From: an uncultured Candidatus Saccharibacteria bacterium
GTDB lineage: Bacteria > Patescibacteriota > Minisyncoccia > Phycocordibacterales > UBA12079
Assembly (NCBI GenBank): GCA_964608745.1
Contig: CAZSPC010000002.1
Coordinates: 1-54,454 of the forward strand
Length of the DNA stretch: 54,454 bases
Reading direction: 5' to 3'
Shown here: piece by piece, positions 1 to 54,454 of the stretch
Layout of the letters: each line of letters begins with the position of its first letter
How positions within the stretch are numbered: the first letter of the stretch is position 1
Notes under the pieces: model-generated
What the model was told of the DNA's origin: nothing
Seen by the model: the letters and a program-made list of their open reading frames with translations, nothing else
The model's database searches: none
Program-made: the position numbers and the translations under genes

Positions 1-224
1 ATTTTCCGTTAGATTTATTACCGATGATTTTCGTAAATATAAATTTATTGTTTCCATTTGCCTATTCTTTTTTTGTTCCAGCACAATTATATCTTAATAA
101 AATTGATTTGATGACTGGTGTTAAGGGCGTGGTGGTACAGGTTGTGTGGATTATTTTGTTGTATTTGATAATTAAAGTTGTATGGAAAAGAGGATTGAAA
201 ATTTACGAAGGGGTTGGAATTTAA
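1..224 (+). CDS. 3' end of a membrane permease gene, probably the ABC-2-type partner of the next gene. The 5' part lies outside the window.
   Basis: The frame is open from nt 3 (FPLDLLPMIFVN...). It has hydrophobic helices. The stop at 222-224 abuts the ABC ATPase start. Confidence 0.45.
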   Translation, partial: FPLDLLPMIFVNINLLFPFAYSFFVPAQLYLNKIDLMTGVKGVVVQVVWIILLYLIIKVVWKRGLKIYEGVGI

Positions 225-228
225 AAAT

Positions 229-1203
229 ATGTCTATTATTCAAGTAAAAAATTTATCAAAAAGTTATAAATATTACAGGAAACAACCTGGTCTTTTGGGT
301 ACAATAAAAAGTTTATTTAAAAAGAAAAAATTATTTATTGAAGCAGTAAAAAATGTAAATTTTGACATAAAAGAGGGAGAGTTAGTTGGTTTTTTAGGAC
401 CAAATGGAGCTGGAAAGACAACTACCTTAAAAATGCTTTCTGGTATTACTGAACCATCAAATGGTGCAATAAGCGTGTTAGATTACAATCCGACTGATAG
501 ACAATTAGAATATCGAAAGGAGTTTGCTTTAGTTATGGGCCAAAAAAATCAACTCGATTCTAATTTACCCGCAATGGATAGTTTTATTTTAACCAAAGAA
601 ATTTATGAAATTCCAGATAAAGAATTTAAGAAAAATCTAAACGAGTTGACACATTTATTGTGTATTGATGGCATTCTCGATATTCAGGTGAGAAAACTTT
701 CGTTGGGACAAAGAATGAAGTGTGAAATAGTTGCCGCTTTAATTCATAATCCAAAAGTTTTGTTTTTGGATGAGCCGACAATTGGACTTGATGTTGTTGC
801 CCAAAAAAATATTAGGGATTTTATTAAAAAATATAATAAACAAAAGAAAACAACAATTATTTTAACTTCTCATTATATGGACGACATTAAGAAGCTTTGC
901 AAGAGGGTTATAATAATTAGTCTGGGTAAAATAATTTATGATGGTAGCTTTGATAATTTAGTGAAAAAGTATGCTCCCCACAAAATATTGAAATTAACTT
1001 TTGGAGATAAAGTTGGAAAAAAACAAGTTGAGAGCTATGGAAAAATAATTGACTTTGATGAATATTCTGTGTCGATTGAAGTTACTAGAGACAAGGTAAA
1101 AGATATGATTTTTGAAATATTATCATCAAATTTGCCGATTAATGATATTTCTATCGATGAAATAGGTGTTGATAAAATAATTAGAAAAATTTTTAGTAAT
1201 TAA
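229..1203 (+). CDS. ABC transporter ATP-binding protein
   Basis: Walker A GPNGAGKTT, signature LSLGQRMK, Walker B VLFLDEPT and H-loop TSHYM are present. ATG 229 is preferred over the TTG at 214. Confidence 0.9.
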   Translation: MSIIQVKNLSKSYKYYRKQPGLLGTIKSLFKKKKLFIEAVKNVNFDIKEGELVGFLGPNGAGKTTTLKMLSGITEPSNGAISVLDYNPTDRQLEYRKEFALVMGQKNQLDSNLPAMDSFILTKEIYEIPDKEFKKNLNELTHLLCIDGILDIQVRKLSLGQRMKCEIVAALIHNPKVLFLDEPTIGLDVVAQKNIRDFIKKYNKQKKTTIILTSHYMDDIKKLCKRVIIISLGKIIYDGSFDNLVKKYAPHKILKLTFGDKVGKKQVESYGKIIDFDEYSVSIEVTRDKVKDMIFEILSSNLPINDISIDEIGVDKIIRKIFSN

Positions 1204-1280
1204 ACTAAAATTTATCCACAAATTAAATAGCACATACGAACAGAGAATGATATAATATATATTATATAAACTATGTTCGT

Positions 1281-1976
1281 ATGATAGCAAAAACTGAATT
1301 AAAACAAGAAGCAATAAAATTAAGAAAAAAAGGAAAAACATATTCCGAAATTTTAGAAGAAGTTCCTGTGGCGAAATCCACTTTATCTTTGTGGTTGAAG
1401 GAGGTTAATTTATCAAAATCACAAAAACAGAGAATAACGAAGAAGAGGATTGAAGCTAGTCGAAGAGGAGCTAAAAAAAGAAAGGAACAAAGGATTGAAA
1501 TTACAAAGGTAATCTATGAAAAATCAGAGAAAGAAATAGGAAAACTTTCGAAAAGAGAGTTGTGGTTAATTGGAATTGCTTTGTATTGGGCAGAAGGAAC
1601 AAAAGAAAGGGATTATCGACCTGGCCCATGTATTGACTTTATTAATTCTGATCCATATATAATTTTAATTTTTTTAAAATGGTTAACTGATGTTTGTGAT
1701 ATTGATAAAGAAAGAATTATTTTAAGATTATTTATTCATGAAAATAATAAATATAGACTTAATAATGTAATAGATTATTGGTTGCTTCTAACTGGTTTTT
1801 CAAAGATAGATTATGTCTATTTTAAAAAACATAGTGTAAAAACTACTAGAAAAAAAGTAACAAATAGTGTATATTATGGAGGATTAAATGTGCGAGTTAG
1901 AAAAAGCTCTGAGCTTGTTAGAAAAATTGCAGGTTGGTCAAAAGGTATGGGTAAAAATTATTGCCGGATCGTCTAA
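1281..1976 (+). CDS. N-terminal HTH protein with a possible LAGLIDADG-like (homing-endonuclease-like) C-terminal region
   Basis: HTH-like segment YSEILEEVPVAKSTLSLWLKEV, then a basic coil, then LWLIGIALYWAEGTKE resembling a LAGLIDADG motif. The last 15 nt overlap the tRNA-Gln 5' end. Confidence 0.5.
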   Translation: MIAKTELKQEAIKLRKKGKTYSEILEEVPVAKSTLSLWLKEVNLSKSQKQRITKKRIEASRRGAKKRKEQRIEITKVIYEKSEKEIGKLSKRELWLIGIALYWAEGTKERDYRPGPCIDFINSDPYIILIFLKWLTDVCDIDKERIILRLFIHENNKYRLNNVIDYWLLLTGFSKIDYVYFKKHSVKTTRKKVTNSVYYGGLNVRVRKSSELVRKIAGWSKGMGKNYCRIV

Positions 1977-2033
1977 TTGGTAGGACTGCGGATTTTGGTT
2001 CCGCCAATCTAGGTTCGAGTCCTAGTCCGGCAA
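1962..2033 (+). tRNA. tRNA-Gln (anticodon UUG)
   Basis: Hand-folded cloverleaf: acceptor TGCCGGA/TCCGGCA, D stem GTCT/GGAC, anticodon stem GCGGA/TCCGC with loop TTTTGGT, T arm CTAGG-TTCGAGT-CCTAG. No CCA is encoded. Confidence 0.9.
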
Positions 2034-2482
2034 CTACGACAAATTAAAATACCGATAGAGGTATTTTAATTTTGGCGTCATTTTAGTCGGACTAGAACTC
2101 GAAAAGCGCAGGCAAAGAAAAATTTTGTAAAAATTTTTCAATTTGCCGAGCTGGGGTCGCGAATACTTAGTAGATTTGAGTGTGAAGCATGAAAAATATA
2201 CTTAGTGATTTGTGACCAAGTCCTAACCCGGCCAACATAAAACACTTAAACCCAACGCATAGCATTGGGTTTAAGTGTTTTGGTTGGCAGGTCGGCTCGA
2301 ACCGAGCGAAATATATTTTTCGTAGTGAAGCGGAGAAAAATTTGAGCGAGCGGGACAGCGAGTTCTTGATGAAAAACGAACTTTCTAAGGTTAACCAGTA
2401 ACCAGGCCGGTAGGCTAGGTTATTGGGTAACCGAAAGTTTATTTTTCATTTAGAACTGGCGTCGAGTCCCTGTTCGGCAACA
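2034..2482 (+). repeat. tRNA-linked array of hairpins and structured units
   Basis: Layout is hairpin (2041-2072), unit S1 (2074-2236), hairpin (2239-2281), unit S3 (2282-2482). The units end in AAGTCCTAACCCGGCCAA and GAGTCCCTGTTCGGCAA, which resemble the tRNA-Gln 3' end GAGTCCTAGTCCGGCAA. The S1 core is homologous to a unit at 46763-46935. Confidence 0.75.
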
Positions 2483-2489
2483 ATTTAAA

Positions 2490-2732
2490 ATGAATACTTT
2501 TATAAAATTAATATCCCAAATAATTTTACCAACTCTCTTGTGGTTGATTGTAACTGCTTTTGGTTTTGGTGCACAAAGTCTTTCTAACCTTATTGAAGTT
2601 CCATTGGTGTTGCTGGTGTCGATTATATTTACATCTATACCCGAAAGATTTTTTTCTTTAAAAAAGAAATTATTTATACTTTGTATTTTTGTATTAATTC
2701 TCAGGGTTTTAATGCCAGTATTACCAGAATAG
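2490..2732 (+). CDS. Small integral membrane protein, function unknown
   Basis: 80-aa ORF with three hydrophobic segments. Confidence 0.5.
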   Translation: MNTFIKLISQIILPTLLWLIVTAFGFGAQSLSNLIEVPLVLLVSIIFTSIPERFFSLKKKLFILCIFVLILRVLMPVLPE

Positions 2733-2791
2733 GGGGAAAATGGTTGTTTTATGTTAATATAGAAGTATTAAAGTCTTAATTATAAAAAAAT

Positions 2792-3244
2792 ATGACGAAA
2801 ATATATAATATCCTGGCAATATTAGCTATCGTACTAGTTACTTTCTTTTATTGGCAAAATGTGGGTGATGTTGATGAGGTAAATACAATACCAAATGCTA
2901 CAACAACACCTATTACCTTAATTTCTCCCAACGGCGGGGAACAAATCAACGCTAGTTCAACTTATATGGTGAAGTGGCAAACAGTAGAAGAGTACAAAGA
3001 TTATGCTATTTCTGTCCATATTAGAAAGGCGACTACTACTGGTGAGGAAGTTGGACAAGAATTTGATCCAATAATTTTTGTTGGACTTGAAAATGATGGT
3101 AACGAAGAATGGTTTGTGCAAGATATGTACCCAGCAGGAGAATATATTTTAGAAATTATTGCTTATTCTGATATTCCGTTGGTTGAAGGAAATAGTGTTT
3201 CAGATAAATCTAACTTATCTTTTGAAATCATTCCATTAAAATAA
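2792..3244 (+). CDS. Membrane-anchored extracytoplasmic protein, possibly with an Ig-like fold
   Basis: N-terminal TM helix followed by LISPNGGEQINASSTYMVKWQ-type beta-rich sequence. Confidence 0.55.
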   Translation: MTKIYNILAILAIVLVTFFYWQNVGDVDEVNTIPNATTTPITLISPNGGEQINASSTYMVKWQTVEEYKDYAISVHIRKATTTGEEVGQEFDPIIFVGLENDGNEEWFVQDMYPAGEYILEIIAYSDIPLVEGNSVSDKSNLSFEIIPLK

Positions 3245-3262
3245 ATATGATATAATTCTAGT

Positions 3263-3805
3263 ATGTTTGAGACTAGTAAAATAGAGGGTAAATTTAAGGA
3301 AATATTTTTCTACTTACTTATAGTATTGGTTTTTGTTCTTGCTTATTTGTATTTGCAAGATAATCCAATTCTTGAAGATAGTTTAGGGACAATTGACCCG
3401 ACTATTGAAAATGTTGGTGATAATTTAGATGACGAAATTGTTATTGGTGGGGTAAGTAATCAAAATAATCAAAATATTCCTTCTGGCACAACTAGTAATA
3501 CAAATGGACGAGCAAATCTTCCAAAAATGGAAAATGGTTCGTATTTAATTTATTACTTTAACGATGGTTTTTACCCTAATGTTTTACAAGTGCGACAAGG
3601 AACTTCTGTGCGTTATGTAAATAAGTCAGAAGGAGCAATGAGGGTTTTTGCTGAAGAGCAGAATGATTTGAAGATGCGTGAATTAAATCAACCTCAAACA
3701 GTAGGAATAGGAGGAATGTATGATTTTACTTTTACCCAAACAGGAGTTTGGTTTTACACTAATTACAACAATAAACTACACAAGGCGAGTGTAGTAATCT
3801 ACTAA
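3263..3805 (+). CDS. Membrane-anchored protein with a possible cupredoxin-like C-terminal domain
   Basis: N-terminal TM helix. The segment FYPNVLQVRQGTSVRYVNKSEGAMRV resembles a cupredoxin strand pattern. The assignment is weak. Confidence 0.45.
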   Translation: MFETSKIEGKFKEIFFYLLIVLVFVLAYLYLQDNPILEDSLGTIDPTIENVGDNLDDEIVIGGVSNQNNQNIPSGTTSNTNGRANLPKMENGSYLIYYFNDGFYPNVLQVRQGTSVRYVNKSEGAMRVFAEEQNDLKMRELNQPQTVGIGGMYDFTFTQTGVWFYTNYNNKLHKASVVIY

Positions 3806-3824
3806 AATAATTTCCTCAAAATTA

Positions 3825-4571
3825 ATGAATTTAATTTTTCTCGATACAGAAACAACCGGTAATGATCTAGAATCTGACAGGCTTTGTCAGGTTTGTTTTA
3901 AGGTTGGTGGAAAACTTACTGTCAAAAATTTTAAACCAACAGTACCTATTTCAGTTAAAGCAATGAGCGTGACAAATATTACCAACAAGGTGGTTGAAAA
4001 TGAAGAGAAGTTTGCTGGTAGTGATACTCAAAAAGAGTTACAAGAATTGTTGAATGAAAATATTCTAGTTGCTCACAATGCAAAATTTGATATTGCTATG
4101 CTTGAGAATGATGGAATGACAGTACCAAAATTCATTTGTACTTTACGATTAGCTCGTTATTTGGATGAAAAAGTTGAAATCCCTGAATATAATTTGCAAT
4201 ATTTACGATATCATTATGATGTGTTTGGAGAAGATGGTAGGGGAGAGTTAAAAGATGTGGAAATTATTCCGCATAGTGCAGACGGAGATGTCTTGGTTTT
4301 GGAAGCCGTTTTTAATTATTTATATGAAGAAGCAAAAAACAAAGCGGGGGGAGACATTGGTGAAGAGGAGATTATAAACAGAATGGTTGATATTTCGTCA
4401 AAACCGTCAATTATTAAAAAATTCACTTTTGGAAAGTATGCAGATAAAATGGTAGACGAAGTGCTTAGATATGACAGGGGATATTTAGAGTGGTTTCTAA
4501 AAACGAAGGAAGAAGAGGGAACGGATGAGGATTGGATTTATACGCTCAAATACTTTTTAAAGAAAAAATAG
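3825..4571 (+). CDS. DEDDh 3'-5' exonuclease (DnaQ/epsilon-like)
   Basis: Exo motifs FLDTETTGN, VAHNAKFDIAML and HSADGDVLVL. Confidence 0.85.
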   Translation: MNLIFLDTETTGNDLESDRLCQVCFKVGGKLTVKNFKPTVPISVKAMSVTNITNKVVENEEKFAGSDTQKELQELLNENILVAHNAKFDIAMLENDGMTVPKFICTLRLARYLDEKVEIPEYNLQYLRYHYDVFGEDGRGELKDVEIIPHSADGDVLVLEAVFNYLYEEAKNKAGGDIGEEEIINRMVDISSKPSIIKKFTFGKYADKMVDEVLRYDRGYLEWFLKTKEEEGTDEDWIYTLKYFLKKK

Positions 4572-4651
4572 AATAACTTCTATTTTTTTTCTTTAAAAAG
4601 TATTTGAGCTAGTCTTAAGTAGTAAGTGATAAGGTGTAAGTTTTTAATTTT

Positions 4652-4690
4652 AAACGGCTCAATTGGTTGAGCCGTTTAAGCTTTTTGGGG
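4652..4690 (+). terminator. Rho-independent terminator, part of a duplicated intergenic module
   Basis: Stem aaacggctcaa/ttgagccgttt followed by aagcttttt. About 57 nt are repeated at 31624-31680 on the minus strand. Confidence 0.7.
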
Positions 4691-4776
4691 CTCTGTTGAG
4701 CTATACAAACGACTATATAAAAAAAACGAAAGAAAACCTACTGAAATGCGTAATAAGTAAGAGTATAATATTAAAA

Positions 4777-5346
4777 ATGCATCAAAAAACTATAAATACA
4801 GACGAAGAGCTGGTTGTTCTTACTTTGCAAAACAAAGATTTTTTCGCTTATATAATTGACCGCTACAAAAGTAAAATTTTCCGATATATTTCTCGATTAA
4901 CAAATTTGAGTGATTTTGAACTTCACGATGTTTTACAAGATATATTTATAAAAGTTTATGAAAATTTAAACGATTTTGATTCTGATTTAAAATTTTCATC
5001 CTGGATTTATCGAGTAGCTCACAATCAAATCATCGATGTTCATAGAAAAAACAAAGCTCGTCCACAAGGCCACTATATTGATGTAGAGGATTTTGTTTTG
5101 CAGAATATTGCTAATGATTTTGATGTTGTAGAACAGGCAAATTTAGAATATAGTAAAAAATATATTGGAAAAGCCTTAAATAGTCTTGATCAAAAATATA
5201 GAGAAGTTTTGATTTTAAGATTTTTTGAAGAAAAAGATTATAAAGAAATTTCGGATATTTTAAAAAAACCACCTGGAACAGTGGCAACACTTTTAAATAG
5301 AGCGAAAAAACAATTAAAGAAAAATATAAACAAATATTATGAGTAA
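4777..5346 (+). CDS. ECF-type sigma-70 family RNA polymerase sigma factor
   Basis: Region 2 is DVLQDIFIKVYENL...SWIYRVAHNQIIDVHRK. Region 4 is REVLILRFFEEKDYKEISDIL...GTVATLLNRAKKQL. ATG 4777 is preferred because the upstream part of the ORF overlaps the terminator. Confidence 0.85.
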   Translation: MHQKTINTDEELVVLTLQNKDFFAYIIDRYKSKIFRYISRLTNLSDFELHDVLQDIFIKVYENLNDFDSDLKFSSWIYRVAHNQIIDVHRKNKARPQGHYIDVEDFVLQNIANDFDVVEQANLEYSKKYIGKALNSLDQKYREVLILRFFEEKDYKEISDILKKPPGTVATLLNRAKKQLKKNINKYYE

Positions 5347-6139
5347 ATCAAATTTTAAAAAAGAAATACTTGATAAACTTAAAAAAGAAAAAATTGAACC
5401 AAAATCTAAATGGCAGTTTTTGCTGAAAGATTATTTTGTTAGGTTTTTGGGTATTATTTCTGTTCTAGTTGGTGGTGTGGCAGTTTCTGTAATTATTTTT
5501 ACTGTAATGAATAGCAATTGGGAATCTTATCGTTTTTTAAGCGGAAGTTTGCTCGAGCATATTATCAGGACGGCCCCTGTTTTTTGGATAATTTTACTGG
5601 GAACTTTTATTGTTTTTGCTGATTATAATTTTAAGCATACGAAAAGGGGATATAAATATAGTCTTACTCAGGTTGTTGGAGTGTCTGTTTTGGTTAGTAT
5701 ACTATTGGGTATTTTCTTCTATCAAATTGGGTTAAGTCATATTACTGATAAAGTTTTTGAAAAGAGACTTCCTGGATATATGAGTGTAGAAAAAAGAAAA
5801 GAAATGATTTTTGATCATCACCCCAAGGAAAATTTGTTAGTTGGTTCTGTTACCCTTTCTGAAAGAAGTGATATTTGGATTTTTCAAGAAATGAACGGGA
5901 GGGAATGGGAAGTTGTTCCAATCGATTTAACAGAAAAAGATTATTTTACCTTGGATAATTTTGAAAAAGTAATCTTAATTGGTGAAAAAATAGATGAAAC
6001 CTCTTTCAGGGCCTGTGGTGTGAGACCTTGGGAAATAATAGGTGGGCTAAAAAAAAGAAAAAATGAAAGAAAATTTATGGATATGCGTAATAGTATGTGT
6101 GGAAAGGGAACAACAACCCTGTTCGCAAAACCTAGGTAA
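5339..6139 (+). CDS. Multi-pass membrane protein, putative anti-sigma factor
   Basis: Its start overlaps the sigma-factor stop (ATGA). It has several TM helices. The call rests on context only. Confidence 0.55.
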   Translation: MSKSNFKKEILDKLKKEKIEPKSKWQFLLKDYFVRFLGIISVLVGGVAVSVIIFTVMNSNWESYRFLSGSLLEHIIRTAPVFWIILLGTFIVFADYNFKHTKRGYKYSLTQVVGVSVLVSILLGIFFYQIGLSHITDKVFEKRLPGYMSVEKRKEMIFDHHPKENLLVGSVTLSERSDIWIFQEMNGREWEVVPIDLTEKDYFTLDNFEKVILIGEKIDETSFRACGVRPWEIIGGLKKRKNERKFMDMRNSMCGKGTTTLFAKPR

Positions 6140-6184
6140 ATTATAAGTAGATTAAAAGAATAATACATTCAATCATTCAATTGA

Positions 6185-6673
6185 ATGTATGAAATGAGAA
6201 ATATGAAATTATCAAAAATAACAATTTTAGCTCTGGCCTTGATTATGGCTGGTGTAGGAGTATCAAGTGCTTACGCCGGCGTATTTGGTGAGAGGCAGCA
6301 AAATCTAACAGATGAACAGAAGGCTATTCTAGAACAAGTTAGAGAATTAAAAGAAGCTGGAAATTATGAAGAGGCTCGTGAATTAGCCCAAGAGGTTGGT
6401 TTGAGAAATAAAAAACACAGAATGATGTATGAAAACAAAGAGGAAGTGAAAATTGCACTCGAAAATAATGATTATTCAGCCTTCCAAGAATTAACTACCG
6501 ATAAACCTTTTGCAGGTGAAATAACAGAAGAGATTTTTGCAAAAATGGTTGAGGCTCATCAATTAAGATTAGCTGGAGATTATGAAGGAGCAAAAGCAAT
6601 TCATGATGAACTTGGTTTAAAGAAAGGATATGGACACGGAGGAAAGGGAATGCGTGATTGTCAAAATCAGTAG
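6185..6673 (+). CDS. Secreted protein with two internal repeats
   Basis: Signal peptide KLSKITILALALIMAGVGVSSAYA. Repeated motif AGNYEEARELAQEVGL / AGDYEGAKAIHDELGL. The start could instead be 6194 or 6203. Confidence 0.6.
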   Translation: MYEMRNMKLSKITILALALIMAGVGVSSAYAGVFGERQQNLTDEQKAILEQVRELKEAGNYEEARELAQEVGLRNKKHRMMYENKEEVKIALENNDYSAFQELTTDKPFAGEITEEIFAKMVEAHQLRLAGDYEGAKAIHDELGLKKGYGHGGKGMRDCQNQ

Positions 6674-6761
6674 GTTTGAAAATCCCAATTATTTAAAAGG
6701 CTCACAAGGTGAGCCTTTTAATGTGTCTTGCTAAGTAGTTTTGTTTTGATATGATTCATTT

Positions 6762-7481
6762 ATGGATTTAAATGAATTAAAAAAAGAAATAAAAAAATTT
6801 GAAAATCTTGAACAGGCAAAAATTTCTCAAAAATTCTTTAAAACCAGAAAGGGAGAATATGGTGAGGGAGATAAGTTTTTGGGAATAAAAGCGCCAATTT
6901 TAAGAAAAATCGCCAAAAACTACACAAATTTAGGTCCCGGGGACCTAAATAAGCTGATGGAAAGTAGAATCCATGAACACCGTTTTATCGCCTTGGTTAT
7001 TTTAATAACAAGATTTAATAAAAGTGGGTCATCGGAAGGCCCACCAAAAGAGATTTTTGAATTTTATTTGGATAATTTGAAGGAGGGGAATATAAATAAT
7101 TGGGATTTAGTTGACATTTCAGCTCCGCATATTGTTGGGCAATACTTACTAAGGCAAGGCCTTAGTAAGAGGGAGGTTTTGTATGGCTTGGCCAAGTCAA
7201 AAAATCTTTGGGAAAGGAGGGTTTCAATTATTTCAACTTTTACATTTATTAGAGGAAATCAATTTGATGATACTTTAAAAATTTCTGAAATTCTTTTAGG
7301 TGATGAAAATGATTTAATTCATAAAGCCGTGGGCTGGATGTTGCGAGAGGTGGGCAAGAGAGACCAAAAAAAGTTGGAACAATTTCTTAAAAAACATAAT
7401 AAAAAAATCCCTCGGACAACTTTACGATACGCGATCGAAAAGTTTCCTGAGGGATTGAGGAAAAAATATTTGAAAATGTAA
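6762..7481 (+). CDS. DNA alkylation repair protein (AlkD-like HEAT-repeat family)
   Basis: Family-typical FFKTRKGEYGEGDKFLGIKAPILRKIAK, NNWDLVD and HKAVGWMLREVGKRD. Confidence 0.75.
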   Translation: MDLNELKKEIKKFENLEQAKISQKFFKTRKGEYGEGDKFLGIKAPILRKIAKNYTNLGPGDLNKLMESRIHEHRFIALVILITRFNKSGSSEGPPKEIFEFYLDNLKEGNINNWDLVDISAPHIVGQYLLRQGLSKREVLYGLAKSKNLWERRVSIISTFTFIRGNQFDDTLKISEILLGDENDLIHKAVGWMLREVGKRDQKKLEQFLKKHNKKIPRTTLRYAIEKFPEGLRKKYLKM

Positions 7482-7488
7482 TTAAATA

Positions 7489-7680
7489 TTAAGTATCTTC
7501 GTGCCTTACAGCATCACGGATACTTTTTTCGACAGGAAGGCTAGCCCCCCAGTCTTCTTTTGAAGTACATACTCCGGGCCCATTATTTCTTTTCATTCCT
7601 GGACACCTTCTTTTGTCAAACAATCCAAAACATTCGTTCTCTTGCCATTTTTTATTGCATTTTTTTTTAATATTTACCAT
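7489..7680 (-). CDS. Small Cys-containing hypothetical protein
   Basis: 63-aa ORF preceded by a strong SD (ggagaaaacctATG). Confidence 0.5.
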   Translation of the reverse strand: MVNIKKKCNKKWQENECFGLFDKRRCPGMKRNNGPGVCTSKEDWGASLPVEKSIRDAVRHEDT

Positions 7681-7748
7681 AGGTTTTCTCCTTTTGATTT
7701 TTTCTATTTTGTTATTTTATTCCGCTTGTTAATATATGTGAAATTCAA

Positions 7749-8321
7749 TTAAAAATCAAGTGATTTTTCAATTTCATCAGCAATTTTTTGATAACCCTGT
7801 GCGTTTGGATGAGCTCCGTCGTCTAAATCTCCAACATTTAAGACATCTTTTAAGGGGATATATTGTAGGTTATTTTCTTTGCAAAATTCTTTAATTATCT
7901 CATCATATTTTGCTAAATTCTTATTACAAAAATGTAGATAATGCCAAGTGGTTGTGATATCGTCGTTCATTCGCGGAAGACCAGTAAAAGTGATTTCTTT
8001 GGTATGTTGCTGTAAGATTTTAAGTATTTTTTCTAAGTTTTGTTTATAGTCGACTGGGGGAATAAGGGTTTTGTTTTTATCTGTGTTGTATTGGGTGTCA
8101 TTAGCACCAATAAAAATAATAGCGATGTCTGGTTTTTTTCTTTCAATATCGTCTTCTAATCTATTTAATAAATCTTGAGAGGTATCTCCGGGGATACCAA
8201 AATTCCAAAATTTAAGTTCTGGGTTTTGTAATTGGTTTTTTAGGCGAGTAACCCAACCTCCCTCGGTTATGTCGCCCATACCATAAACTAGGCTGTCGCC
8301 GTATACGCAGATGTTTTTCAT
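7749..8321 (-). CDS. SGNH/GDSL-family hydrolase
   Basis: Block I VYGDSLVYG, block III GANDT, block V DGAHPN. Confidence 0.85.
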   Translation of the reverse strand: MKNICVYGDSLVYGMGDITEGGWVTRLKNQLQNPELKFWNFGIPGDTSQDLLNRLEDDIERKKPDIAIIFIGANDTQYNTDKNKTLIPPVDYKQNLEKILKILQQHTKEITFTGLPRMNDDITTTWHYLHFCNKNLAKYDEIIKEFCKENNLQYIPLKDVLNVGDLDDGAHPNAQGYQKIADEIEKSLDF

Positions 8322-8471
8322 ACGAATATATTATATACTATCTCAATGAATCCTGTTAGAGATTATTATTTGATTTATGAGATAATATTCATAGACAAAA
8401 AACGGGATATTTTAGAAAATTAATTATATAAATACGTCCATCTTAAACTTAGACGGACTATCTCTAACGGG

Positions 8472-9041
8472 ATGAAAATCAAATCAGCAGAATTTGTCAA
8501 AGGAATAAAAGGTACAGATAAGGTTTTAAATGATAAGCGACAACATATCGCTTTTGTTGGGCGTTCTAATGTTGGCAAATCGTCTGTTATTAATTCTCTG
8601 GTTGGTAAAAAAGAATTAGTGAAATCAAGTTCTTTGCCAGGAAAAACTCGTGAGATAAATTTTTTTCTTATCAATAAGAAATTTTATTTTGTCGATTTGC
8701 CTGGATATGGATTTGCAAAAATAAAACAAAAGCAAAGAGAAAAATTAAGAAAACTTATTTTGTGGTATTTATTGGGTGATGATTTGGAGGAAATTGATAA
8801 AAAAATTGTTTTAATTATTGATTTTAAAGTTGGCCCATCGAAATTTGATCTAGAGATGCTACAATTGTTGCAAGAAAATAATTTAGATTTTATAATTATT
8901 GCTAATAAAATTGATAAGATTAGTAAGGGAAAAAGGTTGAGTCAGACAAAAAAGCTTGAGAGTAAGCTTGGAGAAGAAAATATTATTCTATTTTCAGCAA
9001 AAACAGGAGAAGGGAAAGAGAAATTATTAAAAATAATTTAA
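8472..9041 (+). CDS. engB: Ribosome-biogenesis GTPase EngB/YihA
   Basis: G1 GRSNVGKSS, G3 DLPGYG, G4 NKIDK, with typical length and order. Confidence 0.9.
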   Translation: MKIKSAEFVKGIKGTDKVLNDKRQHIAFVGRSNVGKSSVINSLVGKKELVKSSSLPGKTREINFFLINKKFYFVDLPGYGFAKIKQKQREKLRKLILWYLLGDDLEEIDKKIVLIIDFKVGPSKFDLEMLQLLQENNLDFIIIANKIDKISKGKRLSQTKKLESKLGEENIILFSAKTGEGKEKLLKII

Positions 9042-9175
9042 TTTTCAATTTTCAATTTACAAATTTTCAAACACTAACACTAGCTTCAATATTACAATGA
9101 ATTAATGTTTTAAACATTAAAAATTAATTTATTTAAAATTGTTTGAAAATTGAAAATTCGTAAATTGAAAATTCA
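9040..9175. repeat. Inverted pair of heptamer-periodic arrays
   Basis: Left arm is aattttc aattttc aatttac aaatttt. Right arm is gtttgaa aattgaa aattcgt aaattga aaattca. Confidence 0.7.
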
Positions 9176-9180
9176 TCAAT

Positions 9181-9942
9181 ATGTCTACATTTTTATACAT
9201 TCTTTCAGCTTCAATAATTGAGTCGCTCGTTGCCTTAATTGGCATCTTGTTTTTATTTTTAGGTTACGAGAGGTTCAAAAAGTATTTACCGTATTTAGTG
9301 AGTTTTTCTGTTGGAACTTTTTTGGCGGTAACTTTTTTTGAATTATTACCAGAGGCAAGCGAACACCTAGGGCACGAGTTAGCCCCTTTTTATATTTTGG
9401 GTGGTTTTTTGTTTTTCTTTTTACTTTCTCGTTTTTTGCGTTGGTACCATCATCACGAAGAAGGCTGTAGCGAACATGGTCAAATAAAAGTTGGTGGACA
9501 TTTAGTTTTGGTAGGTGATTTCGTTCACAATTTTATTGATGGGATTATTATTGCTCTTGCTTTTATGGTTAATATTCCGGTTGGTATAGCAACTACTGTT
9601 GCAGTTTTGTCACACGAATTTCCACAAGAAGCATCTGATTTTTTCATCCTGATTAATTCTGGTTTTTCTAAAAGTAAAGCATTAATGTTTAATTTACTTG
9701 TTTCGCTTTCGACTGTTTTGGGTGCGACAATTACATACTTTTTGGCATCAAAGATGGATAAAATTGTGGGCCCTGCATTGGGAATTGTAGCTGGAAACTT
9801 TCTTTATATCGCAATGTCTGATTTAGTCCCAGAGTTAAATCATGATCATTCTGGGACAAAAGATACAATCATTCAATTTATTTCTATTGTTTTGGGTATC
9901 TTGTTAATTTTCTTTGTAATGGAGTTTACACATAGTCATTAA
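9181..9942 (+). CDS. ZIP-family divalent metal transporter
   Basis: Multi-pass membrane protein with HEFPQEASDF, GNFLYIAMSDLVPE and a His-rich loop WYHHHEEG. Confidence 0.85.
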   Translation: MSTFLYILSASIIESLVALIGILFLFLGYERFKKYLPYLVSFSVGTFLAVTFFELLPEASEHLGHELAPFYILGGFLFFFLLSRFLRWYHHHEEGCSEHGQIKVGGHLVLVGDFVHNFIDGIIIALAFMVNIPVGIATTVAVLSHEFPQEASDFFILINSGFSKSKALMFNLLVSLSTVLGATITYFLASKMDKIVGPALGIVAGNFLYIAMSDLVPELNHDHSGTKDTIIQFISIVLGILLIFFVMEFTHSH

Positions 9943-10045
9943 ACTTGATTTTTATTGCAAAGTATGGCAAGCTTTTGGTTAGAAAAGGAAGGGGTTTGTT
10001 TCTTTTTTTATTTAAATTTCAATAAAAAACAAAAGGAGAGGTGTT

Positions 10046-10261
10046 ATGGCAGATATTGATTTAGAAAAAACGGTAGATGATATTATTAAAGGCATAGTTA
10101 AGCCAACTTGTTTTCAGGCATTTGGAAAAGTGATTACCGCGCTCCCAGATGGAATTAGTGCTGAAGATTGGCTGATCTTACTTGAATCAAAAGGAGGAGA
10201 TATCGTCAAGAAGTGTTTTAAGGCTCGTGTAAGGGCAAGTATGAAACCAAAGAAGATTTAA
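10046..10261 (+). CDS. Small hypothetical protein
   Basis: 71-aa ORF with a strong SD (aaaggagaggtgttATG). Confidence 0.55.
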   Translation: MADIDLEKTVDDIIKGIVKPTCFQAFGKVITALPDGISAEDWLILLESKGGDIVKKCFKARVRASMKPKKI

Positions 10262-10368
10262 AAAAGGAAAAAGAAACAGAAAAATAAAAAATGGTCAGTT
10301 GGTGTTGAACCTTGGTATTGACCCAAAAAATCTGTATGAATTGCTAGTAGCTAAGCTACTGGCAATTT

Positions 10369-11892
10369 TTAATTTTGCTTAGTGAGTTTCAGTTTTGATT
10401 TTATATTCCTTCTTGCCTCAGAAGTTTTTACAAATTCTAACCATTTTCTATTTGGCTTGGCTGTTTTTTTGGTAATGATTTCTACTCGATCTCCATTTTG
10501 TAATTTGGTATCAAGTGACGCCATTTTTCCATTTATTTTTGCTCCTGATAGATGGTTGCCAATGTAAGTATGAACAGAATAAGCAAAATCAATTGGACTG
10601 GAATCAATTGGTAAATCAATAACATCTCCGTTGGGTGTAAATACGAAAACTCGATGCTCGAAAAAATCTGTTTTGAGTTCTTCAACAACCCGCTCGCTTT
10701 TTTCGTTTTCCGAAAATTCACTCCCGAGCTCTTTTATCCATTCGGGTGCCTTGGGTTTTTCTTTCTTTTCTCCATTACCAATAAGTGGAATTACATTTTT
10801 AAAACGCATCATCTGAGAGATAATATCTCCCGATCTATTACCTTTGTAGGAGAGGTGGGAGGCAACCCCCATTTCTGCAATCTCGTGCATCTCTTTTGTT
10901 CTGATTTGAATTTCAACAATCCCGCCATCACCGGTAAAAATAGTGGTATGAATACTTTGATAATCATTGGGCTTTGGACATCCAATATAATCTTTTAATC
11001 TCCCCGGAAGTGGTTTCCATATACTGTGAATTACCCCAAGTATCTGATAGCAGTCAGCAACAGATTCGGTGATAACTCGCATTGCGGTGATATCATAGAT
11101 TTTTCCGATATCCCCATCTTTTCTCTTTAATTTTTGATATAAAGAATAGAGGCCTTTTATTCTAAAACTTGTTTTAAACTTAGTAAGTTTTGCTTTTGCT
11201 AACGCTTTTTTCAAGGACTTATCGAATTTTTCTAAAAATCGCATATCCCTCTTTTTTCTTTGTTTTAGAAGCTCAGCAGTTTCCTTGTATTCTTGTGGCA
11301 TCAAAAAAGAAAAAGCTAAATCTTCCAACTCTTTGTGAATTACCCTCATTCCGAGTCTGTAAGCAAGAGGGGCAAAAATCTCGATAGTTTCTTTTGATTT
11401 TCTAATCTGCTTTTCTTCCGGTAAGTGTTCAAGGGTCCTCATATTATGAAGACGGTCAGCAAGGCGGATAATTAATACCCGAACATCTTCGGATGTGGCA
11501 ATGAAAAATTTTCGTAAAGATTCAGTGTGTCTTTTCATCCCACGATATTTAAGTTTCCCTAGTTTTGTTACACCCTCAATAAGAAAAAATATTTCTTCGC
11601 CAAATTCTCTTTTTATTACTTTACCGGTTGCATCAGTATCTTCTATAACATCGTGTAACAAACCAGTTGCTATAACTCTTGCTCCCATTCCAAAATCAGC
11701 TAGTATTTTTGCAGTTTCAAAAACATGTGAAAAGTATGGATCGCCTGATTCTCGATACTGACCATCGTGAGATTTTAGTGAAAATTCAAAAGCTTTTTTA
11801 ACCAGATCTTTGTCTTTTGAATCAGCGTGTTTCATTAAGTCAACCAACTCTTGAACATCAAATTTTATTTTTTCTTTTTCATTTTTGGTCAT
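10369..11892 (-). CDS. rel: RelA/SpoT-homolog (p)ppGpp synthetase/hydrolase ending after the TGS domain
   Basis: HD hydrolase motif HDVIEDT, synthetase region YQSIHTTI..EIQIRT, and TGS region VFTPNGDVIDLPIDSSPIDFAYSVH. It is 507 aa with no ACT/RRM tail. Confidence 0.9.
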   Translation of the reverse strand: MTKNEKEKIKFDVQELVDLMKHADSKDKDLVKKAFEFSLKSHDGQYRESGDPYFSHVFETAKILADFGMGARVIATGLLHDVIEDTDATGKVIKREFGEEIFFLIEGVTKLGKLKYRGMKRHTESLRKFFIATSEDVRVLIIRLADRLHNMRTLEHLPEEKQIRKSKETIEIFAPLAYRLGMRVIHKELEDLAFSFLMPQEYKETAELLKQRKKRDMRFLEKFDKSLKKALAKAKLTKFKTSFRIKGLYSLYQKLKRKDGDIGKIYDITAMRVITESVADCYQILGVIHSIWKPLPGRLKDYIGCPKPNDYQSIHTTIFTGDGGIVEIQIRTKEMHEIAEMGVASHLSYKGNRSGDIISQMMRFKNVIPLIGNGEKKEKPKAPEWIKELGSEFSENEKSERVVEELKTDFFEHRVFVFTPNGDVIDLPIDSSPIDFAYSVHTYIGNHLSGAKINGKMASLDTKLQNGDRVEIITKKTAKPNRKWLEFVKTSEARRNIKSKLKLTKQN

Positions 11893-11964
11893 AAATTAAA
11901 TTCTAGCAAAATTAGAATAGAATTACGAATCAAGAATCATGAATCAATAATTGTGAGTCACGAA

Positions 11965-12030
11965 AACAAATCCTTATCCTTGCCACATAAATTACGATAG
12001 TAATTTATGTGGCAAGGATAAGGATTTGTT
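11965..12030. repeat. Perfect 31-bp-stem palindrome with a 4-nt loop
   Basis: aacaaatccttatccttgccacataaattac-gata-gtaatttatgtggcaaggataaggatttgtt. It may terminate the minus-strand gene upstream of it. Confidence 0.85.
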
Positions 12031-12128
12031 AACGACTACGCAGTAGTCGTCTTTGCGAGCGTAAGCGTGGCAATCCAGAAAATAAAAAACACGGCTGAAG
12101 GCCGTGTTAAAAAAGAAGATACTTTGTT

Positions 12129-12407
12129 TTACCACTCATTTACACAGAGTTTATTTTTTTGGATAGACAAATCTAACATTCGTTTACAACCTAAACAATG
12201 GATGTGGTTAATACTGGGTTTAAACATACCGTAGTTTCTTTGTTCTTTTCTAAACCTGATAACCTTTTTTCTAATTCTTTTCATTTTTTCTCCAATAGAT
12301 GTGTTGCAGTGTGGACAGGTTGTGTTTTCTATTTTCACACTTTCGGGAAAAAACGAACACCAAAAACGCATTTCTAATTTTTCAAAAAACCACCTTATTT
12401 TTTTCAC
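12129..12407 (-). CDS. Zinc-ribbon hypothetical protein
   Basis: CPHC...CLGC cysteine pairs. GTG start with SD aaggagaatatt. Confidence 0.5.
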   Translation of the reverse strand: MKKIRWFFEKLEMRFWCSFFPESVKIENTTCPHCNTSIGEKMKRIRKKVIRFRKEQRNYGMFKPSINHIHCLGCKRMLDLSIQKNKLCVNEW

Positions 12408-12564
12408 AATATTCTCCTTATTTGGTTTTTATCTTTTTTCTAAAAATACTATAATCTTTATCTAAAAAATAAGCAAGCAAAAAGCTGTTAGCTGTAAGCT
12501 ACTGGCTATTAGCTTATTAAAATTAGTTTAAAAATATAGATTTATACTATATAATGGAGTAATC

Positions 12565-13299
12565 ATGAAATCGGAAAATAAGAAGCATATTCACCCAATA
12601 ATTCGTGTAATTCAAGACATTACAGCTGTTTTTGTTGATATGGGTTTTGAGGTGGCTAGTGGGCCGGAAATTGAAGATGGATACCATAACTTTGATGCTC
12701 TGAATGTTCCCAAAGACCATCCAGCAAGAGATATGCAAGATACTTTTTGGCTTGAGCCAAGAAATTTAGATAAATTACTAAGAACACATACATCAGGAGT
12801 CCAAGTTCGTTATATGGAAGAAAATAAACCACCATTAGCGATTCTTGTGCCAGGAAAGGTTTTTAGAAACGAAGCCACTGACGCAACACATGATGCCCAG
12901 TTTCATCAATGCGAAGGGCTTGTGGTTGGTGAAAATATAACATTAGCTAATTTAAAAGGTACACTAGAAAACTTTTTGAAAAAACTTTTTGGTGATGATG
13001 TTGAAATTAGACTTCGTCCGGGGTATTTTCCGTTTGTTGAGCCGGGGGTTGAAATTGATATGGTTTGTTTTAAGTGTAAGGGTGATGGATGTCCTGCTTG
13101 TTCGCATTCTGGTTGGATTGAAATACTTGGTGCTGGTATGGTTCATCCAAATGTATTAAATAATGTTGGCATAGATAGTCGGAAGTATCAAGGTTTTGCT
13201 TTTGGTGTGGGGATTGACCGAATTGCGATGTTGAAATACGGAATTGACGATATAAGATTGTTGTATTCGGGGGATCTACGATTAGTAAACCAATTCTAA
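12565..13299 (+). CDS. pheS: Phenylalanine--tRNA ligase alpha subunit, catalytic core only
   Basis: [30 protein letters not shown], motif 2 [19 protein letters not shown], motif 3 [14 protein letters not shown]. At 244 aa it lacks the usual N-terminal coiled coil. Confidence 0.92.
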
Positions 13300-13446
13300 T
13301 TTTAATAATCCCAAAATTGGTGAATTTCTTTGTCAGCTTCGTCGAAAAAACATTCACCGTACTAGGTGTACGGCTCATATTTTTTCTTCTCGCTTCCACG
13401 AACTTCACTCAATTTTAAAACTATTAAGTACTTGTTGGTAAAAACT

Positions 13447-13758
13447 ATGAAAAAATATCAAGAACAAATTGATAACTGGTTTAAAGAACAAAATTGGGAT
13501 TACTGGAATCCTTTGGCTATTGTAACGAGATTATTTGAGGAGTGTGGGGAATTTGCACGGGAGGTTAATCATGTCTATGGTCCAAAACAGAAAAAATTAG
13601 ACGAAAAGAAGAAAGATATTGAAGATGAATTAGGAGATATTGTTTATACATTAATTTGTTTTGCAAATTCACATGGAATAGATTTAGATGAAGCAATACA
13701 AAAAAGTATCGATAAGGTAACTAAAAGAGATAAAGATAGATTTACTAAAACTAGATAA
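13447..13758 (+). CDS. MazG-like nucleotide pyrophosphohydrolase domain protein
   Basis: EECGEFAREV...EDELGDIVYTLICFAN matches the EEXXE...D all-alpha NTP-PPase pattern. Confidence 0.7.
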   Translation: MKKYQEQIDNWFKEQNWDYWNPLAIVTRLFEECGEFAREVNHVYGPKQKKLDEKKKDIEDELGDIVYTLICFANSHGIDLDEAIQKSIDKVTKRDKDRFTKTR

Positions 13759-13849
13759 AAAGAAAAGGCCCCCGGTAGAAACTAACTACTACAAGGGCCC
13801 TCTTCATGGTTATATTAGTATAATATCATTAGGATAAAAATAAAGCAAT

Positions 13850-14416
13850 ATGAAAAAAGTTTACATAATTCATGGTTGGGAAGGAACATCAAAATTTTCT
13901 TGGGTTCCACATATAGCTAATTCTTTAAGGGAATTAGGTTTTGAGGTTGTTGCTCCTGATATGCCAAACACTGATGCTCCTGATATGAAAGAATGGGTTA
14001 ATTATTTAAAAGATATTGCACAAGAAATAGATGAGGAAACAGTTTTTATAGGACATAGTATTGGCTGTCAAACAATAATGAGATTTTTAGAGAAGCAAGA
14101 TAAAAAAGTGAATGGTTGTATTTTTGTAGCTGGTTGGTTTGATTTAATTAATCTATCAGATGAAGAATCTAAGGAAATCGCAAAACCTTGGTTAGAAACT
14201 CCAATTGACTTCAAAAAAATAAAGCAAAATACAGGCAAGATTACTACAATTTTGGGTGATAAGGATCAGTGGGTGCCATATGAAAAAACCAAAGAAAAAT
14301 TCGAAAATAATTTAGGTGCGAAAATTATAACAATGGAAGGACGAGGTCATTTAGATGGAGAAAATGAAAAACTTCCTGAATTAGTAGAAATTTTCAAAAA
14401 AGAATTTATTAACTAA
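13850..14416 (+). CDS. Alpha/beta serine hydrolase (YdeN/RBBP9-like)
   Basis: VYIIHGW start, nucleophile elbow GHSIGC, C-terminal GRGHL. Confidence 0.75.
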   Translation: MKKVYIIHGWEGTSKFSWVPHIANSLRELGFEVVAPDMPNTDAPDMKEWVNYLKDIAQEIDEETVFIGHSIGCQTIMRFLEKQDKKVNGCIFVAGWFDLINLSDEESKEIAKPWLETPIDFKKIKQNTGKITTILGDKDQWVPYEKTKEKFENNLGAKIITMEGRGHLDGENEKLPELVEIFKKEFIN

Positions 14417-14449
14417 GCCCTAAACGCTAAGTCCTACAACCCTAATAAT

Positions 14450-17161
14450 ATGTTAATTTCATACAACTGGATAAATAAATATTTTGACAACAGATTGCCA
14501 AAACCAAATGAATTGGTGGAGATTTTGAACTCCCACGCTTTTGAGGTTGAGAGTGTTGAGGATTTATCTCAAAGATTTAATAAAATTGTTGTTGGGCAGG
14601 TTGTGGGTGTGGAGAAACACCCTGACGCGGATCGTTTAAGTGTAGCAAGGGTAAATACAGGAAGTGAAGAATTGCAAATTGTTTGTGGTGCCTCTAACCT
14701 AGAAAAAAATCAAAAAGTTCCGGTTGCTACTGTGGGAGCTATTTTACCTGATGGGTTTGAAATTGGAAAAGCAAAATTACGAGGCGTTGAATCAAACGGA
14801 ATGATTTGTTCTGAGAGTGAACTTGGTTTAGCAAAAGAATCAGAAGGAATTATGGTGTTAGATGAAAGTGCAAAGATTGGACAAAATTTTGCTGAATACT
14901 TAAATTTAAACGACACAATTTTAGATATTGATGTTTTGCCAAACAGAGCCCACGACTGCCTTTCACATAGAGGAATGGCAAAAGAAATTGCCATCTTAAC
15001 CGACCTAGAGCCAGAAATCAAAAAAAGTGGGGTACCTGGTACCCCACAAACCGACATCAAATCATCTATTGTTGTGAAAATTGAAGATGAAAAATTATGC
15101 CGAAGATATATTGCTGTTGAAGTTCAAAATATTGAGGTAAAAGAATCTCCTGAGTGGCTTAAAAAAAGTTTAGAGTCAATTGGTCAAAGATCAATCAATA
15201 ATATTGTTGATGCAACTAATTATGTGATGTTTGACCTCGGTCAACCCCTACACGCCTTTGACAGAGAAAAATTATCGGGCGGAAAGATTATAGTTCGAAA
15301 TGCAAAATCAGGTGAAAAAATTACAACCTTAGACAAACAAGAAGTAGAATTAGATGAATCTGTTTTGATCATTGCAGATGAACAGTCTCCTTTGGCAATT
15401 GCTGGAGTAAAAGGTGGAGATAAAGCAGAGGTGGATAAAAATACAAAAAATATCGTATTAGAATCTGCAAACTTTGACCCAACTAGTATTAGAAAAACTT
15501 CTCGTCGATTAAATATTCCAACAGATTCTGCTAAAAGGTTTGAAAACGAAATTAGCACCGAATTGGCTGGTGTTGCAATGGATGAGCTAGTTGCTTTGAT
15601 AAAAGAAGTTGCTGGTACAAATGATACTCAATTTGGTGTTAAAAATGATGTTTATCCAAGAAAGCCTAATTTATACAAAGTGGGAGTTTCTACCGACGAA
15701 GTGAACAAATTGCTCGGTACAAATATTTCTGATAAACAGGTTGAAGAAATTTTAGATAGGTTTGGGTTTGAATATGAAAAAATTAACCCACTTGAAAAAG
15801 TTTTGGAATTAGCACCAACATTTGTGGGTGTGCCGTATAAATTAGGAGCAAGTGTTACCTATGACGCACCGAATAAATTTGATTGCTCATCCTTTGCTTC
15901 ATACCTATTTGCACAAGCGGGAGTTTCAATTCCTAGAATTTCAATCGACCAATACCTACTTGGAGACCGGGTCTCCAAGTCTGGGTTGCGAGCGGGGGAT
16001 TTAATTTTTGCTAATACGGGCGAAGGAAAAATTCATTATGAATCGGTAGAATTTTTGTCAGGCACGAAAATAGAAGAGGGGGTTGATCACCTAGGGGTTT
16101 ATTTGGGTGACGGTCAGGTGATTCATTCTTCTCGTTATAACAAAAATGGAGTTGGGATAGGAAAAATTGAAGATTTCGATCAGTTTAAAAACGTTGTTGG
16201 ATACAGGAGGGTGGTTGAAAAAGGCGCTAAACGGTATATGGTTACAATTCCATATGAGAGGATGGATCTGCGAATTAAAGAAGACTTAATTGAAGAAATT
16301 GGACGGGTTTATGGTTATAAAAATATTGAGTCAATTTTGCCGGAAAGTATTGGAGAGCCAAAAATCAATAAAGTTTTTTATTACTCCAACAAGGTTAGAA
16401 AGATTTTAGGAGAAATTGGTTTTAGTGAAGTGCAAACATATACTTTTGGTGATAGGGGTGAGGTTGAAGTACAAAAGCCTCTCGCGAGTAATTTAGGTTG
16501 TCTAAGGACTAATCTGACCGATGGAATTCAGAAAAGTTTAGATTTAAATCTCAAAAATGCACTGTTATTAGGACTAGATGAAATAAAGATTTTTGAAATT
16601 GGAAAAGTTTTTCCATCTATTGATAGTGAATATACTTCTTTTGCGATTGGTATTCGCTCAGCCAAAAAAATGAAGGCGTCCGTCATTGCGAAGGCGAAGC
16701 GTGTGGCAATCCAGGAAGTTATAAGTATCTTAAATAGTGAATTAAACATTGATTTGAAAGCGGAGGAAAAAGATGGAATTTTTGAAATAAACTTTGACGA
16801 GTTGGTTGAAAAACTTCCCGAATTAGAAAATTATGATGGTGTATTGCCAAAAGAGATCGGTGAAGCCATAAAATATCAAAAAATTTCACCCTATCCATTT
16901 ATGTTAAGAGATATTGCTGTTTGGTTGCCGAATGATAAGAATTCAGATGATTTATTGGCAATAATTACAGAAAATGCGGGAGATTTATTGGTAAATACAA
17001 AATTATTTGATACTTACGCACCCGAGGGCGAAAACAGGACATCTTATGCTTTTAATCTTGTTTTTCAATCAGGTGAAAAAACTTTAACCGATGATGAAGT
17101 AAATAAAATTATGGATAAAATTACGAAAGAGGTTGAGAAAAATGGTTGGGAAGTGAGGTAA
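14450..17161 (+). CDS. pheT: Phenylalanine--tRNA ligase beta subunit carrying an inserted NlpC/P60 domain
   Basis: It has the tRNA-binding domain (VVGQVVGVEKHPDADRL), B3/4, B5 (VSTDEVNKLLG...ILDRFGFE / VTIPYERMDLRIKEDLIEEIGRVYGY) and a C-terminal FDX-ACB-like end. Residues about 446-595 match the NlpC/P60 pattern. Confidence 0.95.
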   Translation: MLISYNWINKYFDNRLPKPNELVEILNSHAFEVESVEDLSQRFNKIVVGQVVGVEKHPDADRLSVARVNTGSEELQIVCGASNLEKNQKVPVATVGAILPDGFEIGKAKLRGVESNGMICSESELGLAKESEGIMVLDESAKIGQNFAEYLNLNDTILDIDVLPNRAHDCLSHRGMAKEIAILTDLEPEIKKSGVPGTPQTDIKSSIVVKIEDEKLCRRYIAVEVQNIEVKESPEWLKKSLESIGQRSINNIVDATNYVMFDLGQPLHAFDREKLSGGKIIVRNAKSGEKITTLDKQEVELDESVLIIADEQSPLAIAGVKGGDKAEVDKNTKNIVLESANFDPTSIRKTSRRLNIPTDSAKRFENEISTELAGVAMDELVALIKEVAGTNDTQFGVKNDVYPRKPNLYKVGVSTDEVNKLLGTNISDKQVEEILDRFGFEYEKINPLEKVLELAPTFVGVPYKLGASVTYDAPNKFDCSSFASYLFAQAGVSIPRISIDQYLLGDRVSKSGLRAGDLIFANTGEGKIHYESVEFLSGTKIEEGVDHLGVYLGDGQVIHSSRYNKNGVGIGKIEDFDQFKNVVGYRRVVEKGAKRYMVTIPYERMDLRIKEDLIEEIGRVYGYKNIESILPESIGEPKINKVFYYSNKVRKILGEIGFSEVQTYTFGDRGEVEVQKPLASNLGCLRTNLTDGIQKSLDLNLKNALLLGLDEIKIFEIGKVFPSIDSEYTSFAIGIRSAKKMKASVIAKAKRVAIQEVISILNSELNIDLKAEEKDGIFEINFDELVEKLPELENYDGVLPKEIGEAIKYQKISPYPFMLRDIAVWLPNDKNSDDLLAIITENAGDLLVNTKLFDTYAPEGENRTSYAFNLVFQSGEKTLTDDEVNKIMDKITKEVEKNGWEVR

Positions 17162-17193
17162 TTTTAAGACATTTAACAATTGATATGTGACAT

Positions 17194-17249
17194 TTGACAA
17201 AGGTATCGATAGAGTATCGATACCCTATCGATACCTTTTTTGGTATAAT
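17194..17249 (+). promoter_or_regulatory. Promoter region with a 34-nt palindromic operator-like element
   Basis: TTGACA at 17194-17199. Palindrome GGTATCGATAGAGTATCGATACCCTATCGATACC at 17202-17235. Extended -10 TGgTATAAT at 17241-17249, about 10 nt before the ATG. Confidence 0.6.
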
Positions 17250-17258
17250 TTAAATACT

Positions 17259-17417
17259 ATGAATAAAACTAGAAAAATAGGTAAAAATAGTCAGGGAACC
17301 TATTATGTTTCTTTGCCAAAAGGTTTGATAAAAGAACTGGGTTTTCGCGAAAAACAAAAGGTAGTAGTCAAAAAAAGAGGAAAAGGAATTTTGATTGAAG
17401 ACTGGAAAGATAAATAA
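17259..17417 (+). CDS. AbrB/MazE/SpoVT-family DNA-binding protein (antitoxin-like)
   Basis: YYVSLPKGLIKELGFREKQKVVVKKRGKGILI fits a swapped-hairpin beta-barrel pattern. ATG 17259 is preferred. Confidence 0.65.
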   Translation: MNKTRKIGKNSQGTYYVSLPKGLIKELGFREKQKVVVKKRGKGILIEDWKDK

Positions 17418-17420
17418 AAA

Positions 17421-17457
17421 ACGGTGGGTGTCGGACACCCACCGTTTTTGTTTTTTT
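17421..17457. terminator. Bidirectional Rho-independent terminator
   Basis: Stem acggtgggtgtc/gacacccaccgt flanked by an A-run and a T-run. Confidence 0.8.
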
Positions 17458-17481
17458 GATTATTCTTCTGCTTACCTGTTT

Positions 17482-18153
17482 CTAATTAGAGGTGCTTGTT
17501 GTTGCTTGCTCCGTTAGAGGTAAACTGCTGGAAGCAGTTGTAAGCTCTAATGGAGGTGTTGTAGTTGCGACTGATGGAGTGGCCGTTGGTGTTTCCATAG
17601 CTTCATCAATGTGAACGTTTACAACAAAAACAATTTTATTATTTTCTATATCATAAATTTCCATTGCCGGCATATCTTCTGTCCATTCAATTTCATTTGC
17701 TATCATATATTCTTCTAGAACTCTGTACATCTTTACCGGAGCCAACATAAATGACAACATATTTTTGTATGGGAATTCTGCTACGATACTTTTTGTTTTG
17801 GGTAGCGTCTTTACCATATAATCTTCTGTTGTTGTACTCAATTTTTGAATATCAGCGTCATTGATAATACTTCCCACCTCACTTCTTAATTTGTCTTTAT
17901 CGACTATTGCTGGATTATCTAGGTAAATACCAAACCCAACTTGATCAGTAATTTCTTCTGAAAGTAGAGCTTGATAAACTTCATCCATTGTAGATGCAAC
18001 TTGTGTGTAAGGTCCGACATATTCTTTATAGGCAACAGCGTAAGGACCCATCTCTTGTTCTGTTACTTCATAATTACTCAAACATCCCATATATCCAGCG
18101 ACCAAAAGGAATAGAATAATTAAAACAACAATTGTGTAAATTAATTTTCGCAT
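17482..18153 (-). CDS. Membrane-anchored GyrI-like (effector-binding fold) protein with a Thr/Ser/Pro-rich tail
   Basis: N-terminal TM helix, then two GyrI-like half repeats (GPYAVAYKEYVGPY...GIYLDNP...RSEVG; ...AMEIYD). Confidence 0.6.
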   Translation of the reverse strand: MRKLIYTIVVLIILFLLVAGYMGCLSNYEVTEQEMGPYAVAYKEYVGPYTQVASTMDEVYQALLSEEITDQVGFGIYLDNPAIVDKDKLRSEVGSIINDADIQKLSTTTEDYMVKTLPKTKSIVAEFPYKNMLSFMLAPVKMYRVLEEYMIANEIEWTEDMPAMEIYDIENNKIVFVVNVHIDEAMETPTATPSVATTTPPLELTTASSSLPLTEQATTSTSN

Positions 18154-18215
18154 AATAAATTATTTTTAATTTTTTAATACCCCATTATAAACTCTAAAAT
18201 GATATAATTGCAACC

Positions 18216-19184
18216 ATGAAAAGAGATGTTTTAATCTATCAAGCAAAAAATGGTGAAATAAAATTTCGGGGAGATTTTAGCGGTGATACTATTTGGGCAA
18301 CGCAAAAACAAATTGCGGAGGTTTTTGGTGTGAATTCTCAAGCTATTACAAAACATATTGGAAATATTTATAAAGATAAAGAGCTAGTAGAAAAACAGAC
18401 TTGTTCCAAAATGGAACAAGTTCAAATAGAGGGCAAGAATAAGGTTAAAAGAAGACTAAAATTTTATAATCTAGATATGATAATCTCGATTGGTTATAGA
18501 ATTAATTCCAAAAAAGCTACAGAATTTCGTATCTGGGCAACCAAAACCCTAAAACAACATATTACCAAGGGCTACACAATAAATAAAAAAATGATTGGTA
18601 AAAATTATGATGACTTTATGAAAGCGGTTGAAAGTGTACAAAAGTTGTTACCAAAAAACGACTTGATATCAAACGAAAATGTTTTAGAGCTTGTGAAAAC
18701 TTTTGCGAGTACCTGGTTTTCTCTTGAAGTCTATGATGAGGGTAATTTTCCCAAAAAAGGTTTTACTAAGAAAAAAGTAAAAGTGCATGCAGATGAATTG
18801 TATGAGGTGGTTTCTAGCTTTAAAAAAGAGTTAATAAGGAGAAAACAAGCGACTGACTTGTTCGCACAAGAAAAGAAAAACAAAAGCCTCGAAGGAATTT
18901 TGGGTAATGTTTTTCAGGCGGTTTTCGGTTCAGAAGTTTACCCAACAATTGAAGAAAAGTCGGCACATTTATTATACTTTGTAGTAAAAAATCATCCATT
19001 CAACGATGGCAACAAAAGAACAGGAGCTTTTTGTTTTGTATGGTTTTTAAGAAAAGCAGGCTTGCGATTTGATGGAAAAATTACACCAGAGGCTTTGACT
19101 ACGCTAACTTTGTTGATAACAGAATCAAAGCCAAAAGACAAAGACCGTATGATCGGGCTGGTTTTGTTGTTGCTAAAAAAATAA
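18216..19184 (+). CDS. RhuM-like N-terminal domain fused to a Fic/Doc domain
   Basis: The N-terminus has YNLDMIISIGYRINSKKATEFRIWATK. The C-terminus has the Fic/Doc motif HPFNDGNKRTG. Confidence 0.8.
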   Translation: MKRDVLIYQAKNGEIKFRGDFSGDTIWATQKQIAEVFGVNSQAITKHIGNIYKDKELVEKQTCSKMEQVQIEGKNKVKRRLKFYNLDMIISIGYRINSKKATEFRIWATKTLKQHITKGYTINKKMIGKNYDDFMKAVESVQKLLPKNDLISNENVLELVKTFASTWFSLEVYDEGNFPKKGFTKKKVKVHADELYEVVSSFKKELIRRKQATDLFAQEKKNKSLEGILGNVFQAVFGSEVYPTIEEKSAHLLYFVVKNHPFNDGNKRTGAFCFVWFLRKAGLRFDGKITPEALTTLTLLITESKPKDKDRMIGLVLLLLKK

Positions 19185-19190
19185 TTTTCT

Positions 19191-19739
19191 ATGAAAAAGA
19201 TATTGAATGTACCATATTATTCTCAACACAGAGATGTGAAAGACGGATATTGGAGGTTGAGAGCTTGTGGTATTTTGTGCCTAAAATCCATTTTAGATTT
19301 CCACTTGGACCCCGGGGTTCCAAGTGGTGTTGATGAATTTGTAGAGATGGCAGATAGGAAAGGTGCATATGGTAAAAGCGGATGGATTCATCAAGGTTTG
19401 ATTGATATCGCGGGCGAGTTTGGTTTGGAAATGGAAAGAAAAGAATACAAGTCAGATGATCTGAAAAAATCTGAAATGCTTTTGGAAAACGGAATCAATA
19501 GGATTGTTGATTCTATAAAAAATAATAAACCAGTTCTAATCTCTGCAATAAAAAGATGGAAAGAAAAAGATAAATTTCACATGATTGTCTTAACTGGTTT
19601 TGAGAATGACGAAAAAGGAAATTTAAAAGGTTTTTACTATAACGATACCGATTATGATGACGAAGAGGGAGGGGGTTTATTTGTTGATATAAAGACATTC
19701 AAAAAATATTGGAGAAGATTAGCTATTTTTGTGAAATAA
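19191..19739 (+). CDS. C39-like papain-fold cysteine peptidase domain protein
   Basis: VPYYSQ...ACGILCLKSIL (Cys) and FHMIVLTGFE (His), as in the Peptidase_C39_2 family. It begins 7 nt after the Fic gene. Confidence 0.65.
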   Translation: MKKILNVPYYSQHRDVKDGYWRLRACGILCLKSILDFHLDPGVPSGVDEFVEMADRKGAYGKSGWIHQGLIDIAGEFGLEMERKEYKSDDLKKSEMLLENGINRIVDSIKNNKPVLISAIKRWKEKDKFHMIVLTGFENDEKGNLKGFYYNDTDYDDEEGGGLFVDIKTFKKYWRRLAIFVK

Positions 19740-19895
19740 CCCCAAAATTGGCGATATTCGTTTCTTTTTTCTCAAATTTCCGTTTACTGTAATTGAAGAG
19801 GGTTGGCTTTTTGTTGACCAAAACATTTTTTATTGGTATTATTCTAGTAGAAAATAGACAATAAGATAACCATGAATTTTTAAGGAGGTGGAATC

Positions 19896-20243
19896 GTGAT
19901 ACCAAATTATTTTTTACAACAAAGCGGTTTTTTGTATGAGCCCTGGATGTATGTCTATGTTTTTATAATTGTTTGGGCTGGACTGGTTGCACTTACTGGG
20001 TTAACAGCAAGGCTTCGTCGAGAGAGAACAGAAATACCCAGATGGTTAATGGTAATTTGTGGGTTAGGAATTTTTTCCATGATATTACCTCATAGTTTAG
20101 TATTTCTATCATTTTTGATTATTGTGGTTATGCCCTCACTTTCAGCTCCTAATGGTGCTATTGCCATCAGCCTCTTATTTTTCTGTTTCAGTTATGGGCT
20201 AAGTATCTACATAATGTTTGTCCCAAGAAATGGGAAGTGTTAA
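19896..20243 (+). CDS. Integral membrane protein, unknown function
   Basis: GTG start after SD aaggaggtggaatc, with four hydrophobic helices. Confidence 0.55.
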   Translation: MIPNYFLQQSGFLYEPWMYVYVFIIVWAGLVALTGLTARLRRERTEIPRWLMVICGLGIFSMILPHSLVFLSFLIIVVMPSLSAPNGAIAISLLFFCFSYGLSIYIMFVPRNGKC

Positions 20244-20473
20244 GTGATTATATAAGGCGGATTTCAGCTTGCTGAAATTTGCCTTTTTATTTGGTAATCT
20301 TTGGTATTTTGTGCTTTGTGTTTTTTAATTTTAGTGGAAAAAATCATGGAAAAATCTATCTAATTTTGGTATAATATACCCAACGAAAGCATTGAAAAAT
20401 CTAACTAAAAAGCAGTAATGCTTATTTTATTTTTAAATAATTTTTTTCTAAAAACTAAAAACTTTTTAACTAA

Positions 20474-22588
<2,115 letters not shown>

Positions 22589-22667
22589 AAAAATAAGCCC
22601 AAAATAGAAATTTTGTTTCTATTTTTGACTATATTTTTCTTAACCCACAAAGCTCGTTAAGAAAAAT

Positions 22668-22704
22668 ATAAAAAAAGAGGTAACACTTCTAAGAGTGTTA
22701 CCTC
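22668..22704 (-). terminator. Rho-independent terminator of the minus-strand small gene
   Basis: On the minus strand: gaggtaacac-tcttagaa-gtgttacctc followed by ttttttt. Confidence 0.8.
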
Positions 22705-22807
22705 TGTACAACGAAACTGAACTAAATCAGCTTTTAATCCAGTACCGGATTAGCCAAGCAGATGGTCCAGTTTACCGGCCTTGGCGTCAAGAACGAGCTG
22801 GCTGATT

Positions 22808-23017
22808 TCAGACTGTGAGGCCAAATATACCAGATTCAGTCATGGTGGTGCTGATTGCAAAATCAGCATCATCGTCTTTGCGTTTAGCGAGCTTGCTTAC
22901 TGTGACGCAGGCATCGGATCCACCGGCACAACAGGTGTGTGTTTCCAGAATGTCCGGGGAAATTGATACAGTTTGACCGGTTTTCTTTACAACAATGAAT
23001 TTGTTTTTGTCCTTCAT
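22808..23017 (-). CDS. Small Cys-containing hypothetical protein in a GC-rich patch
   Basis: Strong SD (aaaggaggtccttATG). Local GC was hand-counted at about 55% for 22741-22800, against about 33% elsewhere. It has its own promoter-like TTGCAA-N16-TAATAT and its own terminator. Confidence 0.5.
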   Translation of the reverse strand: MKDKNKFIVVKKTGQTVSISPDILETHTCCAGGSDACVTVSKLAKRKDDDADFAISTTMTESGIFGLTV

Positions 23018-23185
23018 AAGGACCTCCTTTGGGCTTTTTGCCCATAAAATTGAAAGAACTTTGGGATTTCTCCCGTTTTGTAAAAATCACCACATTGGTG
23101 ACACGAGAGTATATATTAGCAAATAAAAAATATTTTGCAAGTTTTTTGTGATAAACTTATTTAAGTTAACCCCGTTAGAGACTTT

Positions 23186-23446
23186 ATGTTCTATACTTAT
23201 ATAATAAAAAGTAAAAAGGACGGTAGATTTTACACAGGTGCTACAAGTGATTTACGGAAACGTTTTAAGCTACATAATGATAATAAAGTTATAGCAACAA
23301 AAGGCAGAGGTCCTTTTGTGTTAATATACTATGAAGCATGTCTTAGTCGAGGCGATGCTTTTGCAAGAGAAAAGTATTTAAAAACAGGAATGGGTAAGCG
23401 CCATATTAGAAATCGCTTAAAACGATTCCTGTCTCTAACGGGGTGA
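23186..23446 (+). CDS. GIY-YIG nuclease superfamily protein (small stand-alone type)
   Basis: FYTYIIKS..GRFYTGATSDLRKRFKLHN gives the GIY/YIG motifs. It is 86 aa. Confidence 0.85.
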   Translation: MFYTYIIKSKKDGRFYTGATSDLRKRFKLHNDNKVIATKGRGPFVLIYYEACLSRGDAFAREKYLKTGMGKRHIRNRLKRFLSLTG

Positions 23447-24957
23447 AACTAACCAAAACAAATTATCTTATCTACCAAGACTGCGGGAAAAATGCGTGGT
23501 TGAAAATGCATAAACCTGATGTATATTTTGAACACCCCTTGTCTGCGTTTGAAGAGGGAATTATTGAGACTGGAAATGAGGTTGATGATATGGCCCGAAA
23601 ATTATATTCGGGTGGTATTGCAGTAGAAGATAGATATGACTTTGGTTATACAAAAGAATTGATTGATAAAAGAACCCCTATTATTTATCAACCCGTTTTT
23701 GAAAGTGATAAATATCAAATCGCTTGTGATATTTTAGTGTGGAATGAAGAAACTGAAAAATATGATATACACGAAGTAAAGGCTTCAACTGCTGAGAAAA
23801 AAGACTCTAAACCCAAAAAAGCTAAAAATGAATTATATATGCGAGACTTGGCTTTTCAATATATAACTATGAAAGATGCTGGTGTTCCGGTTGGAGATTT
23901 GTATTTGAGAAGGCTTAATCCAGAATATATTCGGCGGGGTGAATTAGATGTTCATGAATTTTTTACAAAAGAAGATTTTACAGAAAGGGTTTTGGAAAGC
24001 AAAGAATTGATTAGGGTAGAAATGAAAATTGCTTATGACTATCTAATGCAGGATGAAGAGCCGGGAGGATATTGTTCATGTATTACGAAGGGACGAAATG
24101 CTCACTGCACGACTTTTGCTTATTCAAACCCTCAAGTACCTAAATATTCTGTACATGATATCTCGCGCATCGGAATGTCGAAAAGAAAATTAGAAGAATT
24201 GGTTGATAATGGTATTTTTGATATCCATGATGTACCAGATGACTTTGAATTATCCGAAAAACAACGAAATCAAGTTGATATGACAAAAGAGATGGATGAA
24301 ATTTTAGATCGAGAGGGGATTGAAGATTTTTTGGATTCTTTGGAATACCCAATTGCTTTTTTTGATTATGAAACTTATCCGTGCGCTATTCCGCGTTTTG
24401 ATGGGTATAGCCCATATAATCAAATTCCTTTTCAGTTTTCTGTTCATATTTTGGACGAGCCGGGGGGAGGATTGAGACATGAAGAATTTATTTATACAGA
24501 TACAGATAATCCAGATGAACCAATGATTAAAGCTTTGCAAGAAAAATTACCAGAAAAGGGAAGTATTGTGGCTTGGTATGCTTCTTTTGAAAAAGGAAGG
24601 AACAAAGATTTGGCCAAAAGAAATTCTCAATATGCTAAATTTTTAGAAAATTTGAATGACAGAATTGTAGACTTAGAAGATCCTTTTAAAGCGCAATTTT
24701 ATGTTCATCCAGAATTTAAAGGAAAGACATCAATTAAATATGTTTTACCCGTATTAGTGCCAGAATTGTCTTATAAAGAATTGGATATTCGGGAGGGAGC
24801 AACAGCATCCAATACTTGGAATCAAATTGTAACAGGGGAGATAACGGGCGAAGAAGCAAAAACACAAACAAAAAATTTGTTGGAATATTGTAAGTTGGAT
24901 ACACTTGCGATGGTGGAAATTTTTAAATGTTTAAAAATTTCAAGGAATAAGGAATAA
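23443..24957 (+). CDS. DUF2779-family protein (PD-(D/E)XK-like N-terminus, RNase H-like C-terminus)
   Basis: The N-terminus has YLIYQDCGKNAWLK and the C-terminus has IAFFDYETYPCAIPRFDGYSPYNQIPFQFSVH, both family-typical. The GTG start overlaps the GIY-YIG stop. Confidence 0.8.
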   Translation: MKLTKTNYLIYQDCGKNAWLKMHKPDVYFEHPLSAFEEGIIETGNEVDDMARKLYSGGIAVEDRYDFGYTKELIDKRTPIIYQPVFESDKYQIACDILVWNEETEKYDIHEVKASTAEKKDSKPKKAKNELYMRDLAFQYITMKDAGVPVGDLYLRRLNPEYIRRGELDVHEFFTKEDFTERVLESKELIRVEMKIAYDYLMQDEEPGGYCSCITKGRNAHCTTFAYSNPQVPKYSVHDISRIGMSKRKLEELVDNGIFDIHDVPDDFELSEKQRNQVDMTKEMDEILDREGIEDFLDSLEYPIAFFDYETYPCAIPRFDGYSPYNQIPFQFSVHILDEPGGGLRHEEFIYTDTDNPDEPMIKALQEKLPEKGSIVAWYASFEKGRNKDLAKRNSQYAKFLENLNDRIVDLEDPFKAQFYVHPEFKGKTSIKYVLPVLVPELSYKELDIREGATASNTWNQIVTGEITGEEAKTQTKNLLEYCKLDTLAMVEIFKCLKISRNKE

Positions 24958-25037
24958 GGGTTAAGGGATAAGTAAAAAGTCGTTTTGCCTTTGGCAAAAC
25001 GACCTCAGCGATTTTCAAAATTTATTAAAAAAGAAGC

Positions 25038-25083
25038 TTGACAGATGATGATGATGATGATGATGATAACCTGTATGCAGGTT
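25038..25083 (+). promoter_or_regulatory. TTGACA box followed directly by a (GAT)8 microsatellite and a hairpin
   Basis: TTGACA at 25038-25043, (GAT)8 at 25044-25067, then aacctg-tatg-caggtt at 25068-25083. It lies about 60 nt upstream of the 25142 gene. Confidence 0.55.
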
Positions 25084-25141
25084 AAGTTGCAATTTCGTTG
25101 TGAAATTGTGTTTTTGAAAAATATTAAATTAGGAGAACGCG

Positions 25142-25696
25142 ATGAAATCAATTATGTTTTCAATGTTGTTAATGTTGTTTGCCGTACCTGTTTTTGCTGG
25201 AACTACGGTTATGATTGACTTGGAGCAGTTGCCAGGAGAGACTGCAAAAGCAGTTTTGGCAGCAAAAAAGAAGGTAAATGAAGATTTGCCAACAACTCCA
25301 GAAAAGGCAAAAGAATGGGCGGAAGTTGGGGAACAAATTGGAGAGGCAATCGCTGCTACAGCAAAGGCTCTCGGTGAAGAGGTAAACGATTTTGTAAAAA
25401 CACCCGTAGGAATGGGAGCAGCCTTGCTTGTTATTTGGCATGTTGTTGGTCCCGATTTGTGGGGAATTGTTGGTGGTATTCCGGCATGGATTATTATGTC
25501 CTCAATCATTCTTTGGTCTTTTCGTTACTTTCATATGTCTAAAAAGATTAAAGAAAAAGATGAAAAAGGAAATGTGTCTGTGAGATACGAAAAGATGCAT
25601 GATTTCGTATCCAATGAATCAAAAGCAGTTTCTGGTATTTGCCACGTTGTATTGTTTATTGCAAATACCATTACATTTGCTATTATTGTTTTCTGA
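25142..25696 (+). CDS. Secreted/membrane protein, unknown function
   Basis: SD aggagaacgcgATG, signal peptide MKSIMFSMLLMLFAVPVFAG, and three later TM helices. Confidence 0.7.
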   Translation: MKSIMFSMLLMLFAVPVFAGTTVMIDLEQLPGETAKAVLAAKKKVNEDLPTTPEKAKEWAEVGEQIGEAIAATAKALGEEVNDFVKTPVGMGAALLVIWHVVGPDLWGIVGGIPAWIIMSSIILWSFRYFHMSKKIKEKDEKGNVSVRYEKMHDFVSNESKAVSGICHVVLFIANTITFAIIVF

Positions 25697-25756
25697 TTTT
25701 AAAAAGTCGTTTTGCCTTTGGCAAAACGACTTTTCTTATTTCTTATTCCTCTTTTC

Positions 25757-26434
25757 TTATTTCTCCAATGATGACTCAATCATCGCTTTCACAGCCTCAT
25801 ATGGTTGAGCTCCACTAATCACAGTTCCGTTTCCATCCTTATCAACCAAGAATGAGTGAGGTGTTCCCCTAACCCCCATTTCTACACCTGCTTGTTGTAC
25901 ATCATTAACTATTTTTGCTATTGACTCGTCAGTTAAACAAGTATTGAAAGCCTCCACATCTAATCCAATAGTTTCAGCGATAACAGGAAGTTGAGCTAAG
26001 TCTAGGCCATCATTTGACATTGTCTGGGTAAAGATTGCATCAAGATAAGCCCAAAATTTTTCTGCTCCGCCTAGTTTTCCAGCGCATTCAACAGCGATAG
26101 ATTCTTGTCGTGCATTTTGGTGAAGTTGGTCAAGGGGGAAGTGTCTAAATACAAGAGCTAATTTTCCATCTGCTCCATATTCTTCCATTAGTTTTTTCGT
26201 AGTAAAGTGGAAGTTTTTACAATATGGACATTCAATATCTGAATATTCCACAATAGTTAATTCTGCGTCTGGGCTACCAAAAATGTAATCATTTTCGGTG
26301 ATTTCAATTTTTACCTCCTCATTGCCATTGTTATCTGGTTGATTTGGCTCCGAACCATTATTTGAGGCAACTCCCCAAGCAATCAATCCGCCTGCAATCA
26401 CAATAGCGATTGGTGTTAAGATGTTATTGTTCAT
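25757..26434 (-). CDS. DsbA-like thioredoxin-fold thiol:disulfide oxidoreductase
   Basis: TM anchor and a CPYC active site (VEYSDIECPYCKNFH). ATG 26434 is preferred over 26509. Confidence 0.85.
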   Translation of the reverse strand: MNNNILTPIAIVIAGGLIAWGVASNNGSEPNQPDNNGNEEVKIEITENDYIFGSPDAELTIVEYSDIECPYCKNFHFTTKKLMEEYGADGKLALVFRHFPLDQLHQNARQESIAVECAGKLGGAEKFWAYLDAIFTQTMSNDGLDLAQLPVIAETIGLDVEAFNTCLTDESIAKIVNDVQQAGVEMGVRGTPHSFLVDKDGNGTVISGAQPYEAVKAMIESSLEK

Positions 26435-26559
26435 ATTTTTGTTTATTTTTGTAAATCTAATAATAAATATAAGTGTTAGTAGTATAGCAGAAAATGAATC
26501 AAGAATCACGAATTATGAATCATGATATTGAAAATTGGTAAATGAAAATTCACTTTTTA

Positions 26560-27138
26560 CTAAAAAAGTGACTGGCTCATTCCATTATCTTCTTTTTCCT
26601 CCCATTCGCTTGTATCAATATCAATTTCTTTTATTTTGTGAGTAATTCTATCTTTGTATTTTAGTTTTTTATTTTTTAATGCGTAATCATAAATTTCTTT
26701 GGTGATTTTAACATCATCAAGACAATATTTTTCAATTTTATCTATTTCACCAGAATTCCACCATTTTATAGCATCCAAGCCGTTACCTGATTTGTTGATA
26801 CCAAGAGTTGCTTCTGCGATTGTGTCTAATTTAATTCTTTTGCCGAGAGAGTTTTTGACTTCTTTCAGCAGGTCAAGACTTTTGATATTAGTTAAATCGC
26901 CATGATAATATTTATTTAAAATAGGAATATCAAAATGATCAGAATTATAACCAATTAGCACATCAGCTGATTCCAAAAGAGGCCAAAGTCTATCCAAATC
27001 GTCATGCATAAATGTATCGTATTCGTCAGTTTCGGTGTCGTAGGTACAAAGCAAAGACACATCTAAATCAACCGGGTCGTTTGAACCGACATCTTCAAAG
27101 GTATTTCTAGTTTCTATATCAAAAATGATTTTTTTCAT
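26560..27138 (-). CDS. RNase H-fold 3'-5' exonuclease-like protein
   Basis: IIFDIETRN, IGYNSDHFDIPIL and YCLDDVKITKEIYDY match DEDD-type motifs. Confidence 0.75.
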   Translation of the reverse strand: MKKIIFDIETRNTFEDVGSNDPVDLDVSLLCTYDTETDEYDTFMHDDLDRLWPLLESADVLIGYNSDHFDIPILNKYYHGDLTNIKSLDLLKEVKNSLGKRIKLDTIAEATLGINKSGNGLDAIKWWNSGEIDKIEKYCLDDVKITKEIYDYALKNKKLKYKDRITHKIKEIDIDTSEWEEKEDNGMSQSLF

Positions 27139-27164
27139 AAGTTGTTAGATTGTATCAAAATAGG

Positions 27165-27447
27165 ACCAATAAAAAAAGCCCTCGACTAGTATGTGTATTG
27201 TAATTACGCATAAGTAGTCCGTCAGGGCTTTTGGCGAGTTTGTTCTTCGGGTTGCCCTCCCGATGTTGGTGCACCATTTCTCATATGCATACAGCCTGAT
27301 GGATAATGATGCAACAGAACTTTGTTCTGTTAATTCTGCCAACCGTAGCTGGCATGCAAGAACATTCCATCCGGAATTAATACTTAATATTAATTCAAGT
27401 GAACTTCATGAATTTGCCTCCTTGTAGGCGCTTTCATATTTCTTGTT
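27165..27447 (-). promoter_or_regulatory. Long structured GC-rich 5' leader with a mini-ORF and a terminator-like stem plus U7
   Basis: On the minus strand there is TTGACA (27482-27477) with TAGTATATA as the -10. AAGGAGG-N7-ATG AAG TTC ACT TGA lies at 27409-27395. Several hairpins follow. An imperfect stem (27228-27178) followed by TTTTTTT ends 33 nt before the ATG at 27138. Confidence 0.55.
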
Positions 27448-27518
27448 AGCTTATATACTAACATATTATAAATATTTGTCAAGTAGATTTGATTTGTTTT
27501 TCTCATATACTTTAATAT

Positions 27519-28298
27519 ATGAGAGGGGTATTAGAATTATATAAAAAAGAAGGTGAGACGCCGTTGGAATGTATTGAACGATTTAGGGGTGAAAATCCTG
27601 AGTATAAAAACGAAAAAATGACATATGCAGGACGACTTGATCCGATGGCCGAAGGTGTTTTGTTGGTGCTTGTGGGGGATGAATGCAAAAAAAAGCAAAA
27701 ATATCTTGGTTTGGATAAGGAATACGAATTTGAAATTCTTTGGGGATTTCAAACAGATACTTATGATATTCTTGGTATCCCACAAATCTCATTCTTACAT
27801 TCTCGAGAATGTAAGAATGAGAAAATTAGTAAAAATCTATTCTCATATTCTCGAGAATATGAGAATGAATTGATTGGTGAATTAAAGAAAATCAAAGGAA
27901 AATCTATGCAAAAATATCCCCCATATTCTTCGATGACAGTAAAAGGAAAACAACTTCATCAATGGGCGAGAGAAGACAGGTTGGATGAGATTGAAATTCC
28001 GGAGAGAGAAGTTGAAATATACAACATTGAATTTTTAGGGAATAGGGAAATTAATTCAAAAAATTTATTAGAAAATATTACAGAAAGGATTGAAAAAATA
28101 TCAGGTGATTTTCGACAAGACGAAATAAAGAAAGGTTGGAAAGATTTGTTAGAAAAAAGTCAAAAAAATTTTTTGATTTCTAAATTTAAAATTAAATGTT
28201 CAAGCGGGACATATGTTAGGGAAATTGCAAGCGATTTGGGTGGCAAGTTGGGCGTAGGAGCAGTAGCTTTTTCTATCAAAAGAACAAAAATTTTTTAA
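27519..28298 (+). CDS. truB: tRNA pseudouridine(55) synthase
   Basis: YAGRLDPMAEGVLLVLVG (catalytic Asp), YEFEILWGFQTDTYD, QKYPPYSS, and CSSGTYVREI. Confidence 0.9.
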   Translation: MRGVLELYKKEGETPLECIERFRGENPEYKNEKMTYAGRLDPMAEGVLLVLVGDECKKKQKYLGLDKEYEFEILWGFQTDTYDILGIPQISFLHSRECKNEKISKNLFSYSREYENELIGELKKIKGKSMQKYPPYSSMTVKGKQLHQWAREDRLDEIEIPEREVEIYNIEFLGNREINSKNLLENITERIEKISGDFRQDEIKKGWKDLLEKSQKNFLISKFKIKCSSGTYVREIASDLGGKLGVGAVAFSIKRTKIF

Positions 28299-28432
28299 AA
28301 AAAGATTGTAAAATAGTAGGGGTCCGACCTCTACTATTATTTTGCAAAAAACAATTGACTTAACATAGCTAATTGTGATATATTGTTTTCGGAAAGTAGT
28401 ACTGGTTTAAAAAATAAAAATAGGAGAGAAAT

Positions 28433-28720
28433 ATGAAGAAAAACTGCGTTTGTGTGGAAGAAGGGCAAGAAGTTGTAGTTTCAGCTCCGGTTGAAGGAGT
28501 TCAGTATCTGCAAACTTGTATTGGGGTGGTTTCTGATGGGGGTGTGAAATTATCTCCCAATTCAGAACCAATTAAGGGATGCCCTTGTCATCCTGATGAG
28601 ACGGGATATCTCAATCAGTATGGTTGGGATAGTTTTCTTCGTAGTATGAATGTTATGGGTCGGGTTGTTTACTCTGGTCTTAAATCAAAAGATGGTAAGA
28701 TCGGTGTTGTTTCTTTTTGA
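28433..28720 (+). CDS. Small hypothetical protein, paralog A of a tandem pair
   Basis: SD ataggagagaaatATG. It shares DET-YL-QYGW...GR-VYSG...GKI..V with the next ORF. Confidence 0.65.
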   Translation: MKKNCVCVEEGQEVVVSAPVEGVQYLQTCIGVVSDGGVKLSPNSEPIKGCPCHPDETGYLNQYGWDSFLRSMNVMGRVVYSGLKSKDGKIGVVSF

Positions 28721-28755
28721 TAAATCAAAAGAATTATTTAAACAAGGGAGAAAAA

Positions 28756-29040
28756 ATGGAAAAGGGTAGATATATTGTTGTTTCTGTAAATATTCGTGGT
28801 ATTGGAAGAAAGACTTGTATTGTCAGAATGGCAGAAGGTGGAAAAGTTTTTATTTCTGAAAAAGAAACTCTGAATAACTTTACCCCCCTGCAAGATGAAA
28901 CCACCTACCTCCAAACATATGGTTGGGAACCTTTGGTTGAAAAAATGACCATGGATGGTCGAGATGTTTACTCCGGCTTCAACGGTCGGGGTGGTTCCGG
29001 AAAAATTACACGGGTAGAGCCGTGTAAAAATATAAACTAA
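28756..29040 (+). CDS. Small hypothetical protein, paralog B of a tandem pair
   Basis: SD agggagaaaaaATG. DETTYLQTYGWEPLVEKMTMDGRDVYSGF aligns with DETGYLNQYGWDSFLRSMNVMGRVVYSGL. A terminator hairpin lies at 29046-29071. Confidence 0.65.
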   Translation: MEKGRYIVVSVNIRGIGRKTCIVRMAEGGKVFISEKETLNNFTPLQDETTYLQTYGWEPLVEKMTMDGRDVYSGFNGRGGSGKITRVEPCKNIN

Positions 29041-29094
29041 AACAAAGCCTGTGCGGGTTACCGCACAGGCTTCTATTATTTTTATTCAAGTTAT

Positions 29095-29550
29095 TTAAAT
29101 TCGGTGTAATAAATTATTTCTTGTTACGAAATCAGTCAATACATCCTGCTGGGCGACAAAACGGATAATATCATCCATTGTGATAATAATAATTATTGTC
29201 AGAATCATAACAAAAATTGTTGTTATGATTTTTTGTTTGGTTTGTAGTTTCGTTTCTACCCAAAGATTATATAAAACAACAATGGCTGAAAGACTAATGG
29301 TGAATGGAATGATGAGGGTAATGACAAATATTGCTCCCCAGAACATATATGCTAATCCAAGAAGTGGAGTAGATAATCGGAATGTATAGAATAAAAATTT
29401 TATTGCAAGGATAATGTTGTCAAAGTAATAAAAAGCAGAGTATAAAAACAATAATAGATATGGAATCGTCAAAAAAGAATACCAATTGTTTGCAAAATAG
29501 AAATTGGTTAATTTTTTTCTTAAATTTTCTTTTTTTTCTTCGTCTGACAT
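29095..29550 (-). CDS. Integral membrane protein, unknown function
   Basis: 151 aa with four hydrophobic helices. Confidence 0.6.
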   Translation of the reverse strand: MSDEEKKENLRKKLTNFYFANNWYSFLTIPYLLLFLYSAFYYFDNIILAIKFLFYTFRLSTPLLGLAYMFWGAIFVITLIIPFTISLSAIVVLYNLWVETKLQTKQKIITTIFVMILTIIIIITMDDIIRFVAQQDVLTDFVTRNNLLHRI

Positions 29551-29567
29551 AATAAGTAAGGTTTTAA

Positions 29568-30041
29568 TTATTTAACTTTCAATTGAGTTTTTCTGGCCTT
29601 GTCGACTTTTGGAAGTTTAATTGTAAGAAGTCCGTGTTTTTCTTTTGCAACTGCGTGATCGATGTCTACCTCTTCCGGCAGTGTTATTGTTCGTGAAAAT
29701 GAACCCCAATACAGTTCTTTTGCGAAATAGTCATCTTGTGAAATAATATGTTTTTCTTCCCTTGTCCCAGCAACTGTAAATGTATCTCTTGTAATAGAAA
29801 TATCTAAGTCATCTGGGTGAACTCCCGCAACCATAGTTTTTACCACGATACTATCTGGGGTTTCGTAAACATCAATAGCAAGTTCACAATCTGTCGACTC
29901 TTCTTCTGGCCAACTCTGTGTTTCTTCTGCGTTTTCTATTTCGTCCACTTTTTCTTCTTTTGGTTCATCAAAGGCATCGAATGAGTCGTTTTCATCCTCT
30001 ATGTTTATAGCCCCGGTTAATTTTTCAAAAAATGATTTCAT
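29568..30041 (-). CDS. Hsp20/alpha-crystallin small heat-shock protein
   Basis: Alpha-crystallin domain: AIDVYETPDSIVVKTMVAGV...FSRTITLPEEVD...AKEKHGLLTIKLPK. Confidence 0.88.
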   Translation of the reverse strand: MKSFFEKLTGAINIEDENDSFDAFDEPKEEKVDEIENAEETQSWPEEESTDCELAIDVYETPDSIVVKTMVAGVHPDDLDISITRDTFTVAGTREEKHIISQDDYFAKELYWGSFSRTITLPEEVDIDHAVAKEKHGLLTIKLPKVDKARKTQLKVK

Positions 30042-30074
30042 ATTTCACTTACGAACGAAGTGAGTTAGTGAAAT
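30042..30074 (-). promoter_or_regulatory. 5'-UTR hairpin abutting the hsp20 start codon (candidate RNA thermometer)
   Basis: The RNA is AUUUCACU-AACUCACUUCGUUCGUA-AGUGAAAU, immediately followed by AUG. An alternative inner stem is CACUU/AAGUG. Confidence 0.45.
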
Positions 30075-30184
30075 ATGACCCAGCTGTATCTTTTATAAAA
30101 TTTATTTTATAAAAGTACGGCTGTGGTTTGTTTCCTAAATCACACGCTCTATTATTTATAATTTAAACTATTTTTTATATTTAT

Positions 30185-30308
30185 AACCCTGTTAAATACG
30201 ATTTAACTCCCTACGGTCGTTAAATCTAGCTTTCAGATTTTTGATAAGATTAAAAAAGTAAAAATTTTTTAATCTTATCAAAAATCTGAAAGGCTGATTA
30301 ACAGGGTT
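30185..30308. repeat. Nested palindrome with a 28-bp perfect inner stem and an 11-bp outer stem
   Basis: The inner stem pairs 30230-30257 with 30265-30292 (ctttcagatttttgataagattaaaaaa). The outer stem is aaccctgttaa/ttaacagggtt. Confidence 0.85.
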
Positions 30309-30334
30309 AAGAAAAATATAGTCGCTGTCGCTCC

Positions 30335-31030
30335 TTATTTTTCTAAACACCCAGGTTTCATTCTCTTAATTCCCTCAAGAATTAATAGTATTACGATCGC
30401 TGCTACCCAAACTAACACAAAAACATTTAGAATTCCGTCTTTACCAGTATTAATTATAAGAAAATTAAACAATGTGTGCAAACCAACAGCGAGGATAAAT
30501 CCAATTAGCCAAAATAACATCTTTTGCCACATTGTTTTGCAATATGCTAGGGAAATTGCTATACCGATAATACCTGATGAAACTGCGTGAAGAATTGTTG
30601 CTCCAATAAATCTAGTATTGGTTACTATGATTCCTTTCATAATTTCACCATCACTGAAAATCTGCCACAAATAAAGTGAGTTTTCCATTGCTGCAAAGCC
30701 AAGAGCAATCGTTATCATATAAATAACAGCGTCGATTGGTTCGTCCACAAATTTTTGTCTGAGAGCGGTAAAAAAGGCAAAAAAGTATTTCAAAAATTCT
30801 TCTGAACAAGCTAGCAAAATAAGTGTTGGTAAGGTGTATAAATAATGACCACTTATAAATTCTTTTTGTAGTAGAACAACAATAAGAGCTGTTAACATTC
30901 CAGCTATAAAGGTTGTGGCTATAAACCTTTTGGGTTCAGGATGAAGTCGATCTGCCCTGAGCCAAAACAAAAGCCAAATGATTGGTGGAATCATACCTCC
31001 AAAAAATGAAAGAAGTAATGGGGTTGTCAT
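30335..31030 (-). CDS. PrsW-family intramembrane protease
   Basis: Multi-pass membrane protein with the EEFLKY motif, HAVSSG and HTLFNF. Confidence 0.8.
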   Translation of the reverse strand: MTTPLLLSFFGGMIPPIIWLLFWLRADRLHPEPKRFIATTFIAGMLTALIVVLLQKEFISGHYLYTLPTLILLACSEEFLKYFFAFFTALRQKFVDEPIDAVIYMITIALGFAAMENSLYLWQIFSDGEIMKGIIVTNTRFIGATILHAVSSGIIGIAISLAYCKTMWQKMLFWLIGFILAVGLHTLFNFLIINTGKDGILNVFVLVWVAAIVILLILEGIKRMKPGCLEK

Positions 31031-31116
31031 ATTAAATTTAGTATATAGTATCCTTTATTTAGTATTAAGTGGAAAACAAAAACCCCACAACAATTTAATT
31101 GTCGTGAGGTAAGGTG

Positions 31117-31503
31117 TTAGGGGATTCTTGTACCGCTGTCTCCCTCCCATTTTACATCTGAGTAAAATTCACTTCCATTTTGTAGTAAGCCATATACAAA
31201 AACTTTGTTTCCTGGTTTTTGTAACATGCATTTCTCTAGCCAGACCATTGAAGGTGTACTTTGCTGGGTAGATTCGAAAAAAGAATAATTACCAGCATCT
31301 GTCTTTACATCTATTCTACATGATTTTTTATACCCCCCGTCTTTTTTAATGGCAACATATGTTATTGTGGCCTCAATTGGCTTGGCATTATTACGCCAAT
31401 AGATTATCGATTTGATATCATTGAAAGCACATCTACCTATTAATAAAACAATAAATCCCAAAATGAAAAATGTAATAATATGTGCAATTTTCTTATTACT
31501 CAT
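31117..31503 (-). CDS. Membrane-anchored hypothetical protein
   Basis: TM helix IAHIITFFILGFIVLLIG. The start at 31503 is preceded by ggggg, and 31515 or 31560 are also possible. Confidence 0.55.
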   Translation of the reverse strand: MSNKKIAHIITFFILGFIVLLIGRCAFNDIKSIIYWRNNAKPIEATITYVAIKKDGGYKKSCRIDVKTDAGNYSFFESTQQSTPSMVWLEKCMLQKPGNKVFVYGLLQNGSEFYSDVKWEGDSGTRIP

Positions 31504-31687
31504 GCATACCCCCATTCTTTGTATTTTGTTTTTTATTTCTAACTCTAATACTACATACACCTACTAAAAAATCAATAGATGGTGATAAAATTTTCAACGG
31601 CTCACGGGTGAGCCGTTGAAAATAGCTCAACAAAGCCATAAAAAGCTTAAACGGCTCAATGAATTGAGCCGTTTAAATTTTATGTTT

Positions 31688-34003
31688 TTATTGAGTTGGC
31701 CAGTTTTCAATCATAAGCAATCCCTTTTCTTTCTTAGGAAAGTCTTTCCAAATCTCTTCTGTAATAAAAGGCATAAATGGATGAAGTGTTTTTAGGACAT
31801 TTTCGAATATTTTCAAAAGCATATATTGTTTATTAGCTTTATCTTCTGGTGTTGTTTTATCAAATAAAGCATCTTTGGATTTTTCGATAATATCATCTGC
31901 CAATTTATGCCAAACATAATGATAAAGTTTTTCTGACGTCAGATATAATTTATATTCTTTCATTTCTTCTGTTATTTCTTCAATATGGAGGGTGTGGTCT
32001 TTCAAGACTGTTGTTTCGTAACTACTTAAATTACTTGTATCGAAACCATCATAATCAAACCCATCCACATTTGAATAAATAAATCGAGCAATATTCCAAA
32101 TTTTATTAGCAAATTTTTTGTAAGCTCTAGTTTTATCTTCGTCGAATTTTATGTCTTGTCCAGGAGCAACAGCAACTAAAAGAGCCATTCGTAATGCATC
32201 AGTTCCATATTTATCAATCATATCAATTGGGTCGATTGCATTACCAAGAGATTTTGAAAACTTTCTATTTTGTTTGTCTCGAATAAGTCCATGGATATAA
32301 ACAGTTTTGAATGGAATTTCACCAACTAAATAAGTAGACATCAAAATCATTCTTGCTACCCAGAAAAAAAGAATATCGTGAGCAGTTTCAAGTAGGTCTG
32401 TTGGGTGGAAATTTTTCAAATCAGGAGTTGGGGAGTATGTTTGAAAACTTGCTTCCGAGGATATTTTTTCAAATTTTGTTTGAAGCGAAGTAAAAAACTT
32501 TGAGGAATATGGAAATATTTTGATAAGTTTTTTGCAAGCTTGCAGACAAAATTTGAGAAAATAGAGCCGGAATGAAGTTTTTGAACATGCTCCGGGCCAG
32601 CCAAGAGTAGAAAAAGTCCACAACCCAGATGAGAACCAAGTATCGAGCGTGTCAGGATCTCTTTCCCAACCATCCTCTTTAGGTGCTTCAATTCCAACAT
32701 AAATTTCTCCGTCTTTGTGCCAAGCTGGCATTTGATGACCATACCAAATTTGCCTTGAAATACACCAATCATGAAGGTTTTCGATCCAGTGATAGTAAGT
32801 TTTATTAAATCGATCGGGAAGAATTTCAACTTCACTCGATTCAACAGCGTTTCGCATCAAGTCTTTTAGACTCATTCCATTATGACTATCTAATTTTTTG
32901 TTTACATCAATAAACCATTGTAGTTTTGGTAAAGGCTCAATAATTGCTCCGGTTCTTTCGGCGGTAGAAATTGATTGTTCAATTTCTTCTTCTTTTTCCA
33001 TTAAATTATTTTCTTTCAACCAGTCAACAATAATTTCTCGAGCTTCCAGAACTTTTTTTCCTTTCAACTTTTCACCGCAGTTTTCCATTTTAGCGTATTC
33101 ATTGATAACTTGTTTCATCGGTAAGTCATTGTTGATTGCCATTTGTTCGTCAACTTTTGAATGAGCAGGTGTTACTCCCAAGGCACCCGTTCCAAATTCT
33201 GGGTCTACTTCACGGTCGGCAATGATTTTTATAGAAAGTTGTGCCCCGCAAAAATCTTTAACCTCAAATGTTTGTCCAACAAATTCTTTATATCTTTCGT
33301 CATCCGGATTAACAGCAACAGCCGTATCGCCAACTTTTGTTTCAGGTCTTGTGGTGGAAATTGTTATCGGGAAATCTTTTGAATATTTAAAGGTATAAAA
33401 TATCGCTTTCCTGTCTTCGTGAACTACTTCGTCATCTGAAATAACAGTTTGTCCTTTTGGATCCCAGTTGATTACTTTGTCTTTGCGATAAATCAGTCCA
33501 TCCTCATACATTTTTTTAAATGCAGTTTTGACGGCAAAATTTCTTTCATCATCTAGTGTGAAAGCCATTCGCGACCAATCCAAAGAAGATCCCATCCTTT
33601 TCGTTTGAGAGATAATGGTTGCTTGCGAGTCCATTGCGAATTCGTTCACTTTTTCCAAGAATTTTTCTCTACCTAAATCGTGTTTTCTGATCTTCTTTTT
33701 AGCGAGAAGTTTTTCTACTTTTGTTTGGGTGGCGATGGCGGCGTGGTCGGTACCGGGTAGCCAAAGAGTTTTTTTACCAAGCATTCGCTGAAAACGAACA
33801 ACGGTATCTTGAATAGCCAGCATATCAGCGTGCCCCAGATGAAGTTTACCGGTTACATTAGGCGGAGGAAGAACAATAGAAAATGTTTCTTTTCTATCAC
33901 CGGGTAGATTATCAGGATTAAAATATCCTGAATCATTCCATTCTTTATATATATTTTCCTCAACTTCTTGGGGGTTGTAGGGTTTGGTGTACTTATTGTT
34001 CAT
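31688..34003 (-). CDS. valS: Valine--tRNA ligase with an in-frame insertion of about 56 aa
   Basis: PPPNVTGKLHLGHA (HIGH), the CP1 editing region, DTWFSSGLWTFSTLGWP, FHPTDLLETAHDILFFWVARM and KFSKSLGN (KMSKS). Confidence 0.95.
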   Translation of the reverse strand: MNNKYTKPYNPQEVEENIYKEWNDSGYFNPDNLPGDRKETFSIVLPPPNVTGKLHLGHADMLAIQDTVVRFQRMLGKKTLWLPGTDHAAIATQTKVEKLLAKKKIRKHDLGREKFLEKVNEFAMDSQATIISQTKRMGSSLDWSRMAFTLDDERNFAVKTAFKKMYEDGLIYRKDKVINWDPKGQTVISDDEVVHEDRKAIFYTFKYSKDFPITISTTRPETKVGDTAVAVNPDDERYKEFVGQTFEVKDFCGAQLSIKIIADREVDPEFGTGALGVTPAHSKVDEQMAINNDLPMKQVINEYAKMENCGEKLKGKKVLEAREIIVDWLKENNLMEKEEEIEQSISTAERTGAIIEPLPKLQWFIDVNKKLDSHNGMSLKDLMRNAVESSEVEILPDRFNKTYYHWIENLHDWCISRQIWYGHQMPAWHKDGEIYVGIEAPKEDGWERDPDTLDTWFSSGLWTFSTLGWPGACSKTSFRLYFLKFCLQACKKLIKIFPYSSKFFTSLQTKFEKISSEASFQTYSPTPDLKNFHPTDLLETAHDILFFWVARMILMSTYLVGEIPFKTVYIHGLIRDKQNRKFSKSLGNAIDPIDMIDKYGTDALRMALLVAVAPGQDIKFDEDKTRAYKKFANKIWNIARFIYSNVDGFDYDGFDTSNLSSYETTVLKDHTLHIEEITEEMKEYKLYLTSEKLYHYVWHKLADDIIEKSKDALFDKTTPEDKANKQYMLLKIFENVLKTLHPFMPFITEEIWKDFPKKEKGLLMIENWPTQ

Positions 34004-34166
34004 AAAAAGATTTAGGATTTATGATTTAAGAATATTAACAATATCAAGCATATCATTTACTAGAAATCAAAAAAAGTGTTGACATTTTCGGTGTTTTACT
34101 ATAATCTAAAATATAGAAAAAATGTTTTCGTAGTATTTTTTAAAAATGATACAAAAGGAGAGAAAA

Positions 34167-34412
34167 ATGCAAACATTAACAGATCATGCCCACTCAATAA
34201 TCCATCATGTAGAGCCTGGTAGGGCAAAAGACTTTTGCAGGGTTGGTAAGTTTGGTGGTTCGTTTGGGGTGGATGTTTTCTTTTTAGAAAAGAGACATGT
34301 GCTTATAACCGAAAGAGCAGAAAAAATACTGAAACAAGCCGAAAAAATCAGAAAAATAGCTATCGACAATGGTTGTAAAGATGTCTTAGATGTTCTCGAA
34401 GAGAGGGTTTAA
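34167..34412 (+). CDS. Small hypothetical protein
   Basis: Promoter TTGACA (34079)-N15-TATAAT (34100) and SD aaaggagagaaaaATG. Confidence 0.6.
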   Translation: MQTLTDHAHSIIHHVEPGRAKDFCRVGKFGGSFGVDVFFLEKRHVLITERAEKILKQAEKIRKIAIDNGCKDVLDVLEERV

Positions 34413-34453
34413 AATAGTTTTTTGTCTCAATTTATAGAAAAAAGGAGAGAAAA

Positions 34454-34789
34454 ATGACTGAAAAAGAAGAAAGGTCAGGGGATAATAAGATTAAATTTTT
34501 TCGTCACTGGTATACTGTATTTCCGCAGTTTGATGATATTGAGTTTCTGGAAACATGCTTGGTGCATGTGTATGCAAACACTGAGATTAGGGCGCAGGTT
34601 GAAGTTTCCCCTATTCAGGCTCTGGGTGTTATTTCAAAAGCATTTGATTCAAAAGTTTTTGAAAATGCTAATGGTTGTTGGGAAGGAGATTGCCCAAACA
34701 CTGCTAATTGTCCTGTTTGGGGAAAACTTTCTAAAATTTTACGAGATGAAATTCTGTTCATAAAGTTGGTGCAAGAAAGTTTAAAATAA
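34454..34789 (+). CDS. Small Cys-containing hypothetical protein
   Basis: The SD string aaaggagagaaaaATG is identical to that of the preceding gene. It contains CWEGDCPNTANCPVW. A terminator lies at 34829-34857. Confidence 0.6.
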   Translation: MTEKEERSGDNKIKFFRHWYTVFPQFDDIEFLETCLVHVYANTEIRAQVEVSPIQALGVISKAFDSKVFENANGCWEGDCPNTANCPVWGKLSKILRDEILFIKLVQESLK

Positions 34790-34923
34790 TTTTTTATCCC
34801 AACTGTCAGATTTTTTAAGTGTTCTCTAAAAAACCGTTCTATATTGGGCGGTTTTTTTGTTTTGAAAAAATATTGAGAGGTGTTATTATTTAAGTATAAA
34901 TTTCTGGATTGCCACGCATTAAA

Positions 34924-35883
34924 ATGCTCGCAATGATGAATAGTATGATAAAAACTCATATCAAAAATTTTTTTGAAAAAATGGATCGTTATCGGATGGC
35001 GGTTGATTTTTTGATTTTGTTGTTGATGATTTCGGTTGTGTTCATTTTTTGGTTTGGGTTTGTGACTATAAAGAATCTTAAATTGGTCAATGTTAATTTG
35101 GGGCAAAAATTAAGTCAGCTAGAAAATAAAATGGCTTCAACAACAGTTGAAATTCAGGAAGATATTGCCAAGACCGAAACATCTTTGACACAAGCTTTGA
35201 GTGAGGAGGCCAAAAACAGACAACAACAGCTTTCAGGCGTGCAGTCGGAAGTCGGAAATATTACAGGAACGGTAACCACTTTGGAAAAATTAAGTAAAAC
35301 CGATCCCGAGCTTCTTCAAAAATATTCAAAAGTTTTCTTTTTGAATGAACATTTTGCTCCAGCTAAGCTTGTTGAGATTCCTGAGGAATATAAATATTAT
35401 GAAAGTCGTACATATCAACTTCATGATAAAGTTTGGCCTTATTTAAGTACTATGATGAATTCGGCAAAAGCCGGTGGAGTGGAGCTGTATGTATATTCTG
35501 CTTATCGTTCTTATAACACCCAAGAAGCTTTGAAGGGGCAGTATACAGTAACCTATGGCGCAGGGACAGCCAATCAGTTTTCAGCTGATCAGGGATATTC
35601 TGAACATCAACTAGGAACTACTGTTGATCTTATTACGACTGGAATTGGTGGAACCTTGGAAGGTTTTAAAGGTACCTCTGCTTACGGCTGGCTGAAGCAA
35701 AATGCACACAAATTTGGATTTACTCTTTCTTATCCTGAACAAAATGGATATTATATTTTTGAACCGTGGCATTGGCGGTTTGTTGGGGTAGAGTTGGCAA
35801 CTTATTTAAAAAATACCGGACAAAGTTTCTACGATATGGATCAACGAGATATAGATGAATATCTTGTTAATATTTTTGACTAA
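34924..35883 (+). CDS. M15-family (VanY-like) D-Ala-D-Ala carboxypeptidase, membrane anchored
   Basis: SAYRSYNTQ, SEHQLGTTVDL and EPWHWRFVG give zinc-ligand H..D...H-type motifs. The start is uncertain (TTG 34909, ATG 34924 or later). Confidence 0.8.
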   Translation: MLAMMNSMIKTHIKNFFEKMDRYRMAVDFLILLLMISVVFIFWFGFVTIKNLKLVNVNLGQKLSQLENKMASTTVEIQEDIAKTETSLTQALSEEAKNRQQQLSGVQSEVGNITGTVTTLEKLSKTDPELLQKYSKVFFLNEHFAPAKLVEIPEEYKYYESRTYQLHDKVWPYLSTMMNSAKAGGVELYVYSAYRSYNTQEALKGQYTVTYGAGTANQFSADQGYSEHQLGTTVDLITTGIGGTLEGFKGTSAYGWLKQNAHKFGFTLSYPEQNGYYIFEPWHWRFVGVELATYLKNTGQSFYDMDQRDIDEYLVNIFD

Positions 35884-35892
35884 GAAAAACGA

Positions 35893-36399
35893 ATGAAAAT
35901 AGATTTCAAAATAAAAAAGAGTAAAGGCTTCACATTACTAGAACTTTTGATAGTTATTGCTATTATTGGTATTTTGTCTTCAATTGTAGTGAGTTCGATG
36001 AATAATGCGCGAGAAAAAGGACAAATTTCAAAAGTTGAACAAGAATTACAGAGTATAAAAACAGCAATGGAAATGATGCAGATTGATACAGATGAATGGC
36101 CAGGACACCAAACTCCTTTCGAAATAAATACAGGATCAGATAACGAAATAGAAAATATAACTGGGTCGACTGCTGGATTGGCAGGAACAGATGGCGTTTA
36201 TCCTAATTGGCAAGGGCCGTATATTATTCAGGACATTGTCGATCCTTGGGGGAATTATTACTTTTTTGACACGGATTATGATTTGAACAGAGGTGTTGGT
36301 CCGGTAGTTAATGGTGCAGTAATTGGTTCCTATGGACCAAACGGAGTAGGGAATAATGTTTATGATTCGGATGATATAATCAAAGTCTTAGCGCAATAA
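35893..36399 (+). CDS. Type IV pilin / GspG-like pseudopilin
   Basis: Prepilin motif KGFTLLELLIVIAIIGIL, plus DPWGNYYFFD. Confidence 0.8.
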   Translation: MKIDFKIKKSKGFTLLELLIVIAIIGILSSIVVSSMNNAREKGQISKVEQELQSIKTAMEMMQIDTDEWPGHQTPFEINTGSDNEIENITGSTAGLAGTDGVYPNWQGPYIIQDIVDPWGNYYFFDTDYDLNRGVGPVVNGAVIGSYGPNGVGNNVYDSDDIIKVLAQ

Positions 36400-36477
36400 T
36401 AATTTTGTTGACAATAATTTTTTCTTTGTTAACATTATAAATGAATAAGGTTTACAATAGTTAACTTATTAACTTTT

Positions 36478-36756
36478 ATGAAAAAAAATAATCAAAAAAA
36501 ATATTTTTCTATCCCTGAATTAGCTGAAATTCTTGGGATTAGTCGAACTGCTGTATTTAATAAAGTGAAAAAAGGCCAAATTCCTGCTGATAGGGTTGGT
36601 CGGTCTTATGCTATTTCATCAGATTATGTCACAGATATGCTCAATGGAATTGAAGCGAAGGAATTAAGTATTTTAAAGAAAAAAGAAATTGAAAAAATGG
36701 TCAAGAAAATAGTAGAAGAATATGGAGAAACACTTAAACTTTTAGGCAGAGAGTAA
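36478..36756 (+). CDS. Excisionase-type HTH protein, putative antitoxin
   Basis: FSIPELAEILGISRTAVFNKVKKGQIPADRVG. Its stop is 2 nt before the Doc gene. Confidence 0.65.
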   Translation: MKKNNQKKYFSIPELAEILGISRTAVFNKVKKGQIPADRVGRSYAISSDYVTDMLNGIEAKELSILKKKEIEKMVKKIVEEYGETLKLLGRE

Positions 36757-36758
36757 TT

Positions 36759-37184
36759 ATGATTATAAAAAGATTAACAATTGCTGATATAGAATATGTT
36801 GCTTATAGGTTAGCACAGGAGACAATGAGTTGGGATGAGCCAATTCCTGATTTCAGTACTAGATATACAAATTCTTTAGAACGTTCAATAGAACAACCTT
36901 TTCAGACATTTGGTGGAAAACAATTGTATCCTGGTCTTGTAAAAAAAGCGTCGATCTTATTTTATTTGATGGTAAAAAACCATCCCTTTCAGAATGGAAA
37001 TAAAAGGATTGCAATGACAACATTATTATATTTTTTGATGAGAAATAAAAAATGGATTAAAGTTGATAGTCAAGAATTATACAATTTTGCTAGATGGGTT
37101 GCTGAAAGTAATTCAAAATTAAAAACTGATACTGTTAATGCCATAGAAACTTTTTTAAAAACTTATATTGTGGATTTTAAATAA
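36759..37184 (+). CDS. Doc (death-on-curing) / Fic-family toxin
   Basis: Motif HPFQNGNKRIAMT in a 141-aa protein. Confidence 0.8.
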   Translation: MIIKRLTIADIEYVAYRLAQETMSWDEPIPDFSTRYTNSLERSIEQPFQTFGGKQLYPGLVKKASILFYLMVKNHPFQNGNKRIAMTTLLYFLMRNKKWIKVDSQELYNFARWVAESNSKLKTDTVNAIETFLKTYIVDFK

Positions 37185-37185
37185 A

Positions 37186-38436
37186 ATGTTATTTAATTCT
37201 CTCAGAGTTGGACACTTCCTCGCCCTAAGATATTTAAAAGGAAGTAATTACGGAGCAAGTGTTCTAATTATTTTTATAATGCTCCTTATATTTCTGAATC
37301 TCACCAGTATTCGGGGTGTTTTGATTGGTCTTCCGGAAGGAGCAAGAACTGCTTATAAAAATCAGTATGCTGGTGACGTAATTATAAAAACCCAACCAAA
37401 TAAGAGATATATTGAGAAGTCGTCACAGATTGAAAAGCTTGTTGAGAATATTGATGGTTATATAAATCATTCTAGTAGGTATATTGGAGGTGGAGTTGTC
37501 GAAGCAAATTACAAAGACAGCAGAAAACAAACTGAAATTGCTGACAAAACTTCTGCTCAAATAACAGGAATCATTCCTTCTGTTGAGAGTGGTGTAACTA
37601 ATTTACCAAGTTATTTAGCGGAGGGCGAATATTTATTTGATGACGATTATGGAAAAATTATGCTTAGTCATCGTTTGTTGGATAGATATACAATAGGTGG
37701 AATTGTGGGAGATGAATCGTTGGCCAATGTTTATCCTGGAGATAAAGTGAGAATTACAATTGGTGATTTTCAAAAAGAGTATACTGTAAAAGGTATTCTT
37801 GAAAGTAAAGTGGGGGAGAATTCAAGAAGAGTGTTTATGGTTGAAGGTGAATTGAGAAAGCTGTTAGGACGATTTGATTATAATGTAAACGAAATTGCTA
37901 TAAATATTTCTGCTGACACAACGCCAGATAAGTTTAGAGATTCATTAAAAATCTTAGATGTGTCTGATTACGCAGTTGTTCAAACGGCGGATGAATCACA
38001 AGGTCAATTTCTGACAGATATTCAGGATACTTTTGCTATTTTGGGGACTGTTACCGGCCTGACAGGGATTGTTGTTGCTTCGATTACAGTCTTTATTGTT
38101 ATTTTTGTATTTGCTATTTCCAGGCAAAAACAAATTGGTATTTTGAAAGGAATTGGTATTAGTAATTTAGCGATTGAAACTTCTTATGTTTTTTTGGCTG
38201 TTTTCTATGCGGTTATTGGGGTTGGCTTGGGGATGATATTACTTTATTTTTATATTAAACCTTATATAGATGTTCATCCGATAAACTTTCCGTTCAGCGA
38301 TGGTATTTTGGTAGCACCACTAATCGATACTGGAATTGGTGTTTTGGCCATATTTGTTTCGACAGTTGTGGCGGGATATATTCCAGCACGACTGATAGTA
38401 AGTAAGAATACTATTAACTCGATACTAGGACGCTAG
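37186..38436 (+). CDS. FtsX-like ABC transporter permease (MacB/LolC-type)
   Basis: N-terminal TM helix, a large periplasmic domain, and three C-terminal TM helices with QIGILKGIGISN. Confidence 0.8.
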   Translation: MLFNSLRVGHFLALRYLKGSNYGASVLIIFIMLLIFLNLTSIRGVLIGLPEGARTAYKNQYAGDVIIKTQPNKRYIEKSSQIEKLVENIDGYINHSSRYIGGGVVEANYKDSRKQTEIADKTSAQITGIIPSVESGVTNLPSYLAEGEYLFDDDYGKIMLSHRLLDRYTIGGIVGDESLANVYPGDKVRITIGDFQKEYTVKGILESKVGENSRRVFMVEGELRKLLGRFDYNVNEIAINISADTTPDKFRDSLKILDVSDYAVVQTADESQGQFLTDIQDTFAILGTVTGLTGIVVASITVFIVIFVFAISRQKQIGILKGIGISNLAIETSYVFLAVFYAVIGVGLGMILLYFYIKPYIDVHPINFPFSDGILVAPLIDTGIGVLAIFVSTVVAGYIPARLIVSKNTINSILGR

Positions 38437-38511
38437 CCTAAGTCTTTGCGAGCTGTAAGGCAAAGCAATCTAGTCGTTGGCTTGCCTTGGCAAGCATAAA
38501 ATTTTAAAAAC

Positions 38512-39183
38512 ATGTATTTACTTGAAACCAAGAAGTTAACTAAACAATATAAACTCGGCAAAACTATTGTTAAAGCAGTAGACGAGGTTTCTTTTAATGT
38601 GAATGTAGGCGAATTTATTTTGGTGAAAGGTCGGTCAGGATCGGGCAAGAGTACGCTTTTGTATCAACTAAGTCTTTTGGACAAGCCTACTTTTGGTAAT
38701 GTTCTGGTGAACAATCGAAAGGCTTCTCAGTTTTCAGACAGGGAAAGAACTGCAACCAGACTTTCTACTTTTGGTTATGTTTTTCAAGATTATGCATTGA
38801 TTCCAGAATTAACTGCACTTGAAAATGTAATGATACCTTTGTTAATGCAAGGTTGTGATTTTGGTTCTTGTCAGAAAAAGGGAATTGAAAAATTGAAAAT
38901 GGTTGGTCTGGAGGATAGATTAAGCAACAAGCCATCACAGCTATCTGGCGGGGAACAGCAAAGGGTTTCGATTGCAAGGGCTCTGGTGAATGATCCAGAA
39001 ATTATTTTTGCTGACGAGCCAACGGCCAATCTAGATAGCGTAACGGCAAAAATTGTTATGGATATTTTTCTTGATATTCATAAAAAAGGAAAACAAACAA
39101 TAATAATGGTCACTCACGAAAATGGATATGATAAAAAAGTTGATAGGATAATTGAAATGGAGGATGGGAAGATAAAAAACTAA
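38512..39183 (+). CDS. ABC transporter ATP-binding protein (MacB/LolD-type)
   Basis: [32 protein letters not shown] and VTHE. Confidence 0.9.
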
Positions 39184-39264
39184 AAATTAATACCTTTGGG
39201 GGTAACACATAAGTATGCCCAATACTTTTTACTGAATCGTTGTTAATGTTATAATACACAAACA

Positions 39265-40611
39265 ATGAAAACTTTAAAGATATTTATTTTCATATTTTCC
39301 TTGTTTATGGTAGGGGAAGTTTTTGCGTTGGACTTATTTCATACAGAGCAAGGTGTTTGGCGCGCAAAGGTTGTCGAAATTACAGAAACCAAACAAATAA
39401 ACATTCCAGGAACTGATGCAAAAACTGATGTGCAAACTCTAAACATTCGTTTATTAGAAGGTGAGAGAAAGGGGGAAATTTTAAGACTTGAAAATGATTA
39501 TATTCAATTAAAAGAGGGCGATAAATTTTATTTAAATTATCTTTTTACCGATCAAGGTGATGAAATTTTTTCTGTTTTGGAAGTTGATCGACGAGACAAG
39601 ATGTTTATTCTTTTTGCTTTATTTGTTGTTACAATTTTAATTTTTGGAGGTTGGCAAGGATTTCGCTCTTTGCTTTCTTTGGCGGGAAGTTTTTTGGTGA
39701 TTGGGTATATTTTGTTACCTCAAATAGTTGCCGGCATTTCTCCTGTTTTGATTAGTATTATAGTGGCCAGTGCTATTTTGTTTTTTGCAATATTTTTTAC
39801 TCACGGTTTTAATAAAAGGTCGCTAATTGCCTATGTAGGAACGATACTTTCGGTTATTTTGACCGGTGTGTTAGCTTATCTGTTTATTGATTTGACATCT
39901 CTTAGTGGTTTTACTTCTGATGAAAGCATTTATCTTGATTTTAATACTGGGGGAACGCTAGATTTTTCAGGATTACTTCTGGCTGCAATTATTATTGGTG
40001 CGTTGGGTGTGTTGGATGATATTGCTATAACTCAGGTTGCTGTTGTACGAGAATTATTTGGTAGTAACAATAAGATAAGTAGTCGGGAAGTTTACCACAA
40101 AGCAATGCGAGTTGGTAGGGAACATGTTGGTGCTTTGGTGAATACTTTGGTTTTGGCTTATACTGGAGCAGCACTACCTCTACTCTTACTTTTTTCAGTT
40201 TCAGACAGTGGTGTTTTATCAATAATCAATCGAGAGATTTTTGCTACTGAAATAGTTCGTACACTGGCTGGTAGTATTGGTTTAATTTTCGCTGTGCCGA
40301 TTACGACATTGTTGGCAGTTTTTGTTTTGAAAGAATGTCGAGAAAATTTAAAAGAAAAAGAAATTGGAAAAGTTTGTGGGTGTGTGAGTGAAAAATTAAA
40401 CAGAAAAGAAAAAGAAGCGAATATAAATGAACAAATTCTAAATTTACTGAAAGAAAAAGAAAAAATTACTAACAACGATATTGAAAAACTTCTTGGTGTT
40501 GCAGATAGTACGGCAACCAAATATCTTCAAAGATTGGAAGATAAAGGAAAAATTAAACAAATAGGCACAACAGGTCGTTCTGTATACTATTGTTTATCTA
40601 ATAAAGTGTAG
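39265..40611 (+). CDS. YibE/F-family membrane protein fused to a C-terminal winged-helix domain
   Basis: Signal/TM segment, a beta-rich N-domain, and the YibE/F core with GVLDDIAITQVAVVREL. The tail is ITNNDIEKLLGVADSTATKYLQRLEDKGKIKQIG. Confidence 0.7.
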   Translation: MKTLKIFIFIFSLFMVGEVFALDLFHTEQGVWRAKVVEITETKQINIPGTDAKTDVQTLNIRLLEGERKGEILRLENDYIQLKEGDKFYLNYLFTDQGDEIFSVLEVDRRDKMFILFALFVVTILIFGGWQGFRSLLSLAGSFLVIGYILLPQIVAGISPVLISIIVASAILFFAIFFTHGFNKRSLIAYVGTILSVILTGVLAYLFIDLTSLSGFTSDESIYLDFNTGGTLDFSGLLLAAIIIGALGVLDDIAITQVAVVRELFGSNNKISSREVYHKAMRVGREHVGALVNTLVLAYTGAALPLLLLFSVSDSGVLSIINREIFATEIVRTLAGSIGLIFAVPITTLLAVFVLKECRENLKEKEIGKVCGCVSEKLNRKEKEANINEQILNLLKEKEKITNNDIEKLLGVADSTATKYLQRLEDKGKIKQIGTTGRSVYYCLSNKV

Positions 40612-40788
40612 CTATTATTTTACGGCTTAACAAAGCCCCCACACCTTCCATATCATCGTCTTTCAGACAACGCACAGTTAATCAAATTTTTAATATTTAT
40701 ATTAATGATATGAAAGGTGTTGGGGTAAACCACAAAAAACGCTAAACGGCTACGATTTTAAATCGTAGCCGTTGGGGTTTTGAGTTGA

Positions 40789-40881
40789 TTACAACATTGT
40801 TCTCATAATTGTCTGGAATAAATCCCAGTCATTGATGCTTAGTATGTGATATTTTAAAAAAACTTTTTCTGTGTCACTCAT
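40789..40881 (-). CDS. 30-aa ORF (MSDTEKVFLKYHILSINDWDLFQTIMRTML)
   Basis: Strong SD aaaggaggttacaATG. A downstream stem aacggctacgattt/aaatcgtagccgtt is followed by a T-run. Confidence 0.4.
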   Translation of the reverse strand: MSDTEKVFLKYHILSINDWDLFQTIMRTML

Positions 40882-41427
40882 TGTAACCTCCTTTTAGTTG
40901 AATTAAATAACTCTGAGTTACAAAACTATTCATACTGCTTTAAATTTTTCTTCTGTTTTTTAAGGAAAAATTTAAAGTGTCACGAGAATTTTCTGAAGTT
41001 TTTAGAAACAAAGATGAAAATTTCAGGAAATTCGTAGTAGAAGAGAGTTTTGTAATTTAGAGTAAATAAAGAACAAAAAACCCCATCTCTTCGAGGGTTT
41101 ACAAAAAATATGTACTACTCTCATTCCTCGAAGAGTTATTAATACTATCTATAATTAAGCGACCTGGCTTATTCTCTTAATGAGACATTACAGTTGCGGG
41201 TCAGCCGAGGATTCTCACCTCGTTCGTTAACTATAAATATTTATGGATTTTTACTGAGTTTATTATAGCATAGAAAATAAATAAAACCCCAATACTCAGC
41301 CGTGTTGGGATTTAACTTATTCTAGCTCCGCCTGGTAGATGAAGTTAGAATCTATGTTATGTTGAATAGAGAATAAGAAAACCCGCTCAACGAGAACGGG
41401 AGTTCTTGTTGGCGGAAGTTGTAATAT

Positions 41428-41760
41428 CTAAAATTGACATCTTTTCATCAAAAGACTTAATTTATCTTCGTAGGGAGCAACAAAGTCCATCCATGAGATT
41501 TTATTTTCTAGTTTTCCTTTGAAGTTTGCAAAAACTTTTAACGAACCATTGTCCCAAGATTTTTCACAAAGAAGACAGTCGGGACATGCATATACGGCAG
41601 AACCATGATAAGTGTTGTCTTCTTCATGCACCCATAGAGAATTTTCGTGGTTACATTCTAATCGTAATTCCCAAATTCTCTTTTTTGCTTTTTTTGTTTC
41701 TGCTTCTGCTTTAAATATTTTTTCTCTTTCTGTTTGTATCTTTTTTAGTAAGTCTTTCAT
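41428..41760 (-). CDS. Hypothetical protein with Cys/His clusters
   Basis: 110-aa ORF containing ECNHEN...ACPDCLLCEK. Confidence 0.5.
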   Translation of the reverse strand: MKDLLKKIQTEREKIFKAEAETKKAKKRIWELRLECNHENSLWVHEEDNTYHGSAVYACPDCLLCEKSWDNGSLKVFANFKGKLENKISWMDFVAPYEDKLSLLMKRCQF

Positions 41761-41896
41761 TGATCCATCTCCATCTTTGTTTGAAAGTTAAGTATTTAAT
41801 TTCTACCCAAAATATACACAAACCAACTAACTTTGTAAAGCAAAAAACGCCCCATCCTCTCGGAGGTGTCTAAAATATGGCTCAACGAAGTCGTTT

Positions 41897-42145
41897 GCTC
41901 CGGCGGTAGGACTCCTCGTCCCGCAGTTACTAAGTAAATTTTTCGTGCTTCGCATTCAAAAATAGTAAGTACTGCTGGACGCGGCGCGGCGACAAGCCTA
42001 AATTTTTTCTCCGCTACGCTACGAAAAAATTTATCTTGTATCATACTGCTCGCTAAAGCAAGTGCCTTGCGCCGTTCGAGTCCTGCCCCGAAGGAAAACA
42101 ATAAAGTCCCAATATTTCATATTGGGACTTAATTGTTTTTGCTCC
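41897..42145 (-). repeat. Orphan copy of the tRNA-Asn-linked structured unit plus its hairpin
   Basis: It begins gctccggcggtaggactc, which matches the tRNA-Asn 3' end at 17/18 positions. It is collinear with 46498-46767, including the hairpin aaaacaataaagtcccaatat/atattgggacttaattgtttt. Confidence 0.8.
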
Positions 42146-42250
42146 CTATAGTAGACAAGTTCAGAACACTAAACTGGAAGAAAATTAAAAGAGAATTAGA
42201 GTTTTCGGGTATTTTTGAGTTACTTGCGAAAGAGGAGTTTCAGAACTAAT

Positions 42251-42790
42251 TTATAAAGTTTTTAAGTATTCTTCAAAAAATGCTTTATCTCTGATTATAT
42301 TAAATGCAGTGTTGTAAAATTCAACCTCTCCATTTTTAACTTTTTGCTCTTGTTCTTCTAAAATTTTTAGAATTTCATCTTTATCAAACCAAACTACATT
42401 TAGCTCGTTTTTCTTTTCGTCTTCTGTTCTCGTGTCTTCGTTTGCTTTTTTAATTGTTTTCACAAGAAAACAAACTGTTTCGTATTCTTTTTTGCTTCTG
42501 TTTCTGAATTCGTGAATTCTACCAACTTCTTTTATCACTTCAACTTCAAAATTAACTTCTTCATCACACTCTCTGATAACTTCTTTTTCTAAATCTTCGC
42601 TTTCTGCACCGCCTCCAGCAAGTAAATAGAAATTGTGAACAGGGTTAGTAACAAAACCAAATTTACCCTCGCCATTTTGAACGATTGCTTTCACAGTAAC
42701 TCTTTTTTCAAAACTCTCTGGAGTTTCAAATTCTGGATTTTTGAAGATATCTTTGTCTTCTAGTGTTGTTATATATTTCACAGAAAACAT
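42251..42790 (-). CDS. Nudix hydrolase
   Basis: Nudix box GGGAESEDLEKEVIRECDEEVNF. Confidence 0.85.
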   Translation of the reverse strand: MFSVKYITTLEDKDIFKNPEFETPESFEKRVTVKAIVQNGEGKFGFVTNPVHNFYLLAGGGAESEDLEKEVIRECDEEVNFEVEVIKEVGRIHEFRNRSKKEYETVCFLVKTIKKANEDTRTEDEKKNELNVVWFDKDEILKILEEQEQKVKNGEVEFYNTAFNIIRDKAFFEEYLKTL

Positions 42791-42847
42791 TGTAACAAAA
42801 AACAGGTGTTTAGGTAATATGTCTACCTAAACACCTGTTATAGAGAT

Positions 42848-43486
42848 TTATATTTCAAACTTAATCCTCGGTAATGGTTTATCTAAAATTATTTCGTCCT
42901 TAATTATATCCATTACAGAAACGTAACAATTCGGAGGGTTTGCTAAATAGCGAAAATCTTCATCGCTTATATTTAACAAAGATTTCGCTATAACTCTTAA
43001 AGCAAATCCGTGGGTAAAAATAATTACACACTCAGGATAGTTTGGTTCTTTTCCTTCGGATAGAGTTTTTTGAGCAAAGAGATGAATTTTTTGAACAAAC
43101 TCGGACGAGTTGTCTCCGTTAGGGAACTTGTAAAACAAAACACCTGCACGGTAACGCTCTTGCTCAATTTCTTTAAGGTTGTCCTTGTTGGTATCACCCC
43201 AGTTCAGGTTTCGGATAGACCTTTCATTTTGGATTTCAAACCTTATAGAGTTAAACAATGAGCAAAAAAGCTGTGTTGTTTGTAATACTCTGTAAGTCAA
43301 AGATGTAAAGACTTTTACATCTTCATAGTCCGAAATCAAAGGTTCTATTTTTTCGGCTAGTTCATAAACTTGCCTTTTGCCAAGTTTCGTTATTGGTACA
43401 GTCTCGTTTTTATACTTGTTTTTGATGTTTGGGTTGATATCCTCTTTAGATTGAGCGTGCCTAATTAAAATAATTCTTTTAAGCAT
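42848..43486 (-). CDS. Histidine phosphatase (PGAM-like) family protein
   Basis: ILIRHAQS (RHG-type motif) and IIFTHGFALRV. Confidence 0.8.
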   Translation of the reverse strand: MLKRIILIRHAQSKEDINPNIKNKYKNETVPITKLGKRQVYELAEKIEPLISDYEDVKVFTSLTYRVLQTTQLFCSLFNSIRFEIQNERSIRNLNWGDTNKDNLKEIEQERYRAGVLFYKFPNGDNSSEFVQKIHLFAQKTLSEGKEPNYPECVIIFTHGFALRVIAKSLLNISDEDFRYLANPPNCYVSVMDIIKDEIILDKPLPRIKFEI

Positions 43487-43496
43487 TTCTCTGCTC

Positions 43497-44510
43497 CTAC
43501 TTTTTATTACTTATGTAGTTGTGGACCGCATAAGTAAAGGTTTTCTCAAGGTTTGGTTTTTCAAATACTTTTTTCCAACAGTCCTTATCTTCTGTGAAGA
43601 AAAGGGATGATTTCTCTAGTGCGTATTGACCAAAGCTAACAAATTGAAATTCTAAAAGATAGAATTCGTTTTGTTTATTTGCGATGTCAAAAGACGCAAA
43701 AGGGACATTGAAGAATTTAAAAACCGCTTTAGCGTAATCTAGTAGTTCAGTTGGTGGCTCTTTTACGAACTCTAGCAAACCACTACCGCTGGCTCGGAAA
43801 TCATTATTTCTGTTTCGTCTTTTCAAGACATAATACTTGTTATCGTAAACTAGTACCTTGTAATCGAAAGACAGTCCAGAGATAAAGTTTTGAGTTATAA
43901 ATTTTTTTCTAAAGTTTGATATTGGCTTATATCCTTTACCACTTATCAAACCACCTAAAAATCTCCTAAGGTTGATGAGTGAAAAAGTGTAAGAAATGAG
44001 ACCTGCCGAAAAAGTAGATTTCTTTTTTGACTGGCTGAAAAATACACCCCTACTCCTTGAGCCAGCACTCTGTTTAAGAACTACAGGTTCATTTTCTGCT
44101 TGCTCTTTAAATTCTTCCAAAACCCCAAACTTTTTTGTTTGTATGTTTTGAATAGGGTTAAAGCTAGATATATCCCTAAGTATTTCCATAAACACCTTGT
44201 TGTGATGAGCTCTAAACCTGGAAAAGTCAGGGATAAGGATTGCTCCTGCTAGTTGTAAACCAAGAAGAATATCCTCTATATAGTCTTTATAACTTAACTC
44301 AGGGTCTTCTGATGATTGGTACAATACAAAAGAATTTTTGTATTTTGATGACATAAAATCAACTTCCGAAAATTTTTCTATAAAGACTACATATCCTAAA
44401 AACTCAAACAGACTTTTTATTGCTAAAAAGTCCATACTTCCCGCAACTTCTTTTGTTGAAGAATAAAAAGTATTCCTATAATCAATCAAAAGAAAAATTG
44501 TTTTCTTCAT
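43497..44510 (-). CDS. ATP-grasp ligase (RimK-like)
   Basis: VVLKQSAGSRSRGVF, DYKVLVYDNKYYVLKRRNRNNDFRASGSG and FDIANKQNEFYLLEFQ. Confidence 0.7.
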   Translation of the reverse strand: MKKTIFLLIDYRNTFYSSTKEVAGSMDFLAIKSLFEFLGYVVFIEKFSEVDFMSSKYKNSFVLYQSSEDPELSYKDYIEDILLGLQLAGAILIPDFSRFRAHHNKVFMEILRDISSFNPIQNIQTKKFGVLEEFKEQAENEPVVLKQSAGSRSRGVFFSQSKKKSTFSAGLISYTFSLINLRRFLGGLISGKGYKPISNFRKKFITQNFISGLSFDYKVLVYDNKYYVLKRRNRNNDFRASGSGLLEFVKEPPTELLDYAKAVFKFFNVPFASFDIANKQNEFYLLEFQFVSFGQYALEKSSLFFTEDKDCWKKVFEKPNLEKTFTYAVHNYISNKK

Positions 44511-44758
44511 CTAAAACCTCCATATATATAACTTATTGTAATGTTCTGTTCAATTTCCTGGCAAAAACATACCATACAGATAATACAGTAGTCAACGGTA
44601 TTTGTTTAAAATTGGAAGAAAATTAAGTCTGAATTGGAGTATAGTGGTATTTTAAAGACGTTGGAAAACCAGAGACTTCAGAACTTTTGTTAGTTCTTTT
44701 AATAAATTATATTATTGAGTTTATCTAAGGTTACCCCAAAGAGTAACCTTTTAGGTGG

Positions 44759-44890
44759 TTAGTAATAAATCTTACGAACCTCTCTAGTCGTAGTAGCGGG
44801 ATGTCTTTCAGCATACGCTTTAGTTACAATCCTACCAGTCCGACTATCACGATAAATAACTATCGTCCTAAATCGCTTAGTTTTAATCAT
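44759..44890 (-). CDS. 43-aa basic ORF (MIKTKRFRTIVIYRDSRTGRIVTKAYAERHPATTTREVRKIYY)
   Basis: Translated by hand from an ORF below the track cutoff. A hairpin aaggttac/gtaacctt follows it. No SD was seen. Confidence 0.35.
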   Translation of the reverse strand: MIKTKRFRTIVIYRDSRTGRIVTKAYAERHPATTTREVRKIYY

Positions 44891-45115
44891 AGCGTTTATG
44901 AATTAACTAATAATACCACTACTTTTTCGGTAGTGTGCTGAAGCTACAAAAGTAGGACACCGTTTCTCTTGAGATAACCTTAGATAAATTCAAAGAGCAT
45001 CTTTCTTATCTTTATATTGAATTATATTGTATTGTAAAGTAAAGTAAATAAGAACAAAAAGTTATCTACATCAAAAAATTGATATGTAAAGCATTGTCAA
45101 GTATAATTATTAACA

Positions 45116-45355
45116 ATGAATAAATATAAAATATGTTCATATCCGTTACAAGATGGTCGTTGGGGACCTGCTTTTAAAAAACCCGTTGTCTCAGATGGAA
45201 AATCTGCAACATTTTCAAGCCCTACTGAGTTTGGTATCTACTTTAAAACAAAAGAAGAGGCGGATGAGTATGTGATTTTTTATTTAAAAGAAAATGGAAT
45301 AAATGAAATTGATATTTCTGATGAAAAAGAAAATAACGGCGATTATGAATTATAA
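45116..45355 (+). CDS. Small hypothetical protein
   Basis: 79-aa ORF with a TATAAT-like box about 15 nt upstream. Confidence 0.45.
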   Translation: MNKYKICSYPLQDGRWGPAFKKPVVSDGKSATFSSPTEFGIYFKTKEEADEYVIFYLKENGINEIDISDEKENNGDYEL

Positions 45356-45362
45356 TAAAAAT

Positions 45363-45539
45363 ATGGAAAGAGAATTTTATACAGCTGAGGAATTGGCTGA
45401 AAAACTACGAGTAAACATTATGACGATTTATCGTTATATAAAGGCAGGAAAACTAAAAGCTTACAAATTGGGTAAGGAGTTTAGGATCGGTAAAAAAGAA
45501 TTTAATAGTTTTTTAAAAAAATCAAAAATTATTAATTAA
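45363..45539 (+). CDS. Excisionase-family HTH DNA-binding protein
   Basis: YTAEELAEKLRVNIMTIYRYIKAGKLKAYKLGKEFRI. Confidence 0.7.
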   Translation: MEREFYTAEELAEKLRVNIMTIYRYIKAGKLKAYKLGKEFRIGKKEFNSFLKKSKIIN

Positions 45540-45558
45540 TTAATTAATTAAAAATAAT

Positions 45559-46359
45559 ATGAAAAATTTTTTAGATACAAGAAACACAATAATACTAATA
45601 TTGGTTGTTGTTGTGGTAGTTCTTATCACTTCCTATTTGAAAAACAATACGAATAATAGTGATAATAGCCTTTCTGGTATAGAAAGTAATCTTGTTAAGC
45701 TTAATAAGGATATGGAATTTTATAAATACTTGAGTATTTATAAAAGTTTGTTAGATGACGAAGAAAGTAAGTTGGTTGATGAAAGGTCTTCAAAAATAAA
45801 TGAGGAGCTTGCAGATGAAGACTCTAAAATAGTAGAAGCACTGACTCTTTTTATTGTGAATGAAATTATGAAAGACGAGAATTCAAAAAAAATAATACTT
45901 GATTTAAAAGACAAAGTAGATGATTTGGTAAAAAAATCAGAGATTGACGAAAGTGTTTTATTTACCAAAAACACAGAGTGTGCAAAATTTTCTTCTGACA
46001 TAAAGGAAGAATTATCAAAAAAATATAAATCAACATCAACAGTTACAGAAACAGAGGAATTAAATTTTATTTTTTATAGTCCCGAATTAAATACCTGTCT
46101 TTACTCTACTAGTTATAATTACGATTATTCTAATTATTCCAATAGAGAAAACCCCTATTATTCAAAAGATAGTTATAGAGTTTACGAGGTATCTTCAAGT
46201 AACCCAATACAAAAATATCCAAGTTATTATTATAAATATCCTTATTTAAGTGAAGACGAAGCTGATAAGTCTGCTGAAAATGGCTTAATTGGATATAAGA
46301 AATTTATTCTTGAGAATTCTGGCTATAACGCTAAATTATTAAAAGACATAAATTATTAA
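45559..46359 (+). CDS. Membrane-anchored protein with an acidic coiled region and a Tyr-rich C-terminus
   Basis: TM helix ILILVVVVVVLITSYL. Function unknown. Confidence 0.55.
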   Translation: MKNFLDTRNTIILILVVVVVVLITSYLKNNTNNSDNSLSGIESNLVKLNKDMEFYKYLSIYKSLLDDEESKLVDERSSKINEELADEDSKIVEALTLFIVNEIMKDENSKKIILDLKDKVDDLVKKSEIDESVLFTKNTECAKFSSDIKEELSKKYKSTSTVTETEELNFIFYSPELNTCLYSTSYNYDYSNYSNRENPYYSKDSYRVYEVSSSNPIQKYPSYYYKYPYLSEDEADKSAENGLIGYKKFILENSGYNAKLLKDINY

Positions 46360-46368
46360 AAGTAATTT

Positions 46369-46455
46369 ATGAAAGCGGTAATCTTAGCTAGAGTATCAAC
46401 AGAAGGGCAAAGAGAGGCAGGAAACTCACTTCCTGCTCAGCCTGAACACAAATGA
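46369..46455 (+). pseudogene. 5' fragment of a serine recombinase gene
   Basis: MKAVILARVSTEGQREAGNSLPAQ matches the catalytic N-terminus (RVST..Q...SL..Q). The frame stops after 28 codons, where the tRNA-linked repeats begin. Confidence 0.7.
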
Positions 46456-46497
46456 GTTAAAAAATAAAGGTAAGTGTATCCTGCGGATTCTGTTGAA

Positions 46498-46984
46498 GTA
46501 GGACTCGTCCCGCAGTTACTAACTATTTTTTTCGTCCTACGGACTCAAAAATAGTAAGTACTGCTGGACGCGGCACGGCGACAAGTCTAAATTTGAAGTA
46601 AAGGAGTATCGATAGGGTATTGATACCCTATCGATACCCCTTTACTTTAAATTTATCTTGTATCATACTGCTCGCTAAAGCAAGTGCCTTGCGCCGTTCG
46701 AGTCCTGCCCCGAAGGAAAACAATAAAGCCCCAATATTTCATATTGGGACTTAATTGTTTTTGCTCCGGCGGCAGGACTCGGTCACGAGTTACTAATTAT
46801 TTTTTTCGTCCTATGGACTCAAAAATAATAAGTACTCTCGACCCCAGCTCGACTGTTTCTTTCACTTCGTTTCAGAAACATGCCTGCGCTTTTCGAGTCC
46901 TGACGCAAGGTGTGCAGACACCTTGCTCCGCTCGGATCCAAAACAACAAAACAGCCCTACAAAAAGTAGGATTGTTTTGTTGTT
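46498..46984 (-). repeat. tRNA-Asn-linked array of hairpins and structured units
   Basis: Read on the minus strand, the layout is hairpin (46984-46938), unit B2 (46935-46763), hairpin (46762-46717), unit B1 (46716-46498). B2 ends in 19 nt identical to the tRNA-Asn 3' end. Confidence 0.8.
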
Positions 46985-47060
46985 GGCTCCGGCGGCAGGA
47001 CTCGAACCTGCGACCCAGCGATTAACAGTCGCTTGCTCTACCAACTGAGCTACGCCGGAA
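46985..47060 (-). tRNA. tRNA-Asn (anticodon GUU), CCA encoded
   Basis: The reverse complement folds as TCCGGCG-TA-GCTC-AGTTGGTA-GAGC-A-AGCGA-CTGTTAA-TCGCT-GGGTC-GCAGG-TTCGAGT-CCTGC-CGCCGGA-G-CCA. Confidence 0.93.
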
Positions 47061-47266
47061 TGTTACAATATTCAATTTTAAATTTAATTCCATGCGTAGT
47101 GATGTTTTTCGCAAGCGACTGTAAAAGGATTTGCTCTTCCCTTTATCGTCCTGTCTCACTTCGTTCGACTTGGACGATTTCCTCACTTTGTTCGGAACCA
47201 CCTGAAAACCTTAAACGGTTTTCAGCCAACTGACCATACGCCGGAATGTTACAATATTCAATTTTC
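47061..47266 (-). repeat. Duplicated tRNA-Asn 5' end plus upstream flank, with about 146 nt between the copies
   Basis: ccaactgagctacgccggaatgttacaatattcaatttt (47042-47080) is repeated as ccaactgaccatacgccggaatgttacaatattcaatttt (47227-47266). Confidence 0.8.
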
Positions 47267-47372
47267 AAAATGAACTTCTATATCTTATCAAAAAAACAGA
47301 AAATGTGAAGAGTTTGGTTTTACTAATGTAGAGGTGGTATAATCTAATTATTAAAACTAATTCAGAACAATT

Positions 47373-48266
47373 ATGAAAAACACAATTATTTTAATCTTAC
47401 TAATTATCATCGGTTTTGGTGGGTATTATTTTTTAAAAAATTCATCGGAAAATCAAGAATCCCAAAATCAAATAAATACTGAAACAAATCAAAACTCACA
47501 GGCGACCACAACGGTTGAGGATAAAACAAAAACTATTATCGGAAAATCTGTTGGGGGCGAAGATATCGTTGCTTATCACTACGGAGAGGGGGAGACGGAA
47601 GTTTTATTTGTTGGAGGAATTCACGGAGGTTATGGCTGGAATACTGCTTTACTGGGATACGAAGCAATGGATTATCTAAAAGCTAATCCGGATATGATTG
47701 CAACGAGTACCAAAGTAACAATCATCCCGGTTCTAAATCCAGATGGTTTAGAAAAAGTAGTTGGTACAACAGAAAAATTTGACTCAACCACCGCACCGAC
47801 AAATACAGAAAAAATTACAGAAGGTCGGTTCAATGCAAGTGAGGTTGATTTGAATCGAAACTTTGATTGCGATTGGGCTTCAGAAGGTAAGTGGCAAAAC
47901 AAAACAGTTAGTGGAGGAACAGAGGTATTTTCAGAACCGGAAGCAAAAGCTATCAAAAATTATGTAGAAAAAAATAATCCAAGTGCAGTTGTGGTTTGGT
48001 ATAGTGCGGCGGGAGGAGTTTACTCATCAAGTTGTCACAATGGAATTTTGGAAGAAACAAAAGACCTAACTAATGCCTATGCTGATGCGTCTGGTTACAA
48101 AGGATATGATGAATTTGAGTCATATGAAGTAACAGGTGATTTAACTAATTGGTTGGCTAAAATAGATATTCCGGCAATTAGTGTACTTTTGAGTAATCAT
48201 GAAGATGTTGAGTGGGAGGAGAATAAAAAGGGTATTGAAGCAGTGCTAAATTACTTTGATAAATAA
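47373..48266 (+). CDS. M14-family carboxypeptidase-like protein, probably non-catalytic
   Basis: TM anchor and DLNRNFDCDW. Positions equivalent to the metal ligands of the paralog read HGGYGW and VWYS instead of HGGYEW and FWHS. Confidence 0.7.
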   Translation: MKNTIILILLIIIGFGGYYFLKNSSENQESQNQINTETNQNSQATTTVEDKTKTIIGKSVGGEDIVAYHYGEGETEVLFVGGIHGGYGWNTALLGYEAMDYLKANPDMIATSTKVTIIPVLNPDGLEKVVGTTEKFDSTTAPTNTEKITEGRFNASEVDLNRNFDCDWASEGKWQNKTVSGGTEVFSEPEAKAIKNYVEKNNPSAVVVWYSAAGGVYSSSCHNGILEETKDLTNAYADASGYKGYDEFESYEVTGDLTNWLAKIDIPAISVLLSNHEDVEWEENKKGIEAVLNYFDK

Positions 48267-48272
48267 TTCACC

Positions 48273-48391
48273 TTCGTCTTTGCGAGCGAAGCGTGGCAAT
48301 CCAGGCTTTTGCTTGCTTTGGCAAGCAGAATATTTAGGTTCGCCAAGGCGAACCAACGTCTGGATTGCTACGCTTCGCTCGCAAAGACGAA
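48273..48391. repeat. Composite GC-rich palindromic element
   Basis: The arms are ttcgtctttgcgagcgaagcgtggcaatccag and ctggattgctacgcttcgctcgcaaagacgaa. They enclose two small hairpins. Related half-sites lie at 12048-12078, 16676-16714 and 38441-38473. Confidence 0.85.
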
Positions 48392-48426
48392 CCTCCTCAG
48401 ACGGTTCGTCTTGAAGTTTAGTAAAA

Positions 48427-48681
48427 AATAAAAACCCCGTATAATCACAAAAAGTGATTATACGGGGGTGGGAACTGGTTCGAGAAGCATATCCCACAAT
48501 TTGTTTACTTCTCGAGAAGACCACATTTTTCGCCCTCACCCACGGGTCTCCATACGGGGAGGTAGCTATCCCTGTTTATCCTCATTGCGACCGGGAAACG
48601 TCATTGCAATAAGACCAAGCTGTTGGCGGATACTAACCGGTGCCCGCTTGGCGACACCAGTTTGCCGGACCATCAATTTCT
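48427..48681 (-). ncRNA. Stand-alone structured RNA candidate of about 255 nt, class not identified
   Basis: On the minus strand the promoter is TTGACA (48715-48710)-N16-TGcTATACT (48693-48688). The body is about 50% GC by eye with several hairpins. The terminator is ccccgtataatcac/gtgattatacgggg followed by a U-run. No credible ORF is present. Confidence 0.6.
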
Positions 48682-48737
48682 ACGAGAAGTATAGCATACC
48701 AAAATTATTTGTCAAGCACTTTTTTAAGTTTTAAACT

Positions 48738-49592
48738 ATGTCAAAAAATAAATTATTTATTTTAATTATTATTTTAGTTATTCTTACAGGAATAAGCTTT
48801 TTTGCATGGCAAAAATATTCTAATGAACCAGAAGAAATAATCGAGCCAACTTTTAAACAAGAAGTTATTGGAAAATCTGTTGAGAGTAGAAATATAGAGG
48901 CTTACACATATGGTAATGGCTCTGAACACCTACTCTTTGTCGGTGGAATTCATGGTGGTTATGAATGGAATTCTGTTGTACTGGCTTATCGGTTTGTGGA
49001 TTATTTTGATAAGTACCCCGAAAATATTCCTGAAAATTTAAAGATAACTATTATCCCAAATTTAAATCCTGATGGAGTTTACAAAGTAGTCGGTAAAGAA
49101 GGAAGATTTTCTGGGGAAGATATTTTACCGGATGTTGATCAAACACTTGGACGATTCAACGCAAATGATGTTGATTTGAATAGAAATTTTGATTGTAATT
49201 GGCAAGCAACAAGTACTTGGCGAAGTCAGCCGGTTAGTGCTGGCACAAAAGTTTTTTCAGAACCGGAAGCCCGAGCCATCCGAGATTTTGTGCTCAAAAA
49301 TAATCCAATAGCTGTTGTCTTTTGGCATAGTCAGTCAAACGCAGTGTATGCGTCTGAATGTGAGGGGGGAGTTCTTCCTAAAACACTTGATATTATGAAT
49401 GTATATTCAGATGCTTCGGGTTACCCAGCAATAGATTCATTTGATGCTTATAAAATAACAGGAGATGCAGAAGGTTGGTTGGCTTCAATTGGAATTCCCG
49501 CTATTACAGTCGAACTCAGTACTCACGAAACGATTGAATGGAATAAAAATTTAGCAGGAGTAAAAGCTTTATTAAAATATTATGATCAATAA
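48738..49592 (+). CDS. M14-family zinc carboxypeptidase (membrane anchored)
   Basis: GGIHGGYEWNS, DLNRNFDCNW, FSEPEARAI and FWHSQSN. It is a paralog of 47373-48266. Confidence 0.8.
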   Translation: MSKNKLFILIIILVILTGISFFAWQKYSNEPEEIIEPTFKQEVIGKSVESRNIEAYTYGNGSEHLLFVGGIHGGYEWNSVVLAYRFVDYFDKYPENIPENLKITIIPNLNPDGVYKVVGKEGRFSGEDILPDVDQTLGRFNANDVDLNRNFDCNWQATSTWRSQPVSAGTKVFSEPEARAIRDFVLKNNPIAVVFWHSQSNAVYASECEGGVLPKTLDIMNVYSDASGYPAIDSFDAYKITGDAEGWLASIGIPAITVELSTHETIEWNKNLAGVKALLKYYDQ

Positions 49593-49737
49593 TTGACTTT
49601 TATATTCTTAAAGCGTAGGATTAAATCAAGAATTATTTAATGGTAATTTGGTCGTTTTTTATTAGTTATCTAATAAGTTTGTGTAAATAAGCATTATGAT
49701 ATTATTGATAATATCATAATAGTTTGTATATTTTATT

Positions 49738-51354
49738 ATGAAAAAAACCATTTTAATTATTATCATCCTGGTTATTTTGGCATTGATAATGTTTTTGATG
49801 CCGGTAAAAAATTTAATTGAAGATGATATAACATTAACAAGAATTGCATTTAGCGGAGAAAACTCTCCGCAGGGGTTGGTTTCCGTTCCTTTTGTTGAGG
49901 ACAGTACCAAATATTCTTTTATTAATATTGCAATCGATTTTAATCAAGACGGAAAAATTGAAGCCTACGATATTGAGGAGGGTGTTCAGGAAGAGTGGAT
50001 TGTTCAAAACATAGGAACAAGGGTTTTAAAAGACGAAGCAAATAATTTTGGTGTCTTTATTCCCGATATGGATATTGATACCCGAACTGATTTGGACGTA
50101 AAAATTCAGTTAAGTAAAAAAGAATTGAAAGATTATGAAGGAAAGAAGGTAATGCTAGATTCTCTTATTGCAAAAGTTGATACAGAAGATGTTGGCGAAT
50201 ATTACAGGCCTGATCCAGCAGGAGTACGAACCGGTGGTTTGCCATTTGATGCTTTAAAACCAACAGTTGCCTTTGCAAACAACTCTATTCCAAATACTCC
50301 ACCAGTATCATCTGAGGCTGGGAATGAACTAACTGGTGCAGGTGAAGGAGAAGCTACAGCAGGTGAAGAAACGCCAACACCAGCACGTCCGAATTTCAAT
50401 CAATTTCATCCCGGGGTGCCTGATTTAAATCAGGAAAGAAACGAATGTGTGCAGACTTCAGTTGCCAATTCGATTTTGTGGTTGGCAAAAGAATATAATT
50501 TTGAAGATAAATTACCAGCTGGTGGAAGTAACGCAATAATCAATGAACTGAAAAATGATATGAATTGGACAGCAAATGGTACAAATGTAGTGACAGATTT
50601 TATTCCTGGAAAAAATGCGTTTACTCGAAGGCATAATATCGCGATTGAAACTCATCAAGTGGGAGGAAGGTTTGATACTGGAATTGTTGCCAAGATTGCC
50701 GAAGAATTGAAAAAAGGCCAAGATGTTGAAATTGATATGGAGTATGGCCGATATTCTGCCGATGGAAGTTATCGTAGGGTTGGTGGGCATATGGTTACGG
50801 TAGTAGGTGCTTGGACGGCGGGAGATAGTCAATTCTTAGATATTCACGACCCACTTTCTAGAAGTTCTCGACCACTGGATATTTACAAAATAGACGGGAC
50901 AAGGGTGATTAATTATGCTTATCAAGGTACTGCGGTAACATATATTCGGTTTGCAATTGCCGAATCCCCAATTCCACCTGCTGTTATAGAGACATCAACC
51001 ACAACACCACCAGTAACAACTCCGCCCGAAGAAGACGAGGATGGTGAAGAGGGGGAGGGAGAAGTAGATGATGAAGAAGAAACAACTACAAGACCAACAA
51101 CTACCGAAATGGCATTTGGGCATGTTGCGCCGGGAAGTCATAGTGAGGTTTATCTTTCTGTTTCAACCAACCCTGGAACTTCTGTAACAGCTTCATTGTC
51201 TGGACCGGAAGTTGAAAATACTTCACCGGTTACAATTGTTGCGGATAGTAATGGCATAGCTTACTTTACCTGGAAAATATATCAGTACGGAACATACTCA
51301 GCATCAGTTGATACAAATGGAGAAAGGACTATGGATTCTGTGTTTGTGGATTAG
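49738..51354 (+). CDS. Large secreted protein with a papain-like (C39-like) cysteine peptidase core and a Thr/Pro/Glu-rich linker
   Basis: TM/signal segment. Candidate nucleophile in NECVQTSVANSILWL and candidate His in GGHMVTVVGAW. A TTTPPVTTPPEEDEDGEEGEGE linker is followed by a beta-rich C-terminus. Confidence 0.6.
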   Translation: MKKTILIIIILVILALIMFLMPVKNLIEDDITLTRIAFSGENSPQGLVSVPFVEDSTKYSFINIAIDFNQDGKIEAYDIEEGVQEEWIVQNIGTRVLKDEANNFGVFIPDMDIDTRTDLDVKIQLSKKELKDYEGKKVMLDSLIAKVDTEDVGEYYRPDPAGVRTGGLPFDALKPTVAFANNSIPNTPPVSSEAGNELTGAGEGEATAGEETPTPARPNFNQFHPGVPDLNQERNECVQTSVANSILWLAKEYNFEDKLPAGGSNAIINELKNDMNWTANGTNVVTDFIPGKNAFTRRHNIAIETHQVGGRFDTGIVAKIAEELKKGQDVEIDMEYGRYSADGSYRRVGGHMVTVVGAWTAGDSQFLDIHDPLSRSSRPLDIYKIDGTRVINYAYQGTAVTYIRFAIAESPIPPAVIETSTTTPPVTTPPEEDEDGEEGEGEVDDEEETTTRPTTTEMAFGHVAPGSHSEVYLSVSTNPGTSVTASLSGPEVENTSPVTIVADSNGIAYFTWKIYQYGTYSASVDTNGERTMDSVFVD

Positions 51355-51384
51355 AAATTAGTTAGTGAATTATGAGAAAAATTT

Positions 51385-51417
51385 AAACGCCCCAGTGTTT
51401 TTAGCACTGGGGCGTTT
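51385..51417 (+). terminator. Rho-independent terminator
   Basis: aaacgccccagtg-ttttta-gcactggggcgttt. Confidence 0.75.
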
Positions 51418-51500
51418 GGCATTTGGGGGGAGGTTGTGTATAATTAACTCTGAATTAAGGAAAATTATAATTATTTTGAGTGTGTGGGTTAGACCAACAT

Positions 51501-51609
51501 GCCCGTATTGAGTAACATCAAAAACTTTATTGATTGTTAAAAGCTTGCTTTTAACAATCAATAAAGTTTTTGATGTTTCAAATTTCTACGAAATTTGACT
51601 CAATAGGGC
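51501..51609. repeat. Nested palindrome with a 29-bp perfect inner stem
   Basis: The inner stem pairs 51516-51544 with 51547-51575 (catcaaaaactttattgattgttaaaagc). The outer stem is gcccgtattgagt / actcaatagggc. Confidence 0.85.
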
Positions 51610-51645
51610 CATATTTTTCTAATTCGCTTCGCTCATAAGAAAAAT

Positions 51646-51792
51646 ATGGCAAAAAGAAGTACAGGTATTGAGAAAAGAAAAACTTCTCGATCTAAAAAAA
51701 CAGCAAAAAGATTGATGGCTAAAAGAGAAATGTTGGTAAAGCGGGGGAAAATAAAATCTTTTGTTGAAGATAAAAAGAAAAACAAGAAATAA
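51646..51792 (+). CDS. 48-aa highly basic protein (MAKRSTGIEKRKTSRSKKTAKRLMAKREMLVKRGKIKSFVEDKKKNKK)
   Basis: Translated by hand from an ORF below the track cutoff. A terminator hairpin aaaaacaagaaat/atttcttgttttt overlaps the stop codon. The start codon lies inside an 11-bp hairpin. Confidence 0.45.
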   Translation: MAKRSTGIEKRKTSRSKKTAKRLMAKREMLVKRGKIKSFVEDKKKNKK

Positions 51793-51853
51793 ATTTCTTG
51801 TTTTTCTTTTTGTGATACAATTAATTATAGATTATTAGTAATTTAAAAAAAAT

Positions 51854-52036
51854 ATGTCTATTGAAGAAATTATTTTCTACTTATTATTGATAGATAGTGT
51901 TGGAGCTAATCTAGCTGTTTGGTTTAAATATCGAGGTTGGTATCCAAACTTTCTTTCAAAAAACTTTCCGTTAGTGAAAGGGTGGGCAGGATTGTATCTT
52001 GCGCTAGTTTTGTATATCTGGTACTTGACTTTTTAG
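51854..52036 (+). CDS. Small two-helix membrane protein
   Basis: 60 aa with two hydrophobic segments. Confidence 0.45.
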   Translation: MSIEEIIFYLLLIDSVGANLAVWFKYRGWYPNFLSKNFPLVKGWAGLYLALVLYIWYLTF

Positions 52037-52096
52037 GTGTTTTGGTGTTTAATGTAAGTAGATATTGGGATAACTTTAAAATTGAAGGAGGAAAAA

Positions 52097-52606
52097 ATGA
52101 AGAAAGGACTGTTGTTTTCATTGTTGCTCGCTGTAATTTTTGTTTCGTGTCCAGATTTTTCACATGCCAATACCATCTTTTTTTTAAAAATGGACGTGGA
52201 AAATTCAACCCAACCGATTCTGGTCATTGTGGAAGAAATTCGTAGTACCGAAAGCGATGATGTAATCTGGGTCTCTTCCTGTCTCAGCCAAAAAGGTTTT
52301 GATGCCAGCGATTTTATTTCGGCCATTATGGATCGCTTTGATGAAGTTTTTGGCTATGGCCGAAGTTCATTAGGGAGGGATGTGTTTATTCCAGATATGG
52401 TAGTTTGGAAAGGTGAGCCGTTTGCACAAACGATTGTGTTGACTCCTAGGAATGTAAGGGCTCCTAAGGAGGTTTTGGACAAGCTCGAATCCGGCCTCGA
52501 TATTCTTTTGGTCGGGGTTCAGAATCTTAGTGGTGAAATTTTTACCCGACAGGCTTATGTAGTTAACGTTCCTGAGGGTCTGTATAAAAATGTCGCCGAT
52601 AAATAA
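52097..52606 (+). CDS. Secreted hypothetical protein
   Basis: SD gaaggaggaaaaaATG and signal peptide MKKGLLFSLLLAVIFVSCPDFSHA. Confidence 0.65.
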   Translation: MKKGLLFSLLLAVIFVSCPDFSHANTIFFLKMDVENSTQPILVIVEEIRSTESDDVIWVSSCLSQKGFDASDFISAIMDRFDEVFGYGRSSLGRDVFIPDMVVWKGEPFAQTIVLTPRNVRAPKEVLDKLESGLDILLVGVQNLSGEIFTRQAYVVNVPEGLYKNVADK

Positions 52607-52702
52607 ATCTATACAATTGTTTTGGTGACGGCTTTCGTAAGAAAGCCGTCATTTTTGTTCTAAATCCTTTACTTTTTAGTTGTTTTATACTATTATCCCA
52701 AT

Positions 52703-53032
52703 ATGAATAAGAAAACATACATTATTATATTTATTGTTGTAATTGTTTTATTAGGAGTTTTCGCTTGGTATGTTGGTATGTTTGATAAAAAAGATGTTGT
52801 TTCAATTATTGAAACAAAAACACCAACAACTGAGAATATAGCTACAACAACAATCGAGATTTCAGATCCTGAACCAATTGTCGTTGTTAAACCTATTGTG
52901 CCAGTTCAAGAAAACAAACCAGCAACTTTGATGTCAATTTTGCCGTTACTGATGTTACTACTTGAAGCATTACAGGAGTTGGCGGTTGACTTAATCGATT
53001 TTAGAGACAACTATCTTCCAACAATAAAATAA
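52703..53032 (+). CDS. Membrane-anchored hypothetical protein
   Basis: N-terminal TM helix. A long imperfect hairpin follows at about 53036-53116. Confidence 0.5.
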   Translation: MNKKTYIIIFIVVIVLLGVFAWYVGMFDKKDVVSIIETKTPTTENIATTTIEISDPEPIVVVKPIVPVQENKPATLMSILPLLMLLLEALQELAVDLIDFRDNYLPTIK

Positions 53033-53190
53033 ACAAAACAAAAAACCGATTTTCGTTACCCGGCAACCTGCCTGTGTTGACCTAGTTGCCGGGTAACCCA
53101 AGAAAATTGGTTTTTTGTTTTATTGAATAAACATTGAGCAACTTGTTCTTAATTGTTATTATATAGATAGGTATTTAATAATTTTAAAAA

Positions 53191-53287
53191 GCGTTTAGCG
53201 TTTAGCGTTTAGGGTTGTAGTGAAAATAAAAAAATTTGCAAAGCAAATTTTCCCTATAACCCTAAACGCTAAGTCCTATACCCTAAT
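53191..53287. repeat. Inverted heptamer-periodic arrays around a central hairpin
   Basis: The left arm is gcgttta x3 plus gggttgt. The centre is aaatttgc-aaa-gcaaattt. The right arm is tataaccctaaacgctaagtcctataccctaa. A 19-nt core ccctaaacgctaagtccta also occurs at 14418-14436, upstream of pheT. Confidence 0.8.
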
Positions 53288-53290
53288 TAT

Positions 53291-53653
53291 ATGCGAAATT
53301 TAAAAATACAAGCTATTAATATTGAAATGACTGATGCGATTGATAAATATTTTAGAGAAAAAATGAATAGCTTGGATAAATTTATTGACCAAGACGATGA
53401 GTCGGTAGAATGTAATGCTCGCGTGAGTAAATCTTCGGGCAGTAGTCAATCGGGAGAATTTTTTAAAGCAGAAGTGAGTATTCACACAGCAGGAAAAAAT
53501 TATGGTGCTGTTTCTGAAAAAGATAACCTATATTCTGCAATCGACGATGTGCGCGATGCTGTGGTAAGAAAGATAACTACACATAAAGATAAAAAACAAT
53601 CACTTTTTAAAAAAGGTGCATTAAAAGCAAAAAAAATATTAAGAGGATTTTAA
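53291..53653 (+). CDS. hpf: Ribosome hibernation-promoting factor (HPF/RaiA family, short form)
   Basis: IQAINIEMTDAIDKYFREKM..., KAEVSIHTAGKNYGAVSEKDNLYSAIDDVRDAVVRKI. Confidence 0.88.
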   Translation: MRNLKIQAINIEMTDAIDKYFREKMNSLDKFIDQDDESVECNARVSKSSGSSQSGEFFKAEVSIHTAGKNYGAVSEKDNLYSAIDDVRDAVVRKITTHKDKKQSLFKKGALKAKKILRGF

Positions 53654-53665
53654 ATAAATAAGCGC

Positions 53666-53765
53666 TTAGGAATAAGGAATTAGGGGTTAGGGATGAATTT
53701 TGGCAAAGCCAAAATTCATCCAACCTCTTATTACCCCCTATTTCTCATTCCTTAGTCCTAAAAAC
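53666..53765. repeat. Heptamer-periodic array plus an imperfect palindrome
   Basis: ttaggaa taaggaa ttagggg ttaggga, then gaattttggcaaagccaaaattc, then a pyrimidine-rich mirror arm. Confidence 0.7.
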
Positions 53766-54380
53766 ATGAACAACATTTATTATTATGCAATAGCAGTTAT
53801 TGTAATATTAGCAATTTTTATAATCCCCAAATTTATGGATAAATCAGAAAATAAAGAAGCTGAATTGGTGGGCGGGGCTGTTTCCGCTGAAAACCAATCT
53901 TATAATGGAGCAATTTTAAAAACTAATCACGGTAATATTGAGATTAGTTTTATGTCTAGCGATGCTCCACAGACAGTTAATAATTTTATTAAATTAGCCG
54001 ATAGTGATTTTTATGATAATACAAGATTCCATCGCGTGATTGACGGGTTTATGATTCAGGGTGGCGATCCTTTAAGTAAGGATGAAAGTATGAAAGATAG
54101 GTGGGGAACAGGTGGTCCTGGATATACATTTAATGATGAAATTCATAAAAATAATCAAAATGTAATCGGAACTATTTCTATGGCAAATGCTGGACCTAAT
54201 ACAAACGGAAGTCAATTTTTTATTAACACTAACGACAATAATTTTCTTGATGACAAACATACAGTATTCGGAAAAGTTGTGAACGGTATGGATGTCGTAG
54301 GGAAAATAAGTAAAGTTGCCACCGAAGGAGCTGATAGACCGGTTGGGGATGTTGTTATTAGCAATATTATTTTGAAATAA
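53766..54380 (+). CDS. Cyclophilin-type peptidyl-prolyl cis-trans isomerase, membrane anchored
   Basis: TM helix followed by FHRVIDGFMIQGGDP, GTISMANAGPNTNGSQFFI and HTVFGKVVNGMDVV. ATG 53766 is preferred because TTG 53700 lies in the repeat. Confidence 0.9.
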   Translation: MNNIYYYAIAVIVILAIFIIPKFMDKSENKEAELVGGAVSAENQSYNGAILKTNHGNIEISFMSSDAPQTVNNFIKLADSDFYDNTRFHRVIDGFMIQGGDPLSKDESMKDRWGTGGPGYTFNDEIHKNNQNVIGTISMANAGPNTNGSQFFINTNDNNFLDDKHTVFGKVVNGMDVVGKISKVATEGADRPVGDVVISNIILK

Positions 54381-54419
54381 ATAAATAATTCCAAAATTGA
54401 GACTTAATAGACAATTCTG

Positions 54420-54454
54420 GCTCCTGAGAAATTAATTCTCAGGAGCTTTTCTGT
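54420..54454 (+). terminator. Rho-independent terminator
   Basis: gctcctgagaa-attaa-ttctcaggagc followed by ttttctgt. Confidence 0.75.

Follow-up and report, generated by a model that had tools for sequence, protein, structure and literature searches.

The window analysed here is the full 54,454-nt stretch of contig CAZSPC010000002.1, from an uncultured Candidatus Saccharibacteria bacterium, and at two loci in it a tRNA gene is followed on its own strand by structured units (Table 1). At the first locus the layout proposed in the initial annotation is borne out, with tRNA-Gln, an AT-rich hairpin, unit S1, a second hairpin and unit S3 succeeding one another between 1962 and 2480. At the second locus tRNA-Asn is followed by units B2 and B1, and unit A lies 4.4 kb from B1 with no tRNA ahead of it.

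Table 1. Features of the tRNA-Gln and tRNA-Asn loci
Feature	Position	Strand	Evidence or score
tRNA-Gln(UUG), host gene for S1 and S3	1962..2034	+	ARAGORN; Rfam tRNA model, 58.9 bits
Hairpin H1, terminator-like, 13-bp perfect AT-rich arms AAATTAAAATACC / GGTATTTTAATTT	2041..2072	+	
S1 5' inverted copy (IR) of tRNA-Gln positions 54-73	2084..2103	+	
S1 core, three-way junction with P1, P2 and P3/P4	2092..2226	+	covariance-model match
S1 3' direct copy (DR) of the tRNA-Gln end, degenerate, AAGTCCTAACCCGGCCAA	2218..2235	+	10/13
Hairpin H2, 17-bp perfect arms, between S1 and S3	2239..2281	+	
S3, three-way-junction RNA-like unit with tRNA-Gln-like flanks	~2283..2480	+	fold, architecture
tRNA-Asn(GUU), host gene for B2 and B1	46984..47059	-	ARAGORN; Rfam tRNA model
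Terminator-like hairpin after tRNA-Asn, 19-bp arms	46942..46984	-	
B2 acceptor-complement TTGGATCCGAGCGG, then hp, a 9-bp hairpin with CUGC loop, AGCAAGGTGTCTGCACACCTTGCGT	46903..46941	-	
B2 core and direct copy of the tRNA-Asn end	46759..46903	-	covariance-model match, 110 bits
B1, second unit of the array, P3 subtype GUCCAGCAG/CUGCGGGAC	46498..46708	-	54.6 and 68.9 bits (two models)
4.4-kb gene segment between B1 and A	42087..46497	-	bracketed by direct repeats (hairpin and unit)
A, subtype as B1, tRNA-Asn-like end (17/18)	41897..42086	-	39.6 and 54.6 bits (two models)

At the Gln locus, H1 and its flanks make up an imperfect long palindrome (2014-2103) which pairs the 3' half of tRNA-Gln with the start of S1. 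Both units had been described as closing with tRNA-Gln-like 3' ends; this holds for S3, whose direct copy at 2464-2480 agrees with the tRNA-Gln end at 14/17, but the direct copy of S1 is poor. The claim that S1 opens with the inverse complement is sound as to sequence, since the reverse complement of TAGTCGGACTAGAACTC in the S1 inverted copy agrees with the 3' 17-mer of tRNA-Gln at 14/17. With up to 3 mismatches this 17-mer has 3 matches in the window against a chance expectation of 0.01, namely tRNA-Gln itself, the S1 inverted copy on the minus strand and the end of S3. The S1 inverted copy pairs at 8/9 with tRNA-Gln, compared with 6/9 with the direct copy of S1 itself. In the core of S1, P2 reads GCGC..GGCA-hairpin-GCC..GAGCU and P3/P4 reads GGUCGCGAA...UUUGUGACC.

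At the Asn locus, the 18-mer from the tRNA-Asn end has 3 matches in the window (chance expectation 0), which are tRNA-Asn itself, the end of A and the end of B2 at 46763-46780; the last is exact (18/18), as had been noted for this distant unit, and the direct copy of B1 is cut off at GAGTCCTAC. The core blocks said to be common to S1 and B2 are confirmed by ACTCGAAAAGCGCAGGCA, which is exact in both with a chance expectation of 0, and the 9-bp internal helix said to be kept with different sequences in S1, B2 and A/B1 turns out to be helix P3 of the model alignments, with compensatory sequences. The 4.4-kb segment encodes NUDIX, histidine phosphatase and HTH_17 excisionase-type HTH proteins together with unknowns.

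The five units had been treated as one set. Covariance models built from related units, R1 and the broader R2, match four of them, S1 (95 bits, E 6e-27, and 92.8 bits in two models), B2, B1 and A, but not S3, whose homology to the family is not significant with R1 (7.4 bits, E=2.8) or R2 (E>1). As a family member by sequence S3 was consequently rejected, having been missed by both models. Its minimum-free-energy fold is a three-way junction (z = -7.2), and the sole BLAST match to it is a 31-nt apex hairpin common to S3 and A, so that S3 is related to the family by architecture alone, with no demonstrable sequence homology.

Two pattern scans gave 4 true genome matches and 41 metagenome matches, that is, 45 further contigs, which come from Saccharibacteria and other CPR MAGs and from metagenomes. 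In the genome scan 7 of 11 matches were discarded as chance occurrences in GC-rich coding DNA, and so were all 8 matches of a first, loose pattern in the coding DNA of viral contigs, where the specific two-block pattern has none. Searching with R1 we collected 71 units in 46 sources, and the further copies for which the initial annotation asked do exist, at many other tRNA and tmRNA loci. Nearly all units share the strand of a tRNA, a tmRNA or another unit that ends 18-136 nt ahead of them: 47 are within 140 nt behind a tRNA or tmRNA gene, 9 follow another unit in arrays of two or three, and most units outside these 56 adjoin contig ends. The host tRNAs cover 16 amino-acid specificities, to which tmRNA is added, and core sequence and structure are kept across genomes from 33% to 60% GC. 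The family therefore exists, and its association with the 3' ends of tRNA and tmRNA genes is established; its members are structured elements of about 110-170 nt oriented like the host gene, and on sequence grounds S1, B2, B1 and A apparently belong to this one previously undescribed, Patescibacteria-wide family.

Searches against known families placed the units in none of them. ARAGORN, pseudogene mode included, calls only the two true tRNAs in the window, against the suggestion that its pseudogene mode might recognise the units, and the tRNA model RF00005 has no match on the units at E<=10; their identity as tRNA pseudogenes was rejected on the pseudogene-mode result. No Rfam 15 family matches the units when the window is scanned at gathering thresholds, and with permissive settings the two loci gave only chance hairpin matches to microRNA models; the classes without a match include hammerhead, twister-sister, HDV-like, group I and II introns and tmRNA, as well as Y RNA, ROOL, GOLLD and HEARO. 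By eye, the units fit neither the hammerhead nor group II domain V among known ribozymes, CUGANGA and a domain V hairpin being absent, nor a TaqI-like TCGA junction symmetry, the right junction being ACCGA. BLAST against phages and plasmids returned zero matches to the units. A literature search, incomplete as it was, found no matching description, and an earlier one is possible.

Across loci the units share a common anatomy. The tRNA is followed by a terminator-like hairpin H, present ahead of most units in the form of an A-run, a stem and a T-run, and then by the reverse complement of the acceptor 3' strand, which often lengthens H into a perfect 22-28-bp palindrome. Next come the optional hp (9 bp, CUGC loop) at the acceptor/T boundary, a reverse-complement copy of the T-stem 3' strand and the T-loop, with ..TCGAA as its last letters, and the three-way-junction core AAGGCGCAGGC-hairpin-GCCGAGCCGGGGUCGCGA-hairpin-UCGUGACC, whose conserved junction adjoins the base of P1; a direct copy of the tRNA from C56 through the 3' end closes the unit. 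A terminator scan calls the hairpins behind tRNA-Asn and B2, at 46971-46955 and 46752-46726, but nothing between 1800 and 2600, a region of AT-rich stems. Intact units, e.g. those at loci L009 and L023 and B2, have acceptor-like and T-like helices.

The 5' inverted and 3' direct copies reproduce the stretch of the host tRNA that begins in the T-loop and runs to the end of the gene, and sequence comparison indicates that they match the cognate gene, at about 43% for cognate against 0.4-2.3% for non-cognate pairs overall. The direct copy agrees with the host tRNA at 11/13 or better in 20 of 47 units (0.4% of non-cognate pairs), the inverted T-stem copy is perfect in 21 of 47 (2.3% non-cognate), and the inverted acceptor copy, whose distance ahead of the unit is 0 nt or else about 25 nt, reaches at least 7/8 in 21 of 47 (1.8% non-cognate). 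On average the inverted copy pairs at 8.1/9 with the tRNA as against 6.9/9 with the direct copy of its own unit. Many direct copies are decayed and several tmRNA-linked units have none. The first tRNA copy is intact in every case, and, with direct copies so often degenerate, splicing is therefore unnecessary; on these grounds a T-loop intron was rejected. A primer-binding site for mature tRNA was rejected likewise, in that the inverted copy tracks the genomic trailer and not CCA, that at locus L037 pairing through the trailer ...CCACCGAAATTT.

As for selection on these parts, 90.9% of cells pair in the MAFFT alignment, compared with 80.4% in shuffles and about 34% in slid controls, and 18 pairs have changed on both sides, which gives the covariation sought by the initial annotation good support. 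Base-pair counts (Watson-Crick, G.T and A.C) are 1325, 95 and 4 in the core helices, 708, 14 and 1 in the H hairpins, and 209, 11 and 0 in hp. From the covariation and the 95:4 bias of G.U over A.C in the core it follows that the core helices are selected as a tRNA-sense single strand, and the same kind of selection is seen in hp and H. The tRNA-derived flanks behave as decaying copies without strand bias: helix P1, formed by the flank copies, has 33 G.T against 32 A.C, and the inverted copy paired with the tRNA has 8 against 10. Selection on the end-to-end pairing once proposed for the units is thus unsupported, because wobble bias is lacking and the upstream tRNA is a better partner for the 5' copy than the 3' copy of the unit itself.

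These data bear first on the view that the units are functionless, ordinary decayed att scars or remnants of classical integrase-borne islands. The sites at tRNA and tmRNA 3' ends with a distal direct repeat from T-loop to 3' end are just those of islands in such genes, the direct copy decays, and the 4.4-kb segment from B1 to A holds an excisionase-type HTH gene. However, an island carries or adjoins an integrase, which was not found in the proteins tested, and keeps one family to one tRNA species, whereas a single family here serves 16 specificities plus tmRNA; its core is conserved from 33% to 60% GC with compensatory changes and strand-specific wobble bias, and neither viral contigs nor phages or plasmids contain the pattern. 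Copies at many loci together with supported covariation imply that the units are not mere decayed att scars, a view that is largely refuted and that we regard as very improbable.

In a second view the units are 3' extensions steering in cis how the tRNA or tmRNA ahead of them matures. On read-through, the inverted copy would invade the 3' half of the tRNA and lock it away, lengthening the terminator hairpin, the direct copy would be a decoy freeing the tRNA, and the core would sense a ligand or protein and set the balance. The near-perfect complementarity of the inverted copy to the tRNA 3' half, continuous with H in perfect arms of 22-28 bp, suits such a switch, as does the aptamer-like look of the conserved junction. 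Moreover, the minimum-free-energy fold of tRNA-Asn with B2 is a strand-swapped 'super-tRNA' (z = -11), and the same strand-swapped fold is predicted for the tRNA-Gln and S1 transcript. Yet G.U bias is missing from the pairs between inverted copy and tRNA, locking away a single-copy tRNA that is essential would come at a high cost, and termination at H would block transcription of the switch itself, while arrays, the solitary unit A and unit-flanked cargo are left without explanation. We hold this regulation to be quite unlikely.

A third view, improbable on balance but a close rival of the one favoured below, is that of a host-encoded, functional and not selfish tRNA-shaped non-coding RNA. Its acceptor and T stems would be copied from the neighbouring tRNA, while hp would stand for the D and anticodon arms and the conserved junction for the T-loop. 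Transcribed together with the tRNA, cut free by RNase P and RNase Z and perhaps given a CCA end, the RNA would act as a decoy, chaperone or sensor for the tRNA-recognising machinery, its copies spreading rarely and being homogenised through gene conversion. The core, hp and H speak for it through their RNA-type covariation and G.U bias, and so do the stems with tRNA-like geometry, the same-strand position with no space for a separate promoter, and hp standing exactly at the acceptor/T boundary where the tRNA body emerges. On the other hand, the helix of inverted and direct copies lacks wobble bias and is often degenerate, the inverted copy suits the upstream tRNA better than its own 3' end, several tmRNA-linked units do without the direct copy, and ARAGORN and the Rfam tRNA model fail to recognise the units; a family matched to 16 tRNA specificities would still require a copying mechanism.

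Regarding spread, near-identical cores occur behind different genes, with 94-95% identity behind tRNA-Leu and tmRNA, 93% behind tRNA-Phe and tRNA-Ser, and 89% behind tRNA-Val and tRNA-Glu on one contig. Homology between such copies ends at the core edges and is confined to the core. Gene conversion between existing units could be the source of the near-identical cores as an alternative to transposition. Copies in one genome are mostly diverged, and therefore no burst of identical copies is seen. Orthologous units are kept between diverged genomes whose intergenic flanks are not alignable, e.g. at loci L023 and L032, which counts for a host RNA and fits host function as well as mobility; in the same sense 47 of the 66 tRNA and tmRNA genes in the fetched loci have a unit, these loci having been chosen for carrying one. 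Gene cargo is bracketed by unit repeats, and some modules hold an ORF, such as the NYN gene at locus L051.

Linkage to mobility genes, the lack of which also favours a host RNA, was not found in the proteins tested: none appears among 33 ORFs of the window tested against Pfam, no recombinase among three ORFs tested near the units at loci L027, L045 and L051, and no recombinase, reverse transcriptase or transposase beside units in the clustering of neighbouring ORFs. All-against-all clustering of those 431 ORFs in search of a linked protein yielded only synteny families (the gene upstream of tmRNA; MiaA near tRNA-Trp) and no recurrent one. Four relatives with shared ORF-tRNA-Gln synteny lack the unit, a point for an integrating element and against a host RNA; contigs of the same strain assembled from other runs reveal neither an empty nor a polymorphic site, a point against the element.

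Both readings offered in the initial annotation survive in part, and the data do not separate them. A miniature element integrating into tRNA 3' ends agrees with the targets, arrays and T-loop direct repeat; a structured RNA co-transcribed with the tRNA agrees with one-strand selection and the lack of promoter room. Serial scars as the whole explanation are not supported, nor is selected end pairing. Tentatively, and with somewhat less than even confidence, we favour the units as a new non-autonomous structured-RNA element that homes to tRNA and tmRNA 3' ends, to which the tRNA/tmRNA targets, T-loop direct repeat, symmetric decay of the flanks and arrays point. The unit would be a duplicative, mobile module, and its target-derived flanks would either arise from, or be needed for, its insertion or copying at the T-loop-to-3'-end segment. 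The direct copy on the downstream side would be the displaced or duplicated tRNA tail, and arrays would therefore record serial events. The tRNA promoter may drive read-through into the unit, and the conserved junction may be the site for a trans-acting factor, or catalytic itself. Since its stems repeat the acceptor and T stems of the host, the transcript may take a tRNA-shaped fold of its own or exchange strands with the host tRNA. It is unlikely, in our estimate, that this element further represents a class of mobile elements with its specificity in a small structured RNA or its single-stranded copy. There the ~21-nt inverted copy would serve the host tRNA tail as guide or pairing arm, the conserved three-way junction would be a ribozyme or protein handle, and the two together would steer insertion to the T-loop-to-3'-end segment of any tRNA or tmRNA they match, with insertion chemistry regenerating both target copies; if true, CPR bacteria would harbour a homing module that is programmable, has no protein gene and rides on tRNA transcription. 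Against the favoured element, no mechanism known to us copies a 21-nt target in inverted as well as direct orientation; the mostly diverged copies within a genome, the lack of mobility genes among the proteins tested and the terminator-like hairpin ahead of most units also count against it.

Among known systems, islands and prophages integrate, reportedly according to Williams in 2002, in tRNA and tmRNA genes with T-loop and 3'-end sublocations. Integrase-borne islands and prophages resemble the units in targeting the 3' parts of such genes while leaving the gene intact, in the far-side direct repeat from T-loop to 3' end, and in tandem arrays. Unlike them, the units are 200-250 bp long and without an integrase, form one family for at least 16 tRNA specificities, carry an extra inverted target copy, and have as their conserved part a covarying single-strand structure instead of protein-binding arms. 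Integron cassettes with attC are likewise arrayed, short, promoter-less modules whose imperfect palindromes act as folded single strands; the units, however, have no IntI among the window ORFs tested, appear to lack R/L core boxes, build their palindromes from the local tRNA tail, and form arrays anchored at tRNA genes.

Pairing with a co-transcript is used by the R2 HDV-like ribozyme with 28S rRNA, by the internal guide of group I introns and by the EBS-IBS contacts of group II introns, and class C group II introns insert behind terminators. Like these, the units lie in or behind a structural RNA gene, have a segment complementary to upstream host sequence with a terminator-like hairpin just ahead, and are predicted to depend on read-through; unlike these, they contain no reverse-transcriptase ORF and no ribozyme or intron core known to Rfam. 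With tRNA mimics (the tmRNA domain, viral tRNA-like structures, mascRNA and YrlA) they share end-formed acceptor-like and T-like helices and, by analogy, plausible processing by tRNA enzymes, but their T-loop is replaced by a 100-nt junction, their stems copy the neighbouring tRNA and not one fixed identity, and their mimic helices are under no detectable pairing selection. MITEs and REPINs are also small, non-coding, multi-copy, palindrome-rich and dependent on trans factors, as the units are predicted to be; the units differ in being strictly site-specific, with terminal repeats derived from the target at each locus and not from the element, and in copies that are diverged, also within a genome, around a conserved structured core.

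Patescibacteria (CPR) have minimal genomes with few recognised mobile elements or regulatory RNAs. In the examined contigs, from loci chosen for units, a large share of the tRNA and tmRNA genes precede a unit, and the last 21 nt of each host tRNA are borrowed in both orientations. If mobile, the units would be a small, protein-less tRNA-homing element whose targeting rule is readable from its sequence; if host RNA, they would be a new class of tRNA mimics serving tRNA maturation or defence of the tRNA pool in host-dependent organisms. On either reading they provide a new RNA family with a working covariance model, which would account for the 'tRNA-like' fragments that recur, and for the assemblies that break, behind tRNA genes in CPR MAGs. 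At the Gln region, contigs that cross it are identical to the window, four contigs end at position 2030 and one at 2245, and in one sample a contig ending at 2030 and another starting at 2001 overlap by 30 nt; these two were rejected as an empty site, being consistent instead with a graph junction within the conserved tRNA.

A conserved three-way-junction element, under strand-specific selection, is fixed behind tRNA and tmRNA genes and is bracketed by an inverted (5', reverse-complement) and a direct (3', forward) copy of the tail of the host tRNA, beginning at the T-loop. In the consensus fold, derived from a MAFFT alignment of 25 units, helix P1 is formed between the two tRNA-derived ends of the unit, P2 (GGCGC-A-GGC...GCC-GAGCC) is capped by a variable hairpin, and P3/P4 (GGUCGCGA...UCGUGACC) combines a conserved G.U pair with a distal hairpin that varies, with GAAA and GG as the junction nucleotides. 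Covariation was counted on this structure-independent alignment, with shuffles and slid partners as controls: paired cells amount to 90.9%, compared with 80.4% in shuffles (none of 500 as high as the observed value) and ~34% with slid partners, and both sides have changed at 18 pairs. The core helices P2-P4 contain 1325 Watson-Crick, 95 G.T and 4 A.C pairs, the terminator-like tRNA-proximal hairpins 708, 14 and 1, and the 9-bp hairpin with a CUGC loop (hp) 209, 11 and 0; this excess of G.T over A.C indicates that the helices are kept as a single strand of tRNA-sense polarity, which is most simply RNA, a specific DNA strand being the alternative. Ordinary decayed att scars, the inert reading kept in reserve by the initial annotation, are largely refuted by the conservation and covariation of the core, and we give them hardly any credence. 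As to the apices, many units carry recurrent GNA-triloop mini-hairpins (GCGAAGC, GCGUAGC, GCAAAGC, GUGAAGC) between G-A / G-A, for example in L009, L032, L034 and the window, and the motif also occurs in trailer loops after tRNAs without a terminator hairpin (L013, L016, L025). The P2 apex of B1, a unit of the array behind tRNA-Asn, has an inserted 76-nt near-perfect palindrome (AAAGTAAAGGGGTATCGATAGGGTAT..), which is missing from the otherwise similar unit A.

In species-representative genomes, a pattern for the 5' block had four true matches (two Saccharibacteria MAGs and two unclassified 'bacterium' MAGs); seven further matches were chance ones in coding DNA. A two-block pattern omitting the T-stem- and acceptor-derived flanks matched 41 metagenome contigs, 41 of 41 being true. 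The search for more copies by covariance model, suggested at the outset, recovered 71 units from 46 sources with model R1; scores by R1 and the broader R2 are 110 and 109.5 bits for B2 (also behind tRNA-Asn), 95 and 92.8 for S1 (behind tRNA-Gln), 55 and 69 for B1, and 40 and 55 for A. S3 had been counted as a fellow unit, and its tRNA-Gln-like flanks, its comparable three-way junction (z = -7.2) and an apex hairpin in common with unit A bear this out in architecture, but not as homology in the covariance models (R1 7.4 bits, E = 2.8; no report by R2, E>1); it is treated as a relative by architecture only. Rfam 15 has no family matching the units, and a partial literature search found no description of the family; on this negative database evidence it is taken to be new.

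The window has a G+C content of ~33%, housekeeping genes (among them RelA/SpoT, PheS/PheT, GyrB, class I aminoacyl-tRNA synthetase, TruB) and two tRNAs. Behind tRNA-Gln, hairpin, S1, hairpin and S3 follow in the order originally described, and the core block ACTCGAAAAGCGCAGGCA is indeed exact in both S1 and B2. At up to 3 mismatches the tRNA-Gln 3' 17-mer is found elsewhere only at the S1 start (inverted copy) and the S3 end, with a chance expectation of 0.01, and the tRNA-Asn 18-mer is repeated at the end of B2 (18/18) and of A (17/18), the latter being at a third locus without a tRNA in front.

Positions of features in the window and in fetched loci
Sequence	Feature	Position	Strand	Remark
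Window	231-aa ORF	1281-1976	+	overlaps first 15 nt of tRNA-Gln
Window	tRNA-Gln	1962-2034	+	ARAGORN, Rfam
Window	perfect 13-bp hairpin	2041-2072		between tRNA-Gln and S1
Window	GNA-triloop apex	2180-2192		
Window	perfect 17-bp hairpin	2239-2281		between S1 and S3
Window	S3	end at 2480		last piece in series behind tRNA-Gln
Window	phenylalanyl-tRNA synthetase beta chain	14450-17161	+	
Window	AdoCbl riboswitch aptamer	41107-41252	-	62 bits
Window	4.4-kb gene segment	42087-46497		
Window	palindrome in B1	46584-46659		
Window	GNA-triloop apex	46862-46875		
Window	tRNA-Asn	46984-47059	-	ARAGORN, Rfam
Window	structured piece	47060-47270	-	upstream of tRNA-Asn
Window	GC-rich non-coding stretch	48240-48700	-	
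L023	tRNA-Ser locus	4389-4479		orthologous to L032
L032	tRNA-Ser locus	1637-1727		orthologous to L023
L060	tmRNA-linked unit	122-290		
L045	tRNA-Leu unit	3978-4140		
L051	~1 kb with its flanking repeats	447-1780		
L028	~1 kb with its flanking repeats	3382-4650		

Altogether 47 units follow a called tRNA or tmRNA on the same strand at a distance of 18-136 nt, with 16 specificities (Arg, Leu, Ser, Glu, Val, Pro, Trp, Lys, Thr, Phe, Gln, Gly, Met, Ala, Tyr, Asn) and with tmRNA as the host gene at six loci; nine units come after another unit in an array, and most of the remaining ones are within ~250 nt of a contig end, several there with a truncated tmRNA or tRNA tail. Among fetched loci with enough downstream sequence, 47 of 66 tRNA/tmRNA genes have a unit, a fraction biased by the choice of loci for having one. 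The flanks are, by sequence, copies of the cognate tRNA: a direct copy of 11/13 or better is found in 20/47 (15 perfect) vs 0.4% for non-cognate tRNAs, a perfect inverted T-stem copy in 21/47 vs 2.3%, and an inverted acceptor copy of 7/8 or better in 21/47 vs 1.8%. The inverted acceptor copy takes two discrete positions, abutting the T-stem complement or ~25 nt upstream of it, the gap in the latter arrangement being filled by hp, conserved as a 9-bp hairpin with CUGC loop in 11 of 26 cases. The inverted copy corresponds to the tRNA from position 54 to its 3' end and in many cases also to the trailer, then forming with the terminator-like hairpin perfect palindromes with 22-28-bp arms which start 5-12 nt inside the tRNA; such palindromes, we infer, may arise as side products of quasi-palindrome correction, which is a known mutational bias. 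The G.T bias is absent from P1 (33 G.T and 32 A.C between inverted and direct copy) and from the pairing of inverted copy with tRNA (451 Watson-Crick, 8 G.T and 10 A.C in the 12-nt T-arm part), the inverted copy forms 8.1/9 pairs with the upstream tRNA but 6.9/9 with its own direct copy, and the direct copy is lost in several tmRNA-linked units; the flanks therefore behave as decaying sequence copies rather than as a helix maintained through compensatory substitutions. One orthologous pair of tRNA-Ser loci (L023 and L032) gives a hint on the same point: where an acceptor pair changed from A-T to G-C, the direct copy tracks the tRNA 3' strand and the inverted copy retains the old base.

Aligned homology between units runs from ..GAAAGG to GUGACCGA; the hairpin, inverted copy, hp and direct copy are locus-specific. 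Core identity, fast-evolving hairpins included, reaches 94-95% between a tRNA-Leu unit (L045) and tmRNA units (L026, L037), 93% between a tRNA-Phe and a tRNA-Ser unit, and 89% between a tRNA-Val and a tRNA-Glu unit that share one contig. A tmRNA-linked unit (L060) has a tRNA-Leu-like direct copy (GAGTCCCTCCTACGGCACCA) and a core 91-95% identical to that of L045, a likeness suggesting recombination between units at different genes. Our tentative reading, taken as a whole, is that the unit would be a non-autonomous, duplicative module homing to the stretch of the tRNA from the T-loop to the 3' end; its direct copy would be a duplicated or displaced tRNA tail, so that arrays would record serial events; it would be expressed via read-through from the tRNA promoter, and the junction beside the P1 base could be a recognition or catalytic centre. 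Recent mobility is disfavoured by the usual divergence of within-genome copies and by same-strain contigs from other sequencing runs, which do not differ from one another across S1 and S3; the contig ends that recur at 2030 are most plausibly a de Bruijn-graph junction lying within the conserved tRNA. Also against it, neighbouring-ORF clustering and Pfam on 33 window ORFs linked no recombinase, reverse transcriptase or transposase to the units, viral contigs lack the two-block pattern, and BLAST of units against phages and plasmids gave no match. The units share with classical tRNA/tmRNA-integrating islands the choice of target and a direct repeat anchored at the T-loop, but those islands have a linked integrase, one-tRNA specificity and kilobase size, and the units have none of these; they also resemble integron cassettes in forming arrays with single-strand-active palindromes between members. 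The co-transcript is predicted to have two equivalent folds, either tRNA plus tRNA-shaped unit or strand-swapped, the latter being the predicted minimum-free-energy fold (z = -11 for tRNA-Asn + B2, -8.4 for tRNA-Gln + S1). Acceptor and T helices made from paired ends are also seen in tmRNA and viral tRNA-like structures, and R2 ribozymes and intron guide sequences offer a parallel for a co-transcript containing a stretch that can pair with the host RNA upstream. None of these known systems shares the core. That the unit is a host RNA mimicking tRNA is a close though less probable alternative to our reading; a cis-regulator of tRNA maturation seems distinctly improbable.

Two kinds of larger arrangement were observed. 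In L051 and L028 a 190-nt direct repeat, consisting of the hp 3' part, unit, direct copy, next hairpin and start of the next unit, flanks ~1 kb with an opposite-strand NYN-domain ORF. In the window a 4.4-kb segment (NUDIX, histidine phosphatase, 337-aa unknown, DUF7274, HTH_17 excisionase-type, 266-aa unknown) lies between direct repeats of hairpin + unit (B1, A); GAGTCCTAC is where the tRNA-like end of B1 is cut, and the segment terminates in ..GGGAGCAA. The cobalamin riboswitch is ~650 nt downstream of unit A. The 231-aa ORF next to tRNA-Gln has >2,500 homologues, the few with a named source being from Parcubacteria lineages, and the organism is accordingly a Patescibacteria/CPR bacterium; the only Pfam match of the ORF is a weak one to HTH_23, and a homologue is labelled 'homing endonuclease' in one source. 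Its overlap with tRNA-Gln(UUG) is kept in 4/4 relatives examined, and these four have no unit behind the tRNA. The phenylalanyl-tRNA synthetase beta chain has an NlpC/P60 peptidase domain inserted at residues 460-572. The GC-rich stretch, with an M14-like peptidase gene on either side, contains a promoter-like TTGACA...TATGCT and a terminator-like hairpin and matches no Rfam family at E<=1, chance hairpin matches aside. Upstream of tRNA-Asn, a structured piece of ~185 nt (z = -3.4) is flanked on both sides by a 43-nt repeat that combines promoter-like TTGAAAATTGAATATTGTAACAT with the first 9 nt of tRNA-Asn; the piece resembles either an equivalent, on the 5' side, of the 3' units or a tRNA duplicate that has decayed.

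Follow-up and report, generated by a model that had tools for sequence, protein, structure and literature searches.

An NlpC/P60 cysteine hydrolase domain nested in the B5 domain of the PheRS beta subunit of a large Parcubacteria/Paceibacteria clade

The window, by which we mean the whole stretch of 54,454 nt that was analysed, carries the genes for both PheRS subunits, followed by a gene for a small cysteine peptidase and by gyrB:

12565..13299, + strand: pheS, PheRS alpha subunit, 244 aa (PF01409, E=2e-101)
14450..17161, + strand: pheT, PheRS beta subunit with the nested domain, a single unbroken open reading frame of 903 aa
19191..19739, + strand: Peptidase_C39_2-like cysteine peptidase, 182 aa, without a leader (PF13529, E=2.4e-8)
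20489..22588, + strand: gyrB, the downstream anchor (Pfam)

The pheT product belongs to the bacterial PheT equivalog family because it scores 669 bits against TIGR00472 (pheT_bact), for which the cut-off is 402.65, and structural matches of its AF2 model (pLDDT 85.5) to bacterial PheRS beta chains reach E about 1e-65. Pfam places tRNA_bind at aa 46-145, B3_4 at 217-389, a split B5, NLPC_P60 at 460-572, the beta-chain CLM at 626-724 and FDX-ACB at 813-903, an order that fits the bacterial arrangement B1-(B2)-B3/4-B5-B6/7-B8. The partner gene, pheS, lies 1.1 kb upstream and codes for the catalytic core only, without the N-terminal coiled coil, the match to TIGR00468 beginning at profile position 70; in relatives the median length of PheS is ~253 aa. 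In the C-terminal half of B5, R604, D606, D612, E615 and E616 are conserved, and among 81 orthologs D606 and E616 are found in 81/81, E615 in 77/81 and D612 in 73/81. We take these four acidic residues to be the Mg2+ ligands that B5 shares with the alpha subunit, in keeping with the UniProt annotation of PheT, and the functional residues that we followed, in this acidic cluster as well as in the B3/4 editing site, are presumably those of the E. coli and T. thermophilus PheRS. The remainder of PheT looks like a functioning PheRS beta subunit. The PheT of the window keeps the B2/tRNA_bind domain, which is missing from most relatives; among the best full-length homologs found here most insertion-bearing PheT proteins do not have it (PMC5370408).

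The features in and around the split B5 domain are as follows:

15674..15784, + strand: N-terminal half of B5, aa 409-445, made of a strand, two helices and strand beta2 (split B5 match, alignment to PheRS structures, secondary structure of the model)
15785..16234, + strand: nested NlpC/P60 (C40) cysteine hydrolase domain, aa 446-595, 150 residues (PF00877, alignment to 7CFL, AF2 and Foldseek)
15884..15886, + strand: codon of catalytic Cys479 in the motif F-D-C-S-S (aligned to the catalytic Cys of 7CFL)
16028..16081, + strand: family-specific extra beta-hairpin, aa 527-544, KIHYESVEFLSGTKIEEG (a gap in the 7CFL and 4XCM alignments; strands in the model)
16088..16090, + strand: codon of catalytic His547 in the motif V-D-H-L-G-V-Y (7CFL alignment, ortholog conservation)
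16124..16126, + strand: codon of His559, the third triad residue, in the motif V-I-H-S-S (7CFL alignment, ortholog conservation)
16235..16324, + strand: C-terminal half of B5, aa 596-625, made of strand beta3 and a helix (Pfam, ortholog conservation, alignment to PheRS structures)

The first-pass annotation had proposed that an NlpC/P60 domain of about 150 residues, ending at 16237, is spliced into B5 of PheT with its catalytic Cys and His pair retained, and had suggested a Pfam check for both domains. Each of these points was borne out. Translated alone, the interval 15785-16237 matches NLPC_P60 with E=5.3e-20 and 71.8 bits (64.8 bits within the whole protein; gathering cut-off 23), the B5 match is split on either side of it, the end of the insertion lies no more than 3 nt from the one first given, and every string that had been quoted is present in the PheT translation. 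Solved PheRS beta chains align with residues 1-441 and then again from 596, which sets the bounds of the insertion; the site is the beta2-beta3 hairpin of the B5 winged-helix domain, and the C-terminal B5 match in Pfam (aa 589-623) corresponds to profile positions 33-67. The insert also matches 7CFL, an autolysin domain of C. difficile, by sequence with E=7e-18. The AF2 model of aa 401-637 has a pLDDT of 94.5 and a pTM of 0.89, with the insert at 90 or above throughout, and Foldseek superposes it on the papain-like fold of 7CFL with a TM score of 0.87-0.92, an rmsd of 1.7 Å and 35% identity. There were 62 PDB matches at E<=0.001, the best 50 of which are all NlpC/P60 domains; the top matches are all peptidoglycan DL-endopeptidases, and YkfC (3H41) is matched at an rmsd of 2.6 Å. 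Cys479, His547 and His559 sit at the catalytic positions of 7CFL, and the His-12-His spacing equals that of BcYkfC (PMC2954226). That the insert is a genuine NlpC/P60 (MEROPS C40) domain between two B5 halves is close to certain and, judging from the model, it is close to certain too that B5 still folds around it.

Fold and Cys-His-His triad are common to the insert and the NlpC/P60 DL-endopeptidases such as Acd24020 of C. difficile (PDB 7CFL), MepS/Spr of E. coli and CwlO/LytE of B. subtilis, as are the motifs PY..G, FDCS, PR.S.DQ, GDL.F, H.G.Y.G and.H.S. Those enzymes, however, work on the wall as secreted or lipid-anchored proteins, whereas the domain described here is nested inside a cytoplasmic synthetase and has no targeting domain. 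It also differs from them in that the DAP motif is preceded by four additional residues, and in the additional conserved hairpin of 18 residues, which follows the GDLIF strand and precedes the catalytic His and in which G538 and G544 are almost invariant.

The survey of PheT orthologs that had been recommended found the insertion at the identical site in at least 135 species-level genomes of Parcubacteria/Paceibacteria. Homologs in 192 protein clusters (50% identity) score E<1e-30, all but one of the 120 top-scoring full-length homologs carry PF00877, and in 80/80 loci examined a PheT-sized frame with the module adjoins pheS. Cys479 is kept in 81/81 genome orthologs and in 218/223 sequences of a less biased set; in the latter the Cys-His dyad is present in 218/223 and the complete C-H-H triad in 199/223, the position of His559 being taken by His in 199, Tyr or Phe in 14 and polar residues in 4. 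The P60 active-site motifs, too, have all been kept across deep divergence. Mean pairwise identity is 0.47 in the insert compared with 0.51 in B3/4, 0.48 in B8 and 0.36 in CLM, and thus the insert is as constrained as the essential domains of PheT. The divergence of the insert and that of the rest of PheT are correlated (Mantel r=0.70, 0/999 permutations). A single ancient insertion in the ancestor of a large Parcubacteria/Paceibacteria clade, followed by vertical inheritance, is close to certain, and the same grade applies to the anatomy and evolutionary history of the insertion as a whole.

The order pheS - pheT::NlpC - C39_2 - gyrB is conserved. Homologs of the C39_2 gene lie downstream of pheT in 52/72 loci, in 39 of those within 200 nt, and the gene often overlaps the pheT stop; the gyrB cluster follows downstream in 52 loci. 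In P0004, P0051 and P0153 the C39_2 domain is fused to the module. This ties the nested domain genetically to another cysteine peptidase of the cytoplasm. No variation is seen at Q12, C26 and H130 of this C39-like partner, and at least 90% of sequences have D152. The homolog search with it returned single-domain Parcubacteria proteins only, and a sequence search against the PDB gave no match. A defence or toxin module was considered and rejected, PADLOC having matched neither the module nor the C39 partner.

In some lineages the module has outlived pheT. We found 13 stand-alone B5::NlpC modules and 2 fusions; the stand-alone proteins have 200-230 aa and every one of them adjoins a gene for a single-chain PheRS made of PheS and FDX-ACB. 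At these loci the B5::NlpC protein occupies the pheT position as the sole surviving piece of pheT, and in those examined in this respect (L081, L086 and L144) it lies upstream of gyrB. The B3/4 editing domain is gone and the module is kept. The triad is intact in 11/11 stand-alone modules; both B5 halves are retained, the putative Mg2+ ligands only partly, and the modules have the PheRS gene as their neighbour also where it is inverted. They form two groups that were never jointly monophyletic in 60 NJ bootstraps, so that, from the sequences, two or more origins of the stand-alone form seem likely. The neighbouring synthetase genes have exactly the architecture of the mitochondrial-type single-chain PheRS (PheS core plus FDX-ACB; TIGR00469, PDB 3CMQ) and score just under the TIGR00469 and SrmL cut-offs. 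They differ from the mitochondrial type in being bacterial (CPR) and in being accompanied by a B5::NlpC remnant of pheT. A bacterial single-chain PheRS of mitochondrial type is apparently undescribed, and together these loci form a natural series of PheRS reduction.

Constraint across the clade, the C39 partner and survival as a stand-alone protein argue that the module has a selected function of its own. We tentatively propose, at a little short of an even chance, that this function is the cytoplasmic hydrolysis of peptides of the gamma-D-glutamyl type together with the C39 partner, and that it is independent of the other PheT domains. The module would then be an active cytoplasmic thiol hydrolase and PheT mainly its carrier and expression vehicle. 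Cys479 would attack the gamma-D-glutamyl-type amide of small peptides, as the cytoplasmic YkfC of Bacillus and Chlamydia does, the C39-like enzyme would perform a further cleavage, and the organism, which probably depends on scavenging, would thereby recover wall-derived amino acids. Access to the active site may be limited by B5 and the extra hairpin, and wall precursors would be spared in this way. There is precedent in YkfC/dipeptidyl-peptidase VI, cytoplasmic P60 enzymes that degrade free wall peptides and leave precursor synthesis unharmed (PMC2954226, PMC9928106), and in YkfC also an accessory domain shapes the active site.

The gamma-D-Glu contacts of BcYkfC, namely, Tyr226, Trp228, Asp237, Ser239 and Ser257 (PMC2954226), were compared with the insert. 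By motif register 4/5 are present, as Y463, D478, S480 and S498, and among the 81 orthologs, again by motif register, the Tyr is found in 79, the Asp in 57 (Ser in 21), S480 in 80 and Ser or Thr at 498 in 72. The Trp228 position corresponds in the same register to L465 in the window and is variable in orthologs. On the other hand, two markers of the YkfC subfamily are absent. The SH3b domain, whose Tyr118 closes the S2 site of BcYkfC, is not present by Pfam, and B5 halves flank the insert instead; the accessory element here would be B5 plus the extra hairpin. The counterpart of Asp256 (Cys+18), which binds the free amine of L-Ala in YkfC, is Ile at position 497 and Ile, Met or Val across the 81 orthologs, as mapped through the motif register P-R-x-S and not by structural superposition. 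The analogy is therefore to the mode of action of YkfC and not to its family. The proposal does not account for the choice of PheT as carrier or for the persistence of B5 in the stand-alone proteins. Retention of B5 and the lasting adjacency to the PheRS gene could mean that the module continues to associate physically with PheRS.

Such an association would suit an alternative that we consider unlikely, in which the thiol enzyme would have a product or ligand of PheRS as its target. It might be a proofreading hydrolase of a new kind for mischarged or D-aminoacyl-tRNAPhe or a misactivated adenylate, destroy inhibitors directed at PheRS, or serve as an acyl-enzyme transferase with Phe-tRNA as its source of Phe. 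The module sits in a synthetase domain whose acidic residues D606, D612, E615 and E616, which we take to be Mg2+ ligands, are conserved, its stand-alone derivatives hold both B5 halves next to a PheRS gene, and it persists where B3/4 has been lost. There are weak matches to LRAT, under the Pfam gathering score, and papain-fold thiol enzymes of the NlpC/P60 superfamily do handle esters, as the LRAT-type acyltransferases illustrate. Hydrolases within a synthetase chain are likewise familiar from B3/4 of PheT, CP1 of Leu/Ile/ValRS, INS of ProRS and the editing domains of AlaRS and ThrRS; CP1 is nested inside another domain as the insert is, and synthetase editing domains also have free-standing versions. 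None of these, however, has a papain or NlpC/P60 fold, the insert matches NlpC/P60-type families only, by sequence and by fold, and not B3/4, YbaK/INS, AlaX or DTD, and the substrate of editing domains is aminoacyl-tRNA, a hypothetical one in the case of the insert. The canonical B3/4 site is still there in the same protein, and since the window and most relatives have kept its editing residues (H268 in 67/67, T358 in 67/67, E338 in 47/67) there is no editing gap to fill; replacement of a dead editing site is thereby ruled out. The added editing or deacylation suggested in the first-pass annotation is weakened by these residues, by the slight acidity of the insert and by the conserved C39-like partner, for which it does not account. 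Moreover, the insert has no bulk basic surface (median net charge -3), its nearest relatives by sequence and fold are all peptidoglycan amidases, the C39-like partner would have no obvious role, and the stand-alone proteins retain just part of the putative Mg2+ ligands. Inherited synteny would equally account for the adjacency to the PheRS gene. A more specific form of this alternative, that B5::NlpC and the C39-like partner make up a PheRS-docked thiol enzyme working on activated Phe or its mimics, either as a papain-fold proofreading factor that stays on after loss of the canonical B3/4 editing domain or as an acyl-enzyme transferase that passes Phe from Phe-tRNA or Phe-AMP to another acceptor, is improbable in our estimate, and if true it would be a new class of synthetase-associated catalysis. 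A cytoplasmic papain-like thiol amidase of the CHAP type is part of an ATP-dependent ligase polypeptide in glutathionylspermidine synthetase/amidase. There both activities concern one metabolite and the amidase is terminal, whereas the PheT domain is nested and has no known chemical link to its host.

It is also improbable that the module is primarily structural or regulatory, a surface for tRNA or a partner, or a ligand sensor, which makes up for the missing PheS coiled coil and B2, with catalysis secondary. PheS does lack its tRNA-binding coiled coil, and B2 is missing from most insertion-bearing PheT proteins (PMC5370408). In addition, the domain is kept in all of the sequences in which the dyad is lost (5/223) or the third residue is Tyr or Phe (14), and retention in the five without a dyad indicates a non-catalytic contribution in at least some lineages. 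Against this, 98% of sequences retain the dyad across deep divergence, together with all the P60 active-site motifs, and the insert is not basic. Compensation is also made less likely by an insertion-less relative (the P0013 locus, a single case) in which PheS is likewise short and B2 missing, and the PheT of the window carries B2 and the insert together. Finally, the module persists beside single-chain PheRS, which needs no beta subunit.

The first-pass annotation had also suggested a moonlighting cell-wall function; that PheT or a fragment of it moonlights outside the cell and cuts the peptidoglycan of its own or a host cell wall is very improbable. Autolysins and DL-endopeptidases are the closest in sequence and fold, and four of the five gamma-D-Glu contact residues are kept. 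But a cytoplasmic synthetase subunit encloses the domain on both sides, no leader precedes the folded domains with which PheT, the stand-alone modules and the C39 partner begin, and the SH3b, LysM and SPOR wall-binding domains seen in secreted NlpC/P60 matches are not found by Pfam.

The chance is negligible that the assembly is chimeric here, or that a selfish or mobile element was recently inserted without functional consequence, and the comparative data refute such an artefact: G+C is 0.40-0.42 over the insert against about 0.35 in the flanks, but the reading frame is continuous across pheT, the sequence is under strong constraint and diverges in step with its host protein, Pfam finds no Hint, homing endonuclease or transposase signature of an intein or mobile element in PheT, and the same architecture occurs independently at the same site in hundreds of assemblies from many studies, which excludes the chimera about which the first-pass annotation had asked.

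Extra domains acquired by aminoacyl-tRNA synthetases often mark new biology, and to our knowledge no papain-fold or NlpC/P60 accessory domain is known in any synthetase. Literature searches on NlpC/P60 with PheT/PheRS, on CPR synthetases and on bacterial monomeric PheRS turned up nothing on this architecture. New here are the C39 partner gene, the survival of B5::NlpC as a stand-alone protein in reduced PheRS and the intact B3/4 editing residues. A domain that is clade-wide, catalytically intact by sequence, coupled to a C39-like peptidase and able to outlive its carrier subunit is an experimentally tractable target in the core machinery of the ultra-small and poorly understood Parcubacteria. 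Public pipelines label insert-bearing PheT as 'C40 family peptidase', 'PheT-related protein' or 'hypothetical', and essential PheT proteins are thus systematically misannotated.

A single unbroken reading frame at 14450-17161 (+) encodes a 903-aa PheT, which is a bacterial PheRS beta subunit by its score of 669 bits against TIGR00472 (cut-off 402.65). The first-pass annotation had proposed an NlpC/P60 domain within the B5 domain of this protein, and the Pfam matches bear this out because NLPC_P60 lies between two separate pieces of B5.

Pfam domains of the window PheT
aa 46-145 (window 14585-14884, + strand): tRNA_bind/B2, OB-fold
aa 217-389: B3_4
aa 460-572: NLPC_P60 (E=8e-18), flanked by both pieces of B5
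aa 626-724: beta-chain catalytic-like module (CLM)
aa 813-903: FDX-ACB/B8

The interval originally proposed, 15785-16237, gives an NLPC_P60 match of E=5.3e-20 and 71.8 bits (gathering score 23) when translated on its own, and the sequence strings quoted for it are all found in the translation. Solved PheRS beta chains align with PheT residues 1-441 and then again from 596, and the insertion-less relative P0013 has merely a short turn at this site. Therefore, the insert is aa 446-595 (nt 15785-16234), and it takes the place of the beta2-beta3 hairpin tip of the B5 winged-helix domain. The gene call for P0013 (locus L166, 3908-5095) is 395 aa long and ends soon after B5 and within the contig; this pheT may be split or truncated. 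The G+C content is 0.40-0.42 across the insert (window 15700-16150) compared to about 0.34-0.35 in the pheT flanks, which may simply be an effect of the Gly/Ala/Pro-rich catalytic motifs.

By sequence, the insert is closest among solved structures to the autolysin Acd24020 of C. difficile, of which 7CFL is the catalytic domain (E=7e-18). Cys479, His547, and His559 line up with the 7CFL catalytic residues and thus the earlier suggestion that the candidate catalytic residues are retained holds in this alignment. In a very confident AlphaFold2 model of aa 401-637 (69 sequences; pLDDT 94.5, pTM 0.89) the B5 halves meet around a compact alpha+beta domain, which Foldseek superimposes on 7CFL with a TM of 0.87-0.92, an rmsd of 1.7 A, and 35% identity. 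The remaining top matches are all peptidoglycan DL-endopeptidases, namely, MepS/Spr, CwlO, LytE, RipB, SagA, YkfC, and DPP VI. The full-length PheT model (pLDDT 85.5 overall and at least 90 over the insert) matches bacterial PheRS beta chains with E of about 1e-65, and none of the matched solved beta chains has any structure at the position of the insert. Unlike ordinary P60 domains, the insert has four extra residues ahead of the DAP motif and, following the GDLIF strand and before the catalytic His, a conserved beta-hairpin of 18 residues (aa 527-544). By alignment and model, the insert is a canonical P60 domain with its centre intact.

When one genome per GTDB species was scanned, 135 genomes were found to encode the module, that is, the NlpC/P60 domain nested between the two B5 halves (B5::NlpC). 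The best 80 of these are all Parcubacteria/Paceibacteria-type MAGs named as Campbell-, Yonath-, Lloyd-, Taylor-, Nomura-, Zambryski-, or Vogelbacteria or as Paceibacterota, these names being taken from record titles, in which the "Saccharibacteria" of many TPA records is probably a generic label. The closest relatives are Campbellbacteria (65-67% identity), the complete genome CP011215 among them. The module is inside a PheT-sized frame in 80/80 loci, with pheS just upstream in 75. Searching 1.84 billion representatives with a profile yielded 192 clusters at E<1e-30, most of them proteins of 770-830 aa in which the module spans about 295-610, and PF00877 is present in 119 of the 120 best full-length homologs. 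Since the genome loci had been found by motif patterns with Cys or His, the triad was recounted on sets that came from profile and word searches. Of the 223 embedded modules in these sets, 199 have C-H-H, 14 have C-H-Tyr/Phe, four have C-H-polar, and one has C-H-Gly; five lack the Cys-His dyad, which is kept in 98%. Six relatives (P0212, P0155, P0184, P0138, P0174, and P0263) keep the nested domain with the catalytic Cys or His gone, and in P0263 an internal deletion takes out its Cys-bearing half. The insert is conserved as strongly as the essential PheT domains, the mean pairwise identity being 0.47 for the insert, 0.51 for B3/4, 0.48 for B8, and 0.36 for the CLM, and the insert and the remainder of PheT diverge in step (Mantel r=0.70, 0/999 permutations). 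Together these point to a single ancient insertion followed by purifying selection. An artefact is excluded by the 135 genomes, the 192 clusters, and the divergence that tracks PheT; the module is a clade-wide, vertically inherited trait.

A Peptidase_C39_2 protein came to light through a stand-alone homolog of the module, and its gene lies downstream of pheT in the window.

Genes around pheT in the window
12565-13299, +: pheS, 244 aa
13366-13758: MazG-type pyrophosphohydrolase, inserted between pheS and pheT
13850-14416: Ser_hydrolase (alpha/beta hydrolase), inserted between pheS and pheT
17482-18153, -: GyrI-like, inserted between pheT and C39_2
18216-19184: RhuM/Fic, inserted between pheT and C39_2
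19191-19739, +: C39_2 (Peptidase_C39_2-like, 182 aa), no leader
20489-22588: gyrB, downstream of C39_2

Of the 72 loci with sufficient flank, 52 have a C39_2 homolog that follows the insertion-bearing pheT on its strand; in 39 of these 52 it is at most 200 nt from pheT, and it often overlaps the pheT stop codon. The ancestral order is pheS - pheT::NlpC - C39_2 - gyrB, which the window retains with later insertions. In most relatives pheS and pheT abut or overlap, whereas here the MazG and Ser_hydrolase genes (13366-14416) lie between them, and the two genes at 17482-19184 resemble a small defence islet that has come between the partners of a conserved gene pair. The RhuM/Fic-domain protein is a hit to PDC-S23, a candidate defence family of PADLOC (E=1e-112). 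The C39-like protein begins at its catalytic domain without a leader; Gln12, Cys26, and His130 do not vary, and at least 90% of sequences have Asp152. In some lineages (P0004, P0051, P0153, and locus L160) a single protein of about 395 aa is a fusion of the module and the C39 enzyme. Their gene neighbourhood, their translational coupling, and their fusion indicate that the two, both of cysteine peptidase fold, act together.

The same searches returned proteins of 195-240 aa that are exactly B5-N + NlpC/P60 + B5-C. One of these, P0002 (14 contigs), begins where a gene for a 379-aa fusion of the PheS catalytic core and FDX-ACB has its stop codon, and is followed by a C39_2 gene and then gyrB. 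The 379-aa protein shares its architecture with mitochondrial PheRS, and it scores slightly under the cut-offs of TIGR00469 and of the NCBI family "PheS-related mystery ligase SrmL". A metagenome scan gave 13 further stand-alone loci and in all 13 a single-chain PheRS gene adjoins the module, co-directionally in seven and divergently in six.

Single-chain PheRS genes (about 380 aa)
L081: 6862-8001
L086: 3856-5004
L144: 3781-4923 (-)
Further loci: L087-L089, L128, L136, L138, L141, L147, L148, L154, L156

The hosts are some CPR lineages with no separate pheT nearby, and the neighbourhood of the 13 loci contained neither N-terminal PheT sequence nor CLM sequence. In L086 and L144, the two that were inspected further, gyrB lies after the module. 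Since the single-chain PheRS gene adjoins it and gyrB follows, the stand-alone protein sits in the former pheT slot and is a remnant of pheT. The triad is intact in 11/11 diverse stand-alone representatives. In NJ trees of the module (about 220 columns) there are two stand-alone groups with different embedded nearest relatives, and these were together monophyletic in 0/60 bootstraps, which argues modestly for two or more independent reductions of PheT. However many there were, selection at these loci retained B5::NlpC and dropped B1, B3/4, and B6/7. The module has been shown to have a second hydrolase as its partner and to be separable in function from the remaining domains of PheT.

The rest of the PheRS looks functional but reduced. 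The window PheS fits the PheS equivalog solely from profile position 70 on and therefore is missing the N-terminal coiled coil that assists tRNA binding in other bacteria (PMC3275996); the median PheS length in relatives is about 253 aa. A short PheS without the coiled coil is also seen in about 75 related loci and at L166. The B2 OB-fold is missing from most insertion-bearing PheT and, among the 120 closest homologs, is kept only in the window PheT and P0200 (74% identity). Loss of B2 in CPR PheT has already been noted, and this alone, in the single relevant CPR paper (PMC5370408). Homologs without B2 run about 100 aa shorter. In B5, the acidic residues D606, D612, E615, and E616 are conserved and are, by UniProt PheT annotation, putative ligands of a Mg2+ shared with the alpha subunit. 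In B3/4, H268 and T358 are present in 67/67 sequences and E338 in 47/67, with a small residue at 360, positions that we take by motif register to be those of the E. coli/T. thermophilus editing site. Since these residues are conserved, the idea that the peptidase domain replaces a decayed editing site was ruled out. The E-x-A motif of B3/4 (aa 338-340, window 15461-15469) is S-x-C in 20/67 relatives (alignment A4); the window PheT retains its Glu, presumably the counterpart of E. coli E334, whereas in the S-x-C subclade it is replaced and canonical editing may be altered or lost.

The module is real and conserved and is probably a catalytic cytoplasmic thiol hydrolase. All of its nearest relatives by sequence and fold cut wall peptides at the bond between gamma-D-Glu and the diamino acid. 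Five residues of BcYkfC, the Bacillus cytoplasmic endopeptidase for this bond, hold gamma-D-Glu (PMC2954226), and four of the five counterparts are present by motif register (Y463, D478, S480, and S498), the position of Trp228 being variable. Both Bacillus and Chlamydia, the latter with a reduced genome, have cytoplasmic P60 enzymes that degrade imported or recycled wall peptides and spare precursor synthesis (PMC2954226, PMC9928106). From the bond cleaved by the relatives, the four contact residues, and these precedents, we favour, at a little under an even chance, a role in which the module would hydrolyse gamma-D-glutamyl-type peptides in the cytoplasm, the C39-like enzyme would make a second cleavage, PheT would be the carrier, and B5 with the extra hairpin would gate the active site as SH3b1 does in YkfC. 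The module falls outside the YkfC subfamily; it is without an SH3b domain, and the position of BcYkfC Asp256, mapped by motif register, is Ile/Met/Val. Residues were matched to BcYkfC, and likewise to PheRS of E. coli and T. thermophilus, by motif register. The main rival, an activity coupled to PheRS such as proofreading, inhibitor destruction, or acyl transfer, is unlikely. The stand-alone forms do keep both B5 halves and the module persists where B3/4 is gone; it also remains beside the PheRS gene, but inherited synteny could account for that. Such an activity leaves the C39 partner unaccounted for, and it has against it the intact B3/4 editing site, the acidic insert (median net charge -3), and relatives that are all of the peptidoglycan type. 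A mainly structural role is still less probable since it is ill-suited to the 98% retention of the dyad; it would suit the five sequences that lack the dyad and the fact that this PheRS has fewer tRNA-binding elements, but the insertion-less relative has an equally short PheS. That the module is an exported wall hydrolase is highly improbable because an export signal is absent.

PheT with the nested NlpC/P60 domain is a synthetase subunit with an accessory enzyme of a type not previously known in aminoacyl-tRNA synthetases. In the full-text literature we found no mention of an NlpC/P60 domain in PheT or PheRS or of the C39 partner, and no description of a bacterial single-chain PheRS (PheS core + FDX-ACB), either by itself or with a B5::NlpC companion. 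Public pipelines do predict the insertion-bearing PheT under inconsistent names, namely, "C40 family peptidase", "phenylalanine--tRNA ligase beta subunit-related protein", and "hypothetical". Outside the window, P0112, a protein of 1183 aa, is secreted-looking and has about ten tandem NlpC/P60 repeats; the catalytic Cys is Ser, Gly, or Ile in most and FDCSS is found in only one, and P0112 is by its motifs an array of mostly inactivated P60 domains. Elsewhere in the window, an AdoCbl (cobalamin) riboswitch is present at 41107-41252 (-), scoring 62 bits against an Rfam gathering threshold of 50.

What the first reader, a model, noticed from the sequence alone, without database searches (positions are those of the whole stretch)
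40620..46984. Decayed integrative island at tRNA-Asn with a truncated serine recombinase
The region between the YibE/F gene and tRNA-Asn is a patchwork. It contains copies of the tRNA-Asn 3' end in direct orientation at 41897-41914 (17/18) and 46763-46781 (19/19), and a weaker one at 41325-41344. It has an excisionase-type HTH gene at 45363-45539. A serine-recombinase gene is reduced to its first 28 codons (46369-46455) exactly where the repeat units begin. Several short direct repeats are present, for example 41074-41113 versus 41841-41881. There are orphan small ORFs with their own SD and terminators, and cargo genes on the opposite strand. This fits serial integration at the tRNA followed by erosion, and it is the most likely place in the window for accessory or conflict functions.
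Basis: partly seen in the sequence, partly recalled or inferred. Interest (0 to 1): 0.6.

Follow-up and report, generated by a model that had tools for sequence, protein, structure and literature searches.

The report
Decayed serine-recombinase island behind tRNA-Asn
This stretch holds the eroded remains of two mobile elements that a serine recombinase inserted one after the other next to the asparagine tRNA gene; the island itself is ordinary, but intact relatives show that the recombinase gene runs across its own insertion site, so insertion cuts off the enzyme's last 34 residues.

Summary
Bases 42146-46494 are a dead island made of two modules, of a family of large-serine-recombinase (LSR) elements that target the 3' end of tRNA-Asn in candidate-phyla-radiation (CPR) bacteria.

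- **What survives.** The first about 25 codons of the LSR, its conserved excisionase-type partner gene, two copies of the element's far end, and cargo genes (NUDIX, histidine phosphatase, ATP-grasp, orphans).
- **Relatives.** Two related genomes and more than 13 metagenome loci have the intact LSR, convergent with and overlapping tRNA-Asn. Their cargo includes Shedu and restriction-modification genes.

1. The "repeat units" are not integration scars. They belong to a genome-wide family of structured repeats that trail many tRNA genes. This scan had already noted the family, including in this window. Each unit ends in a copy of its own tRNA's 3' end.
2. The island sits in one of those copies, two units away from the real tRNA.
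3. The small frame at 42146-42249 encodes the LSR's true C-terminal tail. The attachment site attP lies inside the LSR gene, and integration swaps the last 34 residues for residues read from the antisense strand of the tRNA.

A 2021 review states that recombinases disrupting their own gene are known only in archaea. Interest is moderate.

The parts
46984..47059 (-). tRNA-Asn(GTT), intact. Its 3' end (complement TGGCTCC + GGCGGCAGGACTCGAACC) is the attB site of the recombinase family.
   Evidence: ARAGORN; Rfam 72.3 bits; junction comparison
46763..46983 (-). Unit C, a tRNA-trailing structured repeat. In tRNA sense it runs: terminator palindrome, inverted copy of the tRNA 3' end, hairpins, then an exact 18-19-nt direct copy of the tRNA 3' end (46763-46781). 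It is the tRNA's native neighbour and corresponds to the unit in G003.
46495..46762 (-). Unit B, a second trailing repeat. Its tRNA-proximal 119 nt are 99% identical to unit A. It carries an inserted 68-nt palindrome (46588-46655). Its distal tRNA-end copy is cut down to GAGTCCTAC (46495-46503) at junction J2.
46456..46494 (+). Eroded tRNA-proximal junction (J2). This is filler between the recombinase stub and unit B. The expected TGGCTCCGGCG is missing.
   Evidence: Comparison with 13 intact recombinase|tRNA junctions
46369..46455 (+). Stub of the large serine recombinase gene. About 25 codons are homologous (MKAV.L.RVSTE.Q.EAGNSLPAQ), then the frame diverges and stops. About 1.45 kb of the gene is deleted.
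45559..46359 (+). Orphan 266-aa protein with an N-terminal membrane anchor. It occupies the cargo slot between the HTH gene and the recombinase. G+C is 24-27%.
   Evidence: no family, no paralogue
45363..45539 (+). Excisionase-family HTH_17 gene, a conserved core partner of this recombinase family and a candidate recombination directionality factor.
   Evidence: 61-78% identical homologues upstream of the recombinase in 14 of 36 metagenome loci
45116..45355 (+). 79-aa gene just upstream of the HTH gene. The pair is conserved in locus L092.
44715..44993 (-). 43-aa basic ORF (44759-44890) bracketed by 25-nt inverted repeats.
   Evidence: pair I8; no family
44575..44691 (+). Second, decayed copy of the recombinase tail and the far (P') arm of attP (..NWKKIKSELEYSGIL.., with an internal stop). 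It marks the boundary between module E1 and module E2.
   Evidence: (family D6)
43497..44510 (-). Cargo: 337-aa RimK-like ATP-grasp protein. This call is a lead only.
   Evidence: Atlas features 0.98; weak glutathione synthetase hit; 82% identical in G003
42848..43486 (-). Cargo: histidine phosphatase (branch 1).
   Evidence: PF00300, 8e-18; 88% identical in G003
42251..42790 (-). Cargo: NUDIX hydrolase.
   Evidence: PF00293, 9e-8; phrog_1198; 87% identical in G003
42141..42249 (+). Distal junction J1. It comprises the core GCTCC (42141-45), the P' arm of attP (CTATAGTAGACAAGTTCAGAAC) and the intact 34-codon recombinase tail (PIVDKFRTLNWKKIKRELEFSGIFELLAKEEFQN, then stop).
41897..42145 (-). 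Unit A, a trailing repeat now separated from unit B by the island. It ends in a 17/18 copy of the tRNA 3' end (41897-41914).
41276..41760 (-). Older variable slot. It holds an orphan 110-aa CxxC protein (41428-41760) and a decayed tRNA-end copy with a terminator block (41276-41368). The block is conserved in G003 and G010. G003 has a different gene in the slot.
40789..41252 (-). AdoCbl riboswitch (41107-41252) followed only by a 30-aa ORF with a strong Shine-Dalgarno sequence and a terminator (40789-40881). Found in none of 40 relatives, so it is probably acquired DNA and not part of the recombinase island.

Best explanation
**What it is.** Bases 42146-46494 are the dead remnant of two tandemly accreted integrative elements of one family.

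**The intact element (shown in relatives).** It is about 6-9 kb long and ordered as follows:
- far (P') arm of attP with the recombinase tail;
- cargo;
- a conserved 374-aa protein that resembles rolling-circle replication initiators, by language-model features only;
- an excisionase-type HTH gene;
- more cargo;
- the large serine recombinase (LSR).

**How it integrates.** The LSR recombines attP with attB. attB is the T-rich end of the terminator behind tRNA-Asn, then the 7-nt core TGGCTCC (the complement of ..GGAGCCA, i.e. discriminator plus CCA), then the acceptor and T arm of the tRNA.
- Because the crossover lies at the tRNA's CCA end, the tRNA stays whole.
- attP lies inside the 3' end of the LSR gene. 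The free element encodes ...PNW-L-PLVDKFRT.NW..IK.EL.FSGIL...LQN. After integration the gene reads ...PNW-L-RRQDSNL... from the tRNA antisense strand, and the 34-codon tail is left at the element's far end.
- A second element integrating at the recombinase|tRNA junction gives a tandem array with an internal tail copy.

**What happened in this window.**
- The array landed in a replica of attB, not in the tRNA. The replica is the tRNA-end copy plus terminator carried by the trailing repeats, between units B and A.
- Module E1 later lost its HTH, replication and LSR genes.
- Module E2 lost about 1.45 kb of its LSR and 11 or more nt of its tRNA-side junction.

**Shown:** the homologies, junction sequences, frame continuity, array structure and independent decay in G003.

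**Inferred:** the exact crossover dinucleotide, the HTH protein as directionality factor, any function of the tail swap, and the order of events.
For: **LSR at tRNA-Asn**
- Intact LSRs lie convergent with and overlapping tRNA-Asn in G002 (L056 2080-3726) and G019 (L057). The window stub matches their N-termini at 73% amino-acid and 76-78% nucleotide identity.
- Of 36 metagenome loci, most match the full-length protein P0005 only to residue about 505. ARAGORN finds tRNA-Asn starting there in 13 loci, and four more show an intron-bearing tRNA-Asn.

**The tail**
- Tail stubs occur in 50 of 251 genomes of the order. Nearly all are preceded by a hairpin and (TG)GCTCC, and several genomes have arrays spaced 1-3 kb apart.
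- The tail is contiguous and in frame in full-length LSRs: P0005, P0006, L093, L106 and L100. P0005 and the G002 LSR are near-identical up to ..PNWL and differ after it.

**Junctions**
- attP, both junction types and attB share the core TGGCTCC. The two attP arms carry the symmetric motif GAACT[A/T]G.
- J1 in the window reads GGAGC+AAAAAC.., the sequence found at a unit boundary. G003's J1 reads GGAGCCAAC plus a C-type unit, the true tRNA end.

**Other support**
- The HTH partner is conserved in 14 loci.
- G003 shares 41894-44685 at 80% identity (flank 77%). It keeps the last ~100 residues of the LSR, whereas the window keeps the first ~25.
- Intact elements carry Shedu SduA_C, D12 and Eco57I/TaqI-type methylases and a type I S subunit.
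Against: - J2 is not a clean reciprocal of J1. The expected TGGCTCCGGCG is absent and the 39 nt after the stub cannot be aligned with confidence to LSR 3' ends, so a secondary deletion has to be assumed.
- No other locus examined has trailing units between the LSR and the tRNA. Use of a replica site therefore rests on this one case plus the G003 comparison.
- No activity, excision product or circular form was observed. The short contigs with a contiguous tail (L093, L106) show no terminal overlap and could be internal junctions of arrays.
- The replication-protein call rests on language-model features only, with no Pfam or PHROG hit.
- The structure model of the tail is uninformative, with pLDDT about 30.
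Confidence: 0.85

Rival explanations
1. The island integrated into the real tRNA-Asn, as in all other loci. Units C and B were then added later between the tRNA and the island by whatever process spreads the trailing repeats.
For: - Every intact relative has the recombinase flush against the tRNA.
- The trailing repeats look mobile: their cores are up to 90-98% identical between different tRNA loci.
- The island is old enough (80% identity to G003) for later insertions.
Against: - J1 carries the unit-boundary sequence GGAGC+AAAAACAATTAAG, not the true tRNA end GGAGCCAAC plus a C-type unit. G003's J1 does preserve the true tRNA end.
- The C-type unit is the tRNA's native neighbour in both genomes.
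Confidence: 0.18
2. All tRNA-end copies and repeat units are attachment-site scars of past integrations, and there is no separate repeat family.
For: Direct copies of a tRNA 3' end are what integrases leave behind. The copies here do bracket variable DNA.
Against: - The same roughly 200-nt structured unit follows at least 9 other tRNA genes without any island. Each unit is tailored to its own tRNA, with an inverted and a direct copy.
- The LSR core is only 7 nt at the CCA end, so this enzyme would not create 18-19-nt copies reaching the T loop.
Confidence: 0.05
3. The frame at 42146-42249 is not the recombinase's C-terminus. It is only the recombinase-binding arm of attP, or a separate small gene.
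For: - In genomes it is almost always a 25-60-aa stub.
- Its first ~23 nt are the P' arm and would be conserved as DNA.
Against: - Five full-length recombinases carry it contiguous and in frame.
- The frame through CTC-C is the same in all junctions.
- Conservation extends about 100 nt beyond the core to a shared ..LQN-stop end, well past the 40-50 bp that a serine-integrase site spans (abstract of PMC12286644, listed).
Confidence: 0.05
4. The region is a prophage remnant rather than a plasmid-like or island-type integrative element.
For: Large serine recombinases and excisionase-type genes are common in temperate phages. The NUDIX, histidine phosphatase and HTH genes hit PHROG families.
Against: - No capsid, portal, terminase or tail gene appears in the window island. 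In the intact relatives, no such family was hit among the proteins scanned; only part of each element was scanned, and several of those proteins stay unidentified.
- No relative was found in the viral contig collection.
- Intact elements are only 6-9 kb.
Confidence: 0.05

Closest known systems
Tycheposons and the tRNA-linked genomic islands of Prochlorococcus (bioRxiv 10.1101/2020.12.28.424599)
   Same: - Small cargo-carrying elements integrate next to tRNA genes.
- New arrivals push older ones further into the island.
- Fragmented integrases and partial tRNA copies remain.
   Different: - Almost all tycheposons use tyrosine recombinases (910 of 937), and their flanking repeats are partial tRNAs made by integration.
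- Here the enzyme is a large serine recombinase with a 7-nt core at the CCA end.
- The long tRNA-end copies belong to a separate repeat family.
SSV-type ('suicidal') archaeal tyrosine integrases (review PMC8371274)
   Same: The recombination site lies inside the recombinase's own gene, so integration breaks the gene.
   Different: - Those are tyrosine recombinases of archaeal viruses and plasmids, and their gene is split into large N and C parts.
- Here a bacterial serine recombinase loses only its last 34 of about 540 residues and gains a tRNA-antisense tail.
- The review states that self-disrupting recombinases are known only in archaea.
Integration-dependent immunity of mycobacteriophages such as BPs and Brujita (from my own knowledge, not checked here)
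   Same: attP lies within the 3' part of a gene of the element, so integration changes the C-terminus of the product and thereby the element's state.
   Different: There the gene is the repressor, and the integrase is a tyrosine recombinase with a degradation tag. Here the affected gene is the serine recombinase itself, and no functional effect has been shown.
Accretion of integrative elements with defective partners (CIME/ICE accretion in Streptococcus thermophilus; from my own knowledge)
   Same: Tandem arrays form by integration at a hybrid att site. Members that have lost their recombinase persist and can move with a competent neighbour.
   Different: Those elements are conjugative and use a tyrosine recombinase. 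No conjugation genes are present here.
Pseudo-attB use by serine integrases, e.g. phiBT1 (PMC5937489, title and abstract only)
   Same: A serine integrase inserts at a look-alike of its normal attB.
   Different: Here the look-alike is a near-complete replica of attB (18 nt of the tRNA arm plus a terminator T-run). It is supplied in tandem by a repeat family that trails the tRNA.
tRNA-trailing structured repeats of CPR bacteria
   Same: Units A, B and C have the family's layout: a terminator palindrome, an inverted tRNA-end copy interrupted by a small hairpin, conserved hairpins, and a direct tRNA-end copy.
   Different: New here: one of these copies has served as the landing site of a recombinase-borne island. 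In addition, each copy plus the following terminator reproduces both arms of that recombinase's attB.

Membership tests
Large serine recombinase (LSR) integrative element | Resolvase-type catalytic domain with the N-terminal nucleophile serine | tested here: inconclusive
   Only about 25 codons remain in the window, including RVST..Q. They are 73-77% identical to full-length LSRs, but PF00239 cannot score so short a piece. The homologue P0005 has PF00239, PF07508 and PF13408.
Large serine recombinase (LSR) integrative element | Recombinase domain and zinc-ribbon/coiled-coil C-terminal domains present | tested here: not met
   They are deleted in the window, so the gene is dead. They are present in G002, G019 and the metagenome homologues.
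Large serine recombinase (LSR) integrative element | Element bounded by hybrid junctions that share a short core with attB and attP | tested here: met
   J1 at 42141-42170 has the core GCTCC plus a P' arm identical in pattern to more than 30 other loci. J2 is eroded, so only one clean junction survives.
Large serine recombinase (LSR) integrative element | Recombination activity and direction control by a directionality factor | not testable with these tools
   The HTH_17 partner gene is conserved, but its role is inferred.
tRNA-linked accretion islands (tycheposon-like) | Tandem modules next to a tRNA gene, with degraded recombinase genes and variable cargo among relatives | tested here: met
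   Two tail copies and one recombinase stub are present. The content differs in G002, G003, G005, G007, G010, G012 and G019.
Self-disrupting (SSV-type) integrases | attP inside the recombinase gene, so integration separates part of the coding sequence | tested here: met
   The frame runs ..W-L|P-L-V-D.. in free forms and ..W-L|R-R-Q-D.. in integrated forms.
Self-disrupting (SSV-type) integrases | Tyrosine recombinase of the SSV clade | tested here: not met
   The enzyme is a serine recombinase. It works like this family in one respect but is not a member.
tRNA-trailing structured repeat family (units A, B, C) | Lies just downstream of a tRNA, is bracketed by an inverted and a direct copy of that tRNA's 3' end, and has a conserved hairpin core shared between tRNA loci | tested here: met
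   Copies lie behind tRNA-Gln, Ser, Trp, Phe, Gly, Pro, Val and Arg and in contig C29. Each is tailored to its own tRNA; the inverted copies score 15/21.
Prophage | Virion structural or packaging genes | tested here: not met
   None was found among the island proteins or among the proteins scanned from intact relatives; part of each relative's element was not scanned. There were no viral-contig relatives.

The most novel reading that the evidence does not exclude
In this CPR element family the serine recombinase gene is built across its own attP site. Integration therefore acts as a switch: it replaces a conserved 34-residue tail and so changes the enzyme's activity, stability or direction. 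This would be a bacterial, serine-recombinase counterpart of the archaeal 'suicidal' integrases. Alongside this, the structured repeats that trail tRNA genes reproduce the whole attB site in tandem. They would then serve as spare landing pads or decoys that let islands accumulate and hop without touching the tRNA.
Probability: 0.3. Interest if true: 0.7.

Novelty: new variant of a known kind. Interest (0 to 1): 0.45.

Why it matters
**The island.** It is an ordinary decayed mobile-element remnant. It confirms that tRNA-Asn is a hot spot for accessory and defence genes in these tiny genomes.

**Wider points.**
1. This is a widespread family of small integrative elements carrying defence genes in CPR bacteria. 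Tail stubs occur in about one fifth of 251 genomes of the order.
2. Its large serine recombinase gene spans attP, so integration removes the enzyme's conserved C-terminal tail. A 2021 review describes self-disrupting recombinases as exclusive to archaea. The layout gives a simple, testable model for state-dependent control of a serine integrase.
3. It links two features noted separately before. The undescribed tRNA-trailing repeats offer near-complete replicas of the recombinase's target, and one replica was used here.

Serine integrases with short, defined sites are also of practical interest as genome-engineering tools.

Tried and rejected
- **Paralogues in the same genome.** None found for any island protein.
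- **YibE/F as a synteny anchor.** This failed: its core is missing from same-genus and same-family relatives, and only its C-terminal HTH domain recurs.
- **Defence-system models (PADLOC).** Only the HTH gene hit, matching MADS mad1. I read this as shared HTH fold, not as a MADS system.
- **337-aa cargo protein against solved structures.** No match.
- **Viral contigs.** No relative of the recombinase.
- **The look-up of encoding contigs.** The metagenome scan was used instead.
- **9-10-nt motif TTCTGTTGA(A).** It is shared between junction J2 and units in contigs C27 and C29 and looked like a footprint. It occurs about 30 times in the genome, so I dropped it as chance.
- **AlphaFold2 model of P0005 from a 24-sequence alignment.** The catalytic, recombinase and coiled-coil parts came out well, but residues 473-539 including the tail scored pLDDT 28-50. 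Nothing can be said about where the tail packs.
- **Second self-spanning recombinase.** I looked for a distal junction of the LSR next to tRNA-Ser on contig C8. No second copy of the tRNA end was found on that contig.
- **PHROG and Pfam on the conserved 374-aa core protein.** No hits. Only protein-language-model features point to filamentous-phage-type replication initiators.
- **Ideas for the repeat units.** I considered retron-like RNA, guide RNA of a TnpB-type nuclease, and tRNA-primed reverse transcription. The last is excluded: the inverted copy matches the genomic trailer rather than a CCA end where CCA is not encoded, as in tRNA-Pro. The other two were not tested.

Full report
**Setting.** The window is contig C2 of a 762-kb, 41-contig genome that is about 93% complete. 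Its small size and low G+C fit a CPR bacterium. tRNA-Asn(GTT) lies at 46984-47059 on the minus strand. The finding covers the 6.4 kb between a YibE/F gene (39265-40611) and this tRNA.

**The observation**
- The 18-nt 3' end of the tRNA recurs at 41897-41914 (one mismatch) and at 46763-46780 (exact). No match is expected by chance.
- The weak third copy at 41325-41344 is not significant alone.
- The HTH gene is a bona fide excisionase-family protein.
- The 28-codon frame at 46369-46455 is the N-terminus of a large serine recombinase.
- Cargo on the opposite strand is a NUDIX hydrolase, a histidine phosphatase and a 337-aa protein that language-model features place with RimK-like ATP-grasp enzymes.
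- G+C drops to 24-29% over 45250-46250.

**The repeat units are a separate family**
- A search of the whole genome with unit A found its hairpin core on 10 further contigs. Read in tRNA orientation, these copies sit directly behind tRNA-Gln, Ser, Trp, Phe, Gly, Pro, Val and Arg.
- Each unit runs, in tRNA sense:
  1. a terminator palindrome that extends into the acceptor strand;
  2. an inverted copy of that tRNA's own 3' end, interrupted by a small hairpin whose stem differs between copies under a CTGC or CTAC loop;
  3. conserved hairpins;
  4. a direct copy of the same tRNA's 3' end, from the T loop to the discriminator.
- The 17-19-nt tRNA-Asn copies are therefore parts of units A, B and C, not scars of this recombinase.
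- The scan had already described this family many times on other DNA and behind tRNA-Gln in this very window. I found it independently before looking those notes up.

**The recombinase family and its site**
- G002 (same genus) and G019 (another family) carry an intact 490-550-aa recombinase. It is convergent with tRNA-Asn, and its reading frame runs antisense into the tRNA.
- In G003 (same genus), window 41894-44685 is matched at 80% identity: unit, small frame, the three cargo genes, second small frame. G003 keeps the last ~100 residues of the recombinase, fused to foreign sequence and overlapping the tRNA. The two genomes thus lost different parts of the gene, so it was probably intact in their common ancestor.
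- The small frame at 42133-42249 has a decayed twin at 44575-44691.
- Similar frames occur in 50 of 251 genomes of the order. They are nearly always stubs of 25-60 residues preceded by a hairpin and (TG)GCTCC, and often form arrays 1-3 kb apart.
- A search among longer proteins found full-length recombinases that end in this peptide. P0005 is almost identical to the G002 enzyme up to ..PNW-L. It then continues PLVDKFRTANW..LQN, where G002 reads RRQDSNLRPSD from the tRNA antisense strand.
- In 36 metagenome loci the match to P0005 mostly stops at residue ~505, exactly at the tRNA-Asn 3' end. Tail copies lie 6-9 kb upstream in the same loci. Loci where ARAGORN saw no tRNA mostly hold a tRNA-Asn with a large insertion in the anticodon loop.
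- The junction sequences give the two sites:
  - attP = ..GAACTAGCTAGTACCCCTAAC | TGGCTCC | CTATAGTAGACAAGTTCAGAAC..
  - attB = terminator T-run | TGGCTCC | GGCGGCAGGACTCGAACC
- The shared 7-nt core is the complement of the tRNA's discriminator plus CCA. The two attP arms carry a symmetric GAACT[A/T]G motif, which puts the centre of symmetry in the TGG of the core.
- The recombinase gene therefore spans attP, and integration exchanges its last 34 residues. The review PMC8371274 says self-disrupting recombinases are known only from archaea. I found no description of a serine recombinase of this kind in three literature searches.

**Element anatomy**
- Intact members carry a conserved 374-aa protein, present in 12 loci. 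It has no Pfam or PHROG hit, and features point to filamentous-phage-type replication initiators.
- They also carry the HTH_17 gene, 61-78% identical to the window's in 14 loci.
- Their cargo varies: a Shedu nuclease domain, D12 and Eco57I/TaqI-type methylases, and a type I specificity subunit.
- The window has no copy of the 374-aa protein.

**Reading the window**
- J1 (42145|42146) is a clean chromosome|P' junction.
- J2 (46494|46495) joins a short filler after the recombinase stub to GTAGGACTC.., the inner part of a tRNA-end copy.
- Together the two junctions rebuild GCTCC-GGCG-GTAGGACTC. The pre-insertion state was therefore tRNA, unit C, unit B, unit A, and the island sits between B and A.
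- J2 lacks 11 expected bases, so it is eroded.
- The comparison with G003 decides between insertion at a replica and later addition of units. G003's J1 preserves the true tRNA end (GGAGCCAAC) followed by a C-type unit. The window's J1 has the unit-boundary sequence (GGAGCAAAAAC) followed by an A/B-type unit, and its C-type unit is still next to the tRNA.
- The island's divergence from G003 (80%) is like that of the flank (77%). A local hop of the whole two-module array while the enzyme still worked is the simplest account; independent acquisition is also possible.
- Each tRNA-end copy plus the following terminator reproduces both arms of attB.

**The rest of the finding region.** Bases 40620-42145 hold:
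- unit A;
- an orphan 110-aa gene in a slot where G003 has a different gene;
- an old tRNA-end copy with its terminator, conserved in G003 and G010;
- an AdoCbl riboswitch followed only by a 30-aa ORF, found in none of 40 relatives.

Relatives carry quite different genes behind tRNA-Asn. G010 has a large 443-aa ORF that looks like a radical SAM/SPASM enzyme (my reading of its CxxxC motif, not scanned), a methyltransferase-like ORF and a RAYT-like transposase, all read from the sequences. G012 has a C5 methylase and an ATPase. G005 has a run of small genes. The site is a hot spot.

**Verdict.** This is a real but dead integrative island of a known general kind. Its family shows an unusual recombinase-gene layout and a link to the tRNA-trailing repeats.

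**Limits.** No activity data are available. One junction is eroded. The structure model of the tail is uninformative. One genome (G265) is unpublished and contributes only to the tally and one example sequence.

Noticed in passing
window 40789-41252 (-): An AdoCbl riboswitch (62 bits, above Rfam's threshold) is followed only by its terminator, about 190 nt of spacer and a 30-aa ORF with a strong Shine-Dalgarno sequence and its own terminator. No such riboswitch was found in 40 relatives. It may be a remnant of an acquired B12-regulated cassette or a riboswitch-controlled micro-protein.
   Followed up: partly
window 47060-47268: Upstream of tRNA-Asn, a 186-nt module duplicates the promoter and the first ~20 nt of the tRNA (47051-47082 against 47237-47268, 97%). 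Its core (47133-47233) is 96% identical to G000 C10:26806-26906, which lies upstream of a tRNA-Thr(TGT) and there begins with that tRNA's 5' end. It looks like a 5'-side counterpart of the trailing repeats.
   Followed up: partly
window 46588-46655: A 68-nt near-perfect palindrome is inserted in unit B. It has copies at window 17202-17235 and on contigs C4 (46151-46203) and C1 (12275-12308). It is a small REP-like repeat family.
   Followed up: no
L056 (G002:C13) 3598-4258: The tRNA-Asn of a same-genus genome is split at the anticodon loop by an insert of about 580 nt that encodes an HNH-motif protein of 110 aa. Several metagenome loci (L092, L096, L103, L104) show a similar large insert. These are probably group I introns, and ARAGORN misses such tRNAs.
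   Followed up: partly
G000 contigs C5:44944-47004, C8:31663-33270, C17:1-1570: Three further full-length large serine recombinases of this genome lie convergent with tRNA genes (tRNA-Leu, tRNA-Ser, and a tRNA-like T-arm stretch at the contig end). Their frames read antisense through the tRNA. The layout seen at tRNA-Asn may be general for the lineage.
   Followed up: partly
window 44715-44993: A 43-aa very basic ORF is bracketed by 25-nt inverted repeats (88% complementary) inside module E2. No family match.
   Followed up: no
window 48240-48740: A G+C-rich (41-44%) non-coding stretch lies between two paralogous M14 carboxypeptidase genes. It includes a 50-nt inverted repeat (48273-48322 / 48342-48391, 86% complementary).
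   Followed up: no
window 39265-40611: The YibE/F membrane protein is fused to a C-terminal winged-helix domain. The YibE/F core is missing from same-genus and same-family relatives but present at 47-56% identity in other families of the order. The winged-helix domain alone recurs many times per genome.
   Followed up: no
L114 around 580-700: One metagenome member of the recombinase family abuts a different tRNA whose 3' end shares the GGAGCCA core. By my reading of the sequence it is tRNA-Gln-like; no tRNA caller confirmed this. It suggests occasional switching of target tRNA.
   Followed up: no
L055 (G010:C4) 4200-9300: Behind tRNA-Asn in another genus sits a different island: a radical-SAM-like gene, a methyltransferase-like gene and a RAYT-like Y1 transposase (identified by reading the sequences only). 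It is bounded by tRNA-Asn-end copies at about 4234-4441 and 9213-9304.
   Followed up: partly

Follow-up and report, generated by a model that had tools for sequence, protein, structure and literature searches.

A family of structured modules copying the 3′ ends of tRNA genes points to a possible cassette system in Patescibacteria

The window, a stretch of 54,454 nucleotides from an uncultured Candidatus Saccharibacteria bacterium, carries short structured units directly behind tRNA-Asn and tRNA-Gln. These units belong to a module family that points to an undescribed, tRNA-anchored cassette system in the Patescibacteria (CPR). Each module is laid out as a terminator-like cap followed by A′, a conserved three-way-junction core, and A, where A is a direct copy of the last 20 to 25 nt of the host tRNA and A′ is its reverse complement. 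Unit length ranges from 150 to 270 nt, with no credible ORF and no coding capacity. We tentatively read the units as the attachment-site modules of an integron-like cassette system anchored on tRNA genes, with the recombinase supplied in trans, and place this reading a little short of an even chance.

At the tRNA-Asn locus, the minus strand reads tRNA-Asn, a terminator-like hairpin, unit B2, a second hairpin, and unit B1. The template sequence A is here the final ~22 nt of tRNA-Asn. A duplicate of B1 and its hairpin sits 4.4 kb away, and a sister locus occupies the region behind tRNA-Gln:

46984-47059, minus strand: tRNA-Asn (GTT), CCA encoded (ARAGORN and Rfam)
46938-46986, minus strand: cap1, a hairpin of A-tract, GC stem, and U-tract, bidirectional terminator-like
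46762-46937, minus strand: unit B2, type I (fold z = -7.5; covariance-model match of 134 bits; inverted repeats)
46928-46937, minus strand: B2 A′a, complement of the acceptor 3′ strand
46905-46927, minus strand: B2 Px hairpin
46892-46904, minus strand: B2 A′b, complement of the T-stem/T-loop
46782-46891, minus strand: B2 three-way-junction core
46762-46781, minus strand: B2 A, a 19/19 copy of the tRNA-Asn 3′ end
46717-46762, minus strand: cap2, second terminator-like hairpin with 21-nt arms
46498-46716, minus strand: unit B1, type II (fold z = -12.4; covariance-model match of 111 bits)
46697-46716, minus strand: B1 A′
46507-46696, minus strand: B1 core; its P2 tip holds a palindromic insertion (46588-46655)
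46498-46506, minus strand: B1 A, truncated (GAGTCCTAC) at the island junction
41896-42145, minus strand: displaced copy B1′ with its hairpin
42141-42145, minus strand: GAGCA of the displaced copy
42095-42140, minus strand: cap2′
42075-42094, minus strand: B1′ A′
41918-42074, minus strand: B1′ core
41896-41917, minus strand: B1′ A
1962-2481, plus strand: sister locus, with tRNA-Gln at 1962-2034 and a cap at 2034-2079
2086-2236, plus strand: unit S1, type I, at tRNA-Gln
2237-2282, plus strand: second cap at tRNA-Gln
2283-2481, plus strand: unit S2, third core type, at tRNA-Gln

The repeats that a sequence-only reading of this DNA had described were recovered. B2 closes with the tRNA-Asn 3′ end (CGAGTCCTGCCGCCGGAGC, 19/19 identity), its CAGGACTCG pairs with B2's own CGAGTCCTG (13-nt arms, 92%), a second copy of B1 plus hairpin occupies 41896-42145 (119 nt at 99% and 91 nt at 90%), and the end of B1′ resembles that of tRNA-Asn (GAGTCCTACCGCCGGAGC, 17/18 match). 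The two hairpins had been described as 21 bp long. The stem of cap1 does extend into the CCA of tRNA-Asn (CCA/TGG), but its arms measure 19 nt at 89% complementarity, and the 21-nt arms of cap2, between B2 and B1, pair at 90% rather than perfectly. Imperfect as they are, both caps score as intrinsic-terminator-like; a terminator scan of the minus strand flagged 46955-46971, 46726-46752, and 42104-42130, and the caps show the GC-rich stem and trailing T-run of such terminators. In B1, the acceptor portion of the tRNA end is missing; the unit terminates at ...GAGTCCTAC, which is the island junction, and the P3 3′ strand of B1′ is a mosaic patch. Homology between B2 and S1, also proposed earlier, is borne out by a 24-base gapped pattern that matches exactly S1, B2, B1, and B1′ (0 expected), and the similarity between loci survives statistical treatment, with covariance-model E-values of 1e-22 to 1e-33.

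A covariance model built in this analysis detected 42 units in ~203 kb of Patescibacteria DNA (E < 1e-9). A tRNA or tmRNA gene lies at most 700 nt upstream on the same strand in 36 of the 42, and these tRNA-linked units span 14 amino-acid specificities plus tmRNA; the other six lie at contig or locus ends or are displaced by an island. The units are thus concentrated at tRNA genes rather than at many non-tRNA sites, and one family takes the end of whichever tRNA precedes it, as had been suggested. With Rfam 15 at gathering thresholds, the whole window returned only tRNAs and an AdoCbl riboswitch and five loci gave no family match to the units, while positions 41700-47400 at E <= 10 yielded only chance microRNA-like hairpins and no ribozyme. 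Literature searches found no account of such elements. ORF clustering around the units gave ordinary synteny with no recurrent neighboring protein and hence no candidate protein partner. A phage origin was rejected, as the P3 pattern matched no viral contig; units were absent in three scans of viral contigs. Two 14-nt junction patterns retrieved 88 loci, none confirmed by the covariance model.

The family marks many tRNA and tmRNA genes. Of 47 tRNAs examined, about half (~22) are followed by a sequence that repeats or complements their own 3′ end at 13/16 or better, whereas no upstream control reached 13, and 16/16 copies were present in many loci. A extends from the middle of the T-loop to the discriminator and resembles in this extent the identity blocks of attP and attB. 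An acceptor change in tRNA-Pro is repeated in both A and A′. A′ pairs without break through the discriminator into the cap, and its complementarity to the end of the tRNA persists in units whose own A has decayed (mean duplex energy, -25.3 versus -19.7 kcal/mol). Strong A′:tRNA pairing is combined with a weak outer closing helix in eight to nine units, and the closing helix is unrelated to the unit's own tRNA in a few others (L013, L019, and L010). Across units, only the T-arm-derived inner 10 to 12 nt are near-constant; the rest of A′ and A varies with the tRNA. Two other readings were rejected. A′ is not a retroviral-type primer-binding site, because it complements the genomic tRNA end and the start of the cap rather than the mature CCA end, and the unit is not a tRNA copy with a T-loop insertion, because A′ follows the 3′ strand strictly in reverse complement (at tRNA-Trp, A′ reads GGGTCCA versus GGGTCTA in the tRNA 5′ strand). 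The T-loop and the discriminator are represented in A′ as well, again in reverse complement.

The core fold is supported by covariation. Paired cells reached 95% versus 73.7% in shuffles, and double (compensatory) changes were present in 29 of 31 pairs, a level reached by 0 of 500 shuffles; slid controls gave 31 to 44%. The fold is specific to the tRNA-sense strand: this strand is the stabler one in 38 of 39 units, G·U pairs are tolerated on it only, and the motif GCGNAGC occurs 38 times on it and never on the antisense strand (background, 0.13/kb). Fold and strand bias were observed in the units and are compatible with folding of either DNA or RNA. The P3 arm is conserved as a pseudo-symmetric ACUUAGU/ACUUAGU helix with a U·U mismatch and tandem G·A pairs, and C(GNA)G triloops cap 21 of 42 P3 tips. 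As DNA, C(GNA)G forms an extraordinarily stable mini-hairpin at single-stranded DNA priming sites; as RNA, it is much less stable (PMC13037366). The Px hairpin is located at the acceptor/T-stem junction, giving a tRNA-like topology. The UGA-stem-GAA motif was considered as a hammerhead, K-turn, or box C/D element; these readings were rejected, there being no CUGA and no 3-nt bulge.

These properties weigh against the possibility that the units are decayed attL/attR scars of ordinary integrase-bearing islands that once occupied the tRNA 3′ end. Integration at tRNA genes classically leaves a direct repeat that spans the stretch between the middle of the T-loop and the tRNA 3′ end, and such a repeat is found here (B2, 19/19; B1′, 17/18), as are 30- to 33-nt 3′-end duplications with ~60-nt inserts (L018 tRNA-Leu and L033 tRNA-Arg) and islands within arrays. 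However, neither an integrase with cargo nor random remnants lie between the repeats, and variable deletion endpoints around a shared core were not observed. Random decay would not yield one 140-nt three-way junction with 29 of 31 pairs covarying across 14 tRNA specificities, nor would it be expected to leave the tRNA end in exact reverse complement or folding specific to the sense strand. The covariation and strand-specific folding largely refute this explanation, which we consider highly improbable.

Comparisons between genomes bear on mobility. Positions 139-345 of L027 are identical to L018 at 180 of 181 positions apart from one 26-nt indel, in a context where genes are 70 to 74% identical and the adjoining 80 nt on the 5′ side are at 83.5%; the boundaries of similarity coincide with the T-arm-derived inner repeats. 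The B1 core is 96% identical to a tRNA-Lys unit (L007) in a genome that is ~80% identical overall. Such sequence identities indicate that units transfer horizontally between genomes. B2 and its L016 ortholog share 81.6% identity. Four loci (the window, L016, L028, and L022) have islands or single-gene cassettes inserted precisely at A's 3′ end, with a 5- to 9-nt repeat of the end of A at the first three. The insert in L028 is a restriction-modification island, and that in L022 is a 1.3-kb one-gene insert missing from its close relatives L023 and L008; this empty-site evidence concerns gene inserts only, not units, and neither circles nor junctions from excision were observed. In L020, tRNA-Val begins 3 nt past the distal A, as predicted if the original flank was displaced. 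Logan contigs were all 100% identical to the window, and their ends fall within repeat regions, so they carry no information on strain polymorphism. Arrays are conserved between some relatives, which together with the apparently vertical B2 and its compensatory changes suggests selection in place. The earlier proposal of site-specific integration at tRNA 3′ ends therefore stands in part: direct repeats, insertion polymorphisms, and islands placed exactly at repeats agree with it, but a conserved, covarying, strand-specific fold does not describe passive integrase scars, and a reverse-complemented tRNA end is not expected from simple integration.

It is very improbable that the inverted and direct copies arose by mutation alone and lack a function. 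Under this reading, replication would have switched templates at hairpins, so that the palindrome of the terminator grew into the tRNA end and was then copied back beyond the next hairpin. Such a process would suit the near-perfect A:cap:A′ palindromes, the location of the truncated-unit breakpoints and of the 26-nt deletion at hairpin tips, and the conversion patch of B1′, which begins at the P3 tip and disrupts a pair. Yet terminators of protein genes in the window are unaffected (e.g., 42801-42839), and the conserved core sequence across classes, the insertion of cassettes at A, and the 180/181 identity in diverged genomes are left unexplained.

The array in the window is interrupted by an island:

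42146-46497: 4.35-kb island within the array (Pfam and synteny with L016)
46369-46455, plus strand: recombinase-like 28-codon fragment (MKAVILARVSTEGQREAGNSLPAQ...), with motif-level likeness to a serine-recombinase N-terminus only

Besides this N-terminal fragment, the island encodes NUDIX, His_Phos_1, a 337-aa ORF, a 79-aa ORF, HTH_17, and a 266-aa ORF. In the syntenic relative L016, a related island (2.8 kb at ~80% identity, including the cap-side end) is positioned at the tRNA itself, between tRNA-Asn and cap1 plus unit. The adjacent broken serine recombinase reported by the sequence-only reading exists as a fragment, but its identity is motif-level and lacks statistical backing: PDB and Pfam searches gave no significant match, and tblastn reached only E = 1-2 (best, a phage recombinase at E = 2). 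Nor can it be assigned to the units as their enzyme, since it belongs to the 4.35-kb island inserted into the array. An SSV-type split recombinase gene was ruled out, the C-terminal part being absent at the opposite island end. No recombinase was identified beside the units, and the 28 window ORFs scanned included none and gave no match to intI/Phage_integrase.

In the main rival reading, which we place on the unlikely side, the units would encode a structured, tRNA-like RNA produced from the tRNA operon. In such an RNA, the A′:A closing helix would imitate an acceptor/T-arm minihelix, Px would replace the D and anticodon arms, and the conserved P3 arm would bind a protein; RNase P and RNase Z-type enzymes would release the unit from read-through transcripts. 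Consistent with this, the units lie constantly on the tRNA strand, most are followed by a terminator of their own, covariation is strong with G·U tolerance confined to the sense strand, B2 and its L016 ortholog show compensatory changes at background divergence, and a Px at the acceptor/T junction is more natural for RNA. Units are certainly transcribed at tRNA-Pro and tRNA-Leu(cag), where no terminator separates them from the tRNA, and where a unit directly adjoins tRNA-Val. Dicistronic tRNA-snoRNA genes offer a precedent (references cited in PMC12045711). In contrast, a strong terminator precedes most units and a promoter-like site was not found; a pre-tRNA substrate would not show the A′ pairing that continues past the discriminator and into the cap, and the complementarity that A′ keeps to the tRNA end where A has decayed is likewise hard to square with an RNA. 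The apical loops are DNA-type GNA triloops and not GNRA or UNCG, Rfam gave no match even at the relaxed threshold, and near-identical units in diverged genomes are left unexplained. Known tRNA-like RNAs (YrlA/Y RNA, PMC4201824; tmRNA; viral tRNA-like structures; tRNA-snoRNA) likewise have an acceptor/T-arm-like coaxial helix and can be expressed from tRNA-type contexts, as perhaps can the units. The units differ from them in having a three-way junction instead of a T-loop and an identity that follows the neighboring tRNA; a single-stranded NCCA tail is absent, the discriminator and next bases being paired with A′.

The slimmest chance of all goes to spread through an RNA intermediate, in which a read-through transcript ending in A would be copied by SINE-like target-primed reverse transcription from a nick in the tRNA gene. 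Many 5′-truncated copies would be expected, and remnants in L018, L019, L027, and L010 do retain 3′ halves (the P3 3′ strand plus A). But none of the loci showed a reverse transcriptase, and A′, which complements the genomic rather than the mature CCA end, is no primer-binding site and is left unaccounted for.

Under the attachment-site reading that we favor, A and A′ of a free or single-stranded tRNA-sense strand would form one stem, closed by the cap at one end and by the core at the other, and the stem so folded would mimic the 3′ end of tRNA genes. Recombination, whether with the tRNA end already in place or with the A left by a previous module, would insert the cassette, regenerating the tRNA with a terminator and leaving a second A downstream; repeated rounds would build arrays, with the recombinase provided in trans. 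Both kinds of cassette are represented: B2 and B1 are empty (cap and module only), and the 4.35-kb island, the L028 island, and the L022 insert carry genes. The units may have an additional RNA role, because they are unavoidably transcribed in some loci.

Integrons are a close parallel. They too form cassette arrays at one anchoring site in which empty and gene-carrying cassettes coexist, their cassettes encode no recombinase themselves, and attC is an imperfect palindrome, folded on one strand, with structure conserved over sequence, as may hold for the units. The units differ in being anchored at any tRNA or tmRNA 3′ end rather than at attI; in having tRNA-derived ends that vary with each tRNA and no RYYYAAC/GTTRRRY core sites; in a site built from the target's sequence, with a large conserved three-way junction; and in the terminator that begins each cassette. 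CTX-phi attP(+) and related Xer-exploiting elements (IMEX) carry two inverted copies of the host site ~100 nt apart, and an ssDNA hairpin mimics the chromosomal target; after integration of CTX-phi, the inverted pair lies at one end and a hybrid site at the other. The attP(+) topology equals the tRNA[A]-cap-A′-core-A order of the units, but the units target the tRNA/tmRNA 3′ end instead of dif and measure ~200 to 270 nt without a phage genome.

Islands that target tRNA or tmRNA genes, including tycheposon arrays, integrate at the 3′ end with a repeat, form tandem arrays, leave remnants, and use several tRNAs per family, all of which the units share; such islands are kilobases long and encode an integrase. 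We know of none that carries the tRNA end in reverse complement or has a structured core that covaries. REP/BIME-RAYT and IS200/IS605-derived miniature elements are short, non-coding, hairpin-rich, and strand-specific, are mobilized in trans as single strands, and often lie just past genes, with fixed element ends and a 4- to 5-nt target. The ends of the units, in contrast, are 20 to 25 nt copied from the adjacent tRNA, and no Y1/HUH gene was seen in the loci examined. The inverted ends A′/A change with the tRNA and are not element-specific as in a MITE. Single-stranded DNA initiation signals (the phage G4 origin and RSF1010 ssiA) are similar ~100- to 150-nt one-strand hairpin clusters capped by C(GNA)G (PMC13037366) but, unlike the units, are not tRNA-linked; priming by the units would be an analogy. 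TIGR-Tas arrays, in which a Nop-domain Tas protein adjoins ~36-nt dual-spacer units (PMC12045711), were excluded, as no such protein or repeat was found at the loci.

In a further-reaching proposal, which we judge rather unlikely, the modules would be protein-less mobile elements: single-stranded "dumbbell" cassettes of 200 to 270 nt in which an A:A′ stem is joined to a terminator cap and to a three-way junction, with DNA mini-hairpins in the junction that could be signals for priming or recognition. Excision, and integration at any tRNA or tmRNA 3′ end, would rely on an enzyme of the host or one encoded in trans, and the elements would spread between Patescibacteria cells, for example as ssDNA taken up by competence, and act as docking sites for gene cassettes. 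If true, this would amount to an integron equivalent anchored on tRNA genes, whose recombination site takes its target as template.

Patescibacteria genomes are tiny, and to our knowledge little is known of how they acquire genes. The units define exact insertion points for restriction-modification systems, secreted proteins, and other cargo. As recombination sites, they would make up a cassette-capture platform anchored on the most conserved sequences of any genome, with a site that mimics its own target; as RNAs, they would be a large, highly structured, tRNA-matched class missing from Rfam. Under either reading, the covariance model is a handle for annotating units and locating mobile DNA in CPR metagenome-assembled genomes.

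Upstream of tRNA-Asn lies a mirror-image element that was absent from the sequence-only reading:

47089-47245, minus strand: upstream mirror element, with a copy of the tRNA 5′ end first and its complement last

This element is flanked by a 32-nt repeat (47237-47268 and 47051-47082).

The tRNA-Asn locus of the window comprises two protein-less structured units, B2 and B1, preceded by hairpins termed cap1 and cap2, and a displaced copy of the second pair (cap2' and B1').

Features of the tRNA-Asn locus
46984-47059, minus strand, tRNA-Asn
46938-46986, minus strand, cap1 hairpin, whose stem extends into the tRNA CCA (19-nt arms, 89% complementarity)
46762-46937, minus strand, unit B2
46717-46762, minus strand, cap2 hairpin (21-nt arms, 90% complementarity)
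46498-46716, minus strand, unit B1
42146-46497, island
41896-42145, cap2' and B1', copy of B1 and its hairpin (119 nt at 99%, 91 nt at 90%)

The minus-strand order tRNA-Asn, cap1, B2, cap2, B1 proposed by the sequence-only reading was confirmed by coordinates and arm complementarity, as was the duplicate of B1 and its hairpin, which that reading had placed at 41897-42145. B2 closes with the tRNA-Asn 3' end (19/19 nt) and holds the complement of the same sequence in its 5' part, as inverted repeats; the terminus of B1' matches the tRNA-Asn end at 17 of 18 positions, and the tRNA-like end of B1 is cut short. A 24-base gapped pattern taken from the long hairpin has four matches in the window, namely, S1 (a unit behind tRNA-Gln), B2, B1, and B1', versus 0 expected by chance, bearing out the claimed homology of B2 with the S1 core. 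Given these four matches and the agreement with the tRNA end, the earlier description of the locus is correct. Some of its details change: the hairpins, described as 21-bp, are present but imperfect and terminator-like, and the serine recombinase said to adjoin the units is indeed broken (a 28-codon fragment recognizable by motif only) but lies inside the island. The island also contains a gene of the HTH_17 family, which includes excisionases. The gene setting of the window is ordinary chromosome (gyrB, pheST, leuS, relA/spoT, and truB).

S1, B2, B1, and B1' share one Y-shaped single-strand fold on the tRNA-sense strand (z-scores, -4.4 to -12.4). Alignment of 24 units yielded a three-way junction consisting of a closing helix (P1), in which A', the reverse complement of the tRNA 3' end, pairs with A, its direct copy; a variable helix with a conserved internal loop (P2); and a long arm (P3) reading ACUUAnUA...UAnUUAGU with a conserved U.U mismatch, followed by tandem G.A pairs and then by a 4-bp stem with its triloop. 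From this alignment a covariance model was built, which detected 42 sense-strand units (E < 1e-9) in the approximately 203 kb searched. In the 42-sequence alignment, standard pairs occupied 95.0% of cells versus 73.7% after shuffling, both sides had changed at 29 of 31 pairs, and 0 of 500 shuffles reached the observed pairing and covariation values. As a control, sliding the 3' partners lowered pairing to 31 to 44%. Within the closing helix, the six innermost pairs, of T-arm origin, were kept in 89 to 93% of cells. Two main core types are set apart by compensatory swaps at the P3 base (type I, GGUC/GACC; type II, GUCC/GGAC), and a third, comprising S2 (also behind tRNA-Gln) and several more units, has the same architecture with other P3 sequence. 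These comparisons establish, at the level of sequence, a family with a common fold and strand. Rfam holds no family matching the units, and a literature search for comparable elements found nothing similar.

At every locus the order is tRNA, cap, A', often a small hairpin (Px), core, and A. A' reverse-complements a tRNA stretch that starts at T54 or G53 and runs one or two bases past the discriminator, and A, a direct copy from C56 to the 3' end, closes the unit. Px (GAAAG-stem-CUUUC) sits exactly between the acceptor and T-stem parts of A'. Most caps are terminators of A-tract/GC-stem/U-tract form; at tRNA-Pro, tRNA-Arg, and tRNA-Leu(cag) a short linker (e.g., AACGAACGUAGUGAGAUU) takes their place. 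Because A' directly adjoins the cap, the tRNA end, cap, and A' form one long near-perfect palindrome, which is clearest at tRNA-Trp, tRNA-Tyr, and tRNA-Ala in loci from other genomes or metagenome contigs (L009, L014, and L012, respectively) and in the window takes the form of two adjacent inverted repeats. The main rival explanation, which we regard as doubtful, is that the units are a co-transcribed tRNA-like RNA; this would cover Px and the obligatory co-transcription in some loci, yet it leaves unexplained the terminators before most units and the pairing that continues through the discriminator. An origin of A' as a copy of the tRNA 5' strand was ruled out: at tRNA-Trp, A' reads GGGTCCA versus GGGTCTA in the 5' strand, and A' complements the 3' strand.

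Units also form arrays of two or three, with truncated pieces that retain 3' halves (L011, L012, L018, L019, and L021). Behind tRNA-Lys at L019 (positions 1-500), ~118-nt tandem repeats alternate type I and type II 3' halves, and all begin at the P3 tip (TTTGA...). A palindrome (GTATCGATAG...CTATCGATAC) common to window positions 17203-17252, a hairpin after pheT, and 46588-46655, an insertion at the P2 tip of B1, may be a small mobile palindrome.

Throughout, the analysis compared sequences of MAGs and metagenome contigs. One scan of 185,579 species genomes with a single strict pattern, that of the long hairpin, returned 16 loci, all 16 in Patescibacteria MAGs (Paceibacterota, Minisyncoccia, Campbellbacteria, and some labelled Saccharibacteria), and one such scan of metagenomes returned 12 contigs; being limited to that one pattern, these counts understate how far the family extends. 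Viral contigs gave 0 matches to this pattern, and of the 88 loci that two looser junction patterns found in them, the model confirmed none. Of the 42 units, 36 have a tRNA or tmRNA on their own strand at most 700 nt upstream; three of the others are cut by contig or locus ends (L006, L026, and L027), and the remaining three are preceded by an inserted island (window B1', L016, and L028). The claimed linkage to tRNAs, as opposed to occurrence at many non-tRNA sites, is thus upheld. Fourteen specificities are represented (Lys, Asn, Gln, Pro, Ser, Leu, Asp, Ala, Tyr, Trp, Glu, Val, Gly, and Met), as is tmRNA. In a comparison made without the model, about 22 of the 47 tRNAs in these loci are followed, no more than 450 nt away, by a sequence agreeing at 13 or more of 16 positions with their own last 16 nt, in direct or reverse-complement orientation; no upstream control scored as high as 13. 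The units have no coding capacity, and the ORFs beside them show no recurrent protein family.

That the element ends match whichever tRNA precedes them, as first proposed for this window, holds across the 14 specificities and tmRNA. Where tRNA-Pro varies between genomes (CACCCCG versus CGCCCCG), both A and A' carry the same difference. The complementarity of A' to the tRNA's own end equals or exceeds that to the unit's own A (mean duplex, -25.3 versus -19.7 kcal/mol for 25-nt partners), a preference for which an RNA role does not account. In eight or nine units (L012, L014, L009, L021-Asp, S1, L008-Gly, L007, and L015), the outer part of A has decayed while A' still matches the tRNA. This decay is concentrated at the T-stem/acceptor boundary, often with 6 to 9 AT-rich bases in place of 2 to 5 nt. 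Closing helices unrelated to their own tRNA occur in a few units (L013-Glu, L019, and L010).

In the 24-unit alignment, G.U and A.C pairs stand at about 25 to 9, and for 38 of 39 units the sense strand gives a better fold than the antisense (-54.0 versus -45.1 kcal/mol; Wilcoxon p = 8e-8). The P3 tip is an exact C(GNA)G triloop in 21 of 42 units (GAA, 13; GUA, 5; GCA, 3), and GCGNAGC occurs 38 times on the unit sense strand (4.1/kb) and 0 times on the antisense strand, against a background of 0.13/kb. The "mini-hairpin DNA" motif d(GCGNAGC) has exceptional stability as DNA, far above that of its RNA form, and is found at single-stranded DNA priming sites (phage G4, ssiA) and phage N4 hairpin promoters (PMC13037366). 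Together, the strand bias, GNA triloops, and GCGNAGC excess favor, rather than prove, action of the folded sense strand as DNA; such DNA-type triloops are left unexplained if the units act as RNA.

A locus from a genome ~80% identical to the window (L016) is syntenic with the tRNA-Asn locus. There, tRNA-Asn ends ...GGAGCC and is followed by a ~4-kb island, about 2.8 kb of it homologous to the window island (NUDIX, His-phosphatase, and a 337-aa ORF), and then by GGAGCCAAC, cap1, a B2-type unit, and ...CCGCCGGAGCA. On the corresponding side the window island ends identically (...CTTGTCTACTATAGG), and it is positioned after the array, followed by GAGCA-cap2'-B1'. The best-supported reading of the window array is tRNA-Asn, an empty cassette (cap1 and B2), cap2 and B1, a gene-carrying island, and cap2' and B1'. 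B2 is 81.6% identical to the L016 unit, which is the background level, with compensatory changes in P3, and is therefore an old resident; such compensatory evolution of a vertically inherited unit would also fit an RNA. In both genomes a direct repeat of ~85 nt surrounds the NUDIX/His-phosphatase/337-aa module (window, 42169-42250 and 44609-44701; L016, 2375-2469 and 4819-4900), so the island may be composite.

Other units point to movement between genomes. Over 100 nt, the core of B1 shares 96% identity with a unit that follows tRNA-Lys in the relative carrying L016 (L007), and the outer ends of the two differ. Between L027 (139-345) and L018, 180 of 181 aligned positions are identical apart from a 26-nt hairpin-tip indel, an identity found in independent source projects for which an assembly artefact is conceivable in principle; identity is 83.5% in the 80 nt adjoining on the 5' side (cap and outer A') and 70 to 74% for genes of the two genomes. 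The similarity runs from the inner A' (AGAGGAATCGAA) to an inner A (CGATTCCT), a pattern indicating that a segment with T-arm-derived inverted repeats at its limits was recently exchanged horizontally. Near-identical units in diverged genomes are a further observation that the RNA explanation does not cover.

Gene cargo lies precisely at A in the sequences compared. Two Ser-type units at L028 enclose a type I restriction-modification island, which begins directly after A (...CTCTCCGCC|AGATG). At L022, a 1,323-nt insert (339-1661) encoding one 352-aa protein, signal-peptide-like and coiled-coil-looking, directly abuts the 3' end of the unit's A; the site is empty in the close relatives L023 and L008, and the L022 and L023 flanks are 93 to 96% identical. 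This insert terminates in its own short core-less palindrome of tRNA-Pro acceptor sequence (GGGGCGC-GAA-GCGCCCC). At L020, tRNA-Val begins 3 nt beyond A. The P3 3' strand of B1' carries a patch of the B2/L016 type that breaks a pair, so units also recombine with each other.

As the best-supported reading, we tentatively propose, at somewhat short of an even chance, a tRNA-anchored cassette system in which each cassette ends in a module built from its target's own 3' end. In this proposal, the A:A' stem would be the part matching the target, the units themselves would insert and excise, and recombination would act on the folded single strand, on the model of integron attC sites and the CTX-phi attP(+) hairpin, with a putative recombinase supplied in trans. 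The cassette and RNA explanations are compatible and not mutually exclusive. Both are far more probable than passive integrase scars, neutral palindrome growth, or retroposition. A protein-less, target-templated single-stranded cassette element is, in our judgment, unlikely.

The closest working likenesses of the units are integron cassettes with attC sites and CTX-phi attP(+), and tRNA-integrating islands and tycheposon arrays share their choice of target. Unlike integrons, however, the units have no intI, attI, or R-box sequences; their target is not dif, in contrast to CTX-phi; and they contain no integrase, in contrast to tRNA-integrating islands. They also have no fixed terminal repeats, T-loop, or Rfam match. 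Since the defining features of each named family are absent, we file the units in none of them, as site-specific, non-autonomous integrative elements and recombination sites.

Further structures occur at tRNA genes. Upstream of tRNA-Asn, a mirror-image element (window 47089-47245, minus strand) is bounded by a 32-nt repeat (47237-47268 and 47051-47082) made of a promoter-like 22 nt and the tRNA's first 10 nt. Its structured piece of ~155 nt starts with a tRNA 5'-end copy, ends with the complement, and includes a stem of 9 bp whose 7-nt loop, GUUUAAG, resembles an anticodon loop (anticodon UUA); tRNA-Lys of L009 is preceded by an 83% homolog (2040-2160). Upstream 16/16 copies of tRNA 5' ends are also present in L007, L009, L013, L021, and L027. 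Classical long partial tRNA duplications (L018, 6146-6240; L033, 1000-1087; L027, 6350-6450; L021, 3120-3224), with 30- to 33-nt 3' ends behind ~60-nt inserts, 5' halves upstream, and some anticodon loops altered, are a separate record of tRNA-gene integration in these genomes.

Elsewhere in the window, an AdoCbl riboswitch (41107-41252, minus strand; 62 bits) is followed on the same strand by no ORF longer than 33 aa up to the convergent YibE/F gene. The PheRS beta subunit (14450-17161, plus strand) carries an NlpC/P60 peptidase domain as an insertion at residues 460-572, between B3_4 and B5, and the truB reading frame contains two tandem 43-nt palindromic repeats (27791-27881, plus strand; ATTCTTACATTCTCGAGAATGTAAGAATGAG...). 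An ORF with a weak HTH_23 match (1281-1976, plus strand) overlaps the first 15 nt of tRNA-Gln, and two paralogous M14 carboxypeptidase genes in tandem (47373-49592, plus strand) adjoin the tRNA-Asn locus.
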